Origin: Acidobacteriota bacterium
Lineage (GTDB): Bacteria > Acidobacteriota > UBA6911
Direction of reading: 5' to 3'
Assembly: GCA_963664705.1 (NCBI GenBank)
Contig: OY761556.1
Location: 6,720,001-6,784,000, forward strand
Length of the DNA stretch: 64,000 nt
Positions within the stretch are counted from its first letter, which is position 1. Each line of letters opens with the position of its first letter. Below are positions 1 to 64,000 of the stretch, piece after piece. The position numbers and the translations under genes were made by a program. The notes under the pieces were generated by a model, which did no database searches, was not told the DNA's origin, and saw only the letters and a program-made list of their open reading frames with translations.

Positions 1-2
1 CG

Positions 3-131
3 ATCCTATGGTCCGTGACTGTTATCATGGGGTTTGTTGGTTGCGCCGTTGTGCTGATATCGTCTTTTAGGATAGCCAATCACAGATTGGCTCATAAAAT
101 CTTGTATCACAAATCCTCTGGTGGGGAATAA
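3..131 (+). CDS. 3' end of a membrane protein (partial, runs off the left edge)
   Basis: Open frame ILWSVTVIMGFVGCAVVLISSFRIANHRLAHKILYHKSSGGE* with a hydrophobic helix; stops 4 nt before the next ATG. Confidence 0.45.
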   Translation: MLWSVTVIMGFVGCAVVLISSFRIANHRLAHKILYHKSSGGE

Positions 132-135
132 CTTC

Positions 136-612
136 ATGCTCCCCCTATTCCTGCTCGCTTTGTTCATGCCCGTTGGGGATGGTCTGGGACAAACGGATTA
201 TCTTCTTAGCAGAGTAAATAAGATATTGATTCAGAAAGATGGCCTGCATGGCATAGGTAGCGGGGAACTTGGCAGGTTTCCTGTGGCTGAGTTGCTTGCG
301 CAGGAACTATCTGCGAGAGGATATATTATCGTTGGCAATGCCTCCAATGCAGATGCCATACTTAAAGGCACACATACCGCCAAGATCACTCTTGATGCCC
401 AGGATTTGCATAATCCCGACTACGATAGATATAAGTTTGAGCTTATAGCTAAGAATGGGGAAAGATTGTGGACAGCAACTATTACGATTTATGAAGGGGA
501 AGCAAGGACGCTGAAAGACATTGATAAGAAGGCCTCCGTTCTGGTTGCAGATAAGCTGAACAAGGCAATTAGGTCTGCCCTACGAAAAATGGAAAAGCAA
601 AGTGCACACTAG
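136..612 (+). CDS. hypothetical secreted protein
   Basis: ORF 121..612; ATG at 136 gives signal-peptide-like MLPLFLLALFMPVGDGLGQ. Confidence 0.65.
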   Translation: MLPLFLLALFMPVGDGLGQTDYLLSRVNKILIQKDGLHGIGSGELGRFPVAELLAQELSARGYIIVGNASNADAILKGTHTAKITLDAQDLHNPDYDRYKFELIAKNGERLWTATITIYEGEARTLKDIDKKASVLVADKLNKAIRSALRKMEKQSAH

Positions 613-1283
613 AATTCGATTTGATAAGTGAAACTGCGAGGGGTTGTTCAGGTTTAAGTGAGGCTGAAGAAGGTTGCTGAGAAATGAGATATAAATCTAG
701 ATTATGTCTCCCATTGCTAGCTTTGGTCCTCATTCCGTTTGAAAGCTCATGTCGTAAATCGAAAGTGTCCCCAAACGAAAATGAACAAGTAGCTTTGGTA
801 ACAGTAGGCGAGTTGACCAGAAACATAGCGAAGTATGCCAAGCAACTCGTTGAGGCCAAAGGAGAGATAGATGCAAATCTTATTGGCGCGAGAATTTGTG
901 ATCAAAGCGGGTGCATTCCGATTGTTCTTCCTAAACAAGACTTTGACTTAGCAAGGGACTCCAAATATTTGGAATATCAACGTCTTTGTTTGGAGCGTAG
1001 TAGTTCTGGGGATCTAGTGCTAATTGGAAAGTTGCGGGGAAGGTACACGCGGGGTGATTTTGTGCTTCACAAAGTTGTTAATATTGAAGCTTTACGGTAT
1101 AAGCCCCCTCAAAGACCCAAACCCATCCTTGGGAAAAATATCCTTTGCAAAGTACATGGAGGGAGAATGGTGCAAGACAATGTGAAAATTGTCTATGGTC
1201 TGGTCAAATTTCCCAAAGACTATTCGGAAGCTGAAACGCGCTATTTCCCTAACTGGGGTTGACCCGAAACTGTTGACACGAAG

Positions 1284-2183
1284 TTAAGCGGCTTTGGCAG
1301 ATTCCTCATAGGCTTCAGGGCTCCGATAGCCCAGAGCCGAGTGAAGCCGCTGTCGATTATAAAACACTTCGATATACTCAAAAATATCTGATTGCGCCTC
1401 CTTTCTCGTTTCGTAATTTCGATGATAAATAAGTTCTGTTTTCAGCGTGGCAAAGAAACTTTCCATAACAGCATTATCCCAGCAATTGCCTTTGCGGCTC
1501 ATGCTGCAAAGAACTCCGCTAGATTTCAATAACTTCTGGTAATCCCCGCTGGCGTATTGGCTGCCTCGATCTGAATGATGGAGCAGACCTGGTGATGGGT
1601 TACGTTTGAAAAAAGCCATGCACAGAGCTCTTTCAACCAGATGTCGACAAATCCGGCTACCCATGGCCCAGCCAACGATCCTTCTTGAGTACAGATCCAT
1701 CACCGCGGCCAGATACAACCAGCCTTCTTTTGTTGGGATGTATGTGATATCCGCCACCCAAGCTTTGTTTGGCATTTTCACCGCAAATTCCCGGTTCAAC
1801 ACATTTGGAGATATCGGGAAATTATGTTTTGAATCTGTCGTAACTCTAAATTTCCGTTTCTGTTTGCCTTGGATCCTATTCTCGCGCATTAGCCTGGCAA
1901 TACGATTCCTGCTGTGTAATTTGGACACTGCCCGCAATTGCGCATGAATTCTGGGACTTCCGTACGCGCCCCGGCTTGCCCGATGAATTGCCCGAATTGC
2001 TAGTAATAATCGGCTGTTCTCTGCATTCCTCGGGCTCTCGGGCCGCTTGAGCCAAAGGTAGAATCCGGCTCTGGATACTTCAAGCACTCGACACATCAGC
2101 GATATCGTAAATTCATGCCGATGCGCTTGAATGAAGCCATACCTCATTTGGATTCTTTGGCAAAGAACGCCGTCGCTTTTTTT
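1284..2183 (-). CDS. IS3 transposase OrfB (DDE integrase core), joined to OrfA by a -1 frameshift
   Basis: [29 protein letters not shown] and [12 protein letters not shown] motifs; A7G slippery run at 2183-2176 on the minus strand. Confidence 0.93.
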
Positions 2184-2437
2184 AATATATCGCGCTCCTG
2201 ACGCAGTAAGGCATTCTCGCGCCGTAGGCGACGGAGTTCTTCCTCCTCTGGTTTCAAATGCCCAGATCCCGGAAATGCTTGAGAGGTGTTTGCGAATTCC
2301 TTTTTCCAACGTGTCAGCATGTTTGCGTTTATTCCCAAATCTCTGCTGGCCTGTGCAATGGTGATATTTGACTCGGTGAGCATACGAACTGCTTCGATTT
2401 TGAATTCCTTCGTGTACTTCCTTCGCTGTTTTTCCAT
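2144..2437 (-). CDS. IS3 transposase OrfA (HTH)
   Basis: [16 protein letters not shown]...A.DLGI...L.RWKK and [12 protein letters not shown], typical of IS3 OrfA. Confidence 0.93.
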
Positions 2438-2686
2438 GACACACCCTCTGGTGGACTAGAATGTTCCACCCTTTTCAGTGTGTCAACGGAATCGGGTCAT
2501 GGTTAAACTCTCATAAGGTCGTTTTTGCTGGATGTGTGGTCGGTCCTGAGGAATGGGAAACGGTCTTGTATTGCCCCAAATGTCGAGCAGCGGAAAGCGA
2601 ATGGCTGAGAAAACACTGAAGTCCGAACTAATGGCAGATGTTAAATCAAGACTGAAGCAGGAGGGGTTGTTAAGGTTTGAGCGGGG

Positions 2687-3199
2687 CTATTTATCCTCCG
2701 GCCAAGCGGTCGCATCCCAACACATACCGTCAATGAGTGAATCAAAATATCGGGCAGCTTCTTCCGATGCATTAGTGTAAGTGATGGTCTCACCCAAAAA
2801 ACCTACAAACCTCCACCTGTTTCCATTTTCATGGATTCCATGGTAGTCAACCCCATATGGTTTTAGTTCTTTTTTCTTAACACTAATTGAGCCTTCCAAG
2901 AGCCTTTTTGCGGGGATTCCCAAAGACCATAACGGTCCACTCCCCATGGTCAGCCATTCACGATTCTGCTCTGACCCGTAGGCGATATTAATCCTTACAC
3001 AATCATCATCAGGTTGCGTCAACACGATGGCATTTTCTGGAGGTAATACCTTCATCTTCCATCCGACCCGTTTGGAGGAATCAGAGGACGAGCAGTGTGG
3101 GTGAGTCCCTTTGTCCTCCGCTGGAAAGCAAGCGGATAATTGCAAAAGCATCACCCCAAGCACAAGTAGATGCGAAATGCAGATTGAACGAACCCTCAT
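2687..3199 (-). CDS. hypothetical exported protein, possible lipoprotein
   Basis: ORF 2687..3223; ATG at 3199 gives a hydrophobic stretch ending LSAC. Confidence 0.6.
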   Translation of the reverse strand: MRVRSICISHLLVLGVMLLQLSACFPAEDKGTHPHCSSSDSSKRVGWKMKVLPPENAIVLTQPDDDCVRINIAYGSEQNREWLTMGSGPLWSLGIPAKRLLEGSISVKKKELKPYGVDYHGIHENGNRWRFVGFLGETITYTNASEEAARYFDSLIDGMCWDATAWPEDK

Positions 3200-3209
3200 T
3201 ATTCGGACC

Positions 3210-3929
3210 TCACGGAACCACAAGTTCCAAAATGCCCGTCGTCACGATTGGTTTTCCATTCTTAAGAACAGGTTGAAACACCCATTCGTGTATTGCAGCC
3301 AAAGCAGCTTTATCTGGGTCACCCCGATCATCAAAGGGTAAAGCGCAAAGTACTTCACCCCGTAATCCAACAGCTAGGTATATGGTCACAGGATAGCCCG
3401 ATTTTGCACTGGAAGGCCACTTGGGGGAGGGCTTCACCAATGCCCGTCTTTCGAGTTCATCCGATTCAAGTCTCACAAGTAAACCGTTAACATCCCGCAA
3501 TACACTGATACCAGATATGCAGGGCAACTCCACCTTGCCCTTGTTGTGGAAGATTCCCCAGGGTTCGCAGATCTCGTTTGGCTCAGAACAACTGACGAGT
3601 CCCAGCTTAATGTATCCGAGATCCCGGTCGACTCCTGTCGATATCGTAACATCAACGGATTGAGCCATAAGCTTAGGGGCTTTGACCTCAAGGAGGTAAC
3701 TTCCCGCTGGAAGGTTTTCAATCGAGAACTGTCCCGTTTCGGAAGTCATGCCTGAGTAACTGCATTTGGAATCCTCTTTGGAATAAAGCTCAACAATGGC
3801 TTTCAAAGGCTGTGCAGTGGTCCTGTCGATCACTTTCCCATGCAAACAGCCGTAATCTTCTCCGTTGGCAAATGGCAGGATGCAGAAGATTGCAACATAC
3901 GCAAGCAGATGGGGGAGGGGTTTGGGCAT
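3210..3929 (-). CDS. carboxypeptidase-regulatory-like domain plus TonB C-terminal domain protein
   Basis: Signal peptide; GKVID..T.QPL and TSETGQFSIENLPAGSYLLEV beta-sandwich motifs; C-terminal AALAAIHEWVFQPVLKNGKPI TonB-like motif. Confidence 0.75.
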   Translation of the reverse strand: MPKPLPHLLAYVAIFCILPFANGEDYGCLHGKVIDRTTAQPLKAIVELYSKEDSKCSYSGMTSETGQFSIENLPAGSYLLEVKAPKLMAQSVDVTISTGVDRDLGYIKLGLVSCSEPNEICEPWGIFHNKGKVELPCISGISVLRDVNGLLVRLESDELERRALVKPSPKWPSSAKSGYPVTIYLAVGLRGEVLCALPFDDRGDPDKAALAAIHEWVFQPVLKNGKPIVTTGILELVVP

Positions 3930-3948
3930 GATTTTTTAAAATTCTTAT

Positions 3949-4128
3949 TTATTTTATAATGCCATCGTTCTGTTTTGACTTTGTCAGGTTATTTCTTGCC
4001 GCCCCAATAAAGAAAAACAAGACCCCGCAAGCAATGAATACAGCCCTAGCTTTAGGCATCACAATGGCGAGAATGAGAGAAGCAAAAGTCAATGCAAACG
4101 GAAGTAGCCTCACAATATTGGGTCGCAT
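3949..4128 (-). CDS. small membrane protein (59 aa, below ORF-track cutoff)
   Basis: MRPNIVRLLPFALTFASLILAIVMPKARAVFIACGVLFFFIGAARNNLTKSKQNDGIIK*; GAGGA RBS upstream. Confidence 0.5.
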   Translation of the reverse strand: MRPNIVRLLPFALTFASLILAIVMPKARAVFIACGVLFFFIGAARNNLTKSKQNDGIIK

Positions 4129-4164
4129 CAGTAGATCCTCTTACTGGATTCGGAGATCACGGAG

Positions 4165-4263
4165 CTATTTATTACGCTTGTCGTTCTGAATATGCTGTTG
4201 CCTCAAGTATGGCACTACTACAAACAAAACCACTAAAACAATGATGACGATGTATTTGGTCAT
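4165..4263 (-). CDS. small single-helix membrane peptide (32 aa)
   Basis: MTKYIVIIVLVVLFVVVPYLRQQHIQNDKRNK*; GGAG RBS upstream. Confidence 0.4.
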   Translation of the reverse strand: MTKYIVIIVLVVLFVVVPYLRQQHIQNDKRNK

Positions 4264-4729
4264 GGCACTCCGTTAGCTTCACCTGTGACAAAGATACTTA
4301 CTATCTTACCCCACTCCCATGCACGGGCATTTTAAAAAATCTTTTCCTGTCAGTGCTGGAGCCTTGCACAAGCATCCGAAGGGGTGGGGGGAGAATCCCC
4401 CGGCGGGGCTTGGAAAAAGAATGCTTACGGCAAAGCAAACGGAAAAGGCAATCAGACCTAGCTTAGAACCTCGTAGGACGGCTCAGGAGGGGCAATCATA
4501 AAGGGGTTGAGAATCAGTGCCAAGCAGGGAAGGAACGCAGATTCCGTGTGGGTACAGTGTGGGTAATTGGACGGAAGATAGCGGAAGTTGTGGAATTGTT
4601 GGAACACATGGAGAGTGCAGGGAAGGCAGTTCGGCTCGACCTTCTCGCAAATAAACTGCAAAAGGGCGGTCGAATACAGGGTACAAGTTTCAGCTTTGGT
4701 TGTTATCGCACTTGGGAGTATGAATCATG

Positions 4730-5209
4730 CTATTCCAATCGCCTAAACCGGTATTTCACGGCCATGTCGCCATAGCCCATTTTCCCATCTGCTGAAGGCT
4801 TTATGCCTTCCATCCCCGGCATTTTCATTTTGTCGTATTGAGGTTCCAGAATAAGAATATTGTCCCCCTCCATGGTGCATTTGAACGTCATCGATCCCAG
4901 AACGGGGAATGCGGATGCCATATGATGAACAACCAGCTCCTTGCCATCGAACTCGTATGTCCCGGCGTCCGCTGCTTTGGAGTTGGAGGAACTTGATTTT
5001 TCCGCTAAATCCCGGATCGCGCTGTAATGTTTCTCTGTGATGAAAATCATAAATGCTTTTGGAACGATTGTTTTCCTGTTTTCAATCGTTCCAGTGTCCA
5101 TCGTCTCGATGGACCACACGCCTCGAATCTTTTTCGCATCAACAGGGGCTGCATAACATAGCGCTAGAGACAACAGGGTTACAACGAGATAGAAAGAAAC
5201 ATATTTCAT
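4730..5209 (-). CDS. secreted lipocalin-like protein
   Basis: Signal peptide; IRGVWSI and AGTYEFDGKELV motifs. Confidence 0.65.
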   Translation of the reverse strand: MKYVSFYLVVTLLSLALCYAAPVDAKKIRGVWSIETMDTGTIENRKTIVPKAFMIFITEKHYSAIRDLAEKSSSSNSKAADAGTYEFDGKELVVHHMASAFPVLGSMTFKCTMEGDNILILEPQYDKMKMPGMEGIKPSADGKMGYGDMAVKYRFRRLE

Positions 5210-5401
5210 AAACGCCTCATCTAGTTGGTGGAGGTCAGACCAGTCCCAAATTCAAGAAACTGGCATTAGATCCAATGGAGCCAATTCCCATTGCCAGGAT
5301 GACGACGGCAAAGACACCAGAGAAGTGCCTTCGTTTCTCAATTCGCGGCTTTAGCCAAAATTTGTCCTCTGATTTTGACTTTCACAGCTTTGTGACAATT
5401 G

Positions 5402-6268
5402 CTATTTTGAATCCAAGCCCCAGCCTTTGAATAGATCCTTGTAAAATTGCGGCTGCTCGAAATCCGGAAGCATGGACATATATTGATCGCGGAAGGAATA
5501 GGGTCGGCCACCGCTTTTCAGGTTTTTCATCAATCCCGATAATTTCTCTTTTGGCACTGCAAAAATCACTTCCTCCTCAGACGTCAAAGCTCTCTGGTAT
5601 TCCCCTGGATCCGGAAGCACAAGGGAGTAATTCCCGGTCTTCATGGGATCCACAACGCAGTGTGCGCACGATGGAAGCAAGAGATAGCTGCTGATCGGAG
5701 GCGCGCCGCCGAGCATCATCGGGGTAAGCAATCCTCGCAGTTGCGCGGGATTCAAATAGATAAGGATAACGTCAGGCGCAAAAGAGGCTTTTTTCAAAGG
5801 AGCGGTAAGCGCGCCGACATATTTCCCGACCTCGAAACTCTGATAGGATTCTCCCAACTTTGCCATGGAAGCCGGTGTAGGCACCATTCCATAAGCCATG
5901 AGCGCAGTCGGGCACCAATGATCCTCCTTCAACATCGCTACAGTTTTTCCTTCTCGCCGTGACATGCCAAAAGCTTGGCATTGAGCGATGTGACACTTCC
6001 CATCTTTTTTCGGGCGGAAGGCGTCTTTCGGGATATCGGCTTCCTTTTCCAGCATCTTAACTGCCACAGGGGATGTCCTCAAAAGCAGCGATGATTCCAG
6101 GTCTTCTCCATATCTATGAAATTCACTTAAAACATCTGCCGGATCTGCACCGGCGGGAACCGGCTGATTTGCGGTTTGTGTGGCTGCCATCGCGGTGCCC
6201 GATGCCGTCATGGTCACGGCTCCCAGCCCAATTTCCAGCGCTTCTCGTCTAGTGTATTTATTGTTCAT
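5402..6268 (-). CDS. DUF169 family protein with Tat-like signal peptide
   Basis: TRREAL twin-arginine leader; SPVAVKML, CQAFGMSRREG, DHWC and PDPGE motifs; paralogue of 9983..10765. Confidence 0.8.
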   Translation of the reverse strand: MNNKYTRREALEIGLGAVTMTASGTAMAATQTANQPVPAGADPADVLSEFHRYGEDLESSLLLRTSPVAVKMLEKEADIPKDAFRPKKDGKCHIAQCQAFGMSRREGKTVAMLKEDHWCPTALMAYGMVPTPASMAKLGESYQSFEVGKYVGALTAPLKKASFAPDVILIYLNPAQLRGLLTPMMLGGAPPISSYLLLPSCAHCVVDPMKTGNYSLVLPDPGEYQRALTSEEEVIFAVPKEKLSGLMKNLKSGGRPYSFRDQYMSMLPDFEQPQFYKDLFKGWGLDSK

Positions 6269-6367
6269 ATATGTCTCTCCTGATCAACGAAAACGCCATA
6301 GATGCACTTTGTCGTTATCGCTTGACCGATGAAGCGGCCCATGATTGCGTGAGCCATTCAATTAACT

Positions 6368-7651
6368 TCAAAATGTTTCGGTCCCGAAATAGTATCTTGC
6401 AAGCTCGAGGAGGCGAAGGATTGGTCCGCCAACGACAATTTGGCCGATTTTTAAATCCCTGAGAAGCTTTTCAATCTGTCCTTCTCTTGAATAGCCATAA
6501 GAACCCATGAGCTCGAGTGAACGGCTCACGGTATCCCAGCCAAGTTCTCCGACGACATTCTGAACGGCACTGGCTAATGCTACGCATTTCTCTTCCCAGG
6601 GGAAACCGTATACATCGGGATGGTCCATTCTTGCAGCCGCCTCATAGAAAAATCCTTCAGCCGCAAGGATGTTCTGAGCGATGCGTCCCAACTCATGTGC
6701 AATCGCTCCGTGCTCCTTCATAGGCCTGCCTGCAATCTCGCGATTGTTCACGTAATCTCGCACTAGCTCGTAAGCTCGCTTCATAATGCCAAGCGGGAAT
6801 GCGGCGGACGTAAGGCGGCCTATGGTGATGTTTGCCAAAACCGATTTCAAATCGTCTTCAGGATCCTGCTGAGCTCGGTTTTCCTTCGGGACCCTGACGT
6901 TTTCAAACCAAATGTCGCCGTTCGTATCGATCGCTGCGCCCATTTTTCGGTACGGTTTGCCCGTAGATACCCCGGGCGCATCGGCTGGAACGAAAATCTG
7001 TGCGATGTTTTTCGGGAACTCTTCGCCTTCTACCGAACAGAGCACTCGAAACCACTTCGCTTCCCTGAAACCGGATGGCCATAGCTTATGCCCATTGATT
7101 ACCCATTCGTTTCCTTCCAGGCGAGCGCGCGTCCGGATCTGACTCCCTTTCAATTTCACATCTTCAACCGATCCTCCTGCATGCGGCTCGGTAATGGCGC
7201 TTGCGATGATGAATACTTCATTCCCGAGCAACATGGGTCCGAACTTATTGAGAAGGGATTCATTTAGCTTGGGAAGGGATAAGGCTGCAATGGACCATGG
7301 GCTGATGAAGCCTGTACTGGCAAGGCCATAGTCGCCTCGCGCAACTTCCTGGATCATCGCACCCATTTCGACGGTCGACTGGCCCCCCGATCCCCCGAAT
7401 TCCCCCGGCAGGAAGAGTTTCTGCAGGCCTAGATCGATAAGCAGTTTCTTCCATAAATCATGAACGAAAGTGTGTTCCTTTCTTTCAGTCCAATCCCAAT
7501 AATCATCCAGTTCCTCAACATGAGGCAAGACTTCATTGTCTACAAACTTCCTCAGGGTTTTACAAAACAGATGTACTTCTGCCGATATCAGATGAGTGGG
7601 TTTTATGAAGTCATCGATGCTTCTGATCTGCGATTGTGTCGGCGTTTTCAT
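6368..7651 (-). CDS. acyl-CoA dehydrogenase family protein
   Basis: AITEPHAGG, WVINGHKLW, IWFENVRVPKEN and MGSYGYSREGQIEKLLRDLK motifs. Confidence 0.92.
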   Translation of the reverse strand: MKTPTQSQIRSIDDFIKPTHLISAEVHLFCKTLRKFVDNEVLPHVEELDDYWDWTERKEHTFVHDLWKKLLIDLGLQKLFLPGEFGGSGGQSTVEMGAMIQEVARGDYGLASTGFISPWSIAALSLPKLNESLLNKFGPMLLGNEVFIIASAITEPHAGGSVEDVKLKGSQIRTRARLEGNEWVINGHKLWPSGFREAKWFRVLCSVEGEEFPKNIAQIFVPADAPGVSTGKPYRKMGAAIDTNGDIWFENVRVPKENRAQQDPEDDLKSVLANITIGRLTSAAFPLGIMKRAYELVRDYVNNREIAGRPMKEHGAIAHELGRIAQNILAAEGFFYEAAARMDHPDVYGFPWEEKCVALASAVQNVVGELGWDTVSRSLELMGSYGYSREGQIEKLLRDLKIGQIVVGGPILRLLELARYYFGTETF

Positions 7652-7701
7652 GCAGGGACTCCTTTAGTATTGCCCGATGCTTGCTGGAAATGGGCGAAGC
7701 C

Positions 7702-8814
7702 TTATGGCACAGTCACTTGTTTTGCTGGAACCGCACGGATTACATTGATTGTCGCAACCGATTTGACCCATCGCTCCGCAATGGTGTCATTTCCGACTAT
7801 GAGCTTGAAATTGCCTTGTTCTTTAAGGGGCTGACCATTGCAGCGATCGGCAACCAAAATCGGCGGTGGCTGTCCCGCAGAGAAGAGCTCGGCGCTCGAT
7901 ATGGAAGCGCGGAATCCATCAGCTGCTGAAACAACATATCCGACATCAGGCCCAGATGCTGCTTTGGATTCAGCGAGTATGTCTGTGAGCAGAGCGCCCT
8001 CGCACTTAACCTCGCCGTGATACCCCATGGCATCGCTGACCTCGAGGGCGCGTACCTCATGGCGTGGATAAGAGCTCAGGTTCCGTATCGTTGCTATACT
8101 GGCCGCGCCTTCGCGGATTTCAATTTCTCCGGATACGGCCGGCTGCGATTTTGATTTTGGCTGAGATGCCGGCGAATACAGCTCTGCTACTTCTATGCTT
8201 GTTACTCCTTCAAGACTTCGGTCCGCATCGAAATCGCGCGCAGCAATAAGCCGGGGAAAGGCTTGCTTCCGGTTGAGCACAGATCGCCATTGGTGGTCAC
8301 CTCTGTCCTTATGGCACGAATCGCAGCCTCTCTTTGGTATCACCGGTTCAGCATCGAAAGCCAAAACCACATCGCCGGGTGCGCGGAAAAGCAGTTCTCC
8401 ATAGGAAAACAGAACTCGTTTGCCCGAATCATTTTGAACAATAATTGCCAGGTCGGTTGGGCGCATGAAACTACTGGACTCTTTCCTTGGACCTGCCATT
8501 GAAATCAGAGTTACCAGCGGAACGCCGCGGAATTCAAAATCACCGAAGAAACCCTCGGCACGGTGATCGACACGACGGACTGAAACGGAGCCAAATGTCC
8601 TGAGATCGCGAACTCCCAGGCGCAACGACTGACGAACAAGTCCGGAGATACTAACTAGTCCCTGCGATTTGGCATCAGCGTTGTTTTGCTTACTGTTTGG
8701 AGCCCCCCCAGTGGGGGCTTGTGCACTATTGCCCGAAATTAGTCCACCCGCAATTACCAAAACCATAAGTCCCAAGATGACCAGGTACGTCGTTCTCTGT
8801 CGAGCTGAGATCAT
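7702..8814 (-). CDS. membrane-anchored protein with duplicated molybdopterin-oxidoreductase-like domains and one CxxCH
   Basis: N-terminal TM helix; FRGVPLVTL...FSYGEL and EGALLTDIL...AADGFRASISSAEL...RWVKSV repeats; GCDSCH. Confidence 0.6.
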   Translation of the reverse strand: MISARQRTTYLVILGLMVLVIAGGLISGNSAQAPTGGAPNSKQNNADAKSQGLVSISGLVRQSLRLGVRDLRTFGSVSVRRVDHRAEGFFGDFEFRGVPLVTLISMAGPRKESSSFMRPTDLAIIVQNDSGKRVLFSYGELLFRAPGDVVLAFDAEPVIPKRGCDSCHKDRGDHQWRSVLNRKQAFPRLIAARDFDADRSLEGVTSIEVAELYSPASQPKSKSQPAVSGEIEIREGAASIATIRNLSSYPRHEVRALEVSDAMGYHGEVKCEGALLTDILAESKAASGPDVGYVVSAADGFRASISSAELFSAGQPPPILVADRCNGQPLKEQGNFKLIVGNDTIAERWVKSVATINVIRAVPAKQVTVP

Positions 8815-8892
8815 TATTTGTCCTCCCTGCCAATGCTTTTCATAATCACCCGGCGCATGCTTTCGCAGCTTCTCGTTTAATTTGCCATTCCT

Positions 8893-9705
8893 TTATGAAC
8901 AGTTGCTGCAAAGAAATATCTGAGGTTCCTTTCTCCCCGCAGTAATTCCGTGCAGCCACTCAATTATTTTTGCGATGTTCGGGTCTTTGAGTTCCCTGGC
9001 TCTTTGAGGGCAGATCTTCACACAGGCGCAGCACAAGATGCAGGTCTCAACATGAGTGCTCGATACCTCATTAACGCTTACTGAACCTGTCGGGCATGCG
9101 CCGGCACAAGCTCCACAGGCCGCGCAGCGATTGTTGTCCGTAGCAGGCGAGGCTTGCGGAAGCTCAGCATGCGCTCGGAATGGTTTGTTACCCGGTAACT
9201 TCAGAGTCCCGACATACCCGATGTCTTGGGTTTCTTCTAACAATTTGCGGACCGACTTGCCAAATTCGTGGGCGCGGTCAATGTCCGAGGCATCAGGACG
9301 TCCTTTGGCTAGAGGCGTTCCTTCGCTGGAAAACGAATGCTCCCCGATGAATGCGCTTCCGGCAATCGGCACGAAGCCGGCCGCTGTAGCAAAATCATTT
9401 AGTTCCAGCAGTGCATCCTCGAATTCTCTGTTGCCGTAGAGGACGACAAGGACGGCAGGATTTCCCCCAGATTTCAGGCCTTGAAATCGGTGAGCAGCAA
9501 TTTCCGGTATACGTCCGGCATAGACAGGTGCCCCAATCACAAGCAATTCATTGTTATTCAATTCCGGATAAGCGCGATCATTATTGGGAAGCGTCAAATC
9601 GATATGCCTGACGTCAGTGGAGATTTCCACCGCGATACTTTCGAGTATGGTCTTGGTCGTTTTGGTGGGCGAAAAGTAGACGAGCCTGACTGTTTTGATT
9701 TTCAC
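8893..9705 (-). CDS. flavodoxin-ferredoxin fusion (EFR1-like ferredoxin)
   Basis: YFSPTKTT, GAPVYAGRIP and YGNREFEDALLEL motifs; two CxxCxxCxxxCP [4Fe-4S] motifs. Confidence 0.9.
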   Translation of the reverse strand: MKIKTVRLVYFSPTKTTKTILESIAVEISTDVRHIDLTLPNNDRAYPELNNNELLVIGAPVYAGRIPEIAAHRFQGLKSGGNPAVLVVLYGNREFEDALLELNDFATAAGFVPIAGSAFIGEHSFSSEGTPLAKGRPDASDIDRAHEFGKSVRKLLEETQDIGYVGTLKLPGNKPFRAHAELPQASPATDNNRCAACGACAGACPTGSVSVNEVSSTHVETCILCCACVKICPQRARELKDPNIAKIIEWLHGITAGRKEPQIFLCSNCS

Positions 9706-9982
9706 CGGGTCCTCTCTATTTGTTTCTGCGTTATCCCAAAGCCCTGTAGTAACTGCAAGCCTTCATTGCACGCCTATTGTCTCTTTATTTCAAGAATATG
9801 TTCACAATAGTTATCTCCGGCGGGGATCGATTTTCCGATCCGATATATCAAATTGGGATTCAGTTCCTCAACAATTTGCCGGCGAATATGGATTACAGAT
9901 TGCGTGGTAGTATGGATCAGGCAAATTGCAACAGATGAGCCGCGTTGTAGTCCGTCAACCGATCCAGATAAAGGGAGGATTA

Positions 9983-10765
9983 ATGGCGACGGTAAGTGAG
10001 TTCAACCGATTTGGGGAAGAGATTGAGAAATTGCTGCTGCTGCGGACGTCTCCGTTAGCAGTTAAAATGCTTGAAAGTAAATCCGATATTCCCGAGGGAG
10101 CAATCAGGCCGAAAACTGACCAGGGCTGTCACCTCGCTCAATGTCAGGCTTTTTCCTTGTCCAGAAAAAGGGGCGTTCCTATCGCCATGCTGAAAGAGGA
10201 TCACTGGTGCTGGGGTCCCCTGATCGCCTATGGATTGGTGGATCCGGCCATTGCTGAGAAGTTTCCTGAACTGAAAGATGCGATCAAGCAAATCCCTCTC
10301 ATCGAACAGGGAAAATACATCGGGATTGTTTCGGCTCCGCTGAAGACGGCCAGTTATGTGCCGGACGCCGTGCTGGTCTATTCCAATAATGCCCAGTTAA
10401 ACAACATTCTCTGGGCTCTGTCTTTTGGAGGTGAAGGACTTATTAATTCACCCATGTGTCCGATTACCTCCTGCGCTTTTTCTGTCGTGCCTGCCCTTTC
10501 GGGGCAATACTGCATCACGTTGCCGGATCCCGGAGAACTGGGACGGGCACAGGCTGGAGAGGATGAAATCATTTTCTCTTTACCAAAGGACAAGGTCGAA
10601 GGATTGGTATCTCAATTAAGGATGTTCGAAGCAAGAAAAATGGGATACAGGCATAATGCCCTTTGGGAAATAATGCCTGATTTCCCGAGGCCTGATTTCT
10701 ACAAGAAGTTTTATCGTGAGTGTGGATTGGAGGCGGACGATAAACCGACATGGCCCGCTCACTAG
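9983..10765 (+). CDS. DUF169 family protein (no signal peptide)
   Basis: GGAGG RBS before ATG 9983; same motifs as 5402..6268. Confidence 0.82.
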   Translation: MATVSEFNRFGEEIEKLLLLRTSPLAVKMLESKSDIPEGAIRPKTDQGCHLAQCQAFSLSRKRGVPIAMLKEDHWCWGPLIAYGLVDPAIAEKFPELKDAIKQIPLIEQGKYIGIVSAPLKTASYVPDAVLVYSNNAQLNNILWALSFGGEGLINSPMCPITSCAFSVVPALSGQYCITLPDPGELGRAQAGEDEIIFSLPKDKVEGLVSQLRMFEARKMGYRHNALWEIMPDFPRPDFYKKFYRECGLEADDKPTWPAH

Positions 10766-10808
10766 GCTGGCTCTGGTCAGCCTGATCAAACAAAGGAGAA
10801 ATTTAATA

Positions 10809-11111
10809 ATGAAAGCTTTTTGTTGCCTGCTAATAATCGCATTGCTTGCCGCTACGCCGATTTGTCTATGGTCGGAAGAAAACGGAGCCGCTCTTTATGA
10901 TTCCAAATGCTCCATGTGTCATGGCGAAAAGGGCGAAGGCAATCCTCCGAGCATTCCTAAACTCGCGGGAACATCCATGACCCTTGATCAATTGAGTACT
11001 TACCTCATCAAGGGGGACAGCACTAAAACCATCCATAAGGAACCAATCAGTGATCTCAACGCCGATCAAGCCAAAGTGATTGGGGAATTTATAAAAAAGA
11101 TGAAAAAGTAG
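10809..11111 (+). CDS. monoheme class I c-type cytochrome
   Basis: Signal peptide; GAALYDSKCSMCHG; AGGAG RBS. Confidence 0.9.
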   Translation: MKAFCCLLIIALLAATPICLWSEENGAALYDSKCSMCHGEKGEGNPPSIPKLAGTSMTLDQLSTYLIKGDSTKTIHKEPISDLNADQAKVIGEFIKKMKK

Positions 11112-11121
11112 TCGGCATACA

Positions 11122-11153
11122 GTAGGGGCGCCCGGCTTGAGGTGCCCTACTTT
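11122..11153 (+). terminator. hairpin terminator or REP-like palindrome
   Basis: GTAGGGGCGCC-loop-GGTGCCCTAC followed by TTT, just after the cytochrome stop. Confidence 0.55.
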
Positions 11154-11603
11154 ATCCCATTACGTAATCCACGATAATAGGTCTCGGAATTGTAGATAGC
11201 CGCCAGCGGATTGTGACCCAATCCCCTATCTTTCACGGTATACTCTCGGATATGCCAACAATATGAGTTGGCATTTTGCATGATTTCCCTTTAAGGCTCT
11301 ATTGTATTCTGCAGGATAACCCCCCCCCCCTCACCTTGTAGTTGCGGATTACTATTACATCCAACAAACAAGGAATCATTGCGGAGTTTACTGAGTTGGC
11401 ACGGGCAGTGCTTATCTCTTCTATCAGGAAAATTCATAATACACAATAATGTATATAAATATAGATAGTAATACATATATGTAACATGTCAAAAGGCAAA
11501 GGGAAACCTGCACCTGCTGGATGGAAGCGCTCTGCTACCCGTGAATTCAAGGAATAATGCGGTTTTTCGCTGCAAAAGCCTGCATTCATGATCCAGGCAT
11601 TCC

Positions 11604-11619
11604 TGGCACGGTTATTGCA
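11604..11619 (+). promoter_or_regulatory. sigma-54 (-24/-12) promoter
   Basis: TGGCACGGTTATTGCA matches TGGCACG-N4-TTGCW exactly, 75 nt upstream of ATG 11695. Confidence 0.85.
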
Positions 11620-11694
11620 TTTTCAAAATTGTGCAGTATTGAGTTGAAACGGCTCTCGGTCCTTGCGGAGGGGACGTCCGCGCGGAGGAATGCA

Positions 11695-13152
11695 ATGCAT
11701 TTTGATTCCTACCAGACTGAAGATTATCACGATGAAATGTTCCATGCCGACGGGACGGCACGACCTGAAGCCCGCCTGCTGCTTGAAGCTATTGAATCGC
11801 TCGATGACGGCCAACTGCTTCGCTACCAGCGTGCAGCCGAGCGATTGCTCTTGCAGATGGGGATCACCTTCAACGTGTATGGGGATTCGTCGGGAACGGA
11901 ACGGATCTTCCCTTTTGATATGATCCCTCGCATTGTTCGCGCAGATGAATGGCGCCGGATAGAACAGGGCCTCAAGCAGCGTATTCATGCCTTGAACGCT
12001 TTTATCAACGATATCTATCATGATCGCAACATTCTCAAGGACAAGGTCATCCCTGAAGACCTGATTCTTTCGGCGGCTTCCTATCGACCTCAGTGTTGTG
12101 GCATCGACCCGCCCCAAGGAGTCTGGTGCCACATCACCGGGACGGATCTGATCCGACACAGCGACGGTCAGGTTTACGTTCTCGAAGATAACCTGCGAGT
12201 TCCTTCCGGCGTTTCCTATGTCCTGGAAAACAGGAACATTATGAAGCGGACGTTTTCGCTGGTCTTTGAAGGGCTGAAGGTACGTCCCGTGGATACCTAT
12301 CCGGGGAAATTGCTGGAAACGCTGCAATCGCTCTCTCCCAGCAAAACCGGTGCTGATTCCACCGTTGTTGTATTAACGCCCGGAATGTTCAATGCCGCGT
12401 ACTTTGAGCACAGTTTTCTGGCAAGGCAGATGGGAATCCAGCTTGTCCAGGGCGAGGATTTGGTGGTCGAGGATGGATATGTCTGGATGCGCACGACGAA
12501 AGGTTTATGCAAGGTGGATGTCATTTATCGGCGCATTGATGATGATTTCCTTGATCCTATGGCGTTCCGATCCGATTCCCTCCTGGGTGTACCCGGCATC
12601 ATGCAGGCCTACCGTGCGGGACATGTCGCTCTGGCCAACGCTCCCGGGAACGGCATCGCCGACGACAAGGTGATCTACACCTATGTCCCGGATATGATCC
12701 GCTATTATGAAGGCGAAGATCCGATTCTCCCCAATGTTCCCACTTTTCTTTGCTGGAGAGACAACGAGCGCCAGCATGTCCTGCAAAACCTGGAAAAACT
12801 CGTCGTAAAGGCAGCGAATGAGGCCGGCGGATACGGGATGCTGGTCGGCCCGCATGCAACACCAGCACAGCGGGAGGCATTTGCGGCCAGGATTGTGGCA
12901 AACCCGCGGAACTACATTGCGCAGCCTACCCTGGCCCTCTCCCGTGTACCAACCTTGATTGAGGATCACCCGGAAGGGAGGCATGTCGACCTCCGGCCTT
13001 ACATCCTCTACGGCAGGGACATTACTGTTTTGCCCGGCGGGCTAACCCGTGTTGCGCTCCGGAAAGGATCTCTCGTCGTCAATTCTTCCCAAGGTGGAGG
13101 AAGCAAAGACACGTGGGTTCTTGCCGATTCAGAAAGGAGTCACGACCAATGA
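11695..13152 (+). CDS. circularly permuted type 2 ATP-grasp protein
   Basis: [42 protein letters not shown] and [15 protein letters not shown] motifs; GGAGG RBS. Confidence 0.93.
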
Positions 13153-14147
13153 TCGGCAACCGGCCTTTGCTCAGCAGGGTGGCGGATTCCGTGTATTGGA
13201 TGGCTCGCTACATCGAGCGAGCGGAGAATGTCGCCCGATTTATTGGCGTCAATCTGCACTTGCAGCTGGACCTTCCGCAGGAATTCGCACATCAGTGGCA
13301 GCCACTGATTGATACCAGCGGCGATTCGACTCTATTCCTGGAAAACTACGGCATTCCTACCAGGGAGAATGTCATCAAGTTTCTAACGCTGGATCCAGCC
13401 AACCCGAACTCGATCTATTCCAGCCTTCGTGCCGCGAGGGAAAACGCACGCTCGATTCGCGAAACCATTTCATCGGAAATGTGGGAACAGATTAACGATA
13501 TTTACCTGCAGATACTCTCGCAGCAAACAATGCCTGAGGCGGAGCATCTTCTTGAGATGCTCCGGAGCGTGAGAATTGCCGGCCACCTGTTCCAGGGGCT
13601 TACCGATGCAACCATGAGCCACAATGAAGCATGGCATTTTTTGCGCCTCGGCCGAACTTTGGAACGCGCTGACAAGACATCCCGAATTCTCGATGTAAAA
13701 TATTTCATCCTGCTCCCTTCCATTGGAACCGTCGGAACTCCCTACGACGATCTGCATTGGGCAGCTGTCTTGAAATCCGTTAGCGGATTTGAAATGTATC
13801 GCAAGAAGCATGGACAGATCTCACCCCGAGACATTGTGGCGTTTTTGATCATGGATCGGGAGTTCCCTCGTGCGATCCATCATTGCATGCAAATATCCGA
13901 TGAATCTCTGCACGCAATAACGGGAACGCCTTTCGGTTCCTTCCGATACAAATCCGAACAGATGCTGGGTCGATTACGGGCCCAGCTCAATTTCACTACC
14001 GTGGATCAGGTACTTCGCGAAGGACTGCATGAATTCATTGACCGGCTGCAGGAGAGCATTAATGACATCGGCAACAGCCTGCATGCGGATTTCTTTTCCG
14101 GGCACCAGTTCGCAAAAGTTGCGGCAAGCGGGGAGTTTCAGAAATGA
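13149..14147 (+). CDS. alpha-E domain protein (DUF403)
   Basis: [41 protein letters not shown] and [15 protein letters not shown] motifs; ATGA coupling. Confidence 0.93.
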
Positions 14148-17100
14148 GTATTCGTGTTGCACTGTATCACAAGACAATTTACGAGTACGACCGGATGGTT
14201 TTGCTTGGGCCGCAGACCGTTCGCCTGCGGCCGGCCCTGCACGGGCGTACTCCGATAACCGGATATTCCTTCCGGGCCGAACCGAAAAGCCACTTCATCA
14301 ACTGGCAACAGGATCCACAGGGTAATTTTCTTGCTCGCCTGGTATTCCCGAATCCAACCAGTCTGTTTTCTGTTGAAGTGGATCTCATCGCGGACATGAC
14401 AGTCGTAAATCCGTTCGACTTCTTCCTTGATCCCTGCGCCGAAGTCTACCCATTCCGTTATGAGCCCTACCTTGAACGCGAATTGAGGCCCTATCTGGAG
14501 ACAACCCCCGCGGGGAAAATCCTGCAAAGATTTGTTCAAAACATCGCACCGCAGGCAGGGAACACGATCGAATTTCTCGTAGACCTCAACCGTCGTGTAC
14601 AGGAGGAAATTCGTTATGTCATCCGTCTCGAAGCGGGTGTTCAGTCGCCGGAAGAAACGCTTGCGCTGAAAAGCGGCTCCTGCCGGGACTCGGGCTGGCT
14701 TTTGACGCAGATCCTGCGACGGCTGGGGCTTGCCGCCCGTTTCGTCTCAGGGTATCTGATTCAGTTGAAGCCGGATGTGAAGCCGATCGAAGGTCCGGCC
14801 GGCACTGAGACAGATTTTACCGATCTGCATGCATGGACCGAAGTGTATCTGCCTGGGGCCGGTTGGGTCGGACTGGATCCCACCTCGGGCCTGCTTGCGG
14901 CTGAAGGGCATATTCCCCTCGCGGCAACACCCGAGCCCCATTCGGCAGCTCCGGTCAGCGGAATGATCGGCGAGTGCGAAGTCGCGTTTCGCCATGAAAT
15001 GCGGGTCACCCGCATTCATGAAGATCCGCGCGTTACCAAGCCGTATTCTGATGAACAATGGGCGGGCATTCTCTCTCTGGGAGATCAGGTGGATGCCGAC
15101 CTCGCGAACGAAGATGTCCGGTTGACCGTAGGAGGAGAGCCCACCTTTGTTTCCATTGATGACATGGAGGGGGCAGAGTGGAATACGGCCGCACTGGGCG
15201 CGGATAAGCAAAAACTGTCTGCGAACTTGCTGCTTAGATTAAGAGATGCCTTCGGGCCCAGGGGATTGCTGCATTTCGGACAGGGGAAATGGTATCCCGG
15301 TGAATCGTTGCCCCGATGGGCATTCAGTTGCTACTGGCGGAATGATGGCCTGCCGCTTTGGCGTAATCCTCGTCTGATCGCGGATCCGGCGCTTGATTAT
15401 GGCGCCGGCGATGATGAATCGCGCCGATTTGCGCTGGAGCTGTCCGCCCGCATGGGCATTGAATCCAGATATGTCATTGATGCATTTGAAGACCCATGGA
15501 TCTACCTGCAAAAGGAGCAGCAGCTTCCAATCAATGTTGACTGGAGCGACAGCAAGCTTGACGACCCTGAGGAACGGGAGCGAATTCGCCGTATCCTCCA
15601 CCATGGGCTCGGCAAGCCGGTCGGCTTTGTTCTTCCCTTAAGAAAGGGAGCAGGCCAATCCGGGCCGGAGTGGCAATCGGGACCGTGGCGATTGCGCTCC
15701 GGAAGGCTATTTCTGCTGCCGGGAGATTCCCCGATTGGATTTCGTCTCCCCCTGTCATCCCTACCCTGGGTCCCGGATTTGGCGGAAGAGAGAATTATTC
15801 CTGCCGACCCAATGCTTCCCAGAAGTCCACTGCCACCGCCTCGCCCTCCAGGGAGCCCGTTCCCCTTGCAGGAACAGAGAATCTATCGTGGCGACCCTGC
15901 ACAGTCCGAACCATCCTCCTGCTCTGAAAACCCGGTTATCCGGACCGCTCTCGCCGTTGAGTCGCGAGAGGGCAAGGTATGTGTGTTTATGCCTCCTACC
16001 GGACATGTCGAGGATTATCTGGAATTGACGGCCCTGGTAGAGGAAACGGCTGCCGCCCTCAATATGCCTGTTTTGATTGAAGGGTATCCGCCCCCGTATG
16101 ATCCCCGGCTGCGCAACCTCAAGGTGACGCCCGATCCCGGCGTAATTGAAGTAAACATCCATCCTGCGACAAGCTGGAGGGAATCGGTCGGAATAACCAC
16201 AATCTTGTATGAGCAGGCTCGATTGTGTCGCCTCGGTACCGAGAAGTTCATGCTGGATGGCCACCATAGAGGCACCGGCGGCGGCAATCATATGGTCCTT
16301 GGAGGGCCGACGCCGGCGGAAAGTCCCTTTTTGCGAAGACCCGATCTTCTCAGAAGCTTCCTCTGCTATTGGCTGAATCACCCATCGCTGTCATACCTTT
16401 TTTCCAGTGTCTTCGTGGGCCCCACAAGCCAGGCATGTCGTGTGGATGAGACTCGACCCGATTCGGTCTATGAACTGGAAATAGCATTCCGCCGCCTCCA
16501 CGATTCCCAAAATGGAAATTTTGCAGCCTGGATGGTTGATCGATTCTTTCGAGATCTCCTGGTGGATTCGGCGGGCAACACGCACCGGTCGGAATTCTGC
16601 ATTGACAAGCTTTACTCTCCGGACACTTCCTCAGGCCGGCTGGGATTGGTCGAACTGCGCTGTTTCGAGATGCCTCCGGACGCCCGGATGAGCTTGGCCC
16701 AACTGCTGCTGGTTCGAGCTCTCATCGCTGCATTCTGGCGTTCGCCTTATTTGGAAGCGCCTGTTCGCTGGGGAACTCGGCTGCATGATCTCTTTATGCT
16801 TCCCTACTACGTTGCCCGGGACTTTCAGTCAGTCATCACGGATTTGCGGAACGCGGGATATCCATTCGATCCGAGCTGGTATGCCCCTCATATGGAATTC
16901 CGTTTCCCAATCTACGGCAAGGTATGCTACGAGGGAATTGAGCTGGAATTACGGCAGGCGATTGAACCATGGTATGTTTTGGGCGAAGAACCAGGGATGG
17001 GCGGGACAAGCCGCTACGTAGACTCTTCGCTCGAAAGACTGCAGTTGCTGGTGCGCGGTCTATTGCCGGAACGATATGCCGTAGCCTGCAACGGAAGGCG

Positions 17101-17470
17101 CTTGCCGCTGCATCCAACCGGGAAAAATGGCGAATATGTTTGTGGAGTGCGCTATCGCGCATGGCAACCTGCCCGCTGCCTTCACCCCACAATTCCAGTT
17201 CACACTCCGCTCCTTTTTGACGTTATTGAAATAGCTGCAGCGAAAGCAATCGGCGGTTGTACTTACCATGTCGCGCACCCGGGTGGGCGCAATTACGAAT
17301 CGCTCCCTGTTAATTCAAACGAAGCGGAGGCGCGTCGTGCGGCCCGCTTCTTTCCTTTCGGCCACACTCCCGGAACTTTCATGACACCACCCAAAGAGGA
17401 AAACCCGGAGTTCCCATCGACATTGGATCTCCGTACGCTTGCGCCGGAAGGATTGAAACTGTATTCTTAG
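14144..17470 (+). CDS. transglutaminase-like domain plus DUF2126 (putative amidoligase) fusion
   Basis: GSCRD, HAWTEVYLPGAGWVGLDPT, VTPDPGVIEVN and GTGGGNH motifs. Confidence 0.92.
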   Translation: MSIRVALYHKTIYEYDRMVLLGPQTVRLRPALHGRTPITGYSFRAEPKSHFINWQQDPQGNFLARLVFPNPTSLFSVEVDLIADMTVVNPFDFFLDPCAEVYPFRYEPYLERELRPYLETTPAGKILQRFVQNIAPQAGNTIEFLVDLNRRVQEEIRYVIRLEAGVQSPEETLALKSGSCRDSGWLLTQILRRLGLAARFVSGYLIQLKPDVKPIEGPAGTETDFTDLHAWTEVYLPGAGWVGLDPTSGLLAAEGHIPLAATPEPHSAAPVSGMIGECEVAFRHEMRVTRIHEDPRVTKPYSDEQWAGILSLGDQVDADLANEDVRLTVGGEPTFVSIDDMEGAEWNTAALGADKQKLSANLLLRLRDAFGPRGLLHFGQGKWYPGESLPRWAFSCYWRNDGLPLWRNPRLIADPALDYGAGDDESRRFALELSARMGIESRYVIDAFEDPWIYLQKEQQLPINVDWSDSKLDDPEERERIRRILHHGLGKPVGFVLPLRKGAGQSGPEWQSGPWRLRSGRLFLLPGDSPIGFRLPLSSLPWVPDLAEERIIPADPMLPRSPLPPPRPPGSPFPLQEQRIYRGDPAQSEPSSCSENPVIRTALAVESREGKVCVFMPPTGHVEDYLELTALVEETAAALNMPVLIEGYPPPYDPRLRNLKVTPDPGVIEVNIHPATSWRESVGITTILYEQARLCRLGTEKFMLDGHHRGTGGGNHMVLGGPTPAESPFLRRPDLLRSFLCYWLNHPSLSYLFSSVFVGPTSQACRVDETRPDSVYELEIAFRRLHDSQNGNFAAWMVDRFFRDLLVDSAGNTHRSEFCIDKLYSPDTSSGRLGLVELRCFEMPPDARMSLAQLLLVRALIAAFWRSPYLEAPVRWGTRLHDLFMLPYYVARDFQSVITDLRNAGYPFDPSWYAPHMEFRFPIYGKVCYEGIELELRQAIEPWYVLGEEPGMGGTSRYVDSSLERLQLLVRGLLPERYAVACNGRRLPLHPTGKNGEYVCGVRYRAWQPARCLHPTIPVHTPLLFDVIEIAAAKAIGGCTYHVAHPGGRNYESLPVNSNEAEARRAARFFPFGHTPGTFMTPPKEENPEFPSTLDLRTLAPEGLKLYS

Positions 17471-17492
17471 CCAACATGGATTTAGGAATTCT

Positions 17493-20033
17493 GTGAATAA
17501 CAACAGCTCCGCTATTCCCAAAGCCACCCAATCAAGCTCGCAATACCTGCCACCGCAGGATTACTGGGATGAAGCGGTCCTTCCCAGCGGTCACCCTCGA
17601 AGGCACTGGCGGAAGATTACGGCCGCGGTCGGAAGGATGGGACTGCCGCAGTTGGCCCGCGCATGGCAGGCAGGATGCCAAATTATCCAGGATACAGGGA
17701 TTGCCTATAACCTCGGCAGCAGCGGCCATTCGGACATTCCACTGTGGCGGATGGACCCCATTCCCCTGCTGATGAGTGCTGTTGAATGGAGCTGCATTGA
17801 AGAAGCAATCATCCAAAGAGCTGCATTGCTGAATTCGATTGTCGAAGATTTGTATGGCCCGCGAAAGCTGATTCACGAACGAAAGCTGCATTCAACACTG
17901 CTCTTCGACAACCCGCTATTTCTCCGTCCCTGCAACGGCGTATCTCCGGTCGGCGGAAAGTATATCCGCACCTATGCCGCAGATCTGGTTCGATCTTCCG
18001 ACGGAACATGGCGCGTTCTTTGTGATCGGACACAGGCACCGGAAGGAATGGGCTATGCGCTGGCAAACCGCATGGTCAGCGCGCGCACGCTCCCTTCGCT
18101 TTTCAGCCGATACCACATACGCCAGTTGACTCGATTTTTCGATGTCCGGCGTAACGCACTTCTGGAAGTCGGAAGCAACCGAGGTTCCACGCCGCGAATT
18201 GTGCTGATGACGGCAGGCTCACATAATGAAGCCTACTTTGAGCACTCGTCGCTCGCCGGACACTGGGCTTTCCCTTTGGTACAGGGGGAGGACCTGACAG
18301 TGCGGGATAGCCGTGTGTTTCTCCGAACGCTTGGCGGGCTGGAACCGGTCGATGTGATCCTGCGCCAAATGGAGGACGAGTATTGCGATCCGCTGGAGCT
18401 AAAGGGAGATTCGCAACTTGGCGTCCCAGGACTCCTCCATGCGGTTCGGAGCGGCCAGGTAGCGGTCGACAACGCGCTTGGCAGCGGCATCATGGAAACG
18501 CCGTCATACATGGCCTTCACGGGGGATTTGTGTCAACACATGCTCGGCGAAGCATTGCGGATCCCATCGATAAAAACCTGGTGGTGCGGAAGAAAAGCGG
18601 ACCGGGAATATGTACTCGATCACCTGGACCAGCTGATTATAGGTCCCGCTTTCAAAGGAGTTGAGCTCCAACAAAAGGCTCCCGCGCTGTTGAGCAGAGC
18701 CGATCGCAAGGAGATGGCGGAACGGATTGCCGCCCAGCCGGAAAGATATGTCGGTCAGGAAATTCTCAATTGCTCCACGGTTCCGGTCTTTGTAGAAAAC
18801 AAGCTGGTTCCGCAGCACCTGGTGCTGCGGGTATTTGCGGCATGGGATGGGCAGGGCTATACGGTTCTTCCTGGCGGCCTGGCGCGTCTCTCCAGTCAAG
18901 GCTCTTCCGCCGAAGTTTCCTCCCAACTGGGAAGCGGGAGCAAAGACACCTGGGTATTGGGCGATCCGGAAACTGCGGAACCGGTACCGGTGCCGATTCA
19001 TCTCCAGGCGGATTTCCGTACGAGAAGCGCAAGTCTGCCCAGCCGCATTGCGGACAACCTTTTCTGGCTGGGCCGATATGCCGAAAGAGTGGAATCATGC
19101 ATCAGACTGGTTCGCGCTCTGCTGCCGGCACTCTCGCGCGAGGCGGATTTCGGAAGAGCTGTTTCGCTCGAAATTGCGGTAGGGCTTCTCTCCGGCATGC
19201 GCTACCTTCCCGCCGAACTCGCCTCCGCATCGATCGGAGAACGGCATTACCAGGTAAGGCGTTTGCTTGCCAACATGATTCATGACTCCACGCGCACCGG
19301 AGGCTTGAGCTGGAATCTACACGAAATGTGCCGTGTAGCCTGGCATCTTAAAGAGCGCCTTTCTGCCGACACCTGGCGTGTTCTCCAGAAATTAAGGGGA
19401 GATGTCATGGCATCCGCCCTGATCGATGCCGACCAGCGCTACTCGGAGGACATCAGTATCCTGGATGGTGCCATTGTGACACTCTCTTCATTTTCCGGGC
19501 TCATGATGGAGAACACAACGCGCGGACATGGCTGGCGTTTTCTCGAGATGGGCAAACGACTCGAACGGGCCCTCCAGATACTCGAGCTCCTTCATGCAGG
19601 GATGGTGGAAAATCCTTCCGATACCGCGCCCTACCTGCAGCTGCTGTTGCAAATTGCCGACAGTACCATTACATACCGCACGCGATATATGGCCATCGTC
19701 AACACCAACTATGTACTGGAACTGCTGTTGTCGGATGAAACCAATCCCCGTTCCGTCGCGTTTCAGCTTGAGAGTCTCCTGGAACATGTCAGCAAGCTGC
19801 CGGAGCATGAAACTGAAGGCCGCTACCCGCAGGAACAGCGGATTGCGCTCAAAGCTTTGACCGCTGTCCGCCTGGCATCCATGCAGGAACTCGCATCTCA
19901 CGACTCCATCAGCTGCTATGCATCGTTGAACACGCTCCTGGAAAGCCTCAAGGCGGATCTCTACGGCCTTTCCGATACGCTCACCGCGCAATTTCTTCGC
20001 CATGTTGCGGTGTCCCGGTTCACGACTTCCTAG
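17493..20033 (+). CDS. circularly permuted ATP-grasp plus alpha-E fusion protein
   Basis: DRTQAPEGMGYAL, DPLELKGDSQLGVPGLL and SKDTWV motifs, then LPSRIADNLFWLGRYAER alpha-E. Confidence 0.92.
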   Translation: MNNNSSAIPKATQSSSQYLPPQDYWDEAVLPSGHPRRHWRKITAAVGRMGLPQLARAWQAGCQIIQDTGIAYNLGSSGHSDIPLWRMDPIPLLMSAVEWSCIEEAIIQRAALLNSIVEDLYGPRKLIHERKLHSTLLFDNPLFLRPCNGVSPVGGKYIRTYAADLVRSSDGTWRVLCDRTQAPEGMGYALANRMVSARTLPSLFSRYHIRQLTRFFDVRRNALLEVGSNRGSTPRIVLMTAGSHNEAYFEHSSLAGHWAFPLVQGEDLTVRDSRVFLRTLGGLEPVDVILRQMEDEYCDPLELKGDSQLGVPGLLHAVRSGQVAVDNALGSGIMETPSYMAFTGDLCQHMLGEALRIPSIKTWWCGRKADREYVLDHLDQLIIGPAFKGVELQQKAPALLSRADRKEMAERIAAQPERYVGQEILNCSTVPVFVENKLVPQHLVLRVFAAWDGQGYTVLPGGLARLSSQGSSAEVSSQLGSGSKDTWVLGDPETAEPVPVPIHLQADFRTRSASLPSRIADNLFWLGRYAERVESCIRLVRALLPALSREADFGRAVSLEIAVGLLSGMRYLPAELASASIGERHYQVRRLLANMIHDSTRTGGLSWNLHEMCRVAWHLKERLSADTWRVLQKLRGDVMASALIDADQRYSEDISILDGAIVTLSSFSGLMMENTTRGHGWRFLEMGKRLERALQILELLHAGMVENPSDTAPYLQLLLQIADSTITYRTRYMAIVNTNYVLELLLSDETNPRSVAFQLESLLEHVSKLPEHETEGRYPQEQRIALKALTAVRLASMQELASHDSISCYASLNTLLESLKADLYGLSDTLTAQFLRHVAVSRFTTS

Positions 20034-20040
20034 GAGATAC

Positions 20041-20910
20041 ATGCGATATCGAGTGCACCACGAGACGCGTTATACCTATGAAGAACCCGTTTCACAGTGC
20101 TTTAATGAGTTTCATCTGACTCCTCGAGATACTCCCGGTCAGAAGGTGCTCGAGACAGCGGTCCGGGTTACTCCCTGGCCCTCGATTTTCCAGCACAGAT
20201 CGGATTATTTTGGCAACAATGCCACCGCTGTGGAAATTCTTGAACGCCACAAATATTTTGAGGCCGTCGCGGACAGCCTGATTGATGTCGAACCTGCCTC
20301 GCTGTCGAACACGATTTCCTGTCCATGGGAGCATGTGCGCGAATTATTGCATGCGCAGGAGAGTGAAGAAACGCTCGAGGCATCGGAGTTCACATGCGAA
20401 TCCCACTTTGTCCCGTCGATCCGCGAACTCGAGGCCTACGCCAAACCAACCTTCATCGCCAACCGCCCCATTGTGGAAGCCGTCGCCGAACTTTCCCATC
20501 GAATTTACACAGAGTTCCGATACATGCCGCAATCTACATCTATTGAAATGCCGCTCGGGACCATTCTGAGAAATCGTCGTGGAGTGTGCCAGGATTATGC
20601 ACATATCATGATCGGGGCGCTTCGCAGCCATCGGTTGGCGGCGCGGTACGTAAGCGGATATCTGCGCAGCAACCCGGGGTTTCATGGTGCGGAGGCTTCG
20701 CACGCATGGGTCGCCGTCTGGATCCCCGGGTACGGATGGATGGCGGTTGACCCGACAAATGACGTGGTCCCCTCCGATGCACATGTAACGCTCGCCTGGG
20801 GCCGCGATTATGCCGACGTCGCTCCAATAAGAGGCCTGACCCTTGGGGGGGGAGCCCATAAGGTAGAAGTCGCCGTGCGGGTGGAACCGATTGCCCCCGC
20901 CGCGAAGTGA
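20041..20910 (+). CDS. transglutaminase-like family protein
   Basis: YRVHHETRYTY, GVCQDYAH, ARYVSGY, SHAWV and WGRDYADVAP motifs. Confidence 0.93.
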   Translation: MRYRVHHETRYTYEEPVSQCFNEFHLTPRDTPGQKVLETAVRVTPWPSIFQHRSDYFGNNATAVEILERHKYFEAVADSLIDVEPASLSNTISCPWEHVRELLHAQESEETLEASEFTCESHFVPSIRELEAYAKPTFIANRPIVEAVAELSHRIYTEFRYMPQSTSIEMPLGTILRNRRGVCQDYAHIMIGALRSHRLAARYVSGYLRSNPGFHGAEASHAWVAVWIPGYGWMAVDPTNDVVPSDAHVTLAWGRDYADVAPIRGLTLGGGAHKVEVAVRVEPIAPAAK

Positions 20911-21227
20911 AGCAATCCTCTATCAACCGTGTCGGCTGACGGGAAAAGTCTCACCAAAAAGGCGGATGGCAGCGACTTAAAAGCCACCATTAGTTTGGTT
21001 TAACAGCAATGACCCTGGAGCTTTCGCCGGGCACTCAAGAGCAAGTAATTGCAAAAATGAGCCGCTCTGCGGGGCGGCCCGCCGCTTGGGATACCGTCGA
21101 AATAGACTGGGGACGTCCCATGCATTCACCTGGTTTTGCTGAATGATTCGGGGCTTTATTCGCGAGCACGCAGGTAAAAGCATGGGGCGTACCCAATTTT
21201 TATGCCCAGTTGCTTCGGACTGTAGCG

Positions 21228-21788
21228 CTACTGAAGGTAGCCGGACCAGAACACGCGCGCGTAGCAGTCGGCGTTCATGAAGAATCCGCGTTCGGTCGTA
21301 TCGTTCTTGGGAGCAAATCCGCTATGGAGGTGCAGTTCCCCTACGGGCTGGGTTGTGCTCAAGTGAAACATGGTGACCGGGCTGAAGAAACCGCCTGCGG
21401 TCTCCTCTATCCAGATCTCGCACGATTCCGGGCCGCTCAGAAAGCGCTCAATCCTCACGTCGGTGATCACTGCATTGCTTGGAATGGTCATGTACCGTTC
21501 ATTCCAATTGGAGGAGAGCGAGATCAGCCCGTCTGCATGGATGAGCGTCGGCGATGTAACCGTCACGCTACCCGACACCTTCTGCACGGCAGGCAGGTTC
21601 GCAACCGTCACGCTTCCGGAGACTGGTTGTACCGCGGGCAGGTTGGTGACGCTCACATTTCCGGTGACCGGGACCGGATTCGCGGCGGTGTTGTCAACGG
21701 TGACTGTCTTGGAATCGGCCGCGAAGGCCATGAAAGCGGTCAAAATCGAAGCCGAGATGACACCAAATACAACCAGTTTCTTCTTCAT
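21228..21788 (-). CDS. secreted protein with 15-aa tandem repeats
   Basis: Signal peptide MKKKLVVFGVISASILTAFMAFAA; repeats VPVTGNVSVTNLPAV / QPVSGSVTVANLPAV / QKVSGSVTV. Confidence 0.7.
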   Translation of the reverse strand: MKKKLVVFGVISASILTAFMAFAADSKTVTVDNTAANPVPVTGNVSVTNLPAVQPVSGSVTVANLPAVQKVSGSVTVTSPTLIHADGLISLSSNWNERYMTIPSNAVITDVRIERFLSGPESCEIWIEETAGGFFSPVTMFHLSTTQPVGELHLHSGFAPKNDTTERGFFMNADCYARVFWSGYLQ

Positions 21789-22001
21789 GTTTTTTTTCTC
21801 TCCCCAAAAGGATTCGGTTTTATTCTTCACTCAAGTGAAAGATGCACCACTCAAAACGCCCCGGCGGATTGCAGTTGGGCCCTGACGTGATCCTCGTCGC
21901 GATACATCCATTGGCGTGTATCAGTGATAGGAGTCCGTGATGCCGCAAGCCAGCAAAAATGCGCATGAGTCTCTGGCACCTTCTAGACTGAGATCAATTT
22001 A

Positions 22002-22017
22002 TGCAAAAGATGTGCCA
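22002..22017 (-). promoter_or_regulatory. sigma-54 (-24/-12) promoter
   Basis: Minus strand TGGCACATCTTTTGCA, upstream of 21228..21788. Confidence 0.7.
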
Positions 22018-22419
22018 TCCTATTCCTCCCCGCTGCAGACATGACTAATTACGGCTAACTATTGATTTTGATGAGACTTATGGATGAGTGCATCGCGAAC
22101 CGCTGGTTGGCTTCATTGTCGGCAATTGAAATAGTGTAAAAACACTTTACTTTGAATTATGAAAGTAAATGTCATATAGGGCGTAACCTATAGAATATAA
22201 TAAAATAGATCTGCTAACGCCGGTGTAGTATTTTTTTTACAAAAAATAGAGTGAATTACCTAATATTCTTTGGGGCTGTGGTGATTAATCGCGCTCCTCA
22301 CTACGCAAGTCAGTTTTGAAGAAGCGGATCCGCTTTTTTGTGATTAGCCTTGGCTGGCGGAGCTATTTGGAGGTAAATAAGGATTCAGCTTTTTGGGGCA
22401 ATAAGGAGCGGCAATCAAA

Positions 22420-22905
22420 ATGGAAATCAAAGTCATTGAGGCGGATTTAGCGCAAACCGAACATCAACAGGCGATTCTGGACCTGCTCGACATGTACGCA
22501 TGCGATCCAATGGGCGATGGCAAGCCGCTGGCCGCCGAGGTGAAACGCAATCTCATTCCCGGTCTGCAACAGCATCCAACAACAATAGTGTTCCTCGCAT
22601 ACCATGCTACGGAGCCGGTCGGCCTTGCCATCTGCTTCCGCGGCTTCTCGACATTTGCGGCCAGACCGCTCATCAACATTCACGATCTGGCAGTTTCACC
22701 CGCTCACAGAGGCCACGGGATCGGGCGCAAACTCCTCGATGCCATTGCGGACAAGGGTCGGACAATCGGCTGCTGCAAGCTTACCCTCGAGGTTCTTGAG
22801 AACAATAGGCGTGCGCGCCAACTGTACGAAGCCACTGGATTTCGACAGGCAACATACCAGCCTGAGGCCGGTGGCGCGCTGTTCATGGCCCTGCTTCTCA
22901 AATGA
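22420..22905 (+). CDS. GNAT family N-acetyltransferase
   Basis: INIHDLAVSPAHRGHGIGRKLL and KLTLEVLENN.RARQLYEATGF motifs. Confidence 0.93.
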   Translation: MEIKVIEADLAQTEHQQAILDLLDMYACDPMGDGKPLAAEVKRNLIPGLQQHPTTIVFLAYHATEPVGLAICFRGFSTFAARPLINIHDLAVSPAHRGHGIGRKLLDAIADKGRTIGCCKLTLEVLENNRRARQLYEATGFRQATYQPEAGGALFMALLLK

Positions 22906-23120
22906 GGCATTTTGAGGCCTATTATTTGTAGGATTTCAGATTTCAGTGCCACCGCTTTCGGCTTTTATGGTTTTCAAAGGCGGTAAGCTGCCGCCTCCAA
23001 GGTTCTCCCTTTGGGCACGCTCAGGCCAGCAGAATGCAGGCGCTTTCATGTTATTCTCTTGTTTATGACGGCTCACAAGCGAATATGCCGGAAATCTTCT
23101 CGCGATCAGGAAGGGAAAAT

Positions 23121-23885
23121 ATGAAACACGGGAAATTATGGTTGGTCTCGATGGCTTTAACGCTCCTTGCAGCATCCTTTGTTTGGGTATTACAGGCCAG
23201 GGCTCAGACTGGAGAAGTCAAAGAGAAGCCCCCGGTATACTCCTACATTGCCGTGTGGAATATTCCCCGCGACCAATGGCAGGCCAGAGAGAGCCAGGCC
23301 GCGGCGGCCCGGAAGATCCTGGATCGGTCTATTTCCGACGGGACCATCGTGGCTTATGGATTCGATGAAAACCCGTTGCACGACACTTTTTGGCTTTCGC
23401 TGTCCAAGGCAGGACTGCAGAACGTGCGTGACCAGTTCCAGAAGGCGGGTATATCTGTTGCTCCCAAGCAGGCCGGAGCCGCAGCTCCACCAGTGAGCAT
23501 TCTTGCCAGCCGTTATTACAACTGGCATACGGGCGTGTGGAAGAATGCCTATGTTCATGTTGGAATATATAAGATGCGCCCAGAGGCTCCGAAGGATGTT
23601 GTCGATATTCTGAGCAAAAACTATTTTGCGCCGCCGCTGGAGAAGATGCTCGCCGACGGATCGATCTTTGAATGGGAAACCGACGTTTATGCTGATCCCC
23701 AAGATTCTCCCGGGACGTTCCTGATTGCCTATCTGTCCGCCACTTCCGATGGTCTGGATAAAGCCAACAACGCCGTGCAGAAGATACTGAAGTCTAATCC
23801 GCCGAAAGGTCCGGCGTTCGATACACTGGTGGATGCAAGTGCGAGCCGTGATGTCGTGGTGCGCTCGTACGCCGCGTACAAGTAG
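23121..23885 (+). CDS. hypothetical secreted protein
   Basis: Signal peptide ending ARAQ; RBS before ATG 23121. Confidence 0.7.
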   Translation: MKHGKLWLVSMALTLLAASFVWVLQARAQTGEVKEKPPVYSYIAVWNIPRDQWQARESQAAAARKILDRSISDGTIVAYGFDENPLHDTFWLSLSKAGLQNVRDQFQKAGISVAPKQAGAAAPPVSILASRYYNWHTGVWKNAYVHVGIYKMRPEAPKDVVDILSKNYFAPPLEKMLADGSIFEWETDVYADPQDSPGTFLIAYLSATSDGLDKANNAVQKILKSNPPKGPAFDTLVDASASRDVVVRSYAAYK

Positions 23886-23913
23886 TTGGCAATTAACAGG
23901 TCTCGGACCGGGG

Positions 23914-24876
23914 TTAGTGGACTTTGAACATCGCAGGGTTGATGTTTCCGTTTTGCATCCATTGCTCTGCCGTCAGACTCCAGTGACCCAGGAACGAGCT
24001 CCCCTGCCCTTCAACGGAGTATTCCAGCATATAGCTGTGCGGCAAAACCAGGCTCCTGGTTTCGTTGCCCGTGGTGTCCTTGAATCGAACTTCCTTAAAG
24101 TTGTCGAACCGCTCGACCAGCCGATAATGGGAATCTCCGATCTGGTCCTGGATGCCTGCGTTTCGGGAGATCGCTACGGAGCCTTGTCCGCTGGCCATCT
24201 TTGCGGCATTGGGAACTCCTCGCGTGACCGTCTGGCCGGCCTGCAATGCCTGCTCCCCTTGCACCACCAGCGTGTATTCCGTTTTCACGTGACGAAACGT
24301 ATCGGGTTCGAAGAACAGTTTAACCTTAATGTTGTTCAACCCGCCCTTGGGGGTGTACTCGAGTTCATGCAGATCCCGCCCGTCTGTTCGGGTGCTGGCA
24401 TATTTAAGAGAGGGGGTTCTTTTCCCGATGTCCAGCAACGGCCAGCCCAGCGACCAGACTCCTCCCAGCAGCCCTTCCCGCATCACTCCCTTGTAGCGAA
24501 AGATAAAGTCGCCCAACGGGGATCGCTGGCCCGGGCTGATGTTGGCTACCTCTACCTCCGTTCCATCGAAGGCGAATTGCTCTCCGGGGTAGTCCAAGCC
24601 ACCGTACTTAAGGATGATGCTCAAATTATTCCCCGCAGTAATCACCATTGAACTGCCGGCCAGATTTCCAACCCCTCCCTGGACAAATTCCATGGAAGAC
24701 TTTCCGCTCATGCCCCGGTTTTTGATTTTTCCTAGGAGACCCGGATCTCCTATGGATTTCAGATGGGCGGCCACGACTTCTTCAGCCGTAAGCCCTTTAT
24801 CCTTGGCAAAGGATTGCGCCATGCCCGACAGAACAAGAGCAAACGCAATGAAGAGGTGGACCACCTTTGTTTTCAT
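23914..24876 (-). CDS. secreted hypothetical protein (possibly LolA/LppX-like fold)
   Basis: Signal peptide; LTAEEVVAAHLKSIG and KLFFEPDTFRHVKTEY motifs. Confidence 0.6.
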   Translation of the reverse strand: MKTKVVHLFIAFALVLSGMAQSFAKDKGLTAEEVVAAHLKSIGDPGLLGKIKNRGMSGKSSMEFVQGGVGNLAGSSMVITAGNNLSIILKYGGLDYPGEQFAFDGTEVEVANISPGQRSPLGDFIFRYKGVMREGLLGGVWSLGWPLLDIGKRTPSLKYASTRTDGRDLHELEYTPKGGLNNIKVKLFFEPDTFRHVKTEYTLVVQGEQALQAGQTVTRGVPNAAKMASGQGSVAISRNAGIQDQIGDSHYRLVERFDNFKEVRFKDTTGNETRSLVLPHSYMLEYSVEGQGSSFLGHWSLTAEQWMQNGNINPAMFKVH

Positions 24877-25134
24877 TGTCATCTCCAACAGTTTGAAACA
24901 ATCCTGGGCGCGCCGCCGTCCCGCCTGATTCCGCATGATAATTATACTGAGCCCTGCGACGCGAGTGAATCGCCAGGCTCTCCGGGGCTGATATGTATTG
25001 CTCAGCGAGGTTCATCGGCGACATGGAAGTGGCCGCGCCCTTGCCGGCGAGACGCCTGACGGGACAGCGGCGCTCCCATTTGCCTCTTTCAGGGGTTGCC
25101 CCCGCCGAACTGATCGACGGGGGCGTTTGCGAAA

Positions 25135-28100
25135 TTAGAAGTCAAAGCGCGCCATTGCCTGGAGCGTGCGCCCTCCGACCTTATAGCTGTACTGCCCGAT
25201 AGGAGTGGTACCATTGACGTTCATGCTGGGAGCGGTCGGGAAGGTTACTCTCGTTCCCGATGAACCCAGGGTGCCGGATGCAAACGGATGATTGAAGACG
25301 TTCGTGATATCCGCGCGCAGCCGGAAGCTTTTGCTTTCACTGATCGCCACCGTTTTCGACAGGGACATATCCACATTCCATCTTACGAGGTTGCGGTAAG
25401 AGTTGTAGCCCATGTTTCCCTGTTTTCCCGGCGTCGGATTCATCAGCACGATGTTTCCGGACTTGCTGTCAACAATCGCCTGCAGCGTACACAGCGACTG
25501 GATGCTGCCGTCGATGCTGTTGCATTGCGGGTCTTTGGTGAACGTATAGCGATTGGCGAAGAGGCTGCCATTCGCGGCTCCGTTCGGCCAGGAGACCGCA
25601 ACGGCTGCGGGATCGATTCCGCCGTTGACGATATCCGGAGTGCAATTGCCATAAAGCCCGCAGAAGCTGTTACTGGTAGTACCTGCGGTGCCGGTAGTCA
25701 GATTCAATGGAGCACCGCTTTGAACCGTGGTGATCCACCCGACCTGCCACCCGCCGATGGTTTTGGCCAGGGCTCCCTTCGACTTCGACCCGATCAGCCG
25801 GTTCGGGCCGAATGGCAGATCAAAGGTACCGTAGGTTACCCAATTGTGCGGGCGATCCGAATCCAACAAGACATACCCGGTTCTCAAATTACGGGGATCC
25901 GGGCTGAGACCGCCGCTGTTCCCCATGTTCTTGGACCAGGTATAGGTTGTCTGGAAGTATATTCCGTGAGTCGGCCTGAGAGTGACCTGACCCTGGAATG
26001 AGTGATAGTTGGAATAGCCCTGGTTTTCATATAGCGTAGCCGTGGCAAACTGTGGGCTTGCTTTGATGAAGTTGACCGGGAATCCATTATCCTCGATGTA
26101 CTTGCCCCTGGGATCGCCGGCAATCGACGACCTTGTATATACATTCAACGCATTGGCCAGCCCCTGGTAGTTGCCTTGAGCCAGCATGAGATTCAGGTTG
26201 GTATACGCACCCGATTCCGTGAACGGCAGGTTAAAGGTCGGCCAGGCTGCGCTTCTCAATGCCGCCCCGCCTTTGCATGTTGAGCCGTTAACCGTGCAGC
26301 CGCCAAATGGATTCAGGTTCAACCCGTTCAGAAGCTGATCCAGCAATACCGGATCCTCACCCCGTCTGGCCGCGTTGAAGGCCTCAAGCAATCCATTGGT
26401 CAGGAAGTTGGGCACATTGATGTTTTTCGAGCTGAAATTGTGCCGCGTCAAAGTACCGATATACCGTAGGTCCACCGTAAGGTTCGAAGTCACGTTGCGT
26501 GTGACCGCGAAGGTCAGGTTCTGGACGTACGGATATTTGTAATCCGGCGCGTATGCAGTGACGCCCTGCTGTCTATCGTAAAGAGTAAATGTTGTAAGAC
26601 CGGGCGAAACCGGCGTTGAAAGGGGAACTCCGTTGGAGAACAAAGAGTTTGTCTTGAGGTCTTTGATCCCGAAGTAATCATTCGACGCCCATGTGCCGCC
26701 GTTGTTCCAGGTGTTGAAATAGTTGAAGCCCGGGCTCTGACCGGCCGCGCTCTGGATATTGCCGAAATTGCCCGACATGGAGATGTAGCTGATCTGATAC
26801 CCTCCACGGACAGTCGTCTTGCCTTTGCCCAGCCATGGGAGTTCATAGGCAAATCCGACCGCCGGACCAATGTTTTTCCAGTTCTTTGGATAGAGATATT
26901 CGCCGGGATTCTGTCCGGATGGGCCAATGGAACTCAGCGATACCAGGTTTCCAGTAGCGGTGTCACCCTTTTTGATGGGTGTGAACCAATGGTCATAGCC
27001 GCCGCTCGATCCGAAGATGGAACCGCCGCCGCCTTTAAGCCCTACCGTCATCCCGTTGCCGAGGTACGGCACGCCAAAGTAATCCCAACGTATGCCGAGA
27101 TTGAGCGTCAGATCCGGACGGATCTTCCAGTCATCCTTCACGAAGAACGAGAGTTCTTTCATGATGGTGTTGCGCACCATGTAAGGTTCTTTCTGCGGAT
27201 CGTTCCAGGCGGAGGCGTTGATGGTGTTGACATAGCGCACCTGCTTTACCGAAGCCAGAGATCCCGACATGAAGACCAGCAGATCCCTCATCGCCCGCTT
27301 GTTGCCCGAACTGGCGCTGGAGCCGGCAATCGTTCCGGTTACGTTGTCGAAGCTCTGCGGCGTAAGATTTCCCACCTCTCCTCCCTGGTACTCCGGGAAG
27401 CTATCCCCCCAGGAAAACGACGGGCTTATCAGCCAGGCCGCCTTGCTCTCAGAGGAATTGCGACGGAACTCTCCGCCAAACCTTAGTGAATGGGTACCCT
27501 TCACCCAACTGACCGTATCGCCCCAAGACCACCGGGGGCTGCTGTCGATCATGTCGCCGATGGCCCAGAAACCGCGGCTGCCGTAAGGAGTGCTGAGGTT
27601 GGCAGAACCATCGGTTCTGAACGAGCCGGTCAGTCCCATCCCGGGCTCTATGACTCCCACTTCTCCATTGGCCAGCGTGCCGAATTGCGCTAGATATTTC
27701 TTGAGGCCATCGCCGTTGGAAGGTCTCGTCGCCGGCGATAAAACGTTGCTGCCGGTTCGGGACATTCCGAACTTGAATTCATTGAGAAGAGTCGGACGGA
27801 AGTTTGAAAGGAAATTGATGGTTAGAACTTGCGGTTGACGGTTGCCGCCGCCGGACCAGGAGTTTTCGGGCCATGTTTTGAGAGTGTCATCGGCATGGTC
27901 CTTTTCAAAGCTCCAGGATCCGTTGACGCGATGCATCTGGTTGAAATTGTGGTCAATTCGAACGTTGACCTGCTTGCGGTAGGTGTCTTCTCCGACGCCA
28001 TACAGGTTGTCGGCTCCTTCCGCGGTGCGGGTCCAGCGATAGCCTGCTGTGTTCAAGCCGTCGCCAACATCATAATTGTTCGCTGCCGGCAGCTTCTGCA

Positions 28101-29370
28101 AAAAGTCGGCAATGAACCCGGACGGATCCATTGTCTTGCGAACCGGATCCCAGGTCCCGGAAATCTGCGCATTGGAACAATCGGCGGTTAGAGAACCCAG
28201 ATTGGCGATCGTTCCAAATATGCTGGCATAGCGCAATTGGCCTGTGTAGGGTGTGGTTCCCCAGGCATTGGGCTCCCATTGCGGCTTGACAGGATTTCCT
28301 GATCTGTCGACGGAAGCGATGACCGGATCTGCGCCACCGGCCGCCGAAGTCGTTGATGCGACTAGGTCATTCCCGTTATTCCAGCGGTCCCAGAAACGGA
28401 AGATCCCTTTCCGGGCGCAGGGTGTCAGAGACATCGCTGTGTACGGTTCGCGTCTTTTGGCGACCTGGCCATCAACGAGAACAAAGAAAAAGGTTTTGTT
28501 CTTGATGATGGGTCCGCCGACGCTTCCCGATAACTCGTGCAGATTTCTCCACGGGGGTATAGCGCTGGTGCGGTTGTTATCCCAGGTGTTGGGATCCAAC
28601 GCCGTGTTTTGAACGTTCCACACCGCATTCCCATGATACAGGTTGCCGCCCGCTTTTGTTGCAATCTGGACCTGCGCATTGCCGCGCCCGACTTCAGCAT
28701 CCACCGGCGATAACACCAGGCGGAATTCTCCAACCAGGTCCGGGTTGAGTCGCGTTGCGGCATTGATGCCGGTTGGATGCCGCACATCGTTGACCGTGAC
28801 TCCATCCCGCTGTACATTCACAGCGGAGGCACTGACACCGGCAAACGTTGTGTTATTGGCGCCAAAGATCGGATCGTCCGAGACGACCACTCCGGACATG
28901 ACTTTGATCAGATCCAACGCATTTCTGTTGACCAGAGGAAGCTCCTGAACAGTCTGGGCGGGAAGTACATCCCCGACCGAGGAACTTGCTTCCAGAAGCA
29001 GTTGTTCGCCCGACCCCGTGACTTCGACGCTGGTTGCCACGCCGCCTATTTCCAGTTGGAAGTTCAATCGGGCCTGTTGTCCGACTGCAAGAGGCACTTT
29101 TGTAAATACCCTGGCCTGGAAACCTTTCTGCTCAGCCTTTACTGTGTAGGCGCCCCACTGCAACTTAATAAAATTGTATACGCCCGACGAGTTGGTAGCC
29201 GCGGTCGATACAACTCCTGTGCCTTCGTTCGTTGCCGTGACCTTTGCCCCCTGGATCAAGCCTCCCGAAGCATCGGTAACGGTTCCGCTCAGCGATGCGT
29301 CCTGCCCAAAAGCCGGCATAGCCAGAAAAAGTCCTAGCAGCGCTAATGCTACAACGGTTAACCTTCTCAT
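25135..29370 (-). CDS. Oar-like TonB-dependent receptor with N-terminal carboxypeptidase-regulatory domain
   Basis: SLSGTVTDASG, LPLVNRN, FFVKDDWKIRPDLTLNLGIRWDY and C-terminal GRTLQAMARFDF. Confidence 0.92.
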   Translation of the reverse strand: MRRLTVVALALLGLFLAMPAFGQDASLSGTVTDASGGLIQGAKVTATNEGTGVVSTAATNSSGVYNFIKLQWGAYTVKAEQKGFQARVFTKVPLAVGQQARLNFQLEIGGVATSVEVTGSGEQLLLEASSSVGDVLPAQTVQELPLVNRNALDLIKVMSGVVVSDDPIFGANNTTFAGVSASAVNVQRDGVTVNDVRHPTGINAATRLNPDLVGEFRLVLSPVDAEVGRGNAQVQIATKAGGNLYHGNAVWNVQNTALDPNTWDNNRTSAIPPWRNLHELSGSVGGPIIKNKTFFFVLVDGQVAKRREPYTAMSLTPCARKGIFRFWDRWNNGNDLVASTTSAAGGADPVIASVDRSGNPVKPQWEPNAWGTTPYTGQLRYASIFGTIANLGSLTADCSNAQISGTWDPVRKTMDPSGFIADFLQKLPAANNYDVGDGLNTAGYRWTRTAEGADNLYGVGEDTYRKQVNVRIDHNFNQMHRVNGSWSFEKDHADDTLKTWPENSWSGGGNRQPQVLTINFLSNFRPTLLNEFKFGMSRTGSNVLSPATRPSNGDGLKKYLAQFGTLANGEVGVIEPGMGLTGSFRTDGSANLSTPYGSRGFWAIGDMIDSSPRWSWGDTVSWVKGTHSLRFGGEFRRNSSESKAAWLISPSFSWGDSFPEYQGGEVGNLTPQSFDNVTGTIAGSSASSGNKRAMRDLLVFMSGSLASVKQVRYVNTINASAWNDPQKEPYMVRNTIMKELSFFVKDDWKIRPDLTLNLGIRWDYFGVPYLGNGMTVGLKGGGGSIFGSSGGYDHWFTPIKKGDTATGNLVSLSSIGPSGQNPGEYLYPKNWKNIGPAVGFAYELPWLGKGKTTVRGGYQISYISMSGNFGNIQSAAGQSPGFNYFNTWNNGGTWASNDYFGIKDLKTNSLFSNGVPLSTPVSPGLTTFTLYDRQQGVTAYAPDYKYPYVQNLTFAVTRNVTSNLTVDLRYIGTLTRHNFSSKNINVPNFLTNGLLEAFNAARRGEDPVLLDQLLNGLNLNPFGGCTVNGSTCKGGAALRSAAWPTFNLPFTESGAYTNLNLMLAQGNYQGLANALNVYTRSSIAGDPRGKYIEDNGFPVNFIKASPQFATATLYENQGYSNYHSFQGQVTLRPTHGIYFQTTYTWSKNMGNSGGLSPDPRNLRTGYVLLDSDRPHNWVTYGTFDLPFGPNRLIGSKSKGALAKTIGGWQVGWITTVQSGAPLNLTTGTAGTTSNSFCGLYGNCTPDIVNGGIDPAAVAVSWPNGAANGSLFANRYTFTKDPQCNSIDGSIQSLCTLQAIVDSKSGNIVLMNPTPGKQGNMGYNSYRNLVRWNVDMSLSKTVAISESKSFRLRADITNVFNHPFASGTLGSSGTRVTFPTAPSMNVNGTTPIGQYSYKVGGRTLQAMARFDF

Positions 29371-29811
29371 AGATGCTTGCCTCTCCTTTTGTGTGTCGTT
29401 TTGGTATCGCACTCTGAAGCGCAACATCGGAATCCGTATGGAATTTTCCCGTTAGAAGAAATAAGCATTCTTCCTTGCAAAGTCAGGATTGCTGAGTTTG
29501 AAGCGAAGGCCGGATAGGGTGATTATTGATGAGGATAGATAGACGATCGCTATCCTAGCGTGGGTGCAACGCACCTTGCTCGAGGTCCGGTGGTTTTGAA
29601 AACTCAGATAACAGACATGAACCTTAAGCTTCGGCGATTACACACCGGCTAAATCACGTCAATCCAGTCGCAAACTCACCTATGGCGCCAGACTAAACGT
29701 TTTTTGAGGGAGGGTCAATCAATATTCTGAATGTGGGGATGGCGAAGACGTCCCACTCGCCGCCCTGTTTTTGCAATGCGCAGAACAGGTGAACGAGCGG
29801 GACGTCCCCGG

Positions 29812-30561
29812 TTAGGTCAACTTGTCCGGTCCGGCCGGATCTTCTGGATATCGCAGCGAAAACTGAGGAATAGAAATCGGCGAGGCATAGGATCTTCCGG
29901 GTCTATAGTCGGTTTGCGACAATACCCGGTATTCGAGCCTTTGAATCTTCCAACTCCCGTCCCTGGTGTCCTTGACATAAGACATTTCGCAGATTCCATC
30001 TTCGCACCATTTCATGATTCCTTCGCCATGCAGCCGCGCCATTTGTACCAATTGCGATTCCAAGGGCATGGGCGTTCCAACCTGCATGGTGTAGGGGAAT
30101 CGAGCGATCGCCGATAGACGATCCTTCGCGACCTCGATGATTTCCGATCGCAGTTCGGCGTCTGCCTGGATGCCGGGGACCGGTCCAAGCTTCTTTCCGG
30201 CTGATCCTGAGCGGAAGCCCCCGCAATAAAGCCGGGCGATCCCGCCTTTTCTGCCTTCAAAAATTCCGCCGTTGAACACGACGGTTCCGTTGTCAGCAAA
30301 CAGATCGACGACCTGTTCGTACTGCCCGCCATCAAGACAGGTCTCATAGGTCTGCTGAAGTTTGCGGATCGAGTTTTCGTCCTCCAGTATTCCAAGTCGT
30401 CGGGATAGACGATCCTTTTCGCTATCCGAACCGGAATCCACCCTGCCTTTGGACATGCCCGGGACAGCGGCTGCCAGGGCAGCGGACATGGCGGTACCCA
30501 TTTTCCACATGAACGAGCGGCGTCCTGTCATCGGCTTATTCGGAGATTTCAAGACATTCAT
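29812..30561 (-). CDS. Tat-exported NTF2/SnoaL-like protein
   Basis: GRRSFMW twin-arginine leader; LEDENSIRKLQQTYETCLD..VVDLFAD and WKIQRL motifs. Confidence 0.75.
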   Translation of the reverse strand: MNVLKSPNKPMTGRRSFMWKMGTAMSAALAAAVPGMSKGRVDSGSDSEKDRLSRRLGILEDENSIRKLQQTYETCLDGGQYEQVVDLFADNGTVVFNGGIFEGRKGGIARLYCGGFRSGSAGKKLGPVPGIQADAELRSEIIEVAKDRLSAIARFPYTMQVGTPMPLESQLVQMARLHGEGIMKWCEDGICEMSYVKDTRDGSWKIQRLEYRVLSQTDYRPGRSYASPISIPQFSLRYPEDPAGPDKLT

Positions 30562-30562
30562 C

Positions 30563-32344
30563 TTACGCTCCTTTCCTGTGTACCTTTGGGCCATAGAACT
30601 TTTTGATGTCGAACTGCCCGATATGGCGTCCGATCGCGCCCGTCAGACTGAGGTTCACGCCTTGTGCGCCGCCGGAGAAACCGAAGCCGCAGTCGTGTGA
30701 TACCTTGGTGTTGATCAGTTCGATCATTTCAGCGCCGTTACAGGCTTCTTCATTCTGGCAGAATATGTAAATCCCATCCCGCAGTTTGACAAAGATACAC
30801 GGAGAACCCCACTGGGCGCCCATGGTCTGGTTGTCGGTAAAGATAGTCCACGTCATGGAGTGAGGCGAAGTGTAGACGTGCATGGAGGTCATCTGGTCGC
30901 TGTAGGACCATGAAAAAACATGGCCCACGAGTTCATCGGTGAGTTCATGGCGCATGTATTGCGGAGCTTCCAGCCCTTCCATTTCGCACACGCCGAAGAT
31001 CGCGCGATAGGTCGTCTCATTGCCATAATACTTGGTCCCCATGTGGGAGTGAATGCAGGTGGTGAGTCCGTTCAGGAGATCCACCGCAACCTGCACGCTC
31101 GCGCGAGGTTTGCTGTCGGTCAGGAGATGGCTGAACCACAGCAGCTTTTCATCCGCTTCATAGGCGCGATAATCCTCGTCGTGCCACTGGGTCTCATTGT
31201 CTTCACGGTATTTGAGTTTGTATTTCTCCGTGAATTTGTAATGCCGCACCGGGCCGCCATTGTCGTAGCGCAGCGTGAATTCCTTCCCGACCATCATGTC
31301 GGTAAAGGGCATATTGTGTCCGGCCATCATCTGGGGTGCCGCCGCGCCACCGCCAAAGGCTTTGGTGCTCTTTAACGCTGCCTGGTGCACCTGTTCGTCC
31401 GTCATATACTGGAAATCTCTCACCGGGCGATAAACCAGCCGCTGGCCTTTGCCGGGCGCCTGCGGGTCGTTTGCCGCCTGTACGACCATCGAGGCCTTGC
31501 CATGATTGTCGAAGGGTTCCAGGTAGGCGATCTGTCCCACCACCTTGCCGGTTCCGCGGAACATGTAGTATTCCAGCTCGTCCTTTTCATTGAATCCAAG
31601 GCGCACGCCGGCCTGAGTTTCCGAGTACAGATCCGCGATGAAGAGAGTGAAGATGCCCGAGAATTCGCACTCGGTCCTGCTATAAATAAATGTGGTGTCA
31701 TTGACCAGGACATAATCCGACGGGCTGCAGTAGCCGAGATCGTCCACGTGCCGTGTCAATTCCACAAAGTTGGACGAGACGACCGAAGTATAGAGTTCCA
31801 GCGTCTCAATGCCGTTGTCCTGCTTCCAGTGAATGCCTTTGCCTTCAATCCTGTTGGTCAGGTGATGGCGCGGCTCGGGCGCCTTCTGTCCGGCAGTTTC
31901 GACATAGCCGAAATAGATCTGACGCTGGACTTCGCGCGGATCAAGGCCGACTTCTTTGTTCGACAGGGTTTTCTCTTTTTTGTCGCTGCAAAGCCATATC
32001 TCAAAAACGGTGGCCAGATTCGTCTGAAGATCCACGAATACATTAAAACCCCGTGGCGTTCCTGGAATCATGTGGGAGAAAAAGGCGATTTGTTTCAGGG
32101 TCAGGGCGCCGTATCCGGCCTTGATTTTTGCGCCGCTGTTTTCCGAGAACGTCAGCTGTTTTTTGTTTGCGAACTCATAGTTCAACACAGGACCCTTGTC
32201 GGTCACGATCTTCAGCGATTTTCCGGCAAGGACATCCGATAGTTCAGATGCGCAGGTGGGTCCAGCCTCGGTGACCTTCAGCTTATCCGCAACCTGCTTT
32301 TCTGTCAGTTTCGTGTACTTGAATCGGTGCATGGGTATATTCAT
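30563..32344 (-). CDS. tandem MoaF-like domain protein
   Basis: Internal duplication (LAGKSLKI..GPVLNYEF vs MVGKEFTL..GPVRHYKF; HHLTNRIEGK vs HELTDELVGH) resembling MoaF N/C domains; GAGGAGG RBS. Confidence 0.65.
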   Translation of the reverse strand: MNIPMHRFKYTKLTEKQVADKLKVTEAGPTCASELSDVLAGKSLKIVTDKGPVLNYEFANKKQLTFSENSGAKIKAGYGALTLKQIAFFSHMIPGTPRGFNVFVDLQTNLATVFEIWLCSDKKEKTLSNKEVGLDPREVQRQIYFGYVETAGQKAPEPRHHLTNRIEGKGIHWKQDNGIETLELYTSVVSSNFVELTRHVDDLGYCSPSDYVLVNDTTFIYSRTECEFSGIFTLFIADLYSETQAGVRLGFNEKDELEYYMFRGTGKVVGQIAYLEPFDNHGKASMVVQAANDPQAPGKGQRLVYRPVRDFQYMTDEQVHQAALKSTKAFGGGAAAPQMMAGHNMPFTDMMVGKEFTLRYDNGGPVRHYKFTEKYKLKYREDNETQWHDEDYRAYEADEKLLWFSHLLTDSKPRASVQVAVDLLNGLTTCIHSHMGTKYYGNETTYRAIFGVCEMEGLEAPQYMRHELTDELVGHVFSWSYSDQMTSMHVYTSPHSMTWTIFTDNQTMGAQWGSPCIFVKLRDGIYIFCQNEEACNGAEMIELINTKVSHDCGFGFSGGAQGVNLSLTGAIGRHIGQFDIKKFYGPKVHRKGA

Positions 32345-32569
32345 TTGATTGCCTCCTCTGAATGGCCCCGGATTTACGGGAGAGCTCTCTATTGACCTTC
32401 TACCATAGCCGATTCCTGCAAGTCGCGACAACAGTTCATTTCAAGTCTTTGATTTCTGATTGTTGCGATAGCCACTGAAGGCCGATAAGATGACTGACAG
32501 GTATCAGGCTGGCTAACCGGCATGGGATTGCATTGGCGCTCGTGCCCGTAAACGAGAGTGTTCAGGATT

Positions 32570-32782
32570 ATGAAGATTACGATAAAGGTAGTTCCGAGTA
32601 CCCCCGCAAAATTTCAGACCGGCGACATCATCCGATCCAAAAACACGCATAATACTGGCGTTGTCATGAACGCCAATTATATGAGTGAGTCCGAAATTGG
32701 TCTGCGCAGAGTGGTCTACGAAATTATGGATGCTACCGGGAAGATCCGCAAAGAATACCAGCAGGATATCGAGCTTCTGTGA
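32570..32782 (+). CDS. small hypothetical protein (possibly SH3/KOW-like)
   Basis: KFQTGDIIRSKNTHNTGVV motif. Confidence 0.5.
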   Translation: MKITIKVVPSTPAKFQTGDIIRSKNTHNTGVVMNANYMSESEIGLRRVVYEIMDATGKIRKEYQQDIELL

Positions 32783-32807
32783 GCCGGGAGCGCCGCCGTC
32801 CCGGCTA

Positions 32808-33325
32808 ATGCCGCATATTATTTGCCCGAGGAAGCCGGACGGTTGATGCATCTCAGCCCGAGCATTTGCCCAAGGAAGCCGGAAGCATGATGTTTCCCAG
32901 CCCCAGCGGGGCAGCCAGAACGTAGCCGGGGGTGAGCGCTTTTTGCGAACCCCCGGATTGGATTAGTCATGTAACAAGCCCTGACGGGGCGGCCAGAACG
33001 TAGCCGGGGGTGAAGCGCTTTTTGCGAACCCCCGGATTGGATTAGTCATGTAACAAGCCCTGACGGGGCGGCAGAATGCTGTCTTTCGCCCCTTGCCGGG
33101 GCTCTTTCTCGCACTTGTCTCTACCGGGGGTTCGCTGCGCTTCACCCCCGGCTACGATCTTTCGGCCCTCAGGGCCTGCTGCTTCACTCGCGTCGCGGGG
33201 CTTAGAACCTATGGCAGGTGACATTGGAAGGGATGCCCAATGCCGCATATTATTTGCCCGAGGAAGCCGGAAGGTCGATGCATCTCACCCCGGCTACGCT
33301 CTTTCGGCCCCGCTGGGGCTAAGCT
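32808..33325. repeat. composite REP-like palindromic repeat cluster
   Basis: 78-79 bp tandem unit starting at 32914 and 32992; 32-bp direct repeat ATGCCGCATATTATTTGCCCGAGGAAGCCGGA at 32808 and 33240; inverted copies of GTAGCCGGGG. Confidence 0.8.
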
Positions 33326-33345
33326 TTCATGATGTCAGTCGGCTT

Positions 33346-35067
33346 TTATGCCATCCGCAGCGGCGGTGTTTCCTCGGGATCAATTTGGATTTCAATCAGC
33401 GTCGGGCCCTTTCTGCTGCAGATCGCCTGGTAATCGAGTCTGCCAAAATCCTCCGGATGACGAATCACGCAGGCCTCCGCTCCCACGGACTTCGCCATCT
33501 GGCAGAAATCGATGGGTGGGATCGCGAGGTCGATCCGTTCGCGGCTGGAGCGTCGCAGGGAATGCTTGATCATTCCATACGCACGATCCACCAGGACAAC
33601 AAAAATCACCGGCAGTTGCTGCTCCACCGCCGCCGAAATTTCCAGGCCATTCATCAGAAAGCATCCATCGCCGGTCAGACAAATCACCGGTGCGCCTTTT
33701 GCTCCCGCAGCCATTCCTACCGCGGCGCCGATTGCCCAGCCCATCGAAGCAAATCCTACCGACAGGTGATAGTGTTCCGGTTGGCGGTTGAAGAAGTAAT
33801 GAATGGACCACGGCACGCTGTTGCTATTGTCGATCAGGAAACGCGTTTCGGCCGGGAAGCGCTCCACGAGTTCCCGGATCGCGCGCTGCGGTTTGATGAC
33901 AGGAGAAGGATTGTCGAGCGAGCAGCCTTCCGGGGACTGGACCTCGATGCCCTGGGGCACATACCGGCGCTCCTCCACGCGATTGGCAACTTTGCCGGCT
34001 GCGGACTCGTCTTTCAGGATGGTTTTAGCCTGATCCGCGAGATGGCTGAATATCGTGCGGATTGTCCCACCTACATGCCGGCGAGCCATGGGCGATCGTG
34101 AAAAATAGTCTGTCGTGTTGTGAATGTGGACCAGTTTGTCATTCATCAACGCCGGATCCCATCCTCCGGTCGACCATTCGCCCAGTTCTGTCCCCGCTGC
34201 CAGGATGAGCCCTACGGATTCATCGACCAGCGCTTCGCGGGCTGTCCTGTGGCCCGCAAAACCAAACACGCCACGGGCCAGTGGGTGATAGGGATTGATT
34301 CGCGATTTTCCGCGTTGGGTCGTCACGATGGGTGCCTGGACCAGTTCGGCAAACTTTGTGATTTCAGCCGCGGCATCGTCGCAGTCATGACCGATCAGCA
34401 GGGCCACTCGGCGGCCCCGGCTCAATGTCTCGCGCAGATCCCGGCTGAGTTTTTCCAAAGCTGCGCCATCAGCTATTGCCGCGGATTCGGTGGCCAGCGC
34501 ATACAGGTTGGGAAATGCGATTTTATCGCCGTTCGCGGCAGGCGCGCGGAGGATATCGACCGGTATGCTCAGGTGCGCCGGGCCTTTGGGCGCCTGCAGC
34601 GCTACCGTCAGTGCGGCGGCAAGTTTTTTCTCCAACTGTTCGGGATGGGTCACGATGGAATTGTAGCGCGTGCAGTGATCGAACATCCCCACGATGTCCA
34701 TGGCATCGGCGGACGATTCCTGGAAAGGCCCCAAACCAAAGGTAGGCAGGGGCGTTTGCGGAGTAATCGCCAGCATGGGTATGTGATCGGCGTGGGCGCA
34801 GGCGACGCCGGTGAGCAGATTGGTCGCGCCAGGCCCCGTGGTGGCACAGCAGACGCCGATTCTTCCGGTTTCACGCGCATAGCCGTCTGCCATGAACGCC
34901 GCACCTCCCTCATGGCGCGCGAGTATGGAGCGCGGACCGCCTCTCTTTTCGCTGCGCGCCAGGGCATCATAAATGGGCCCCAAAGGGCTTCCGGGCACGC
35001 TAAAGACAAACTCCACGCCAAACTGCTCCAGATACCGGATAATTATGTCGCTAAAAGTCACATCCAT
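33346..35067 (-). CDS. thiamine diphosphate-dependent enzyme (acetolactate synthase/decarboxylase superfamily)
   Basis: RHEGGAAFMADGYAR, TTGPGATN and GDGCFLM motifs. Confidence 0.92.
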   Translation of the reverse strand: MDVTFSDIIIRYLEQFGVEFVFSVPGSPLGPIYDALARSEKRGGPRSILARHEGGAAFMADGYARETGRIGVCCATTGPGATNLLTGVACAHADHIPMLAITPQTPLPTFGLGPFQESSADAMDIVGMFDHCTRYNSIVTHPEQLEKKLAAALTVALQAPKGPAHLSIPVDILRAPAANGDKIAFPNLYALATESAAIADGAALEKLSRDLRETLSRGRRVALLIGHDCDDAAAEITKFAELVQAPIVTTQRGKSRINPYHPLARGVFGFAGHRTAREALVDESVGLILAAGTELGEWSTGGWDPALMNDKLVHIHNTTDYFSRSPMARRHVGGTIRTIFSHLADQAKTILKDESAAGKVANRVEERRYVPQGIEVQSPEGCSLDNPSPVIKPQRAIRELVERFPAETRFLIDNSNSVPWSIHYFFNRQPEHYHLSVGFASMGWAIGAAVGMAAGAKGAPVICLTGDGCFLMNGLEISAAVEQQLPVIFVVLVDRAYGMIKHSLRRSSRERIDLAIPPIDFCQMAKSVGAEACVIRHPEDFGRLDYQAICSRKGPTLIEIQIDPEETPPLRMA

Positions 35068-35255
35068 TGTTGCATCCCCGGTCGTTGATTGTTTTGATGT
35101 ACGGCTCCCGTCGGTGAATCATCCATTCTATGACTTCAGTCGCCTTGTTTCGAGTCTTGAGTTCACCGTTGGAATTTGCGAAATTTGCGGCAGATGGACA
35201 GCTCCATTTTCCGCCGCGAATTCCGCGAGAGCGACATGGATCCAAGGATAAGGCG

Positions 35256-36104
35256 CTATTGCGCTACCAATTCAACGCGGCGGTTCTTGGCCCGGCCTTC
35301 CTCCGTCTTGTTTGTGGCCACCGGAGCAAGAGAGGCGACACCGTATGCTTTGAGCCGCAGGGCGGCAGTTCCACTCCCCGTTACCAGCGCATTGACGACC
35401 GAATCGGCCCGAGCCAGCGACAGTTTCATGTTGTGATCGAAGGCGCCGGCATTGTCCGTGTGGCCGACGATATAAAGCTTGAGGCCGGCATCGTTTTTCA
35501 AAAGCTTTGCGATCTCGTCGAGAGCCGGCTTCGATTCCGGTTTTATTTCCGATTTGTCGGTATCGAAATAGATTCCATAGATGGCGATTTTGCCGTTCTC
35601 TCCAATGCCCCTGGCGAAGCTTGCCGCGTCAGCAACCACTTCCTGTTTCATCGCGCCCCTCTGGACGATGGTCATGTCGTAACGGCCATCGAAGGCTTTG
35701 ATATAAACCCAGGTTTCATTGGTTCCCTTGGTCAGCTTCAATATTGTGTTAAGGCCAAAATCATCCCATTCACGGACGACGGTCCCGCCAGCTTTTTTCG
35801 TGGCATTCTCGTGGTTGCGGATTATTTGCAGGCCACTCACCGCGCCCTGGCCGTCTGCCAGACGATACGCGACGGTATGAAATTTTCCCTCGACGACTTC
35901 CTTTTTTTGAGGCGCTACCGCGAACTCGAAACGATCGAAATCGGATACGCGGCAACTGTAGATCCAGAAGCCGGTCATGCGCGTGAACAACTCCGGATCC
36001 TTGCATCCCGTACTGTCGTTCGGAATGCCTGGAGCCTGGCTCGCCTGCAGAAGGCCGGTCATTGCAAAAGGGATCAGGAGGAGCAGACCAATTTTCTTCA
36101 GCAT
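35256..36104 (-). CDS. OmpA-family peptidoglycan-binding protein
   Basis: IYFDTDKSEIK, GHTD, NMKLSLARA and GRAKNRRVELV motifs. Confidence 0.92.
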   Translation of the reverse strand: MLKKIGLLLLIPFAMTGLLQASQAPGIPNDSTGCKDPELFTRMTGFWIYSCRVSDFDRFEFAVAPQKKEVVEGKFHTVAYRLADGQGAVSGLQIIRNHENATKKAGGTVVREWDDFGLNTILKLTKGTNETWVYIKAFDGRYDMTIVQRGAMKQEVVADAASFARGIGENGKIAIYGIYFDTDKSEIKPESKPALDEIAKLLKNDAGLKLYIVGHTDNAGAFDHNMKLSLARADSVVNALVTGSGTAALRLKAYGVASLAPVATNKTEEGRAKNRRVELVAQ

Positions 36105-36502
36105 GATTTCTCCATTCTTAGAGTGTTGAGTTATGCGCAAGAGGGATTTGCAGGTCAGTCAGATCAAAACAGCCATTATGGGGAACTGTTTCATTTCCGG
36201 ACCGCTTTTTCCCAGAAATAATTGCCACAATACTTCGAAACTTTTTCCCCTGCAAAACGACATTCTATATTGTAAGGCCAGCGCTTTGTATCAATTTTGG
36301 TGAATCCGTTCTATGAAGCGATCAAACCGATAGCCATGCCGGCGCCAAGACAGGCGGTCAGAGGCATTGCATCGATAAGTCTTTCAGATGAGTTGTGAAA
36401 AGGTTAAAGTACTACCTAACCGTCCATGAAGGATGGCATCGGGCTGGAATTCCACTGGAGAACACGCGCTGGATTGGATCCGCCGGAAGGACGACAGAAC
36501 GT

Positions 36503-36952
36503 ATGATCGTAAGAATGATTACTGGTCTCGCTTTTATGCTTTTGATTGTGAATGTACCGGGAGTTCGCTCCGAACAGTCCGGATCCTACGTGGGATCGGA
36601 AAAATGTGCGCCCTGCCATTCTGATCTTAATGACACCTGGAAGACTACACGCCACGCCAAGGCCATCGAAAGCCTGAAAAAATCGGGGCAGGAAAAATTG
36701 CCCGCGTGCGTGAAATGCCACGTCACAGGCTTTGAAAAAGACGGCGGCTTTATCGATTATGAGCTGACACCTGAGATGGCCGGTGTTCAGTGTGAAGTCT
36801 GCCACGGTCCGGGCAGCGCGCATATTGCCGGGCCCTCGGCCAAAAATATTACAAAGGATCCAGGGGCTGCCTTGTGCCGGCAGTGTCACACCCAGGGCCA
36901 GGATCCCGGATTCAACTATGAAGTCAAAGTCAAGAGTGTGCATGGCAAGTAG
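36503..36952 (+). CDS. tetraheme c-type cytochrome (c554-like)
   Basis: Four CxxCH motifs (CAPCH, CVKCH, CEVCH, CRQCH); YVGSEKC and GVQCEVCHGPGSAH; signal peptide. Confidence 0.92.
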   Translation: MIVRMITGLAFMLLIVNVPGVRSEQSGSYVGSEKCAPCHSDLNDTWKTTRHAKAIESLKKSGQEKLPACVKCHVTGFEKDGGFIDYELTPEMAGVQCEVCHGPGSAHIAGPSAKNITKDPGAALCRQCHTQGQDPGFNYEVKVKSVHGK

Positions 36953-37003
36953 GCTGCAAAGAGAAGCATCCCGAGGATGCACAATGGAAAGGGGAAATGT
37001 TTT

Positions 37004-37747
37004 ATGAAAGGTGGAAAAGCCATGTCGGCCTTGGGGCGTGTCCTCTGGGTTGGTCTGATCTTTGCCGGACTGTCCTGTGCTTATGGCACTGCGGCGGAAG
37101 GCTTTCTCAAAGCAACGCCGGAACAGCTCGATACCGGGACGGTTCCGGAAGGGAAAACGATTGAAGTCGTGGTCAGCGTCCAGAATGTCTCGAAATCGCC
37201 GATCGAAATTACCAGCGTGCGGACCAGTTGAGCATGCACCGAAGCTATGCTTGGAAAGCATACACTCAACCCGAACGAAAAAACCGATCTCAAAGTAGTC
37301 TATCCGACCGCCGGACGGCCCGGGCCATTTGAGAAGAAGATCACTTTTACCACCAATGTCCCCGAGCATGAAAAAGTTGAAATCTTCATGATGAAGGGGG
37401 AAGTCCAGGAAGCGCCCGGAGCAAAAATTGTGGTTCTGCCCCGCAAGGTCGTACTGACCGCCGCCGAACGCAGCGCCGGGAAAAAGCAGTCCTTTGCCAT
37501 CACCAACGAGGGAAGTCTTCCGTTGGTCATCACCTCGATCCGATCCAAGGATGGCAAAAACGTTTACCTGGACGGTTCCAAGGCCGGGAACCTTACGGTG
37601 GAACCGGCGCAGACCAAGAATCTGGAGCTTCAGCTGCCAGGCAACAGCAGCGATAAGGAGGAGAAGGATTATATCCTCTTCTTCTCCAACGCCAAAAATG
37701 CCGGCGAATCCGGGCTCTTTGTCATGCTGCAATACCAGGCGCCGTAA
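37004..37747 (+). CDS. DUF1573-like exported selenoprotein (247 aa; Sec at TGA 37229-37231, motif TS-U-ACT)
   Basis: ORFs 36977..37231 and 37247..37747 are in the same frame; TGA falls at the first Cys of the family xSCGCT motif; SECIS-like hairpin follows. Confidence 0.8.
37246..37262 (+). promoter_or_regulatory. SECIS-like hairpin
   Basis: TATGCTT-GGA-AAGCATA perfect 7-bp stem; G-led loop 21 nt after UGA. Confidence 0.7.
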
Positions 37748-37960
37748 TGCATCGATGACGGGTGGAATTTGTGGCTCTGCAAGGCGGACAGCCACGAATT
37801 CCACCCGTTTCCATTTTCAGCCAAAACCTTCGTCGATAGTTGTTTCCAGCGCACAGCCAATCAACCGTGTCCTGTCCTGCTCCAAGATTCCGCGCTCCCA
37901 CCCTGGAGATAATTCTTGACCCGTCCCAATGCAATCCCTTACATTGATTATTATAGGATA

Positions 37961-37977
37961 TGACATATCGTATAGGA
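37961..37977 (+). promoter_or_regulatory. operator-like motif (probable IclR site) downstream of TTGACC-N18-TACATT
   Basis: TGACATATCGTATAGGA is the exact reverse complement of 41683-41699; extra TATAGGA half-site 19 nt upstream. Confidence 0.7.
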
Positions 37978-38056
37978 AACATACGATGATCGGGCAGTGC
38001 CTTGTGAGGGTGTTGCCTGAATTGAGGGATTAGAAACCTGAATAAGAGGTGCAAGC

Positions 38057-39841
38057 ATGAAGGTTAAGGCAATCAGCATATCGATTGTTTTGATCGCGAG
38101 CTTTTTAGCGGCGGGTGCATGGGCAGCGGATGCGGCGAAAATCGTCGTGATGAATCCGCGGGGCATCCAGCCTGAAATCCGCAAGATTCCGATGGCAAAA
38201 CGCCAGGCGACGCTCGACGACAAAACAGTCTACATCGTAGATACGAAATACCCGAACACGAAACCTTTCGTTGAAGCGCTGCTTGCGGCGCTGAAAGCCA
38301 AGTATCCGAAGACCACGTGGGTGGTGAAGGAAAAGCTCGGCGGATACATGGATGATGATCCGGCGCTGTGGAAGGAAACCAAAGAGAAAGCCGCCGCTGC
38401 CATCGTCCTGGTGGGGCATTGAAGCAGCTGCTCGCCGGCAGTTGTCGGCCATGCAGTGACACTGGAAAGAATGGGCATCCCCGCGGTACCGATGATCACA
38501 GCGCGTTTCAAAGAGCTGGTAACGACGATCTCGTACAAAAAAGGGATTCCGAACATGCGGATCACCTATACGCCGCATCCCATCACCGACAGACCCCGGG
38601 ATCTTTGCGACAAGTATGTGCAGGGCAACGATCCGAACAGCGGCCAGCCGATGCTGGAGCAGATCTATGGAGCGCTGACGAAGCCTCTGTCGGCGGAAGA
38701 CGCCAAAGCCGGCTTCCTCAAGCGAGATGCGCGCCCGAGGCTGTTGCCTCCGGACACGCCGGAAAACCTGCTGGAATACTTCCACGAACACGTCTTCACC
38801 GACGGCAACCCGATCATTCTCCCGACCGAACAGAAGGTGGCGGAAATGCTGAAAGCCACCAGCCGCAAGCCGGATGAATGGGTCGGCCAGATGCGTCCCT
38901 CTCCTCCCCATGAAGCCTGGTACTACACGGTGGAAATGGTCGCCGTGAATGCCGTCATGGCGGGAGCCAAACCGGAATACTTCCCCACGATCCTGGCGAT
39001 TGCCTCCAAGGGTTTGACCTCGATGTTCAGTTCGACTTCGTCGTTTGCCCGCATGGTCGTCGTCAACGGCCCGGTGGTGAAGGAAATCGGCATGAACACC
39101 AGCATCGGAGCACTGGGTCCGAACAACCGGGCCAACTCCTCCATCGGCCGCTGCTGGACGCTGATCTCCAAGAACCTCGGCGGATCCGGGAAACCGGGAG
39201 AAACCTACCTGGGCAGCCAGGGGAACCAGTTGAACTACAACAACCTCTGCTTCCCGGAAACGGAAGAAGGGTTGCCGGCAGGATGGAATCCGTTGTCGGT
39301 ACAGAAGGGTTTCAAGAAGTCCGACAGCGTGGTCAGCCTGTTCAGCGGCTGGAGCTTCAACGATATCGCCTGGTACTCGCCGCTGCCGCAGCATGAAGTC
39401 ATCCGCGGCTGGCTGGAACATTTCTTCTCGTTCGGGACGACGCAGGCAACACTGGTGCTCGATCCGATTGTGGCGGCCGACGTAGCGAACATCGGTCACT
39501 TTGCGACGAAGGAAGCCTTTGCCAAATGGCTGGCAGACAACACCGGGACCCCTGGCTGGCTGTACTGGTCGCAGAATGCCGATGCGCTGAAGCAGGCGAA
39601 GGATGGCGTGGAGCCCTATGCCACCTGGTACAAACAGGGCATGGGCGCCGTGGTGCCGGCTTCCCGCTATAAACGCGATGGTGCGGTGCCGGCGAGGAAC
39701 ACATCATTCATGGCCTCGAAGGACAGCGGCGAGCCGACCAATTCGCTCGAAATCGTGGTAACCGGCGGCGGGACGAACACGTTCTGGTCAGGCGGCGATT
39801 TCGGCTATGCGGGCAGCGCTTCCGTGGATCTCTGGAGATAG
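38057..39841 (+). CDS. exported UGSC-type selenoprotein 1 (594 aa; Sec122 at TGA 38420-38422, motif GH-U-SSC)
   Basis: ORFs 38057..38422 and 38456..39841 are in frame with no other stop between; signal peptide; TDGNPIILPT and VAVNAVMAG domain. Confidence 0.9.
38434..38449 (+). promoter_or_regulatory. SECIS-like hairpin
   Basis: GCCGGC-AGTT-GTCGGC beginning 11 nt after UGA; lower stem CTGC/GCAG. Confidence 0.75.
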
Positions 39842-39854
39842 GAGGAACGATCAC

Positions 39855-40421
39855 ATGAAAAACAGATTAATGATAGCTGCAATGGCGCTGTTGGGATTGG
39901 TCGCATGCCTCCAGCCTGTCATGGCGCAGGAGAACACGCCCACGAATCCGGTTGCCGTAAAGGTGCCGCTGAAATCGATGGTCGAACTCGGGTCGGTGTA
40001 TACCAACATCTATGACATCACGATCACGGTACTTGAAACTGTTCGCGGCAATGCGGCGCTTGAACAGCTCAAGGCGGCGGATCCGAATGTCAAGGCGCCG
40101 GCAGCGGGCTTTGATTACGTGCTGGCACGCGTCAAGTTCGAACTCAAGGGGCGCTATGTCAGCGACAACCTGTCGTTTGATCTCGGAACCGAACCGCTGC
40201 AGTGGGTTTTGCTGTCGGGCGCGGATCTGACGGAATATGACCGGGTATCACTGACGGTTCCCAAGCCTGCGCTGGCAGGCATTGTGAAACCCGGCGGTTC
40301 GATGGAAGGCTGGGTGGGCTTTGCCGTTTCTCAGAAAGACGCCAAGCCGGTGATGGTATTTGATCCGGATACCGGCGGCGCCACCGGGCGCGGCAAAACT
40401 CTCTTCTTCAAGTTGTATTAG
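39855..40421 (+). CDS. exported DUF4352-like (Ig-like) partner protein 1
   Basis: Signal peptide; ITVLETVRG..PAAGFDYVLARVKFE..GGSMEGWVGF; paralogue of 45647..46180. Confidence 0.75.
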   Translation: MKNRLMIAAMALLGLVACLQPVMAQENTPTNPVAVKVPLKSMVELGSVYTNIYDITITVLETVRGNAALEQLKAADPNVKAPAAGFDYVLARVKFELKGRYVSDNLSFDLGTEPLQWVLLSGADLTEYDRVSLTVPKPALAGIVKPGGSMEGWVGFAVSQKDAKPVMVFDPDTGGATGRGKTLFFKLY

Positions 40422-40438
40422 TAGATAAACTGAAAGGG

Positions 40439-41284
40439 TTAGTGGTCGGCAAAGCGCTGGCCACTAACCTGCCCCCGCATTCTCAGCTGCGCCGCAGCTT
40501 TGGCGCACCTCTGACCAAAAAGCGCCATTTTCTCCTTCGTCATTCTGAATGCAGGACCGACGATCGACAGCGTCGCCACGACATGCTCCTCACCGTCAAA
40601 GATGGGGGCCGAGACCGCGCTGATTCCATCCTGAAACTCTTCGAAGTCCATCGCGTATCCCAGCGTTTTAACGGATTCGAGCTCTTTTCTATATGCCCGC
40701 GCGTCCGTGATGGAATGCTTTGTATTGGCCGGAAGCCCTTCGCGTTTGATGATCGTGTTGACAAGTTCTTCCGGCATCCACGCCAGCACGGCCTTGCCGT
40801 TTGATTTGTTGATCACGGAATCCGTTGTTCCTATCGGCGGGGATACCCGAAGCTCAATCAGCGGTTCGACGGCTTCCACAATAACCATCCTGGTTCCGCT
40901 CAAAACCGCCAGGTTGGCGGTTTCTCCACTGAAGTCCGACAGATCCTTCAGTACGGATTTTGCCGACCGGCTGACATTCAGATTGTCCAGCGCCGCCTGG
41001 CCGCACCGGGCCAGCGCGATTCCAAGAGAATAGCGTTTGGTCGTCTCATCGCGATTCAGGAATCCGTGGTGACTCAGGGTTATCAATATTTTGTGAACGC
41101 TGCTTTTGTGATAACCCGTTGCCGCGGCAATTTCAGCCAGCGTCAACTCTCTGGTTCCGGTCGCCAACATCAACATAATGCGCGCAGCCCTGTCTACAGC
41201 AGGAACGGTGTATATGGAACTATCGTCTTCTTTCGCTTTGGGAGAATGGCTGAGAGCTTTTTTCACGGCTTTATCCTTTATCAA
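40439..41284 (-). CDS. IclR family transcriptional regulator
   Basis: VPAVDRAARI, TLAEIAAATGYHKSSVHKIL, GETANLAV and GYAMDFEEFQDGISAVSAPI motifs. Confidence 0.95.
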   Translation of the reverse strand: MIKDKAVKKALSHSPKAKEDDSSIYTVPAVDRAARIMLMLATGTRELTLAEIAAATGYHKSSVHKILITLSHHGFLNRDETTKRYSLGIALARCGQAALDNLNVSRSAKSVLKDLSDFSGETANLAVLSGTRMVIVEAVEPLIELRVSPPIGTTDSVINKSNGKAVLAWMPEELVNTIIKREGLPANTKHSITDARAYRKELESVKTLGYAMDFEEFQDGISAVSAPIFDGEEHVVATLSIVGPAFRMTKEKMALFGQRCAKAAAQLRMRGQVSGQRFADH

Positions 41285-41663
41285 GAAAAGAGTCTAGCAT
41301 GATCTACGCTCCGTCGCTATCCTGCCCTGAAAACCGGCTTCCTTGCGTATGCGTGCAGGCGGAGAAGGGCCAGGCGTTTTTTTTATGCCTTCAACTGGAT
41401 AAAAAAGCCGATGGCTAGCGGCCGCGGATGGGCGCCATGACGGCCCCGAAGGAGGACCATCGATTCCCAAACCCCGCGATAGAAAAATTGAAAACGGAAC
41501 GTCTATCCCTCGGCAAAAAATTAATTCCTGTCTGCGCTGCGCGGAATTCCCGGCGGAGTTGTCTCTTTGAGGCAGATTCCACGAGCGTCATAAGGCTGCA
41601 TTCCTCATCTTTATCCGAACACTACCAGCGGATTTGAGTTGACTTTAGAGTCTCCTCGTGGTG

Positions 41664-41699
41664 TCCTATACAATATAAGATATCCTATACGATATGTCA
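41664..41699. promoter_or_regulatory. tandem operator-like palindromes upstream of the AOR gene
   Basis: TCCTATACAATATAAGA (41664-41680) and TCCTATACGATATGTCA (41683-41699); consensus TCCTATA-N3-TATAGGA. Confidence 0.72.
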
Positions 41700-41733
41700 A
41701 TGGTTCAATTGCAAAAGGGACAAGGAGACGGAT

Positions 41734-43779
41734 ATGAAGGGCGGATTTACCGGCAAGATACTTCGAGTAAACCTGACTCAAAAGAGCATCGGCAAAATCG
41801 ATACGGCCCAGTACGAATCATTTGGTGGCGGGCATGGAATCGGTTCGGCGGTTTTCTTTGACCTTGTCGGCGATCAACTGCCTTTCGACGCTTTCGATCC
41901 GAGGAATCTGATCATCATGATGGCTTCTCCGTTTGCCGGCACATTCATGCCGGGATCCGGAAGATGCGAAGTGCAAGGGCTGGGCCCGATGCTCTACCCT
42001 GTGGAGTGGTTTGCCCACAGCAACTTCGGCGGGCGTTTCACGGCGCAACTGAAATTTGCGGGTTGGGACGGCATTGTGGTGGAAGGCGCTTCCGAGGATC
42101 CGGTCTGGATCAATATCGTCAACGACAAAGTCACGATAGAGAGTGCGAGCGGTATCTGGGGAATGGATACCTGGGATACGCAGCAGGAAATCTCGCGACG
42201 CGTGATCCCCGGGCTCAGGCCGGGCGAGTGGGCCGAATTGGCAGGCGATGTCGCGACGACGCAGGTTCCGGCTGTGGTTTGCTGTGGCCCCGCGGGAGAG
42301 ACCCGCAGCCGCCTGGGCGCTCTTCTTCATGGACCCGGATCGCAGGCCGCCCTGTGTGGCTTCGGGGGTGTCTTCGGTTCAAAGAAGCTAAAAGCAATCA
42401 GCGCCATCGGGACGGGAAGCGTGCCGATTGCGGATCCTAAAGCTTTCATGGATGCGCGGCTGTGGTATCGGCAGTTCCAGTGGGACGTGGACAGTCCGCG
42501 GGAAGCGGAGCGATTCAGTACGCGCGCATGGTCGCATTGCAGCGGCCGGCCCAGCGGCGGCAATACGCTCAATAGTCAGCTGCCTCTTGTGCCGGCCCGC
42601 GTCACGGCGTGCGCCTCGTGTCCAAGGGCTTGCCGCATGCGCCTGGCTTCAGCGGAGAGCAATGAGTCCGTTTGCGCGGGGACCATGGCCGTCAGGCTTC
42701 AGGGCGGAGACCAGAAGCTGCTGCGCCAGGCTAATGACCTGATGCAGAAGATGGGGCTGGGACACTGGCAATTCATGCCTCTGCAGGCCTATATCCAAAA
42801 CCTGTATTCAAGGGGAATTCTGGGGAAGGGGAAGAAGATCGATTGCGATCTCCCGTTGGACCAGATTGGAACGATGGGTTATGTCGATACGCTCATGCGA
42901 AAAATCGCCAGCCGCCAGGGAATAGGCAATGATCTCTCCGAGGGCTGTGCGAGGTTTGCCGAGAAGCACGGCCTGTACAAAGAGGATGTGAACAGCGGCG
43001 TTCTAAACCTGGCCTATTGGGGGACGCGTGACCATTATGATCCGCGGATCGAGGTGGAATGGGCGTTTGGCTCGATTCTCGGCGAGCGCGATCTCATGCT
43101 GCACTCGTTTGCCAATCATAATTTCCATTGGATGGCGAACTCAGGTGACCCTTATCTGACCGCCGAGGAGGCTGCCCGTCTCTATTCGGAAGCGCTGGTT
43201 CCCTATAATGGCGATACCTTCCTGGCCGACTTCGGCGACGGCCCCACCGGCATCTACTCCGATTCAAAAGTCAAAATGGTTGCCTGGGTCAAGCACTATG
43301 AAAAGTTCTGGATCGGGGCCGGCGGTTTTTGCGGCTGGCGATGGCCGCAAACCTTCACCAACAACACTGCCGACCGGCGCGGTGCCACACCGCATGCCGA
43401 GCCGAAATTCTGGAATGCAGTCACAGGGGATAACCGCAGCTTTGCCGACTACATGGAACTCGGCCGGAAAATCTATACGCTGGATCGCTCTATCTGGGTG
43501 CTTCAGGGAAGGCACCGGGATATGGAAGTTTTTCCTGATTATGTTTATGACAAGAAATCCCAGGGACTCCTTTTGCCTATGTATGTGGATGGGAAGTGGA
43601 CCTATGCGACCGGGGCTGGCCGAACCCTGGATCGTGCGAAAGTGGAAGACTTCAAAACAAGGTTCTACAAATTCGAGGGCTACAACAGCAGCAATGGTTA
43701 TCCGACACGGGATACTCTCGAAAAGCTGGGCTTGAAAACAGTCGCGGATCAGCTTCAAAAGAAAGGCCGGCTTGGATAG
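41734..43779 (+). CDS. aldehyde:ferredoxin oxidoreductase (W/Mo-bis-pterin) family protein
   Basis: GGFTGKILRVNLT, SNFGGRFTAQLKFAGWDGIVVEG, GFGGVFGSKKLKAI, CASCPRAC and GYPTRDTLEKLGL motifs. Confidence 0.92.
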   Translation: MKGGFTGKILRVNLTQKSIGKIDTAQYESFGGGHGIGSAVFFDLVGDQLPFDAFDPRNLIIMMASPFAGTFMPGSGRCEVQGLGPMLYPVEWFAHSNFGGRFTAQLKFAGWDGIVVEGASEDPVWINIVNDKVTIESASGIWGMDTWDTQQEISRRVIPGLRPGEWAELAGDVATTQVPAVVCCGPAGETRSRLGALLHGPGSQAALCGFGGVFGSKKLKAISAIGTGSVPIADPKAFMDARLWYRQFQWDVDSPREAERFSTRAWSHCSGRPSGGNTLNSQLPLVPARVTACASCPRACRMRLASAESNESVCAGTMAVRLQGGDQKLLRQANDLMQKMGLGHWQFMPLQAYIQNLYSRGILGKGKKIDCDLPLDQIGTMGYVDTLMRKIASRQGIGNDLSEGCARFAEKHGLYKEDVNSGVLNLAYWGTRDHYDPRIEVEWAFGSILGERDLMLHSFANHNFHWMANSGDPYLTAEEAARLYSEALVPYNGDTFLADFGDGPTGIYSDSKVKMVAWVKHYEKFWIGAGGFCGWRWPQTFTNNTADRRGATPHAEPKFWNAVTGDNRSFADYMELGRKIYTLDRSIWVLQGRHRDMEVFPDYVYDKKSQGLLLPMYVDGKWTYATGAGRTLDRAKVEDFKTRFYKFEGYNSSNGYPTRDTLEKLGLKTVADQLQKKGRLG

Positions 43780-43854
43780 CCGATAGGAAATATGTCGAAC
43801 TGCCGATACGCTGGCTTCGAGGGGCGGCTGCCCCAAGTGTAGAGTTCCTCCTGG

Positions 43855-43902
43855 ATGCGTGCGGCGCGTGACCAGAAGTAGTCGGTCACGCGCTGCACGC
43901 AT
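43855..43902. terminator. 19-bp hairpin between convergent genes
   Basis: ATGCGTGCGGCGCGTGACC-loop-GGTCACGCGCTGCACGCAT. Confidence 0.7.
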
Positions 43903-43912
43903 TGCCTCCAAA

Positions 43913-45631
43913 TCATCTCCATTTATCGACGGACATGCTGGATGTGTACCGCAGGTTTCCTGCCTGGAAACGCGCCTGTGTCTGGCCGCCCGCGACTACA
44001 ATCGAGATATCCTCTTTTCTGAGGAAGCGAGGGATCATGGCGTCATCCGGAAGCTTGAACCAGGAAGCAAAGGGCTCGACTCCCTTTTGAGCGCGAGGCA
44101 GATCAAAGGTGAGGATAAAGCTCTCATCCTTGTAGTCGCGCACAGAGTGTACGGCCTTGGTGTAGAGCCAGTCGATGAGCTTCTCTTTGTTGTTGTAGCC
44201 TTGCTCCTTCAGAGCTTTGGCGATGAGGGGGTCGCAAACGACCGTGGCTCCGAACATGCCGGTAAAATTATTGATCACGCTAAGAAACTGCTCGTCATAG
44301 CGTGGCTTCACCGAGATGCCGCCTCCTTTCGCCACCTGGCCCGGCACGATCCCCAAGCCTGTGAAAATGCTGATGACGCTTTCTTCCGGTTTATAGCCGA
44401 GCTGGACGCTCAGTGAATTCCACGGACTGTCCGCTTCGTTTTCGGCTATGACCAGGTTGTTGTAGTTGAGATTGTTCCCGGTGGAACCGAGGTACGTTTC
44501 CCCTGCGATTCCTCCGCCGGCCAGGTTCCTGGACATTATTGTCCAGGCTCGCCCGATCGTTGCATTGGCCTGGCTGAAAGGTCCCAATGCGCCGACCCCA
44601 TAATGCATCTTTATCTGGTCGCGGATAGGACCATTGACTACGACAGAGTAGACAAAAGAATTGGTGGAGCTGTAGAGCGAGGCCTGTCCATTGGCGGCCA
44701 GCGCCAGGATAACGGGGAAGTACTCCGGTTTTGCTCCTGCCATGACGGCATTGGCGGCCACCTGTTCCACGGTGTATTCCCACGGGTCAAAGGCGCCCCC
44801 CGCCATTCTTCCCACAACCTCTTCGGGACGATGGCTGGTTCCTTTCAGCATGGCTGAGACTTTTGCTTCGGTGGGCAGGACAACCGGGATGTAGTCGGTC
44901 ATTCCGCTGTCGATGAAGTTTTGCTGCAGCCGATCGGCCGTGTCCGGTGCGAGCAGCCTTGGATTTGGAGACGGCTTCAGGAATCCGGTTTTCTTTTCTT
45001 CTTCCGTAAGCGGTTTGGTCAGGGCACTGAGGATCTCCTGCATTACCGGTGTGCCCGTGACCGGATCGTTGCCTTCGATGTCACGACGCATTTCCTGGGC
45101 TGTTTTGCCAAAAACGGGGTGAGGAACAAACGTAAACCGCTCGCCCGGCATGCCTCGTTTATAGGCGTTGCCTTTAGCCAGCGCAACAAAACTCCTGGTA
45201 ACGATAGGCGCAGTGGGTTTGCCGAGCTTTTCCAGTTCGAGGCAATGGCCGACGACCGCCGGCGTGCAGGTGCTTCAATGCCCGATTGCCATTACCACTG
45301 CATCCCCCTTTTGCCGGATTTCCTCCCACAACTGCGGATCGTTTTCCGCATAGGCACCTGCCTTCTGCCGGAATTCGAGTTTTACCTTGGGCCTGTTAGT
45401 GGAAAACCAGGACATCATTTCCTTCAGGAATGTATCCGCGCCGACGTAGCGTACATCCACGAAGTAGACGGTCTTGCCGTCCAGTGTGTCGAGGCGCGGC
45501 GCCATCGGGACCAGCCGGATAGGCGGCGGCGTTCCTTTCGGGTTCAGGACTGTTATCTTGGGTTCCTGCGCCCTTAGGGAAGAAAAGCTGAGTGCCAGTA
45601 ATGCTGCGATCAATACTTTCCTGAGATGCAT
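43913..45631 (-). CDS. exported UGSC-type selenoprotein 2 (572 aa; Sec119 at TGA 45277-45275, motif GH-U-STC)
   Basis: ORFs 45275..45631 and 43913..45151 are in frame; the 41 intervening codons (STCTPAVVGHCLELEKLGKPTAPIVT...) are open and homologous to paralogue 1. Confidence 0.9.
45248..45263 (-). promoter_or_regulatory. SECIS-like hairpin
   Basis: GCCGGC-GGTC-GTCGGC beginning 11 nt after UGA, same stem as 38434-38449. Confidence 0.75.
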
Positions 45632-45646
45632 AAAAACCCCCGTAGA

Positions 45647-46180
45647 TCAGTAAAGACGAAATGCCGGACCCATCCCCGAATGGCTGAGAAGATGGACATC
45701 GGCGTGGAAAGCCATAAAAGGAGTCCGATCGCTCTTTGCTACCAGGAGAACCACCCATCCTTCTGCGATGTCGCCGGAATGCATGACGCGGCCCAATTTC
45801 GGGGATGGCAGAACGGCTGTTGCCGCCGGATATTGAATGGAGCCGTCGGAAGAAAAGGCAATGAACTGGTCTTCATTCAACGGGTAGAGCTTGTCTCCCG
45901 GTTTCCCTCTTTCCCGGTATTCGAACCGGATGCGTGCGAGTACGTACTCAAGTCCTGCCGGAGGTTGCGTGTTTGAAGCGCTTTCCTTTTTTAGCAGGTC
46001 CCATGCTTTTTCCCCGCGTCGCATTTCGACCAGTGTGATCCTGGCATCATAAGCCTCCATCGCATTGGCGTAGGCATCGCCAAAAGTGATGACGGTGGAA
46101 GCGGGCGTCCCGATCGGATGGGGATCCATGATGCCCGGAAAGGAAAACAGAAAGAAGAAGATCGAGTATAGATGGTTCAC
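45647..46180 (-). CDS. exported DUF4352-like partner protein 2
   Basis: ITLVEMRRG..PPAGLEYVLARIRFE..GDIAEGWVVL; stops 15 nt before selenoprotein 2. Confidence 0.75.
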   Translation of the reverse strand: MNHLYSIFFFLFSFPGIMDPHPIGTPASTVITFGDAYANAMEAYDARITLVEMRRGEKAWDLLKKESASNTQPPAGLEYVLARIRFEYRERGKPGDKLYPLNEDQFIAFSSDGSIQYPAATAVLPSPKLGRVMHSGDIAEGWVVLLVAKSDRTPFMAFHADVHLLSHSGMGPAFRLY

Positions 46181-46300
46181 AGTTTTTCATGGACCGGGAG
46201 TCGCGCGACAGACCCGGTAGTTCCTTCGCTGAAGCGAGGCATTCCAGAGCCTGTCTCTGTGCCGGTCCGTTCCTCCGCAAAAAGCTAAATTTTGTCTGAA

Positions 46301-47596
46301 TCAGCGCGTCGCATTGTCCGCCCCTGCATCCAGCGTGAATCGCCCGTTCAGCGCGTCGATCCTGATTCTCCCACCCTGGGCAATATCGCTGCCCAGGATG
46401 CCATCCAACTTGATGAAGGTGGCCAGATCGGAAGGACGCGTCGCGATTTCCTGCATCTTCAAACGGTAGCCGGACAGGAGCAGATCCAGCGATGGAATCA
46501 CTTTGGCCTTCGAGTCATCCCATCCGCCGGCAGAGCCGGTTCTTATGTTTTCTGATTTCACTCCCGCAGCCGTTATTTTCTTGAAGATATTTTCCCGGAT
46601 ACTGCTGCTCGATGCTCCGGTATCCAGGCCAAACCGGAGTTTTCGCCCGTTGCCGGCTTGAACGGTGACGGCAGGATATCCGATCCAAAAGAAATTTCGC
46701 TGCAGGCCGGCGTCTCGGATCGGTTGCCGGAAGACGGCCCGCTTGTTGGCGTAATCCACGGTGATATCCATGTGCTGGATGGCATTCCACCCGATGATCC
46801 CATCTATTTTCACAAAAGGAATGAACCCGAACAGCTTAATTTCGAGATCCTTCTTTTGAAGAATAATGGCCGGATGGTTTCGAATGCGGATCCCACCGAT
46901 TTCCATCTCATCGATAATTGCGGGCTGGCTGCTGATTTCCTTCGAAGTGGCGGTCTGGGTGCGTTCCTGGCGTTCGTTGGCCGGACGCACCTTGCACTCG
47001 GGGGCAACGTCGGAGGAAAGAACACTGACGCCTGCGCCTGTATCCAGCCAAAAATTCCTCCGCTGTCCGTTAACCGTCACCGGGACGATTGGGGAGCCGG
47101 TGCGGCTTAGCGCTATGGACAGCTCAACCGGTTTGGGAGGAAACGCATAGGTCTCGCCGGGCGCCTTGCTGTAGGCTTCCGTGAGCGCCTTATCGTCGAC
47201 CTCTTCCGCCATGGGACCCTGTGCCAGTTTCTGGTGATCGGTCCATTTGGACTGATAGAAGAGCAGGGACGAAAGGAGTTTTGTGGAGTGTTTCCTCGTC
47301 AGAGGATCCGCCGACTGGTCCTGCAAAGCCCGAAGCTTTGTTTCGGCGGCTTCCATTTCCCCTGTTTCTATCAGCTTCAACGCTTCAGCAAAGCTGCGTT
47401 GCGCTTCGTCTCCGCCGGCATATGCGAGATCCAGGTTTTCCATCGCTTCCCAAAAAGAGGAGTATGGAACCGGTGCCGGTGCCTGCGGCGTCAGCGCCGG
47501 ATCAAGTTTTTCGATATGAAGTTTCTTCGACGAACACCCGCCGATTGTGATGCAGCACAGTAATAAGGGAATCGGGAAACACGATTTGTAATTCAC
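46301..47596 (-). CDS. two-domain retropepsin-like aspartyl protease, probable lipoprotein
   Basis: FWLDTGA and FGLDTGA motifs, DGIIG/DGILG; IGGC lipobox; start codon uncertain. Confidence 0.85.
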   Translation of the reverse strand: MNYKSCFPIPLLLCCITIGGCSSKKLHIEKLDPALTPQAPAPVPYSSFWEAMENLDLAYAGGDEAQRSFAEALKLIETGEMEAAETKLRALQDQSADPLTRKHSTKLLSSLLFYQSKWTDHQKLAQGPMAEEVDDKALTEAYSKAPGETYAFPPKPVELSIALSRTGSPIVPVTVNGQRRNFWLDTGAGVSVLSSDVAPECKVRPANERQERTQTATSKEISSQPAIIDEMEIGGIRIRNHPAIILQKKDLEIKLFGFIPFVKIDGIIGWNAIQHMDITVDYANKRAVFRQPIRDAGLQRNFFWIGYPAVTVQAGNGRKLRFGLDTGASSSSIRENIFKKITAAGVKSENIRTGSAGGWDDSKAKVIPSLDLLLSGYRLKMQEIATRPSDLATFIKLDGILGSDIAQGGRIRIDALNGRFTLDAGADNATR

Positions 47597-47781
47597 GGTT
47601 CGAGCCTCTGGGTTCTCAGCATTTTGAACAGCCGCCAAAATCGTGGATTTTACACCCAAACGGCGGTCGCGCGCGCCCGGCCGTATTATTGTTTTCCTCT
47701 ATACGTTTCTATCCTGCAATTGAGGAATTTTCAGCTTGACCCCGCCGGACCTGTTAATCTAAATTAATATTGTTAAAGATA

Positions 47782-47798
47782 CTCCATATCGTATAGGA
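47782..47798 (+). promoter_or_regulatory. operator-like motif downstream of TTGACC-N18-TAAATT
   Basis: CATATCGTATAGGAAA at 47785-47800 is identical to 37964-37979. Confidence 0.7.
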
Positions 47799-48015
47799 AA
47801 TACAGCTCAAACAGATCCGAGAAAATGGTTGCAGGGGGCAGCAGGGGAGAAGTCATCCCCGGACGCCCGATGGATGACGGGAAAATCCAGATTTCGCAGT
47901 ATAGGCAACGATTTCGGACTCTGCGGCAGCAGCATAGTTTGTACCCGGAATGATGTGCAGGCTCCCTTGGGTGGTTAAGGAGCCTGGCCTCCTCCAGTTA
48001 GAAAGGGGAATGGTA

Positions 48016-51000
48016 ATGAGGAAGGTTTCTATCACGGCTACCTTGATACTGTGCTTTATCCTGTCTATGAATGTTTTTGGTCAGACAAACGCCTCCCTTA
48101 GCGGAACGGTTGCGGATGGTTCAGGGGCCATTGTTATTGGCGTGGCGGTCAAAGCAACGAATGACAACACGGGTGTTGTCACTTCTGTTGTCAGCAACGA
48201 AGCCGGTATCTACAATTTTGCCAGTCTTATGGCAGGTATGTACACGGTCAGTGCTGAGAAGGCCGGGTTCCGAAGCAAAACCTACACCAAAGTGGAACTG
48301 GGAAGCGGTGCACAGCGACGGCTTAACTTCACACTGGAAGTAGGCGGTGTGGCAACACAGGTGGAGGTTTCCACCTCCGCGGAAGATCTGATCCTGGAAT
48401 CCAGTTCATCGGTCGGGGATGTTCTGATGGAGGATACCGTCAAGAACATGCCTCTGGTCAACCGAAATGCATTGGATCTCGTCAATGTCATGTCCGGTGT
48501 GGTCATGGCGGACGATACTATTTTCAATGCCAATGGATCTTCTTTTGCGGGAGTCAGTGCCGCGGGTGTGAATATTCAGCGCGACGGCATTGCGGTAAAC
48601 GATGTTCGTTATCCGACTGGTGTGAATGCGGCTACCCGCGTCAACCCGGATCTGGTCGGGGAATTCCGTCTCATCCTGGCTCCGGTGGATGCCGAGTCGG
48701 GACGCGGTAATGCGCAGATACAGATCTCCACCAAGTCCGGCACCAACCAGTACCATGGTTCGACGGTCTGGAATGTTCAAAACACGGCATTGGATCCCAA
48801 TACATGGGAGAACAATCGCAGCAGCATTGCGGCGCCCTGGCGGAATCAGCATGAGTGGACAATCAGCGCCGGCGGGCCGATCATCAAGAACAAAACGTTT
48901 TTCTTTGTCCTCTATGACGGCCAGGTGAACAAGATCCGCGCGCCGTTCAATGTTCGCTCGCTGACGCCGTGCGCACAAAGAGGCATCTTCCGGTATTATG
49001 ATAACTGGAGCAACGGCAATTACCTGTCTACCGTATCGGATGCCGGCGCCTCCTATCCGGCCGCTCCGGTTGTGGACAAAAACGGAAATCCTACTCCGCC
49101 CCCGTATCTGAATCCCTCAAATGTCAACAGCGGCCCGCACAATGGCGTCCTCCGATATGCCAGCGTGTTTGGCAAACTGCTGAATACGCCGACAGCGCCG
49201 GATTGCAGTGACGCAAATATTCAGGCAGGCACGGCGTGGGACTCGAACCGGAAGGCAATTGATTCAACCGGTTACATTGCTGCGTTCATGAAGAGAATGC
49301 CGCAAGTGAATAACTACGATATTGGCGACGGGCTGAACACCGCCGGAGCCCGCTGGACTCGTACCCTATATGGTACGGACAATTCTTATGGAGTTGGCGA
49401 AGACACCTATCGACGCCAGATCAACCTTCGTATTGATCACAACATCAATACCAAACACCGGATCAACGGATCCTGGAGCTGGGAGCGATCCTGGGCGGAT
49501 AACGGATTCAAGACCTGGCCGAACGGTTTTGGTGGGCTGACCATTCGCCGCCCGATGGTATTGACGGTTAACTTTATCTCGAGCCTTTCCCCGACCATGC
49601 TCAATGAAGCCAAGTTCGGGATGTCGCGGACCGGAACCAACACGTTCTCGCCCTATGACAACCCTGAGACTGGCGAGCAGCTTCGCAAGGTTCTGCCCCA
49701 GATTAACGGATACGGCATTGCGGTAGGGATGGGGGCGGGAGCCGTTGCATTCAAACCGGACGATGGTTCTACCGGAGGAAGCAACGATTTTGGCGGGCGA
49801 GGCAATATCTCGAACTCGGCCATCGATACCAGTCCCAGATACTCCTTCGGGGACACCTTCTCCTGGACCAAAGGTCTGCATTCCTTCAAGTTCGGCGGCG
49901 AGTATCGACGGGCAACTTCGAACTCCCTGACCCGGTTCACCGGCGCTTTTGGTGCCGGCACCACGAGCTACGCCTATGTTTCCGGCGGCGACACCACCTA
50001 TTCTCCTGTCGCGGGGATCACCAGCACCAACATGCCTGGTCTGGCCGGCGATACATCGGGGGGCAACCGCTCGGTTATGGAAGACCTGCTGAATTTCCTT
50101 TCCGGGTCCGTAGCTCAGGTGAGGCAGTGGCGATTCATCAACAATGCAACTCAAGCCTCGTTCAACGATCCTCTCAAAGAAGATCAGTTCATCCGCAATT
50201 TCTTCCAGCAGGAATTCAGTTTTTTCCTTAAAGATGACTGGAAGATAAGGCCGGATCTTACACTCAACCTCGGTGTCCGCTTTGACTACTTCGGAGTCCC
50301 CCATCTCGACAATGGTTTGACCAATGGATTCGTGGGTGGATCGGGTACTCTTTTTGGCCGTTCCGGGACCGATTTTGACGGCTTCATGAAACCTGGGGAG
50401 AGAGGTTCCGATACCAAACTGCAATTTATCGGACCGGGCTCGCCGAATCCTGATGCCATCCTGTATCCGCGCGATACCAACAACTGGGGCCCTGCGATCG
50501 GGTTTGCCTGGCAGATCCCATGGTTCGGTAAAGACCGAGCCACGCTGCGTGGAGGATATCAGATCAGTTACATAGGAAATAACGGCCGGGCGGCCACCAT
50601 CCAGAACGCATCCGGGATGGCGCCGGGTACTTCCTATCTGAATTCCTATACTCCGAGCACTACCCAGACCTACCTTGATATGAACAATCTTTCGGCTCTT
50701 GTTCCCGTGATCCCGATGCCCGGCAATATTACGCCGGCTATCGCTATTTTTCCGGTAACGGATCGAAAATCGGATATCACGGCTTTTGAGCCGGGATACA
50801 AATCACCGTATATTCAGAACCTGACGCTGGCGCTGACCACCAACGTTACTTCAAAAATTACCGTCGATGTTCGGTACATCGGCACTCTGAGCCGAAGTCT
50901 CTTCTCGAACTTCAATATCAATCCGTCGAATTTCACCACGAACGGGCTGCTGGAAGCATTTGATGCGGCGCGGGCCGGCGGTGAATCGACGCTGCTGAAT

Positions 51001-52131
51001 AACCTGCTGATGGGGCAGCGCCTGGGCGCTACTGAAAAGGTAGTGGATGGAAAGACGTTTACCGGCGCCGCAGCCCTGAGAGCTTCCAGCGCTTACGCCA
51101 GTGGCCTCGGGTATACCACGAGGATCCGGCAGCTCCTGGCAAACGGACAATATTCCACTTTGGCGACATACCTGAATTACCTGGGCTCCACGCCGGGCCA
51201 GCTTATTCGCCAGAATGGTTTTGCCGAAAACTTCATCAAAACCAATCCTCAATTCAACAACGTGTACTTTGAGGGCAACGCAGGCCATGCCAACTATCAC
51301 TCCATGCAGGCGCAGGTGACATTGCGGCCTACCGCCACCTTGAGCGTACAGTCGACGTACACATGGTCGAGAAACCTCGGGATCACCGGTTCCTATACGG
51401 ATCCTCTGGATCGCAGGGGCGACTATTCTTTGTTGGCGTCCGATCGTACTCATGCCTGGGTGACCTACGGGAATTTTGAGTTGCCGTTCGGTCCGGGCAA
51501 GGCGTACTTCAAGGGTGCGTCCGGACCGGTGGCGAAGGTGATTTCGGGATGGCAATTAGGCTGGCTTACCAGAGTTCAGAGCGGTCAGCCGCTGAGCATC
51601 ACCTCGCAATCCATGCTTTATGGATTGGGCGTCCCGGACCTGGTCGGCGATTTTGACTTTGATCAGGTCGGAGTCACCTGGCAAGAGGGTGCAAGGAAAG
51701 GCAACTACTTCAATAATCGGTACACTTCGGTTAAAGATCCGCAGTGCTCCAACATCTCTTCAGACCTGCAGGCATTTTGCACGCTTTCCGCAATTGCTTT
51801 GGCCAGCGATACCTCGAAATATGTTTTCGTGAATCCGTCGCCGGGGAAGAGAGGCAACTTCGGACAGAACAGGATACGGACGAAGATAAGATCGTCCGTG
51901 GACACGTCGATGACCAAGGTTGTCAAATTGGGTGAGCGCAAAAGCTTCAGCCTGCGCGTTGATGCCAAAAACATCCTGAACCACCCCGATGCATCCGGTA
52001 CGCTGGGTAGTTCCGGAGCACGTATCGTCTTCCCGACTGCTCCTACCGTGGCTCTCGGCAATGGCTTCGGCGACCTGACCTATAAGGTCGGCGGGCGTAC
52101 GTTCCAGTTCATGGCGCGTTTCGAGTTTTAG
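48016..52131 (+). CDS. Oar-like TonB-dependent receptor (paralogue of 25135..29370)
   Basis: Signal peptide; MPLVNRNALDL, FFLKDDWKIRPDLTLNLGVRFDY and C-terminal GRTFQFMARFEF. Confidence 0.92.
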   Translation: MRKVSITATLILCFILSMNVFGQTNASLSGTVADGSGAIVIGVAVKATNDNTGVVTSVVSNEAGIYNFASLMAGMYTVSAEKAGFRSKTYTKVELGSGAQRRLNFTLEVGGVATQVEVSTSAEDLILESSSSVGDVLMEDTVKNMPLVNRNALDLVNVMSGVVMADDTIFNANGSSFAGVSAAGVNIQRDGIAVNDVRYPTGVNAATRVNPDLVGEFRLILAPVDAESGRGNAQIQISTKSGTNQYHGSTVWNVQNTALDPNTWENNRSSIAAPWRNQHEWTISAGGPIIKNKTFFFVLYDGQVNKIRAPFNVRSLTPCAQRGIFRYYDNWSNGNYLSTVSDAGASYPAAPVVDKNGNPTPPPYLNPSNVNSGPHNGVLRYASVFGKLLNTPTAPDCSDANIQAGTAWDSNRKAIDSTGYIAAFMKRMPQVNNYDIGDGLNTAGARWTRTLYGTDNSYGVGEDTYRRQINLRIDHNINTKHRINGSWSWERSWADNGFKTWPNGFGGLTIRRPMVLTVNFISSLSPTMLNEAKFGMSRTGTNTFSPYDNPETGEQLRKVLPQINGYGIAVGMGAGAVAFKPDDGSTGGSNDFGGRGNISNSAIDTSPRYSFGDTFSWTKGLHSFKFGGEYRRATSNSLTRFTGAFGAGTTSYAYVSGGDTTYSPVAGITSTNMPGLAGDTSGGNRSVMEDLLNFLSGSVAQVRQWRFINNATQASFNDPLKEDQFIRNFFQQEFSFFLKDDWKIRPDLTLNLGVRFDYFGVPHLDNGLTNGFVGGSGTLFGRSGTDFDGFMKPGERGSDTKLQFIGPGSPNPDAILYPRDTNNWGPAIGFAWQIPWFGKDRATLRGGYQISYIGNNGRAATIQNASGMAPGTSYLNSYTPSTTQTYLDMNNLSALVPVIPMPGNITPAIAIFPVTDRKSDITAFEPGYKSPYIQNLTLALTTNVTSKITVDVRYIGTLSRSLFSNFNINPSNFTTNGLLEAFDAARAGGESTLLNNLLMGQRLGATEKVVDGKTFTGAAALRASSAYASGLGYTTRIRQLLANGQYSTLATYLNYLGSTPGQLIRQNGFAENFIKTNPQFNNVYFEGNAGHANYHSMQAQVTLRPTATLSVQSTYTWSRNLGITGSYTDPLDRRGDYSLLASDRTHAWVTYGNFELPFGPGKAYFKGASGPVAKVISGWQLGWLTRVQSGQPLSITSQSMLYGLGVPDLVGDFDFDQVGVTWQEGARKGNYFNNRYTSVKDPQCSNISSDLQAFCTLSAIALASDTSKYVFVNPSPGKRGNFGQNRIRTKIRSSVDTSMTKVVKLGERKSFSLRVDAKNILNHPDASGTLGSSGARIVFPTAPTVALGNGFGDLTYKVGGRTFQFMARFEF

Positions 52132-52145
52132 CCGGAGGGTCCTAA

Positions 52146-52191
52146 GTGGAATTCGTGGCGTTTTTTACCCTTTTTTCGCCACGAATTCCAC
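52146..52191. terminator. 15-bp perfect hairpin
   Basis: GTGGAATTCGTGGCG-loop-CGCCACGAATTCCAC. Confidence 0.65.
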
Positions 52192-52294
52192 AAAATATTC
52201 GGTTTTTGATTTATAAGTTAACCCGTGAAAAAATTGGGATAGATGGATTCGAAATCCGGGAACAGTCGAGAACCCCGGGGAACAGGGTTATTCA

Positions 52295-52717
52295 GTGAAG
52301 AAAAACATAGTTTGTATTGCAGGCAGTTTGTTGTTGGCATGGCTTGTCGTGTCCGGTATCAGCGCCGCGGCCCAGGGATCTGTGCCCCGCATCAGCATCC
52401 AGGAATTAAAAAAGATGATGGATAGCGGGAAGCCGGTCACGATTATCGATGCGCAACCCAAGGATGTTTATAAAGAAGGACACATCAAAGGGGCGATCTC
52501 TTTGCCATGGAGATCCCAGATACCTTTGGAGGATGTGTGGAATATCCCCAAGGACAATCCCATCGTTACCTATTGTGATTGCGGGCCGGGCGAATCGGAT
52601 AGCGCGGATGTTGCGGCTCAGCTGATCCAATACGGTTACGATGATGTTAAAGTACTGGGAGATCCTTCCATTAAGGGCTGGAAACAGGCGGGCTATCCAA
52701 TGGAGAAGGGCAAATAA
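52295..52717 (+). CDS. exported rhodanese-like protein
   Basis: Signal peptide; IIDAQ, GHIKGAISLP, IVTYCDCG and GWKQAGYP motifs. Confidence 0.88.
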   Translation: MKKNIVCIAGSLLLAWLVVSGISAAAQGSVPRISIQELKKMMDSGKPVTIIDAQPKDVYKEGHIKGAISLPWRSQIPLEDVWNIPKDNPIVTYCDCGPGESDSADVAAQLIQYGYDDVKVLGDPSIKGWKQAGYPMEKGK

Positions 52718-52855
52718 CTCCATAGCTGCCCGTGGACCGTCACCAACGAGTTTGGTGTGCTGGGGGTGGATGCCGTTTTTGAAACAGGCGACGTCAAGCC
52801 GCGGCACTCCAAGGCGCTTTTGGCGCAATAAATATAAACATAAGGAGGAAGCAGG

Positions 52856-54538
52856 ATGCGGAAGATTGTTATGGTGACAATCATGATGGCGATCGCCGTC
52901 ATGTTTGTACACGTTCCATACAAAGCTCCACTGATTGCTAAGGACGCTCCTCAGCAGTTCGAGGTGCTGAGTCCGTGGGCAGAAGTGGATCCGATACCCC
53001 TGAGGGGGGTATCGCCAAGATTGGATACGATAAAGGGCAAAAAGATTGGATTGTTCGCCAATTTCAAACGTGCGGCCAAGCCCATTGCCGATGAGATTGA
53101 CAAGCAGCTGAAGGCCAAATATCCCGATATCCAGACCAGCCTTTTCCATTCCACTTTGCCCAATGTGAATGAGGCGGAGACCGTCAATAAGGAAAAGTTT
53201 GCTGCCTGGGCCAAGGGAGTTGATGCCGTCATCGGCGTGGTGGGAGATTGAGGGTCCTGCACAAAGTTCCTCGCTTACAACGGAGTTGCAATCGAGGACT
53301 TTGGCAAGCCGGTCGTGATACTGGCTAATCGCGGTTTCGTAACAGACGCTCACTCTGCTGCTTCCGGTAAGGGCCTTCCTGGCCTTCGTGTTGTTGGGGA
53401 AACTATTGCCTGCGAATCCACTGTTGCTTCCGACATCGAGTCCGGTGTCAGAGGTTCATTGGACGAGGCTATTGCTGCCCTGACCAAACCATTAACGCCT
53501 GAAGAAAAATCTCCACAGGTTAATACGGAGAAACCTCCCACCATCATCTTCAAGGGAAGCCTGGAAGATGTGAACCAGTTCTTCTATCGCAAAGGATGGA
53601 CGGATGGCCTGCCAGTCTTCGCACCCACAGAGGAAGCTGTGGCGGAGATGATGAAGGGCACGGATCTGCCTGCGGATCATATGGTGGCCAAAATCATTCC
53701 GCGCATGGGCAAGGCTACAATCAAGAAGATTGCCGTAAATGCCGTAATGGCGGGTGCACTGCCTATCCACATGCCGGTTCTGATTGCAGCCGTCGAGGCT
53801 CTTTCGGATAAGAAGACCCGGTTTGATACCTTTGAGGTAAGCACAGGTTCATGGTCTCCTATGTTTATTATCAATGGTCAGATCCGGAAGGATATTCACA
53901 TCAACTGCAGTTCAGGCGCTCTCAGCCCCGGGAACATGGCCAATTCGGTTATTGGGCGTGCCGTGGGTTTGATCGTTAAGAACATCGGCGGTGCCCGCAA
54001 GGGCGTCGAAGATATGGGGACTATCGGAAACCCCGGCAAGTACTCCCTTGTTCTCGGCGAAAATGAAGAAGAAAGCCCGTGGGCTCCGTTGAGCGTCGAT
54101 CGTGGCTTTAAAAAAGAAGACAACACATTGACGGTTTTCTTCCCGAACAACTTCGGACTGGCAATTCCCTCCGCCACCAGCGCGCAGGGTATTGCGGACG
54201 GTCTGGTTTCCATGCAGATGCGTTCCCTGTCGGCGCTGGTTGTGATTCCTGATCACGCCAGGATTCTTGCCAATGAAGGGTGGACGAAGGAAAAGGTAAA
54301 AGAATACATCGCTCAAAAGACACCTGCCGGACCGAATACGCGAAGCCGCTCGGTTGGATTGAAAACCGAGGATTTCGTTCTTGTGGTTGCCGGCGGTCCG
54401 GGCACCTGGATGGGTGCTTACCGGAGTGCTGGTGGTTTTGAGAATGAATTTGTATCAAGAAAGATCCAGCTTCCCAAGAACTGGGATGCGCTGGTAGCCA
54501 AGTATAAGAACCTGGTTCCTGTATACGAGAAGTACTAG
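52856..54538 (+). CDS. UGSC-type selenoprotein 3, probably exported (560 aa; Sec132 at TGA 53249-53251, motif GD-U-GSC)
   Basis: ORFs 52856..53251 and 53315..54538 are in frame; intervening GSCTKFLAYNGVAIEDFGKPV is open; GWTDGLPVFAPT and IAVNAVMAG domain. Confidence 0.92.
53262..53303 (+). promoter_or_regulatory. SECIS-like hairpin
   Basis: Lower stem CAAAGTTCCTCG/CGAGGACTTTG with one bulged U; upper stem CAAC-GGA-GTTG; loop 30 nt after UGA. Confidence 0.72.
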
Positions 54539-54547
54539 CTTTAGCTC

Positions 54548-54585
54548 GCGGGATTCGTGGCGACGCCCGTCGTCACGAATCTCAC
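54548..54585. terminator. hairpin after selenoprotein 3
   Basis: GCGGGATTCGTGGCGACG / CGTCGTCACGAATCTCAC; related in sequence to 52146-52191. Confidence 0.6.
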
Positions 54586-54637
54586 GAACGGCGTTGCGAA
54601 AGCGATCACGCTCTTGCCGGCGAGACGCCTATCTTTG

Positions 54638-54853
54638 AACCGCGAAGACCTCGAAGACCGCAAAGATTTTTTTGGCTTATTTTGCTGCTGGGCAATGAGA
54701 TAGTGTGATGGATAGGAAAGAAGTTGCGCATCATATTGTCGATTCAGCGGTGCCCGCTGTATGAAGCATCAAGGATGGAATCCAGCGTAGGATCTGGCGA
54801 GAGCGACAACTGCAAAACCTGCAAAAATATTTTCCTTCGCCGTCTTCGCGGTT
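54638..54853. repeat. short element bounded by 19-bp inverted repeats (MITE/REP-like)
   Basis: AACCGCGAAGACCTCGAAG versus reverse complement of CTTCGCCGTCTTCGCGGTT, 17/19 identical. Confidence 0.5.
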
Positions 54854-54914
54854 AATGGGGCCACTAATTCAGTCAAGTTAGGGGGCTGATATGCATTGCG
54901 ATCCCAAGTTCCTT

Positions 54915-54955
54915 GGAATCCGGAATCTGGAATCTGGAATCCGAAATCTGGAATT
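54915..54955. repeat. heptamer tandem repeat (GGAATCY, about 6 copies)
   Basis: ggaatcc ggaatct ggaatct ggaatcc gaaatct ggaatt. Confidence 0.8.
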
Positions 54956-55913
54956 ACTTCCCTCCCCACCCCGAATGAATCCCGTGCTTATCCATATATC
55001 CGATAGCTTCAATCTCGTGAATCCTGCCGTTTTTTAGCTTAAATACATGGGCTGCAACCGTATCGAAAGCCCCGTATTGGTTTCGTCTTTCTTTGATTCC
55101 GGGAACCCCGGTGATTTTCATGAATTCAGATTTTCCATCGTGACGGAAGATCGAGAACGCAAATATCAAACCCATTTCCTCATCCACCGCGAGCAAGCGC
55201 CTGTGGTCAATGCCGGTGATGCTGCTCCAGACGCCGGAGCTGATTTGATCACCGCACTCCATTTTTCGGAAGACGGAGAAATCGTCATTGGCGGCTTCCT
55301 CATGGGTCTGGTTCTGGTGATTGGCGGTGATGACTCCATTTTCCCTGCGCTGGCAGCCCGGTGCAAAAGGAGCCACTTTCCCATCAACGCGGACAATGGA
55401 GTCGTAATAGGCGTTGGCGGCTTCCAGCATTTGGCCGCGCGAGACTCTTTCCGAAGATTTGAGCGGTTGAGCAAAGGCGGCACGCGGATGGATGAAATTG
55501 CTTTCTATCTGTTCTTTGGGCTTGCGCACTACCAGGTGGTCAATTTCGGTGATTTGGCCCTTGGTCAGTTTTAGTCGGGCGCCCACGATGGCCGGTTTGT
55601 TGTCCACGTGGATCACGCCGATAAAGCCAACCTGGCCTGTGACCGGATCGGCGACACGGATCTGGAAATTTGGTAGTGGGGGGCCGGAGATTGTTTTCCA
55701 CAAGCCCTTGCCTATTTCGGTCTTTTCGGTATTTTCGACAAACTGCACGTTTGACGCAAGCGGCGCGCGGGATGGATCGTGTTTTGCCAGAGCGGCAAGA
55801 TAGCGGTCCATCATTTTGATCAGACATCGCCGGCCACACGTATTATCGGCCGCCGGTGATTGCAGCGCAGCCAACAGAAAAAGCATACCAGCGATAGTTG
55901 GCATCTTCTTCAT
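54954..55913 (-). CDS. secreted hypothetical protein, possibly duplicated NTF2/SnoaL-like fold
   Basis: Signal peptide; CGRRCL..MDRYLAAL, GQITEID and FKLKNGRIHEIEA motifs. Confidence 0.7.
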   Translation of the reverse strand: MKKMPTIAGMLFLLAALQSPAADNTCGRRCLIKMMDRYLAALAKHDPSRAPLASNVQFVENTEKTEIGKGLWKTISGPPLPNFQIRVADPVTGQVGFIGVIHVDNKPAIVGARLKLTKGQITEIDHLVVRKPKEQIESNFIHPRAAFAQPLKSSERVSRGQMLEAANAYYDSIVRVDGKVAPFAPGCQRRENGVITANHQNQTHEEAANDDFSVFRKMECGDQISSGVWSSITGIDHRRLLAVDEEMGLIFAFSIFRHDGKSEFMKITGVPGIKERRNQYGAFDTVAAHVFKLKNGRIHEIEAIGYMDKHGIHSGWGGK

Positions 55914-56057
55914 AGGCCCCCCTTCAGACCTGCTCATTCAGCCGGACCGTGCCGGCTCCGGAATGCAGAGCCGCGAACCCAATTTTTATGGGGAGGTATT
56001 GTAAGTCAATGGGCTGTGGCAAATCAACGGCACCGGGAAGGCCGGGGTTTCGGATTT

Positions 56058-57005
56058 CTATAATAGATGCGCGCAGCTTTCGGGATGCCGGGCCAGATAT
56101 TCCTCGAGCGATAGTGCGGCGTGTCCGGTCAGTTCAGTGACAGCATTGCTGACGTGGGCAAGATCTCCTGCAGCAATTTGCAGGAAGTGCGTGACAAAAA
56201 CCTCTACTTCGTAATCATCCAGCCCATGCCCCGTCAACGCAATCCGCTCCGCTTCAAATTTCTCGAGCCTGCTGGTCGTGCGCGTGATCCTGGCTTCCTG
56301 TGTTGTTTGCGGACGATAGACGATTTCCCGTCCCACCGCGGCGGATAGGATTGCCGCAGTTTCGGACATGGTCAGCGCTTCGGGACCGGTGATGTCAAAG
56401 GTGCGGCCGGCATGGCCGTTCCCGGTCAGGACCGACGCGGCTGCATCGGCAATGTCATCGCGCGTGACCCATGCGGCGCGTCCGTAAGCGGCGGGCACGC
56501 GAATCACATCGTCCTTGGACACACATTGCGGAACGTTATCCGTATACAGGCCGACGCGGAGGAAGGTAAACGAAATCCCGGATGCGCGAATGTATTCCTC
56601 GGTATGAAAATGGTCGTGAGCAAGGATAAAGGTAGCATCCGGAGCTGCCTTTATTACCGAAAGATAAACAATGCGGTTTACTCCAGCCGAAAGCGCCGCG
56701 TCTATGGCCGAACAGTGTTCCTGCAAGCGGTCGTATGTCGGAGCGGGAGTGCCGGCCTTGGCACACATGTGCGCGACTCCGAACCGGTCCCTTGCTGAGA
56801 CCAGGAACAGTGTTTCGATGCCTGCCAGAGCCTTGCGCATGGCGTGACCATCGCTATAGGAGGATGCCTGGACAATTTCCGCGGCGGGAAGATGCGGCGT
56901 CCAGGAGGCGTTGCGCACGATCAGTCGCTGCGGGATCCCCAGGCTGGCAAGACGCGCAGCAACCCTTCCTCCGATCTGTCCCGATGCCCCGGTCACTGCC
57001 AGCAT
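56058..57005 (-). CDS. NmrA/atypical SDR NAD(P)-binding oxidoreductase
   Basis: AVTGASGQIG, RIVYLS, RDDIADAA and DITGPEALT motifs. Confidence 0.9.
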   Translation of the reverse strand: MLAVTGASGQIGGRVAARLASLGIPQRLIVRNASWTPHLPAAEIVQASSYSDGHAMRKALAGIETLFLVSARDRFGVAHMCAKAGTPAPTYDRLQEHCSAIDAALSAGVNRIVYLSVIKAAPDATFILAHDHFHTEEYIRASGISFTFLRVGLYTDNVPQCVSKDDVIRVPAAYGRAAWVTRDDIADAAASVLTGNGHAGRTFDITGPEALTMSETAAILSAAVGREIVYRPQTTQEARITRTTSRLEKFEAERIALTGHGLDDYEVEVFVTHFLQIAAGDLAHVSNAVTELTGHAALSLEEYLARHPESCAHLL

Positions 57006-57049
57006 TCTGTTTGCCTCTCAACAAGCTCCAGGAGATTTTTGGTCAGAAA

Positions 57050-58924
57050 CTAAAACTCCCGAAGCGATTCGTGTACGCCTTTGTGAATTTCATACCAGAA
57101 TTCGAGCGCTGCCTCGTTTTTATCTTTCCCGAATTTATCGATCCACGCTGAAAGCTCGGGGCTTTTATCCGCCTCGACTTCCCGCTTGCGCGTCAGATAG
57201 GTGTATAGCATATCGGTTGTGCGTTCCGATTCCCAGAAAATCGAGGCGTTCCGGCTGTTGATGCGGCTGGCCGTCACGGAGATCATCTCAAGAAACCGGC
57301 TCTTGCGCCCAAACAGGGTATCGACAATGTCCGGAAGCATCTCTTCCGCCCAACCTCGATGGAAACGGCACATTCCGAGGTCATCGAGGACAAGTTCGGC
57401 ACGCAGCCGTTCGGCATTTTTCCGGCCCAGCGCGCGTGGAGGAACAAAATCGTTTCCATAATACATGTAATACTTGCCCATGATCGGCATGGGGGATAGC
57501 GCCCCAGGCGTCCAGTATTGGTTGGGGACCATCCATCCTTTTCGTCCATAGCCGACGAAAACAAACGGATCGAGAACCTTTTTCCCCAGCTTGCGAGCCA
57601 GGCGACGGCCCGTTTTTCTGGCGCCTTCGCTGAAATCCAGAGCGCCTCGTTTCTGGATCATTCCTTCGAGGAGGCGGCAGCCGATGTCCGCGTTGTGCAT
57701 GGAATCCGCTTCGATGTTGAAGCCGGCCACATTGAAAACAGGCTTCTCGGCGATTCCTGTCTGATCCGCGGAAAGCAGTTCCTGATCCATGCAGTCCATC
57801 AGCCATGAAAGAACTCCGCCGGCCGAGATTGCATCGAAACCATAACGATCGGCATGGTGATTCAATTGCTCGGCCGCACGCTGGTCGAAAATGCCGCACA
57901 GCGGGCCCATGGTCTGGTAAGGTTCGTAATCCTTTTTCAGGCCGCCATTCATTTTTTTGCAGACTGCCGGGCAGGGTTCTCCGCAATGATGCTGCTGCCT
58001 GGGAACAATGGTTTCCGCATTGAACTGTTGCAGGTAGTGATCAAGGATGAACTTGCGATGAAGTTCCAGGCGCTCTTCTTCTTTCATATAGATGGTACGG
58101 TAGTTGAAAGCGAGAACGCGTCCCCCCATCGTGGCATAGTTGACGCCGAAAGTACCGCCCGTCTGGAGATTGGGATCGTAGCGGTACTTTACGGTTGATT
58201 CCAGATCTTTGGTGCTCAGCTTTCGGTTGTATTTCTGCTGGAACCACTCATCGGCGACTTTACGATTTCTAAAGTCCTCATCCGCGTAGGTGCCCCCGTA
58301 GATGATTGCGGCGATGCCATGCTGCTGCAGCATCTTGCTGCCGAAGCCGCCGCGTCCGGCCCAGGTGTCCACCGGAGTCAATTTGCCCGACTGGATGGGA
58401 ACCGAGGCGATGGCTCCAAAATCAGTGGACTCCGCGGCCGGTCCTACGGCCAGAATCCTCGGCTCGGTTTCGTAGTGAATTCCGTAGTTTTGAAATACAT
58501 GATCCATCAGCGCATAAATGCCACCGCGCCCTTCGCTCCAGATTTGCGACAGGTTGAGCGGTTCCAGCCGCACTTCAATTTCTTCCGCATGGGTTCGATT
58601 GAGGAACAGGACGGAGGGAACGGGGGCCTTGCCAACCAGCGAAACCATGTTGATCCCAAGGTTGTCGAATACGAGGCCGGCGCCGCCCATGGTTGAAACA
58701 TAAAAGCCGCCCCAGCAGGGAGAGAAGCCGTTGAAGATCATTCGATTGGATCCAGGGAGGATCGAGCCGGCCAGCAATCCCACGCCGATATTCAGGCTGT
58801 TGAATTTTCCGGCCAGGTGAAGACCCAGATCCACCGGCCCGAAGAAATCATCCAGCGAATAGCGACTGATTCGATAATAGCCGCTGTTTGCATCAACAAA
58901 GAGAACCTTCTGAAAGTTGTCCAT
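57050..58924 (-). CDS. AOR-family oxidoreductase of GAPOR-like type
   Basis: WAGRGGFGS, TGGTFGVNY, CGEPCPAVCKK and DYEPYQTMGPLCGIFDQRAAE motifs. Confidence 0.8.
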   Translation of the reverse strand: MDNFQKVLFVDANSGYYRISRYSLDDFFGPVDLGLHLAGKFNSLNIGVGLLAGSILPGSNRMIFNGFSPCWGGFYVSTMGGAGLVFDNLGINMVSLVGKAPVPSVLFLNRTHAEEIEVRLEPLNLSQIWSEGRGGIYALMDHVFQNYGIHYETEPRILAVGPAAESTDFGAIASVPIQSGKLTPVDTWAGRGGFGSKMLQQHGIAAIIYGGTYADEDFRNRKVADEWFQQKYNRKLSTKDLESTVKYRYDPNLQTGGTFGVNYATMGGRVLAFNYRTIYMKEEERLELHRKFILDHYLQQFNAETIVPRQQHHCGEPCPAVCKKMNGGLKKDYEPYQTMGPLCGIFDQRAAEQLNHHADRYGFDAISAGGVLSWLMDCMDQELLSADQTGIAEKPVFNVAGFNIEADSMHNADIGCRLLEGMIQKRGALDFSEGARKTGRRLARKLGKKVLDPFVFVGYGRKGWMVPNQYWTPGALSPMPIMGKYYMYYGNDFVPPRALGRKNAERLRAELVLDDLGMCRFHRGWAEEMLPDIVDTLFGRKSRFLEMISVTASRINSRNASIFWESERTTDMLYTYLTRKREVEADKSPELSAWIDKFGKDKNEAALEFWYEIHKGVHESLREF

Positions 58925-59047
58925 GATGCCCTCAAAATACCACTTATCGGCACATTTGGGGAAAATCGGGTGGACGCACTCGGATTTTTATTGTACGAAA
59001 TTTCGGGAAACGGAGCCGGGGTTCTGCCGGCGATTTGCTTTTGATGT

Positions 59048-60052
59048 CTAAGTCAGGGCGCGGAAACGAACGATCGAATCGGTCGCCTCGCGCTCGACTT
59101 TTCCCTTGGTCTCGAGCACCTCAAGATTCCCAAGCGCTTCGGACATCATAAGGATCATTTCGAAGCCTTCGCCTCCCAGGAAGAGTTCGCGCATTACCTC
59201 ATAGACGCTCAGGGTCCTGTCGCCAAGAATATCCAGCACCCTTGCCTGGCGACGCACATAAAATGCGTGCAGGGAATCGATGACCTTGAGATGGTGGTTG
59301 AATGGCTCGGCATGTCCCGGGATAACAAGATGAATCGGCAAAGCCCGGATGCGCTCGATGGATTCGAGATAGGTAATAAGAGGTTGGAAGGAGGGAACGG
59401 TCCCGTCGGCCTGGAAATCTATGGTCGGATTGGGGGAGACCCGTTCCAGGAAATGGTCGCCTGAAAAAAGTATCTGGTGGTTGCGCTCATACAAGCAGCA
59501 AAGGCCGCGTGTATGGCCTGGAGTGTGAATTACTTCGAGGTTTACGTGCTTGCATTCAAAGCGCGCGCCGGGCAAGAGCGGAATCACCCTGGCAAGCCTG
59601 CGACCGAGCGAGGGCCTGCGGTTGAGGTTTTCAACCGCGTCCTCCAGTACCTTGGAAGGCATGCCAAGCCATTGCAGGTACCGGCTGTTTTTCCGGAGCA
59701 GCGTGGACCAGTCCGGGCCCGACTGAAGGACTCTGCTTGCATCCGCTTCATGCACGGCTATTGGAATCTCTTTTCCTATCTGCTCCAAAACCCATGCGGC
59801 AGCCCCGAAATGATCGATATGCCCGTGGGACAGAACAATCCGGTTTATCTCCTGCAAGCGGTGCCCCGTGCTGGCAAATCCCTCGGCCAGAGCGCTCTGG
59901 GCCAACTCCGTTCCCAGGCCCGGGTCGAAGAGCAAGACTCCGTCTTTTTCCTCAATAATGCAGGCGTTGACCGGTCCCCCTGCCTGTGCAAACGGGATGG
60001 GAATGGGGATGCGGAAAATGCCCAGTTCGTTTAGTTCTCGTTCGTTCAGCAT
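59048..60052 (-). CDS. MBL-fold metallo-hydrolase
   Basis: SHGHIDHFG, HTPGHT, FSGDH and IPGH motifs. Confidence 0.9.
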   Translation of the reverse strand: MLNERELNELGIFRIPIPIPFAQAGGPVNACIIEEKDGVLLFDPGLGTELAQSALAEGFASTGHRLQEINRIVLSHGHIDHFGAAAWVLEQIGKEIPIAVHEADASRVLQSGPDWSTLLRKNSRYLQWLGMPSKVLEDAVENLNRRPSLGRRLARVIPLLPGARFECKHVNLEVIHTPGHTRGLCCLYERNHQILFSGDHFLERVSPNPTIDFQADGTVPSFQPLITYLESIERIRALPIHLVIPGHAEPFNHHLKVIDSLHAFYVRRQARVLDILGDRTLSVYEVMRELFLGGEGFEMILMMSEALGNLEVLETKGKVEREATDSIVRFRALT

Positions 60053-60092
60053 TCTTTTATAGCCGGGAAATTGAGCGGTTTGATTTTTCAGC

Positions 60093-60434
60093 CTACTGCA
60101 GGAAGCTGTCCATCGCTTTCTTTTCGTCGTCGTGGGCTTCAAAAACAGTTAGCAGTTTAGTAATCATAAGCAGTTCGCGGATTCGAGCGGTCAGGTGCAG
60201 CAGCTTCATCTTTCCACCAGCATTGGCTACCGAAGTGTATGCGCTCAGGAGCGCGCCAACTCCCGAACTGTCAATATAGTCTATCTCCTCAAAATTGAGA
60301 ATGATCTTTTTGGTGCCGGCCTCCAGGGCATCCAATACGGCTTTGCGAATCGCGGTCGTTCCTTCGCCCAGCTTGATCTTGCCGTTGCAGTCCAGAATTC
60401 TGATGTCCCCGATAATGCGCATCTCAATAACCAT
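60093..60434 (-). CDS. STAS-domain anti-sigma factor antagonist
   Basis: IDYIDSSGVGALL and LLMITKLLTVF motifs. Confidence 0.93.
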   Translation of the reverse strand: MVIEMRIIGDIRILDCNGKIKLGEGTTAIRKAVLDALEAGTKKIILNFEEIDYIDSSGVGALLSAYTSVANAGGKMKLLHLTARIRELLMITKLLTVFEAHDDEKKAMDSFLQ

Positions 60435-60436
60435 TC

Positions 60437-61207
60437 TTAACCTGCCTCTCCCAGCACTGCCGCTCCGAGTGCACCGGTAATCCAGGGCTCCTCCGGAACG
60501 AGCACCTTCGACTCCAATTCTGCTTCAAGGGTTTGCACCAGGCCAAAATCCTTGGCGCCCCCACCGGTGACGGCGCAATCCGGTACCAGTCCCAACCGTA
60601 TGGTCAGATTCACGATTTTGGCGGACATGGCCTTATGAACGCCGGCCAGGATGTCCGCGGGGCTTGCCCCTTCGGCGATGCGCGATACCGCTTCGGATTC
60701 GGCGAATACCGCACAGCCGGTAGTAAACTGCACCGGATTGGTCGATTGCAGCGACAGGTCTCCGATATCTTCAACTTTCATATGGAGTATTCGCGCAATG
60801 ACCTGCAGGAACTTCCCGCTTCCGCCGGCGCACTTTTCATTCTGCACGAAATTGGCCGGCCGCCCTTCGCTGTCCAGGCGGATGACGCGGCAGAACTGGC
60901 TGCCGATATCGATTACGGTTCGTGCGGAGGGGAAGAAATGCCGAACGCCGGCTGCATGGCAGGAGATGTCCGCAACCGTCCGGTCTGCAAAACCAATGGT
61001 GCCCGCTCCATATCCGGTCGCAATTGTGGCGGAAATATCCGACCGGGAGATCGAGGCCTTTGCGATGGCTTCATCGGATACCCTCCGTGCGGAGTCCGAA
61101 TAACTGCCTCCCGAGGGGCTGGTGGCATAGGCAATGAGCGTTCCGTCCCGCACCACTACAGCCTTCGCAAAGCTCGAGCCCACGTCAATTCCCAGAACAT
61201 GCTTCAT
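60437..61207 (-). CDS. ASKHA ATPase activase (BcrAD/BadFG/HgdC family)
   Basis: GIDVGS, ATGYG, IDIGSQ, NEKCAGGSG and CAVFAESE motifs. Confidence 0.9.
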   Translation of the reverse strand: MKHVLGIDVGSSFAKAVVVRDGTLIAYATSPSGGSYSDSARRVSDEAIAKASISRSDISATIATGYGAGTIGFADRTVADISCHAAGVRHFFPSARTVIDIGSQFCRVIRLDSEGRPANFVQNEKCAGGSGKFLQVIARILHMKVEDIGDLSLQSTNPVQFTTGCAVFAESEAVSRIAEGASPADILAGVHKAMSAKIVNLTIRLGLVPDCAVTGGGAKDFGLVQTLEAELESKVLVPEEPWITGALGAAVLGEAG

Positions 61208-61233
61208 TCAACCGACTCCCTGCACGCAAGGCA

Positions 61234-62082
61234 TTATGAGAAAAAGGTCGCCTCTCCCAATTCTCTTGGCTTCCGTGCAATCTCTTTCCCTGCTTTGGCG
61301 GCATTCTCGAATAGTTCCTGTCCGATCAATGCGGCCCCAAGCGCGCCGGTAATCAAGGGCTCTTTCGGAACAAGGACGGGGCTGCCGAACCTGGATTCGA
61401 GGGCTTTCACCAGACCGGCATTCTTGGCGCCGCCGCCGGTGATGGCAATGTCAGGCTTGATCTTCAGCTTGTTAACAAGGCCGTAGACGCGTCCGGCAAT
61501 GGCCTGGTGAATCCCCGCCACGAGATTGGCAACGGATTCTCCCGCGGCGAGCTGCGAAATAACCTCCTGCTCGGCAAAAACCGTGCACATATTACCAATC
61601 ACCGCGGGCTTTGCCGCGCTGAGCGATAGCTCGCCCAATTTATCCAGAGGAACTCCGAGTGCATCCGCGACGATTTCCAGGAAACGGCCGGTTCCGGCGG
61701 CGCACTTGTCATTCATGACAAAATCCACTACTTTGCCGTTCTCGATGCGAATGCCCTTGCTGTCCTGCCCGCCGATGTCGACGATGGTGCGCGCGGTTGG
61801 GAGGATGCTGGCCAGCCCTTTGGCATGGCAGGTGATTTCCGTGACCTGCTTGTCCGCAAATGGTACGTTGATCCTGCCGTAACCCGTCGCGACGATATAG
61901 GCTATATCCTCGAATTCAATGCCCGCCTGCATAATGGCCTGTTCTATTACGCGATTGGCCAGCTTGCGATGCTCGGGCCCGGTCGGTCCGATCAGGCTAT
62001 ATTCATTGCCTTCGCCGACAATGGCTACCTTGGTCATCGTCGAACCGATGTCCACGCCGGCAAAATAGTTGCGATTATTCAT
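61234..62082 (-). CDS. ASKHA ATPase activase (BcrAD/BadFG/HgdC family)
   Basis: GVDIGSTMTK, ATGYGR, DIGGQDSK, MNDKCAAGTGRF and CTVFAEQE motifs. Confidence 0.93.
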   Translation of the reverse strand: MNNRNYFAGVDIGSTMTKVAIVGEGNEYSLIGPTGPEHRKLANRVIEQAIMQAGIEFEDIAYIVATGYGRINVPFADKQVTEITCHAKGLASILPTARTIVDIGGQDSKGIRIENGKVVDFVMNDKCAAGTGRFLEIVADALGVPLDKLGELSLSAAKPAVIGNMCTVFAEQEVISQLAAGESVANLVAGIHQAIAGRVYGLVNKLKIKPDIAITGGGAKNAGLVKALESRFGSPVLVPKEPLITGALGAALIGQELFENAAKAGKEIARKPRELGEATFFS

Positions 62083-62153
62083 AGTCAGATTTGAAGCAAT
62101 CCCCGGTATCCGATTGCGGGCTGAGCTTCAGTCCGCAATCAGATACCTCCAGG

Positions 62154-63473
62154 CTATTTCTTTCTTGCGGCCAGTGTCTCGATGAACGCATCAATGCGGT
62201 TATGCGTGTCGACCTCGTTATAGGAGCTGATATCGACGATATCCCCCTCCATGATGAGCGTGGGGACATCTCCGTAAACTTTGTTTAACACCTGCGCCTG
62301 CTGTGCGATTCCTGCATGCCAGCTGCGGCAGGAGAATGCGGAATGGAATACGACGCCGTCGCATTGGTAGTCTTCCATATATTCAATGATCCGCTCGACC
62401 TTGGGCAATGAGCCGGCGCGTTTGCGCGCTCTGTCGTACCAGCGGGTCCACAGCCGCACCCACCTCCAGGCAATGTGTTCCAGCGGGTCGCTGGTTTTGG
62501 GCAAATCCAGCCTCTCGATTTTTTCGGCGTTGCGATAGGTTACCTCGGCCGGAAAAACCGCGCCTTTGTCATTGAAGTACTGAAAATCGCCCAATGCGAA
62601 CCACGAGGGCAAGCCTGCGCCCCATACGAGGCGGTATTTTTCATTTTCGGCCACGCCTTTTTTCTCCGCGACTTTCTGCAGGAGTTCCGCATAGAGTTCC
62701 TTGTAAAAATCGTGGGCTTCCTGCGTGCCGAGGTTGAAGGTCAGCGGCACCATGGTGTTCATGGCATCGCCCGTGTCCATGGGCGTGGGAACGGCCTTGC
62801 GCAATTCGTAGCAATCGATAAACAGATCCCACGTGCGGTCCGTAAGCTCGACCAGTGCCGCCAGCCTGTCCCAGTCCATTTTCCTGCCGGTGTGTTTTTC
62901 GCAAAAATGCACCAGGTCCCGGAGTTGCGAGGTCGCATATTTGACGTAAAGCTGCTCCTGGTCCCGGTGATCGCTGGTAGGGTCATAGGGCGGATAATAC
63001 ATCGTTCCCATCCAGACCGGGACATCCTGCATATAATGCTGCGTAGCCTGGGGCCACTTGATCCTGGGATCGCACAACTGCTGGGCGCTGCCGATCATCA
63101 TGTCAGGCCTGCCCATCCCGCCCCACGGAGTGTCCGGGGGAATCTGTCCCAACTCCTCGCGCAGGATATCGAAGCCGATGGTGCAGGTTGCATAGGTGCA
63201 AAGGGATCTGGAAAAGTTTTCCGCCTCGGCCTTCTGGAGGAATTTCTCCGCATCGCGTTTGGCGGAACAGACACCGGCAAAGTTCTCTCCCCATGCGGGA
63301 ACTATATCCATTGCCCGGATGATCTCATCCTGCGCGTTGTTGATATACATGTAGGCGACTTTCTTGCCTTCCTCTTTTGCCTTCAATGAAGCGGCCAGGT
63401 TTGCCCGGCCGAACTTTCCGGCCTTGCCCGCCGACTGTGTCGCCAGTGCTCTTGGTTTCCTGATTTCAGCCAT
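62154..63473 (-). CDS. 2-hydroxyacyl-CoA dehydratase / benzoyl-CoA reductase B-type subunit
   Basis: ENFAGVC, SRSLCTY, LCDPR, DGVVFHSAFSCR and RIDAFIETL motifs. Confidence 0.88.
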   Translation of the reverse strand: MAEIRKPRALATQSAGKAGKFGRANLAASLKAKEEGKKVAYMYINNAQDEIIRAMDIVPAWGENFAGVCSAKRDAEKFLQKAEAENFSRSLCTYATCTIGFDILREELGQIPPDTPWGGMGRPDMMIGSAQQLCDPRIKWPQATQHYMQDVPVWMGTMYYPPYDPTSDHRDQEQLYVKYATSQLRDLVHFCEKHTGRKMDWDRLAALVELTDRTWDLFIDCYELRKAVPTPMDTGDAMNTMVPLTFNLGTQEAHDFYKELYAELLQKVAEKKGVAENEKYRLVWGAGLPSWFALGDFQYFNDKGAVFPAEVTYRNAEKIERLDLPKTSDPLEHIAWRWVRLWTRWYDRARKRAGSLPKVERIIEYMEDYQCDGVVFHSAFSCRSWHAGIAQQAQVLNKVYGDVPTLIMEGDIVDISSYNEVDTHNRIDAFIETLAARKK

Positions 63474-63485
63474 ATGTCTCCCCTG

Positions 63486-64000
63486 TTATGCAATCATTTC
63501 CAGGAATGCTTCAATTCTGGTCTTCACCCGGCCGAGGCTGGATGTACTGTATTCGTCCTCGATGTACAGCACCGGCGTTCCAACGGATTCGATGAAACTC
63601 TTCATCGCGGGAACTTCAAACCCGTAGGGGTCGCAATATTTATAAATGAACAGAATCGCTCCGGTGACGTTGAATTCCTTGATGTACTGCCGCATGTGAC
63701 CGAAGCGGGCTTCGAGGTTTTCGGCGTAGTTGTTTCCATCTGCAACAAAAGTCGTGGGGAATTTCAGCTTCTTCAGGTAACGCTCCGAGATCCCTTGTAC
63801 GGGATCCGGGGTGACATCCACGTCGCCCCAGTACATTTTGCTTCCAATGGAGAGATCATCCATGACCAGGTATGCATCGGCGCCTTCAATGGCATTGACA
63901 ATGGCCACGTCATCGATTTGATCGCCTACCAGCATGATTCTTGCGGATCTTCCGTCCTGCTTTGCCGGACGTTGACTTACTTCCGCGATGACACTTCGGA
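63486..64000 (-). CDS. 2-hydroxyacyl-CoA dehydratase / benzoyl-CoA reductase C-type subunit (5' part beyond window)
   Basis: GAILFIYKYCDPYGFEVP and RVKTRIEAFLEMI motifs. Confidence 0.85.
   Translation of the reverse strand, partial: RSVIAEVSQRPAKQDGRSARIMLVGDQIDDVAIVNAIEGADAYLVMDDLSIGSKMYWGDVDVTPDPVQGISERYLKKLKFPTTFVADGNNYAENLEARFGHMRQYIKEFNVTGAILFIYKYCDPYGFEVPAMKSFIESVGTPVLYIEDEYSTSSLGRVKTRIEAFLEMIA

Follow-up and report, generated by a model that had tools for sequence, protein, structure and literature searches.

The protein family DUF1573 (OS_HP2) has been listed as a selenoprotein family since 2007 in the accessible parts of the respective publications (PMC1976440, PMC2398784, PMC9312934, PMC13188914). 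It is a large family with 6872 clusters at 50% identity, and in those parts neither a function nor a partner is given for it. In the open-access article texts that were searched, neither a function nor a cytochrome partner was found for DUF1573, PF07610 or the UshA-like selenoproteins, and in PMC10434189 DUF1573 is present as a table row devoid of functional content. According to the accessible text of two further reports, cytochrome c554 contains a penta-coordinated heme, and heme 2 is the open active site in both c554 and OcwA (10.1101/641308, PMC9250108). The openly available portion of a report on MccSep describes a selenocysteine (Sec) on an Ig-like domain positioned at heme 2, whose ligands are His/Cys, and the reduction of polysulfide (PMC13510729).

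The locus described here was found in a window of 64,000 nucleotides (the whole stretch of DNA that was analysed), which lies in a one-contig 6.9-Mb genome of an Acidobacteriota bacterium. A gene for an exported, stand-alone c554-type tetraheme cytochrome c (36503..36952, + strand) is followed, after a gap of 51 bases, by a DUF1573 gene (37004..37747, + strand). The original prediction had placed a cytochrome with four CxxCH motifs directly before the DUF1573 gene, with correct coordinates and content. It had also proposed an exported protein read through an in-frame TGA; this TGA was confirmed at 37229..37231 (+ strand), with U76 as the predicted Sec. It was silent on the fact that DUF1573 with Sec is a family catalogued for many years as OS_HP2.

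The DUF1573 gene contains a single in-frame TGA, and reading through it yields a two-domain protein of 247 residues with a signal peptide and the motif U76-A-C78 in domain 1, as judged from Pfam and an alignment of orthologues. The start at 37004 was preferred over the alternative ATGs at 36977 and 37022 because orthologues begin there. The Pfam profile DUF1573 (PF07610) matched residues 37-134 with 84 bits (cut-off 26.1), so that the match runs across the UGA, a point that had been left for checking. A lipoprotein reading was rejected, as Cys25 is not conserved. Searches of PDB sequences with the protein and its alignment gave nothing better than E 0.26, a search of the ESM Atlas returned known families only, and a contig scan of the genome collection with the single DUF1573 protein yielded just two loci. 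Elsewhere in the window genome, at G000:C1:3616421-3616717, a further and distantly related DUF1573 gene also contains an in-frame TGA; its context is different, with no cytochrome among the nearby long ORFs.

A single-sequence structure model of the window protein had a pLDDT of 47.5 and was not used. The model of a Cys orthologue (P0007), based on 67 sequences and with a pLDDT of 92.5, comprises two beta-sandwich domains, and C76-x-C78 is located on a turn between strands 67-74 and 79-83. The fold is ASH/PapD/MSP-like, and the Ig domains of VesB and VesC were retrieved with Z values of about 12 and an rmsd of about 2 Å over 97-98 residues. Two Ig-like repeats had been predicted, which is borne out in the fold by the two domains of the P0007 model. 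BLASTP revealed no similarity between the two halves, and the DUF1573 HMM matched the second half, which is devoid of the CxC motif, only weakly (E 8e-4).

The in-frame UGA takes the place of the first Cys in the family's CxC motif. When 44 homologues were read as DNA, the codon at this position was TGA in 41 and TGC in three cases, and no other codon occurred. The 22 close matches, found in 21 of the 30 genomes of the genus, all have one TGA at this position. A search for Cys variants had been suggested, and such variants exist: in addition to the three TGC codons, all five full-length database hits are Cys orthologues that align a Cys to U76. Six orthologues carry the motif UGC; that of the window protein is U-A-C. 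Cys forms are found at several separate places in a tree of 37 rows, from which 10 near-redundant or partial metagenome rows were left out and the bootstrap of which is not fully settled.

Downstream of the UGA a SECIS hairpin with a 7-bp stem and a 3-nt loop was predicted from covariation (37246..37262, + strand). The loop starts with a G 22 nt after the UGA, which is invariant in 41 of 41 sequences. Across 38 distinct rows the stem was paired in 98.1% of 266 cells, and four of the seven pairs change on both sides. None of 500 shuffles reached this level, and versions slid along the alignment were paired in 18-60%, a comparison in which the hairpin is favoured by having been derived from the same sequences. 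The hairpin covaries even at sites where the amino acids change thereby. Its folding z-score alone was modest (-1.5 to -2.3). In the three Cys sequences, two of them distinct, one or two of the pairs that vary contained a wobble or mismatch.

The genes selA, selB and selD were each found twice above the cut-off in the window genome, one selD containing an in-frame TGA itself, and thus two apparent sets of the Sec machinery are present, together with hits for tRNA-Sec. A reassigned genetic code was rejected, because TGA is an ordinary stop that ends 737 of 2307 long ORFs in this genome. Taken together, the UGA in the CxC motif of DUF1573 very likely encodes Sec, as had been proposed, and this reading corrects the database annotation, which splits the gene at the UGA.

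The cytochrome has 149 amino acids with a signal-like N-terminus and CxxCH motifs at residues 35, 69, 97 and 125 of the ORF translation. The Pfam profile Cytochrome_C554 (PF13435) matched with 73.5 bits (cut-off 20.8), the closest PDB sequences were OcwA and c554, and the best NCBIfam match was to the C-terminal heme domain of the UshA-like selenoproteins. In an alignment of 27 rows all four CxxCH motifs are invariant, and three further His are conserved, namely His51 and His107 in all rows and His147 in 25 rows. Thus, seven conserved His (four proximal and three additional) are available for four hemes, and one heme is devoid of a conserved His partner. All eight Cys are heme-binding and none is spare. 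Because of these seven His for four hemes and the lack of a spare Cys, the alignment suggests that the cytochrome has an open heme, which the Sec or Cys of a partner could serve, as in MccSep. By homology to c554 the open heme would be heme 2. Alternatively, the fourth axial position might be taken by Met92, which is partly conserved (21 of 27 rows), or by an additional His that is not conserved. Among 120 listed proteins no longer form of the cytochrome with PF07610 was found, a list in which forms split at a Sec codon could not appear.

To characterize the neighbourhoods within the genus, the best DUF1573(U) match per genome was used, which resulted in 21 loci from 21 genomes. The gene directly upstream was the cytochrome in 13 loci, a rhodanese in seven, and a PF04143 sulfur transporter in one (L037), the latter being the one locus devoid of both cytochrome and rhodanese. 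Among 20 close metagenome loci, many of them near kin, the cytochrome was found upstream in 16, and the other four have less than 170 nt of upstream sequence. A second pair of cytochrome and DUF1573(U), with 28-30% identity to that of the window, was present in three genomes in which the main copy has no cytochrome, and a fourth genome (G008) has a second close DUF1573(U) copy preceded by a cytochrome. In locus L034 cytochrome and DUF1573(U) are fused in one open frame; the junction shows about two bases of microhomology and a repeat-driven misassembly is unlikely, yet it is a single case from a draft genome. At five related metagenome loci (L054, L058, L060-L062) a moaE gene was observed upstream of the cytochrome on the opposite strand, which was confirmed with Pfam in L058.

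The stand-alone cytochrome was detected in 18 of the 21 genomes with the DUF1573 gene and in none of the nine genomes without it; the three genomes in which it was not found (G023, G025, G027) are 71, 98 and 81% complete. The nine genus genomes devoid of the pair require at least six changes on the tree of the UshA-like gene, although one deletion can remove adjacent genes together. The observations support that cytochrome and DUF1573(U) form a conserved pair.

Outside the genus the picture was different. In a sample of 251 genomes from the phylum, the tallies of which include one unpublished genome (G083) that no other claim rests on, a multiheme gene was present within 1.5 kb of none of the 30 best DUF1573 loci, and DUF1573 was nearby at one of 27 loci with a c554 domain. 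The pair is thus largely confined to one genus. Because of this low co-occurrence, most DUF1573 proteins of the 6872 clusters seem to work without such a cytochrome. Distant members split at the UGA also exist (P0251, P0255, P0271), with one cluster labelled Thermodesulfobacteriota. Fusions of DUF1573 with a C-terminal diheme cytochrome c were found with Sec (L023, L088) and with Cys (L022, L029, P0331, P0354); the cytochrome is of an unrelated type, and such fusions were seen at four loci from the same class and in two proteins from the databases. The c554-type heme domain in turn is fused to other Cys/Sec dithiol domains, i.e., in the UshA-like proteins, the CGU motif of which is present in 30 of 30 genus genomes, and in P0124 (654 aa), which has two AhpC/TSA (TlpA-like) domains with one CxxC and two c554-type heme domains. 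The combination of a c554-type tetraheme domain with a Cys/Sec dithiol, either in cis or in trans, is therefore a recurring theme.

An exported rhodanese with a Y-C-D-C-G loop is encoded in the window at 52295..52717 (+ strand), as revealed by the Pfam Rhodanese profile and a weak match to the rhodanese-related (seleno)protein NF041203. It is located 15 kb from the DUF1573 gene. In 13 of the 21 genus loci an orthologue of this CxC rhodanese lies at most 1.1 kb upstream of DUF1573(U), and the order rhodanese-cytochrome-DUF1573 was found in six of them. The rhodanese is present in 16 of 21 genomes with the DUF1573 gene and in none of nine without it, and at seven of the 21 loci it occurs without an adjacent cytochrome. 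The rhodanese is thus a third, loosely linked member of the module.

A redox or metal role of UxC, as had been proposed from the Sec substitution, is a reasonable assumption. Our tentative preference, to which we give somewhat less than an even chance, is that the pair forms one periplasmic redox unit, in which U76-x-C78 exchanges electrons with the probably open heme and reduces S-S bonds, with the rhodanese as sulfur shuttle; MccSep provides a precedent. The hemes of the cytochrome would store and pass on electrons, the U-x-C loop of DUF1573 would attack the S-S bond and would then be re-reduced at heme 2, and the co-travelling rhodanese would be the likely shuttle for sulfur. The weakest step is the substrate, which may be a persulfide, a polysulfide or a protein disulfide; sulfane sulfur is suggested because a rhodanese and a PF04143 sulfur transporter are among the neighbours.

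A more specific version, which appears rather unlikely, is that of a split selenium-heme enzyme. DUF1573 would dock on the cytochrome and supply a Cys ligand as well as the catalytic Sec in trans to heme 2, thereby rebuilding a polysulfide- or persulfide-reducing site of the MccSep type, and the CxC rhodanese would be the sulfur carrier. If true, this would be the first function for DUF1573 and, by extension, for the fusions of CxU and tetraheme domains in the UshA-like proteins.

Soft metals are often bound by CxC and UxC motifs located on exposed turns, and in the P0007 model the motif lies on a turn between two strands. The UxC loop might therefore hold a soft metal (Cu, Hg, As or similar), DUF1573 being a metallochaperone or scavenger with an Ig fold; the role of the cytochrome would then be limited to setting the redox state of this site or of its metal. 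The neighbourhoods argue against it: the recurrent neighbours of DUF1573(U) are the cytochrome, the rhodanese, UGSC, AFOR and IclR genes, and no copper or metal-efflux gene was recognised by eye among the 45 neighbour clusters listed. A metal site is thus considered improbable.

The two proteins might also be merely co-regulated, without direct electron exchange. DUF1573 would then be an exported Ig-fold scaffold or folding helper, e.g., for Cys-rich or heme proteins, and its selenylsulfide would be structural or would be recycled by other periplasmic oxidoreductases. This would be in accordance with the ASH/PapD/MSP-like fold, a class of interaction and chaperone domains, with the predominance of CGC in distant DUF1573 members of any context (121 proteins with 154 motif matches, 137 of them CGC), and with the second DUF1573(U) gene of the window genome, which has no cytochrome in its surroundings. 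However, adjacency to the cytochrome persists in paralogues down to 28-30% identity, DUF1573 is fused to cytochromes of two unrelated types, and Sec is seldom retained for a purely structural bond. We regard the scaffold role as doubtful.

The original prediction had suggested another role for the pair, in which it would relay electrons in the periplasm to the UGSC enzymes encoded downstream and thereby return their U-x-x-C site to the reduced state. A gene for a UGSC-domain selenoprotein with the motif U-S-S-C (38057..39841, + strand; Pfam UGSC 98.3 bits) indeed starts 309 bp downstream of the DUF1573 gene. Between the two a strong inverted repeat is located (37758..37808, + strand; 19-bp arms, 95% complementary, -40 kcal/mol), which is likely to be a transcription boundary between the DUF1573 and UGSC genes; it was missed by a terminator scan, the promoter and terminator calls of which were at chance level. 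The UGSC gene and its follower form a cassette of 2370 bp (38056-40425) with 99.4% identity to another copy in the window genome (G000:3995146-3997515). In L051, the closest relative, the cassette is missing at this place and DUF1573 is directly followed by an IclR gene. The downstream UGSC gene is therefore a recent duplicate and probably not part of the module, and its interpretation as an ancient partner was rejected.

Exported selenoproteins and aldehyde oxidoreductases are extremely expanded in the window genome, with 34 UGSC-like and 19 AFOR-like loci, and UGSC hits number at least 8-23 per genome in the genus versus 0-2 in other genera. Further UGSC genes split at a UGA are present in the window at 43913-45631 (- strand) and 52856-54538 (+ strand), the latter directly after the CxC rhodanese. 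The exported protein encoded at 39807-40421 (+ strand) and again at 45647-46180 (- strand) has no match in Pfam or NCBIfam and is found beside a UGSC gene at eight of its nine loci in the genome; as a dedicated partner of UGSC it is more plausible than DUF1573.

Given the 34 UGSC-like loci, the chance of finding one within 6 kb of a random place in the window genome is 6.7%. A UGSC gene was found within 6 kb of DUF1573(U) in 11 of the 21 genus loci, several contigs of which end within 1-5 kb. This proximity was observed at 10 of 13 loci with the rhodanese versus one of eight without it, and at five of 13 loci with the cytochrome versus six of eight without it, and thus the enrichment follows the rhodanese and not the cytochrome. 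Nine genomes of the genus, with at least 8-23 UGSC hits each at a scoring limit of about 21 candidates per genome, have neither a close DUF1573(U) nor the stand-alone cytochrome. The predicted co-occurrence of the pair with UGSC genes was therefore seen as proximity above the base rate, but not as a link to the cytochrome or a requirement: the module lives in a UGSC-rich neighbourhood and is not needed for UGSC genes.

It fits with the relay that cytochrome, DUF1573 and UGSC proteins are all exported, that AFOR genes, possible electron sources, are near five of 21 loci, and that, among 61 genomes searched, neither the close DUF1573(U) family nor the large UGSC expansions occur outside the genus, in addition to the proximity counts. 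Nevertheless, the duplicated cassette, its absence from the closest relative and the nine UGSC-rich genomes without the pair leave it poorly supported, and a UGSC gene was present in only one of seven metagenome loci longer than 5 kb. As a general UGSC partner the UshA-like fusion of CGU and tetraheme domain in 30 of 30 genus genomes fits better. The relay is thus judged very unlikely. The UshA-like gene of the window genome (G000:C1:2412306-2413718) encodes PCGU together with a c554-type tetraheme domain, and it is the sole heme/Sec protein among those tested whose distribution matches the UGSC expansion.

The last alternative, in which translation ends at the UGA and the gene is either a pseudogene or encodes two separate proteins, was rejected as practically negligible: among the 120 database hits listed, 115 are short proteins that begin just after the UGA, but this is how gene callers treat a UGA, and a true stop would cut through the Pfam domain at a position occupied by TGA or TGC alone and is contradicted by the covariation of the hairpin, including at amino-acid-changing sites.

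Returning to the redox unit of cytochrome and DUF1573(U), its two genes can be compared with four described systems. With OS_HP2 the DUF1573 protein shares the Pfam domain PF07610, the Sec at the first Cys of CxC, a SECIS element downstream of the UGA and the existence of Cys homologues. In contrast, the catalogued motif is UGC or UxC versus U-A-C here, and the subfamily of the window has two domains as well as a conserved cytochrome and a rhodanese partner. The NCBIfam profile NF041425 (OS_HP2_seleno) matched the window protein with 49.6 bits, below the cut-off of 100, which was reached in only two of the 251 phylum genomes. Sec-containing DUF1573 is thus an already catalogued family, and the Sec assignment alone is an ordinary correction of a mis-annotation within it; what is new is that a c554-type cytochrome and a rhodanese join it in a module at the level of the genus.

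For the cytochrome, the best family match is the C-terminal tetraheme domain of the UshA-like selenoproteins (NF041198), which it matches with E 5e-37 and about 40% identity to the genome's own copy. A Cys/Sec dithiol is paired with this heme domain in both cases. However, the UshA-like proteins combine the two in a single chain, with CxU located in a phosphoesterase-like domain, whereas here a stand-alone heme domain is combined with an Ig-fold UxC protein. Membership of the cytochrome in the UshA-like family was rejected (127.6 bits versus 275, at profile positions 399-519 only); the true member of the window genome is G000:2412306-2413718. With the c554 of Nitrosomonas europaea (PDB 1BVB/1FT5; PF13435) the cytochrome shares four CxxCH and seven conserved His, and its hemes 1-3 can be aligned, as can the His that follows heme 1 (E 3e-12). 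It differs in length (149 versus 211 aa) and by the absence of an ammonia-oxidation context, and assignment to the Nitrosomonas c554 equivalog (NF043010) was rejected with 67.2 bits versus a cut-off of 400.

The likeness to MccSep/ExtKL of Geobacter sulfurreducens (NF040886; PDB 9WT8) is architectural, i.e., a periplasmic multiheme core combined with a Sec-bearing Ig-like domain, which in MccSep lies near heme 2. The heme part matched weakly (E 7e-4 by profile and 0.12 by single sequence), and this was the only sequence match, no relation in sequence being found between the Ig domain of MccSep and DUF1573. MccSep was not among the matches listed in two fold searches with the P0007 model, which says nothing either way. 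MccSep differs in being a single chain with five hemes, His/Cys239 ligation and a lone U325. Membership in NF040886 was rejected for the window cytochrome, which has four hemes and no spare Cys (15.6 bits versus 250), and no member above the cut-off was detected in the window genome.

The adjacency, the natural fusion and the rhodanese together offer a concrete and testable lead for the orphan family DUF1573. The natural Cys orthologues P0007, P0029 and L053 can be expressed without the Sec machinery, which makes a small, soluble two-protein module accessible to testing. Should S-S bonds be reduced by the pair at an open heme, anaerobic Acidobacteriota would offer a second, modular architecture for the chemistry recently described for MccSep.

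Follow-up and report, generated by a model that had tools for sequence, protein, structure and literature searches.

The window analysed here, a 64,000-nucleotide stretch of an Acidobacteriota genome, carries a set of genes grouped around pairs of short palindromic sites, and signal-like N-termini were found in 10 of the 12 proteins checked, the exceptions being the oxidoreductase WOR and the regulator IclR. On the plus strand, genes for an exported c554-like multiheme cytochrome (36503..36952) and a DUF1573/OS_HP2-like selenoprotein (37004..37747; TGA at 37229-37231, hairpin z -3.0), neither of which has an operator here, are followed by UGSC1 (38057..39841), a UGSC-domain fusion selenoprotein of 594 aa with a signal peptide and an in-frame TGA at 38420-38422 (H-U-S-S-C), and by DUFa (39855..40421), an exported protein of no family. 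The DUF1573 gene is a fourth selenoprotein gene, overlooked by the first-pass annotation. The iclR gene of the predicted regulator (40439..41266, minus strand; alternative start 41284) is followed along the window by the WOR gene (41734..43779, plus strand), encoding the large subunit of a W/Mo-pyranopterin oxidoreductase without a signal peptide. On the minus strand lie the selenoprotein gene UGSC2 (43913..45631; TGA 45277-45275), for which no operator of its own was found, and upstream of it the DUFa paralogue DUFb (45647..46180); the membership of both in the regulon is uncertain. A TonB-dependent-type outer-membrane beta-barrel receptor (47950..52131, likely start 48010), an exported rhodanese (52295..52717) and the selenoprotein UGSC3 (52856..54538; TGA 53249-53251, D-U-G-S-C, with a hairpin of z -3.0 after the TGA) complete the set on the plus strand; a hairpin sits between the receptor and rhodanese genes, across which the two probably form one operon.

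Several of these families are large in this genome, which holds 35 UGSC genes, at least 14 full-length WOR genes and 11 close TonB genes, the rhodanese, cytochrome and DUF1573 proteins being without a close paralogue. UGSC1-DUFa occurs in four near-identical copies, with DUFa after UGSC1 in all four and the operator missing at two of the four; an operator lies directly upstream of only 2 of the 35 UGSC paralogues. The UGSC proteins score above the Pfam cut-off for PF24696 and carry the in-frame TGA in a UxxC motif, with 63-76 bits against the NF041046 equivalog cut-off of 125 bits, and two SelA genes of the Sec machinery were found in the genome. The UGSC alignment kept 35 of 40 rows, one of the five left out having a frame error. 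Although UGSC1 yielded good predicted models (pLDDT 90 and 89), they give no substrate clue, as the N-domain resembled a wide range of flavodoxin/receiver-like folds without specificity (best Z 10.4, rmsd 4.4, 140 aligned), the C-domain had no structure match at E <= 0.001 (best Z 5.4), and a sequence search of the PDB returned no match.

The WOR protein, of about 680 aa, carries AFOR_N and AFOR_C domains, and its best NCBIfam match is PRK09849, which we take to be the YdhV family model, at 236 bits against a cut-off of 868. By profile score it is thus closest to the YdhV/Class V WORs, below the cut-off, and the label 'AOR' used by the first-pass annotation is not retained as a functional one, the nearest family having no known activity. 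In a loose alignment with 1AOR, Val/Cys stands in place of the Glu of the GPEYE motif, presumably the metal-site residue of classical aldehyde:ferredoxin oxidoreductase, and Cys314 is invariant in seven of seven relatives. No small-subunit or membrane-subunit gene lies beside the window copy; 4Fe-4S small-subunit-type genes occur elsewhere in this genome. A PF12849 search did not separate tungstate-binding proteins from other binding proteins, and the metal is therefore given as W/Mo. The ydh genes of E. coli may touch sulfur metabolism, for which a literature search gave no confirmation.

That the regulator belongs to the IclR family, as first proposed, is borne out by its N-terminal HTH_IclR domain (PF09339, 60.1 bits, cut-off 22) and C-terminal IclR_C domain (PF01614, 128.2 bits, cut-off 24) in a product of 275-281 aa. 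The HTH starts VPAVDRA and the recognition helix reads HKSSVHK; Pro1, Ala2 and Ser30, the residues correlated with even-length motifs, are all present, in a numbering transferred by eye from the HTH strings of PMC8222616. The protein falls under the NCBIfam cut-offs of all the named subfamilies compared (BhcR, KdgR, IclR, AllR and PcaR).

The first-pass annotation had described a 17-bp operator with the consensus TCCTATA-N3-TATAGGA, based on an exact reverse-complement match between 37961-37977 and 41683-41699 and a recurrence, CATATCGTATAGGAAA, at 47785-47800. Both matches are indeed in the sequence, whereas the odd 17-bp frame is rejected: each of the three main sites departs from its consensus at three positions, and the 'best copy' at 41664-41680 is the weak partner site seen in the wrong register. 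The corrected consensus is a 16-bp palindrome, RTHTC-N-TATA-N-GADAY, whose symmetry axis is the central TATA; mismatches to ATATCSTATASGATAT number zero at 41680-41695, one at 47786-47801 and two at 37965-37980. These palindromes come as tandem pairs 19 bp apart, and while this spacing had been noticed, second sites had been credited to two promoters only, although they are present at all three, including that of the TonB receptor. In the usual layout the weak site lies on the predicted transcription start and the strong site near +14.

Promoter 1 (predicted; 37916..37945, plus strand) combines a -35 box TTGACC (37916-37921) with a -10 box TACATT (37940-37945) at 18 bp; its weak operator (37946..37961) abuts the -10 and spans the predicted start, and its strong operator, ATATCGTATAGGAAAC (37965..37980), occupies about +13 to +28. 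A second plus-strand promoter at this site, ATGACA-16-TACGAT, was dropped, its 9/12 matches being at chance level (11 found, 11.7 expected). Promoter 3 (predicted; 47736..47765, plus strand) has TTGACC, 18 bp and TAAATT, followed by a weak operator at 47767..47782, overlooked earlier, and the strong operator ATATCGTATAGGAAAT at 47786..47801. In the interval between iclR and the WOR gene, the strong operator ATATCCTATACGATAT (41680..41695), the best palindrome of all, ends 38 bp short of the WOR start and forms the spacer of a predicted, near-consensus sigma-70 promoter facing iclR (41672..41700, minus strand; TTGACA-17-TATATT, 11/12), matches as good as which occur at 0.18 per 19 kb in the genome. 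It is because of this promoter that the 17-mer begins TGACA. The weak operator (41661..41676) spans the -10 of the iclR-facing promoter; it also covers a TACAAT, which the WOR gene may use. About 400 nt separate this promoter from iclR, with a terminator-like hairpin in between; the folding z of the iclR leader is 0.10, and neither the window nor the iclR leader nor the fourth promoter gave an Rfam match to a riboswitch or known RNA. The TTGAC starts reported at 37916, 41639 and 47736 are all present. A TANNNT -10 follows those at 37916 and 47736 at 18 bp; the TTGACT box at 41639 is followed by no such hexamer at a spacing of 17 or 18 bp and offers the WOR gene no good -10. The near-constant distance of 44-46 nt from -35 to operator was an artefact of the 17-bp frame, the distances in the true frame being 49, 41 and 50. 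A fourth pair, also overlooked earlier, lies outside the window at G000:C1:4763235 (G000 being this genome) and precedes a UGSC1 paralogue.

A genome-wide check, proposed with the original annotation, found the motif not to be frequent by chance: the 13-mer ATATCGTATAGGA is present three times in the 6,894,879 bp, with the three copies lying inside 10 kb; an order-4 Markov model predicts 0.15 copies for the whole genome. When the genome was scored with a matrix built from 12 sites without iclR linkage, three of the four promoters being in the training set and the 41680 site left out, the four promoters came out on top (21.7-22.8; next match 18.5). Paired scores at 19 bp spacing across the genome were 36, 32, 26 and 22, the next being 11.7, and the best at control spacings of 17-23 was 15.9. 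A further genome match at 2643836, near two UGSC genes, was dropped, lying inside an MFS coding sequence without a partner site; its orthologues in two relatives (G039 and G044) match likewise inside coding sequence without a partner.

Among kin genomes, where several metagenome contigs duplicate genome loci, the pattern TTGAC-N34-47-operator was matched 19 times, in 9 of 51 genomes, and a reversed control gave no match; as the pattern was composed after the sites had been seen, the match count and symmetry score are partly circular. Lying outside the pattern itself are the second site, best at exactly -19 in 14 of the 19 rows (60 offsets tried; -20 in two, +19 in one), and a TANNNT, which 13 of the 19 have at 17-18 bp. 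Where the spacing is 49-50 nt and a -10 is present (12 rows), the sites begin 0-1 nt and 19-20 nt after it, and no operator site lies upstream of a -35, the alternative placement being the -35/-10 spacer.

The site is also kept before orthologous genes in relatives, a check suggested at the outset, with UGSC selenoproteins, rhodanese, WOR, TonB receptor and iclR recurring behind it in shuffled order. Operators lead UGSC1 in G000, G023, G025, G030 and G044, WOR (84-85% identity) in G000, G023 and G025, close orthologues of the rhodanese in G023, G025, G040 and G042 as well as a rhodanese in G044, and UGSC3 in G023, G025 and G044. The cytochrome gene lies downstream of an operator in G023 and G025, and the DUF1573 selenoprotein gene falls within a run of genes led by an operator in G023, G025 and G044. 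The operator-led TonB receptors of relatives, at 42-43% identity, are no closer than other paralogues and are not orthologues. In the closest relative, L145, UGSC2 runs straight into iclR without WOR or UGSC1 genes.

The site follows the regulator as well. In metagenome loci 11 of the 35 iclR genes of the clade have an operator no more than 450 bp away, as against 0 of 33 in the outgroup (p 0.0004), with 19 strong sites in 215 kb against none in 368 kb; for the GTDB set, iclR leaders taken by themselves make a weak test (9/23 vs 1/14, p 0.056). In the UGSC-linked subclade of a quick IclR tree, a pair precedes iclR or its gene run in 8 of 8 rows, two of them weak and one through a metagenome contig, and GTDB rows with a changed helix (AVDKA..HKSSVQR) have a pair in 0 of 4. 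In several lineages the operator precedes stand-alone iclR genes. The clade is found at high score in 1 of 3 genomes of the genus and 0 of 297 others in a phylum sample, plus two weak rows, and sister IclRs have near-identical sites beside xanthine-dehydrogenase-type and cupin genes.

We consider it highly likely that the paired 16-bp palindromes are operators of the adjacent IclR, which would repress four or five units until released by a metabolite. The earlier placement of the sites near the transcription start and their assignment to this IclR draw support from site position, clade co-occurrence and the match to published 16-bp sites, and the proposed co-regulation from orthologous promoters in shuffled gene orders; IclR repression of these units appears well supported. 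By analogy with the family, a predicted IclR tetramer would occupy each pair over the transcription start and keep the units off, namely UGSC1-DUFa (twice), the WOR gene, TonB-rhodanese-UGSC3 and probably iclR itself, and a small metabolite would release it and switch them on together.

The chief competing account accepts true IclR operators and sees in them a loose and recent regulon, in which promoter cassettes moved before paralogues of large families with no single pathway behind them. The abundance of UGSC, WOR and TonB paralogues, the different gene order of L145 and the non-orthologous TonB members speak for it, as does a promoter in G025 (2130-2194), orphan-looking in that it is aimed at the end of an opposite-strand gene; against it, UGSC1, WOR, rhodanese and UGSC3 orthologues recur behind operators in varied orders, and three of the associated genes have no close paralogue here. 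On balance we hold it possible but unlikely. Much less probable is the binding of the palindrome by another regulator, for instance of the GntR/FadR type, with iclR merely a neighbour. The TATA-centred core resembles, as we assume, GntR-type motifs, a GntR-domain gene lies 1.3 kb beyond the operon of the fourth operator, and the clade IclR was not found in G030 (800 contigs, 93% complete), where an operator precedes UGSC1. Yet the site lies within 500 bp upstream of 0 of 6 GntR-domain genes (best 7.9), homologues appear in one of all the loci compared, an outgroup locus, and the site precedes stand-alone iclR genes and matches published IclR sites; a GntR binder was rejected.

Slightly less probable still is that the IclR binds here as an activator, or as a dual regulator of the PcaU/PobR type: the family has members of both kinds and several promoters have weak -10 boxes, whereas the sites lie just after the -10 or within the spacer. 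As for the idea that the repeats regulate nothing and arose by chance or by copying of promoter DNA, the copies of UGSC1-DUFa show that local duplication occurs, but the flanks of the four promoters share no further homology, on which ground duplication was rejected, and the 13-mer excess, the -19 pairing and the clade against outgroup iclR counts leave chance scarcely credible.

Turning to what the repressed genes might do together, it is plausible, as initially suggested, that they form one inducible pathway and that the IclR effector points to its substrate. With nearly all products bearing a signal peptide, the regulon can be read as redox machinery of the periplasm devoted to a single organic compound, which the receptor would import and the selenoenzymes would convert, with electrons or sulfur handled by WOR, rhodanese and cytochrome. 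The motif cannot name the substrate, given the two directly preceded UGSC genes and the sister IclRs' near-identical sites at other genes; our best single guess, a tentative one, is a sulfur-containing organic compound. More speculative again is a periplasmic selenium-dependent pathway in anaerobic Acidobacteriota, in which a TonB receptor would import one organic compound, UGSC fusion selenoenzymes would cleave it by way of a selenol intermediate, rhodanese would accept the sulfur set free, and a Class V WOR with the c554-like cytochrome would connect the reaction with respiration, the IclR ligand being that compound or its first product; if so, one IclR ligand screen would give a first substrate for the UGSC family and the Class V WORs. 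The IclR is small, soluble and open to ligand screening in a laboratory strain though its host is uncultured, which makes the substrate question testable, not answered.

Comparison with known systems places the regulator and its site on familiar ground. Even-length group-1 IclR operators, including the 16-bp GTTYCATATATGRAAC, are described for Csal_0134, Spro_3965, KPN_03368 and Burkholderia regulators, with tandem sites typically 18-22 nt apart and a preference for Pro1, Ala2 and Ser30 (Suvorova and Gelfand 2021, PMC8222616, supplement file 2). Published sites such as GTTTCATATATGAAAC, whose regulators have an HTH beginning V/I-P-G-L-x-R-G, fit our operator pattern exactly, and the 16-bp ones fit RTHTCNYATRNGADAY with GT-12-AC geometry. 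The operators here share with them the 16-bp palindrome, GT...AC ends, AT-rich centre, 19-bp tandem, HTH starting V/I-P and position before the regulator's own or adjacent genes; compared with the subgroup iv consensus NGTYCRAW4TYGRACN, the inner TC-N differs and the outer bases and centre agree, the fit being to the 16-bp variants of that set. The regulated genes differ, being here selenoproteins, a WOR and a TonB receptor; neither 'Acidobacter' nor COG2414 was found in the supplements of PMC8222616, and the host phylum differs. Like BhcR, KdgR, IclR, AllR and PcaR/PcaU/PobR, the protein joins HTH_IclR to IclR_C; its best NCBIfam match is BhcR (E 1.5e-54), yet at 185 bits against a cut-off of 350; its clade is rare in the phylum sample, and no effector can be transferred.

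Its targets belong to families far less well understood. Class V WORs make up more than 10% of their family without an assigned activity, and one member tested was inactive on 46 aldehydes. The WOR resembles E. coli YdhV and Class V clade 41 (PMC13328260) in best match and length, and its orthologues in G023 and G025 (84-85%) follow a 4Fe-4S gene with a twin-arginine-like N-terminus; the window copy departs from that class in its lack of adjacent subunit genes and its low profile score. UGSC selenoproteins rank with the commonest selenoproteins of the environment, uncharacterised in function in print (PMC2398784, PMC1976440, PMC13188914), and those of the window resemble them in a TGA-encoded UxxC fused to a large unknown domain, differing in being exported, in having 35 paralogues in a single genome and in that some stand under a defined operator. 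Regulator and operator are thus of a known kind, and the content of the regulon, undescribed before, is the point of interest: it links a pair of orphan enzyme families to a single ligand that could be screened for, and the shared operator singles out, among 35 UGSC genes and at least 14 for WOR, the few paralogues that would respond to one signal.

The first-pass annotation had recommended a genome-wide motif check, and the strings that it quoted, all of which we found at the coordinates it gave, proved not to be frequent at random: the 6,894,879-bp genome contains three copies of the core ATATCGTATAGGA, all in the window at 37965 (+), 41683 (-), and 47786 (+), against 0.15 copies expected genome-wide under an order-4 Markov model. 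Its 17-bp consensus fared less well, with three mismatches at each of the three ATATCGTATAGGA sites, and the operator is better described as a 16-bp palindrome with a TATA center, in which 7/8 positions pair in ATATCCTATACGATAT at 41680-41695. In the window, every strong operator (O1) is paired with a weak one (O2) that lies 19 bp upstream of it: at 37946-37961 before the gene for UGSC1, an exported UGSC-domain fusion selenoprotein (site 1), at 41661-41676 in the interval between iclR (40439-41266, -) and the W/Mo-pyranopterin oxidoreductase gene WOR (41734-43779, +), and at 47767-47782 before the TonB receptor (site 3). The 19-bp spacing is as annotated, but the partner is present at all three promoters, the TonB one included, rather than at two.

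Scored as pairs at 19-bp spacing across the genome, four sites reach 36.0, 32.2, 26.4, and 22.4, the next best reaches 11.7, and the best paired score at control spacings of 17-18 and 20-23 bp is 15.9; because the four stand well above the next score, the regulon is small. The fourth pair (G000:C1:4763216-4763250, G000 being the whole genome), absent from the training set of the matrix that found it, has the geometry TTGACC-18-TAAATT and precedes an 88%-identical UGSC1 paralogue together with its partner DUFa, an exported protein of no family; the four promoter regions, when compared, displayed no homology beyond the operator. Only 2/35 UGSC paralogues have an operator within 450 bp, and two of the four near-identical UGSC1 copies are without one. 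These copies form UGSC1-DUFa cassettes (G000:C1 2633620, 3995147, 4763530, and 6758057) with DUFa at 96-99%, unrelated upstream DNA, and the operator on only two. An operator-like 16-mer without a partner site also lies in a four-copy repeat with identical flanks (G000:C1 220514, 2211808, 2523545, and 6056174), probably a mobile element.

TTGAC -35 boxes had been proposed at all three window operators. This holds for sites 1 and 3, where TTGACC-18-TANNNT is followed by O2 0-1 nt past the -10 and by O1 19-20 nt past it, which would place O1 near +13/+14, assuming a transcription start 7 nt past the -10, but not for the TTGACT box at 41639 on the WOR side, which lacks a -10 at either 17 or 18 bp. 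The iclR/WOR operator pair stops 38 bp short of the WOR start, and the TACAAT that it covers may be the WOR -10. Facing iclR on the minus strand is TTGACA (41700-41695)-17-TATATT (41677-41672), an 11/12 match; the genome has 65 matches of this quality, or 0.18 per 19 kb. Since O1 constitutes the spacer of this promoter and O2 covers its -10, the arrangement suggests that iclR autoregulates, although the iclR start some 400 nt from the promoter and a terminator-like hairpin between them argue against it. That hairpin (41423-41406) lies in a 355-bp leader (41285-41640) for which we found no homologue in the genome or the fetched loci and no Rfam match. Related GC-rich hairpins of the GAATTCGTGGCG...CGCCACGAATTC type, possibly REP-like or terminator elements, lie between genes at 52146-52193, 37760-37810, and 54548-54590.

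Among 51 genomes of the order, the pattern TTGAC-N34-47-RTHTCNYATRNGADAY has 19 matches in nine genomes, a partly circular count since the pattern was composed after the sites were seen, and its reversed control has none; matches fall in 8/29 other genus members and 0/21 remaining genomes. Two features were not built into the pattern: the second site, taken as the best of 60 offsets, lies at -19 in 14/19 rows, at -20 in two, elsewhere in two, and in the remaining row at +19, common to two divergent promoters, and TANNNT occurs 17-18 bp past the -35 in 13/19. The suggested comparison of orthologous promoters supports co-regulation, the operator recurring before UGSC1, WOR, rhodanese, and UGSC3 orthologues. 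It precedes UGSC1 directly in relatives G030 and G044, and in G023 and G025 leads a ferredoxin-WOR-AKR-UGSC1 run with UGSC1 fourth and a WOR of 84-85% identity. Rhodanese follows it directly in G023, G025, G040, and G042 and inside a gene run in G044, often succeeded by a cytochrome and DUF1573; UGSC3 follows it in G023 and G044 and, behind TonB, in G025. TonB receptors (42-43% identity) follow it in G025 and G044, cupins in G040 and G042, and a sulfatase in G026. In L145, the closest relative's iclR locus (IclR 84%), UGSC2 runs into iclR with no WOR or UGSC1 between, which makes the window's gene order a recent one. In loci L064 (10727-10922, G040), L111, L147, and L148, all that remains of UGSC3 is a short 3' remnant, lying between rhodanese and iclR, and the operator is kept.

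As to the regulator, the genome has four HTH_IclR genes, the window iclR among them, and its product falls in a 24-row clade (SH-aLRT 99, quick tree) found almost exclusively in the genus. Pattern matches occur in 7/18 genus genomes with a clade IclR versus 1/11 without, the sole exception being G030, an assembly in 800 contigs. When scored by a matrix built from 12 sites without linkage to iclR, iclR leaders exceed the background 99th percentile in 9/23 clade versus 1/14 outgroup cases (p 0.056); in 80 metagenome loci, 68 with enough upstream DNA, a site is present in 11/35 clade versus 0/33 outgroup loci (p 0.0004), though some contigs duplicate genome loci and kin are not independent. In the UGSC-linked subclade, the pair precedes iclR, or the gene run that contains it, in all eight rows, weakly in two and indirectly in one, and L149-L151 have the order operator, iclR, UGSC1; the four GTDB rows whose helix is altered (AVDKA, HKSSVQR) all lack the pair. 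GntR proteins, considered as the binder, were rejected by a failed linkage test.

Judging binding, repression, and induction from the observed sites, spacing, position, and conservation, we think it probable that an IclR tetramer would bind both O1 and O2 from the same side of the helix and prevent initiation at four promoters and at that of iclR, until a small metabolite releases it. The reading of the targets as a single periplasmic pathway that handles an imported compound is somewhat favored; that this compound contains sulfur is an improbable guess, prompted by rhodanese, the UxxC enzymes, and a single sulfatase among the targets. Sister IclRs, whose operators are almost identical, adjoin xanthine-dehydrogenase-type and CoA-ligase genes and differ in the ligand domain from the UGSC-linked subclade, which has Asn118 and Lys155 in its ligand pocket, so the effector is probably subclade-specific and would not be readable from the motif. 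In a sister clade (L074, L076, L077, L015, and L016, from G028, G050, G022, G034, and G046), GTYYCTTATAAGAAAC sites lie in tandem in the interval that separates iclR from a divergent xanthine-dehydrogenase-type operon, with CoA ligase and beta-oxidation genes nearby, apparently a second undescribed regulon.

A hydrophobic signal-like N-terminus is present in 10/12 proteins checked, the exceptions being WOR and IclR. UGSC1-3 are each one fusion gene with an in-frame TGA in UxxC, and the genome has two SelA genes. A fourth selenoprotein, DUF1573/OS_HP2-like and single-copy, lies just upstream of site 1 (37004-37747, +); ORF calling splits it at TGA 37229, past which is a hairpin (z -3.0). WOR, earlier called AOR, is nearest to NCBIfam PRK09849, below its cutoff, which we take to be the YdhV family; its Cys314 is invariant and, in a loose alignment to 1AOR, falls at the GPEYE motif. 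UGSC1 structure models yielded no clue to substrate. The genome has 35 UGSC fusion paralogues, 31 of them with TGA, along with no fewer than 14 full-length YdhV-like WOR genes, 11 close TonB receptors, and some 30 xanthine-dehydrogenase-type matches, a very extensive expansion of exported redox enzymes. According to the available part of PMC13328260, Class V WORs face the periplasm without assigned activity, one member being inactive on 46 aldehydes; UGSC function is uncharacterized in the available parts of PMC13188914, PMC2398784, and PMC1976440.

Elsewhere, the window carries an integrase-core transposase (rve, HTH_21; 1284-2444, -), a cluster of circularly permuted ATP-grasp, Alpha-E, DUF2126, and transglutaminase genes (11557-20910, +), and, at 32780-33290, a repeat roughly 100-500 bp long that recurs dozens of times across the genome. 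A second, GAPOR-like AFOR-family gene, a metallo-beta-lactamase-fold protein, and a 2-hydroxyacyl-CoA dehydratase set with two activators occupy 57050-63935 (-), where no operator was found.

The literature, with subscription journals and preprint supplements outside the search, yielded no report of this regulon and only surveys on UGSC, and neither "Acidobacter" nor COG2414 gave a text match in the IclR supplements of PMC8222616. The regulatory logic is ordinary, and two orphan enzyme families are tied to one screenable protein. In the available part of PMC8222616, tandem IclR sites are spaced 18-22 nt and even-length motifs prefer Pro1, Ala2, and Ser30, all of which the window IclR has; published 16-bp sites there, such as GTTTCATATATGAAAC, exactly fit our operator pattern. 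The operator is a new example of a published IclR motif type.
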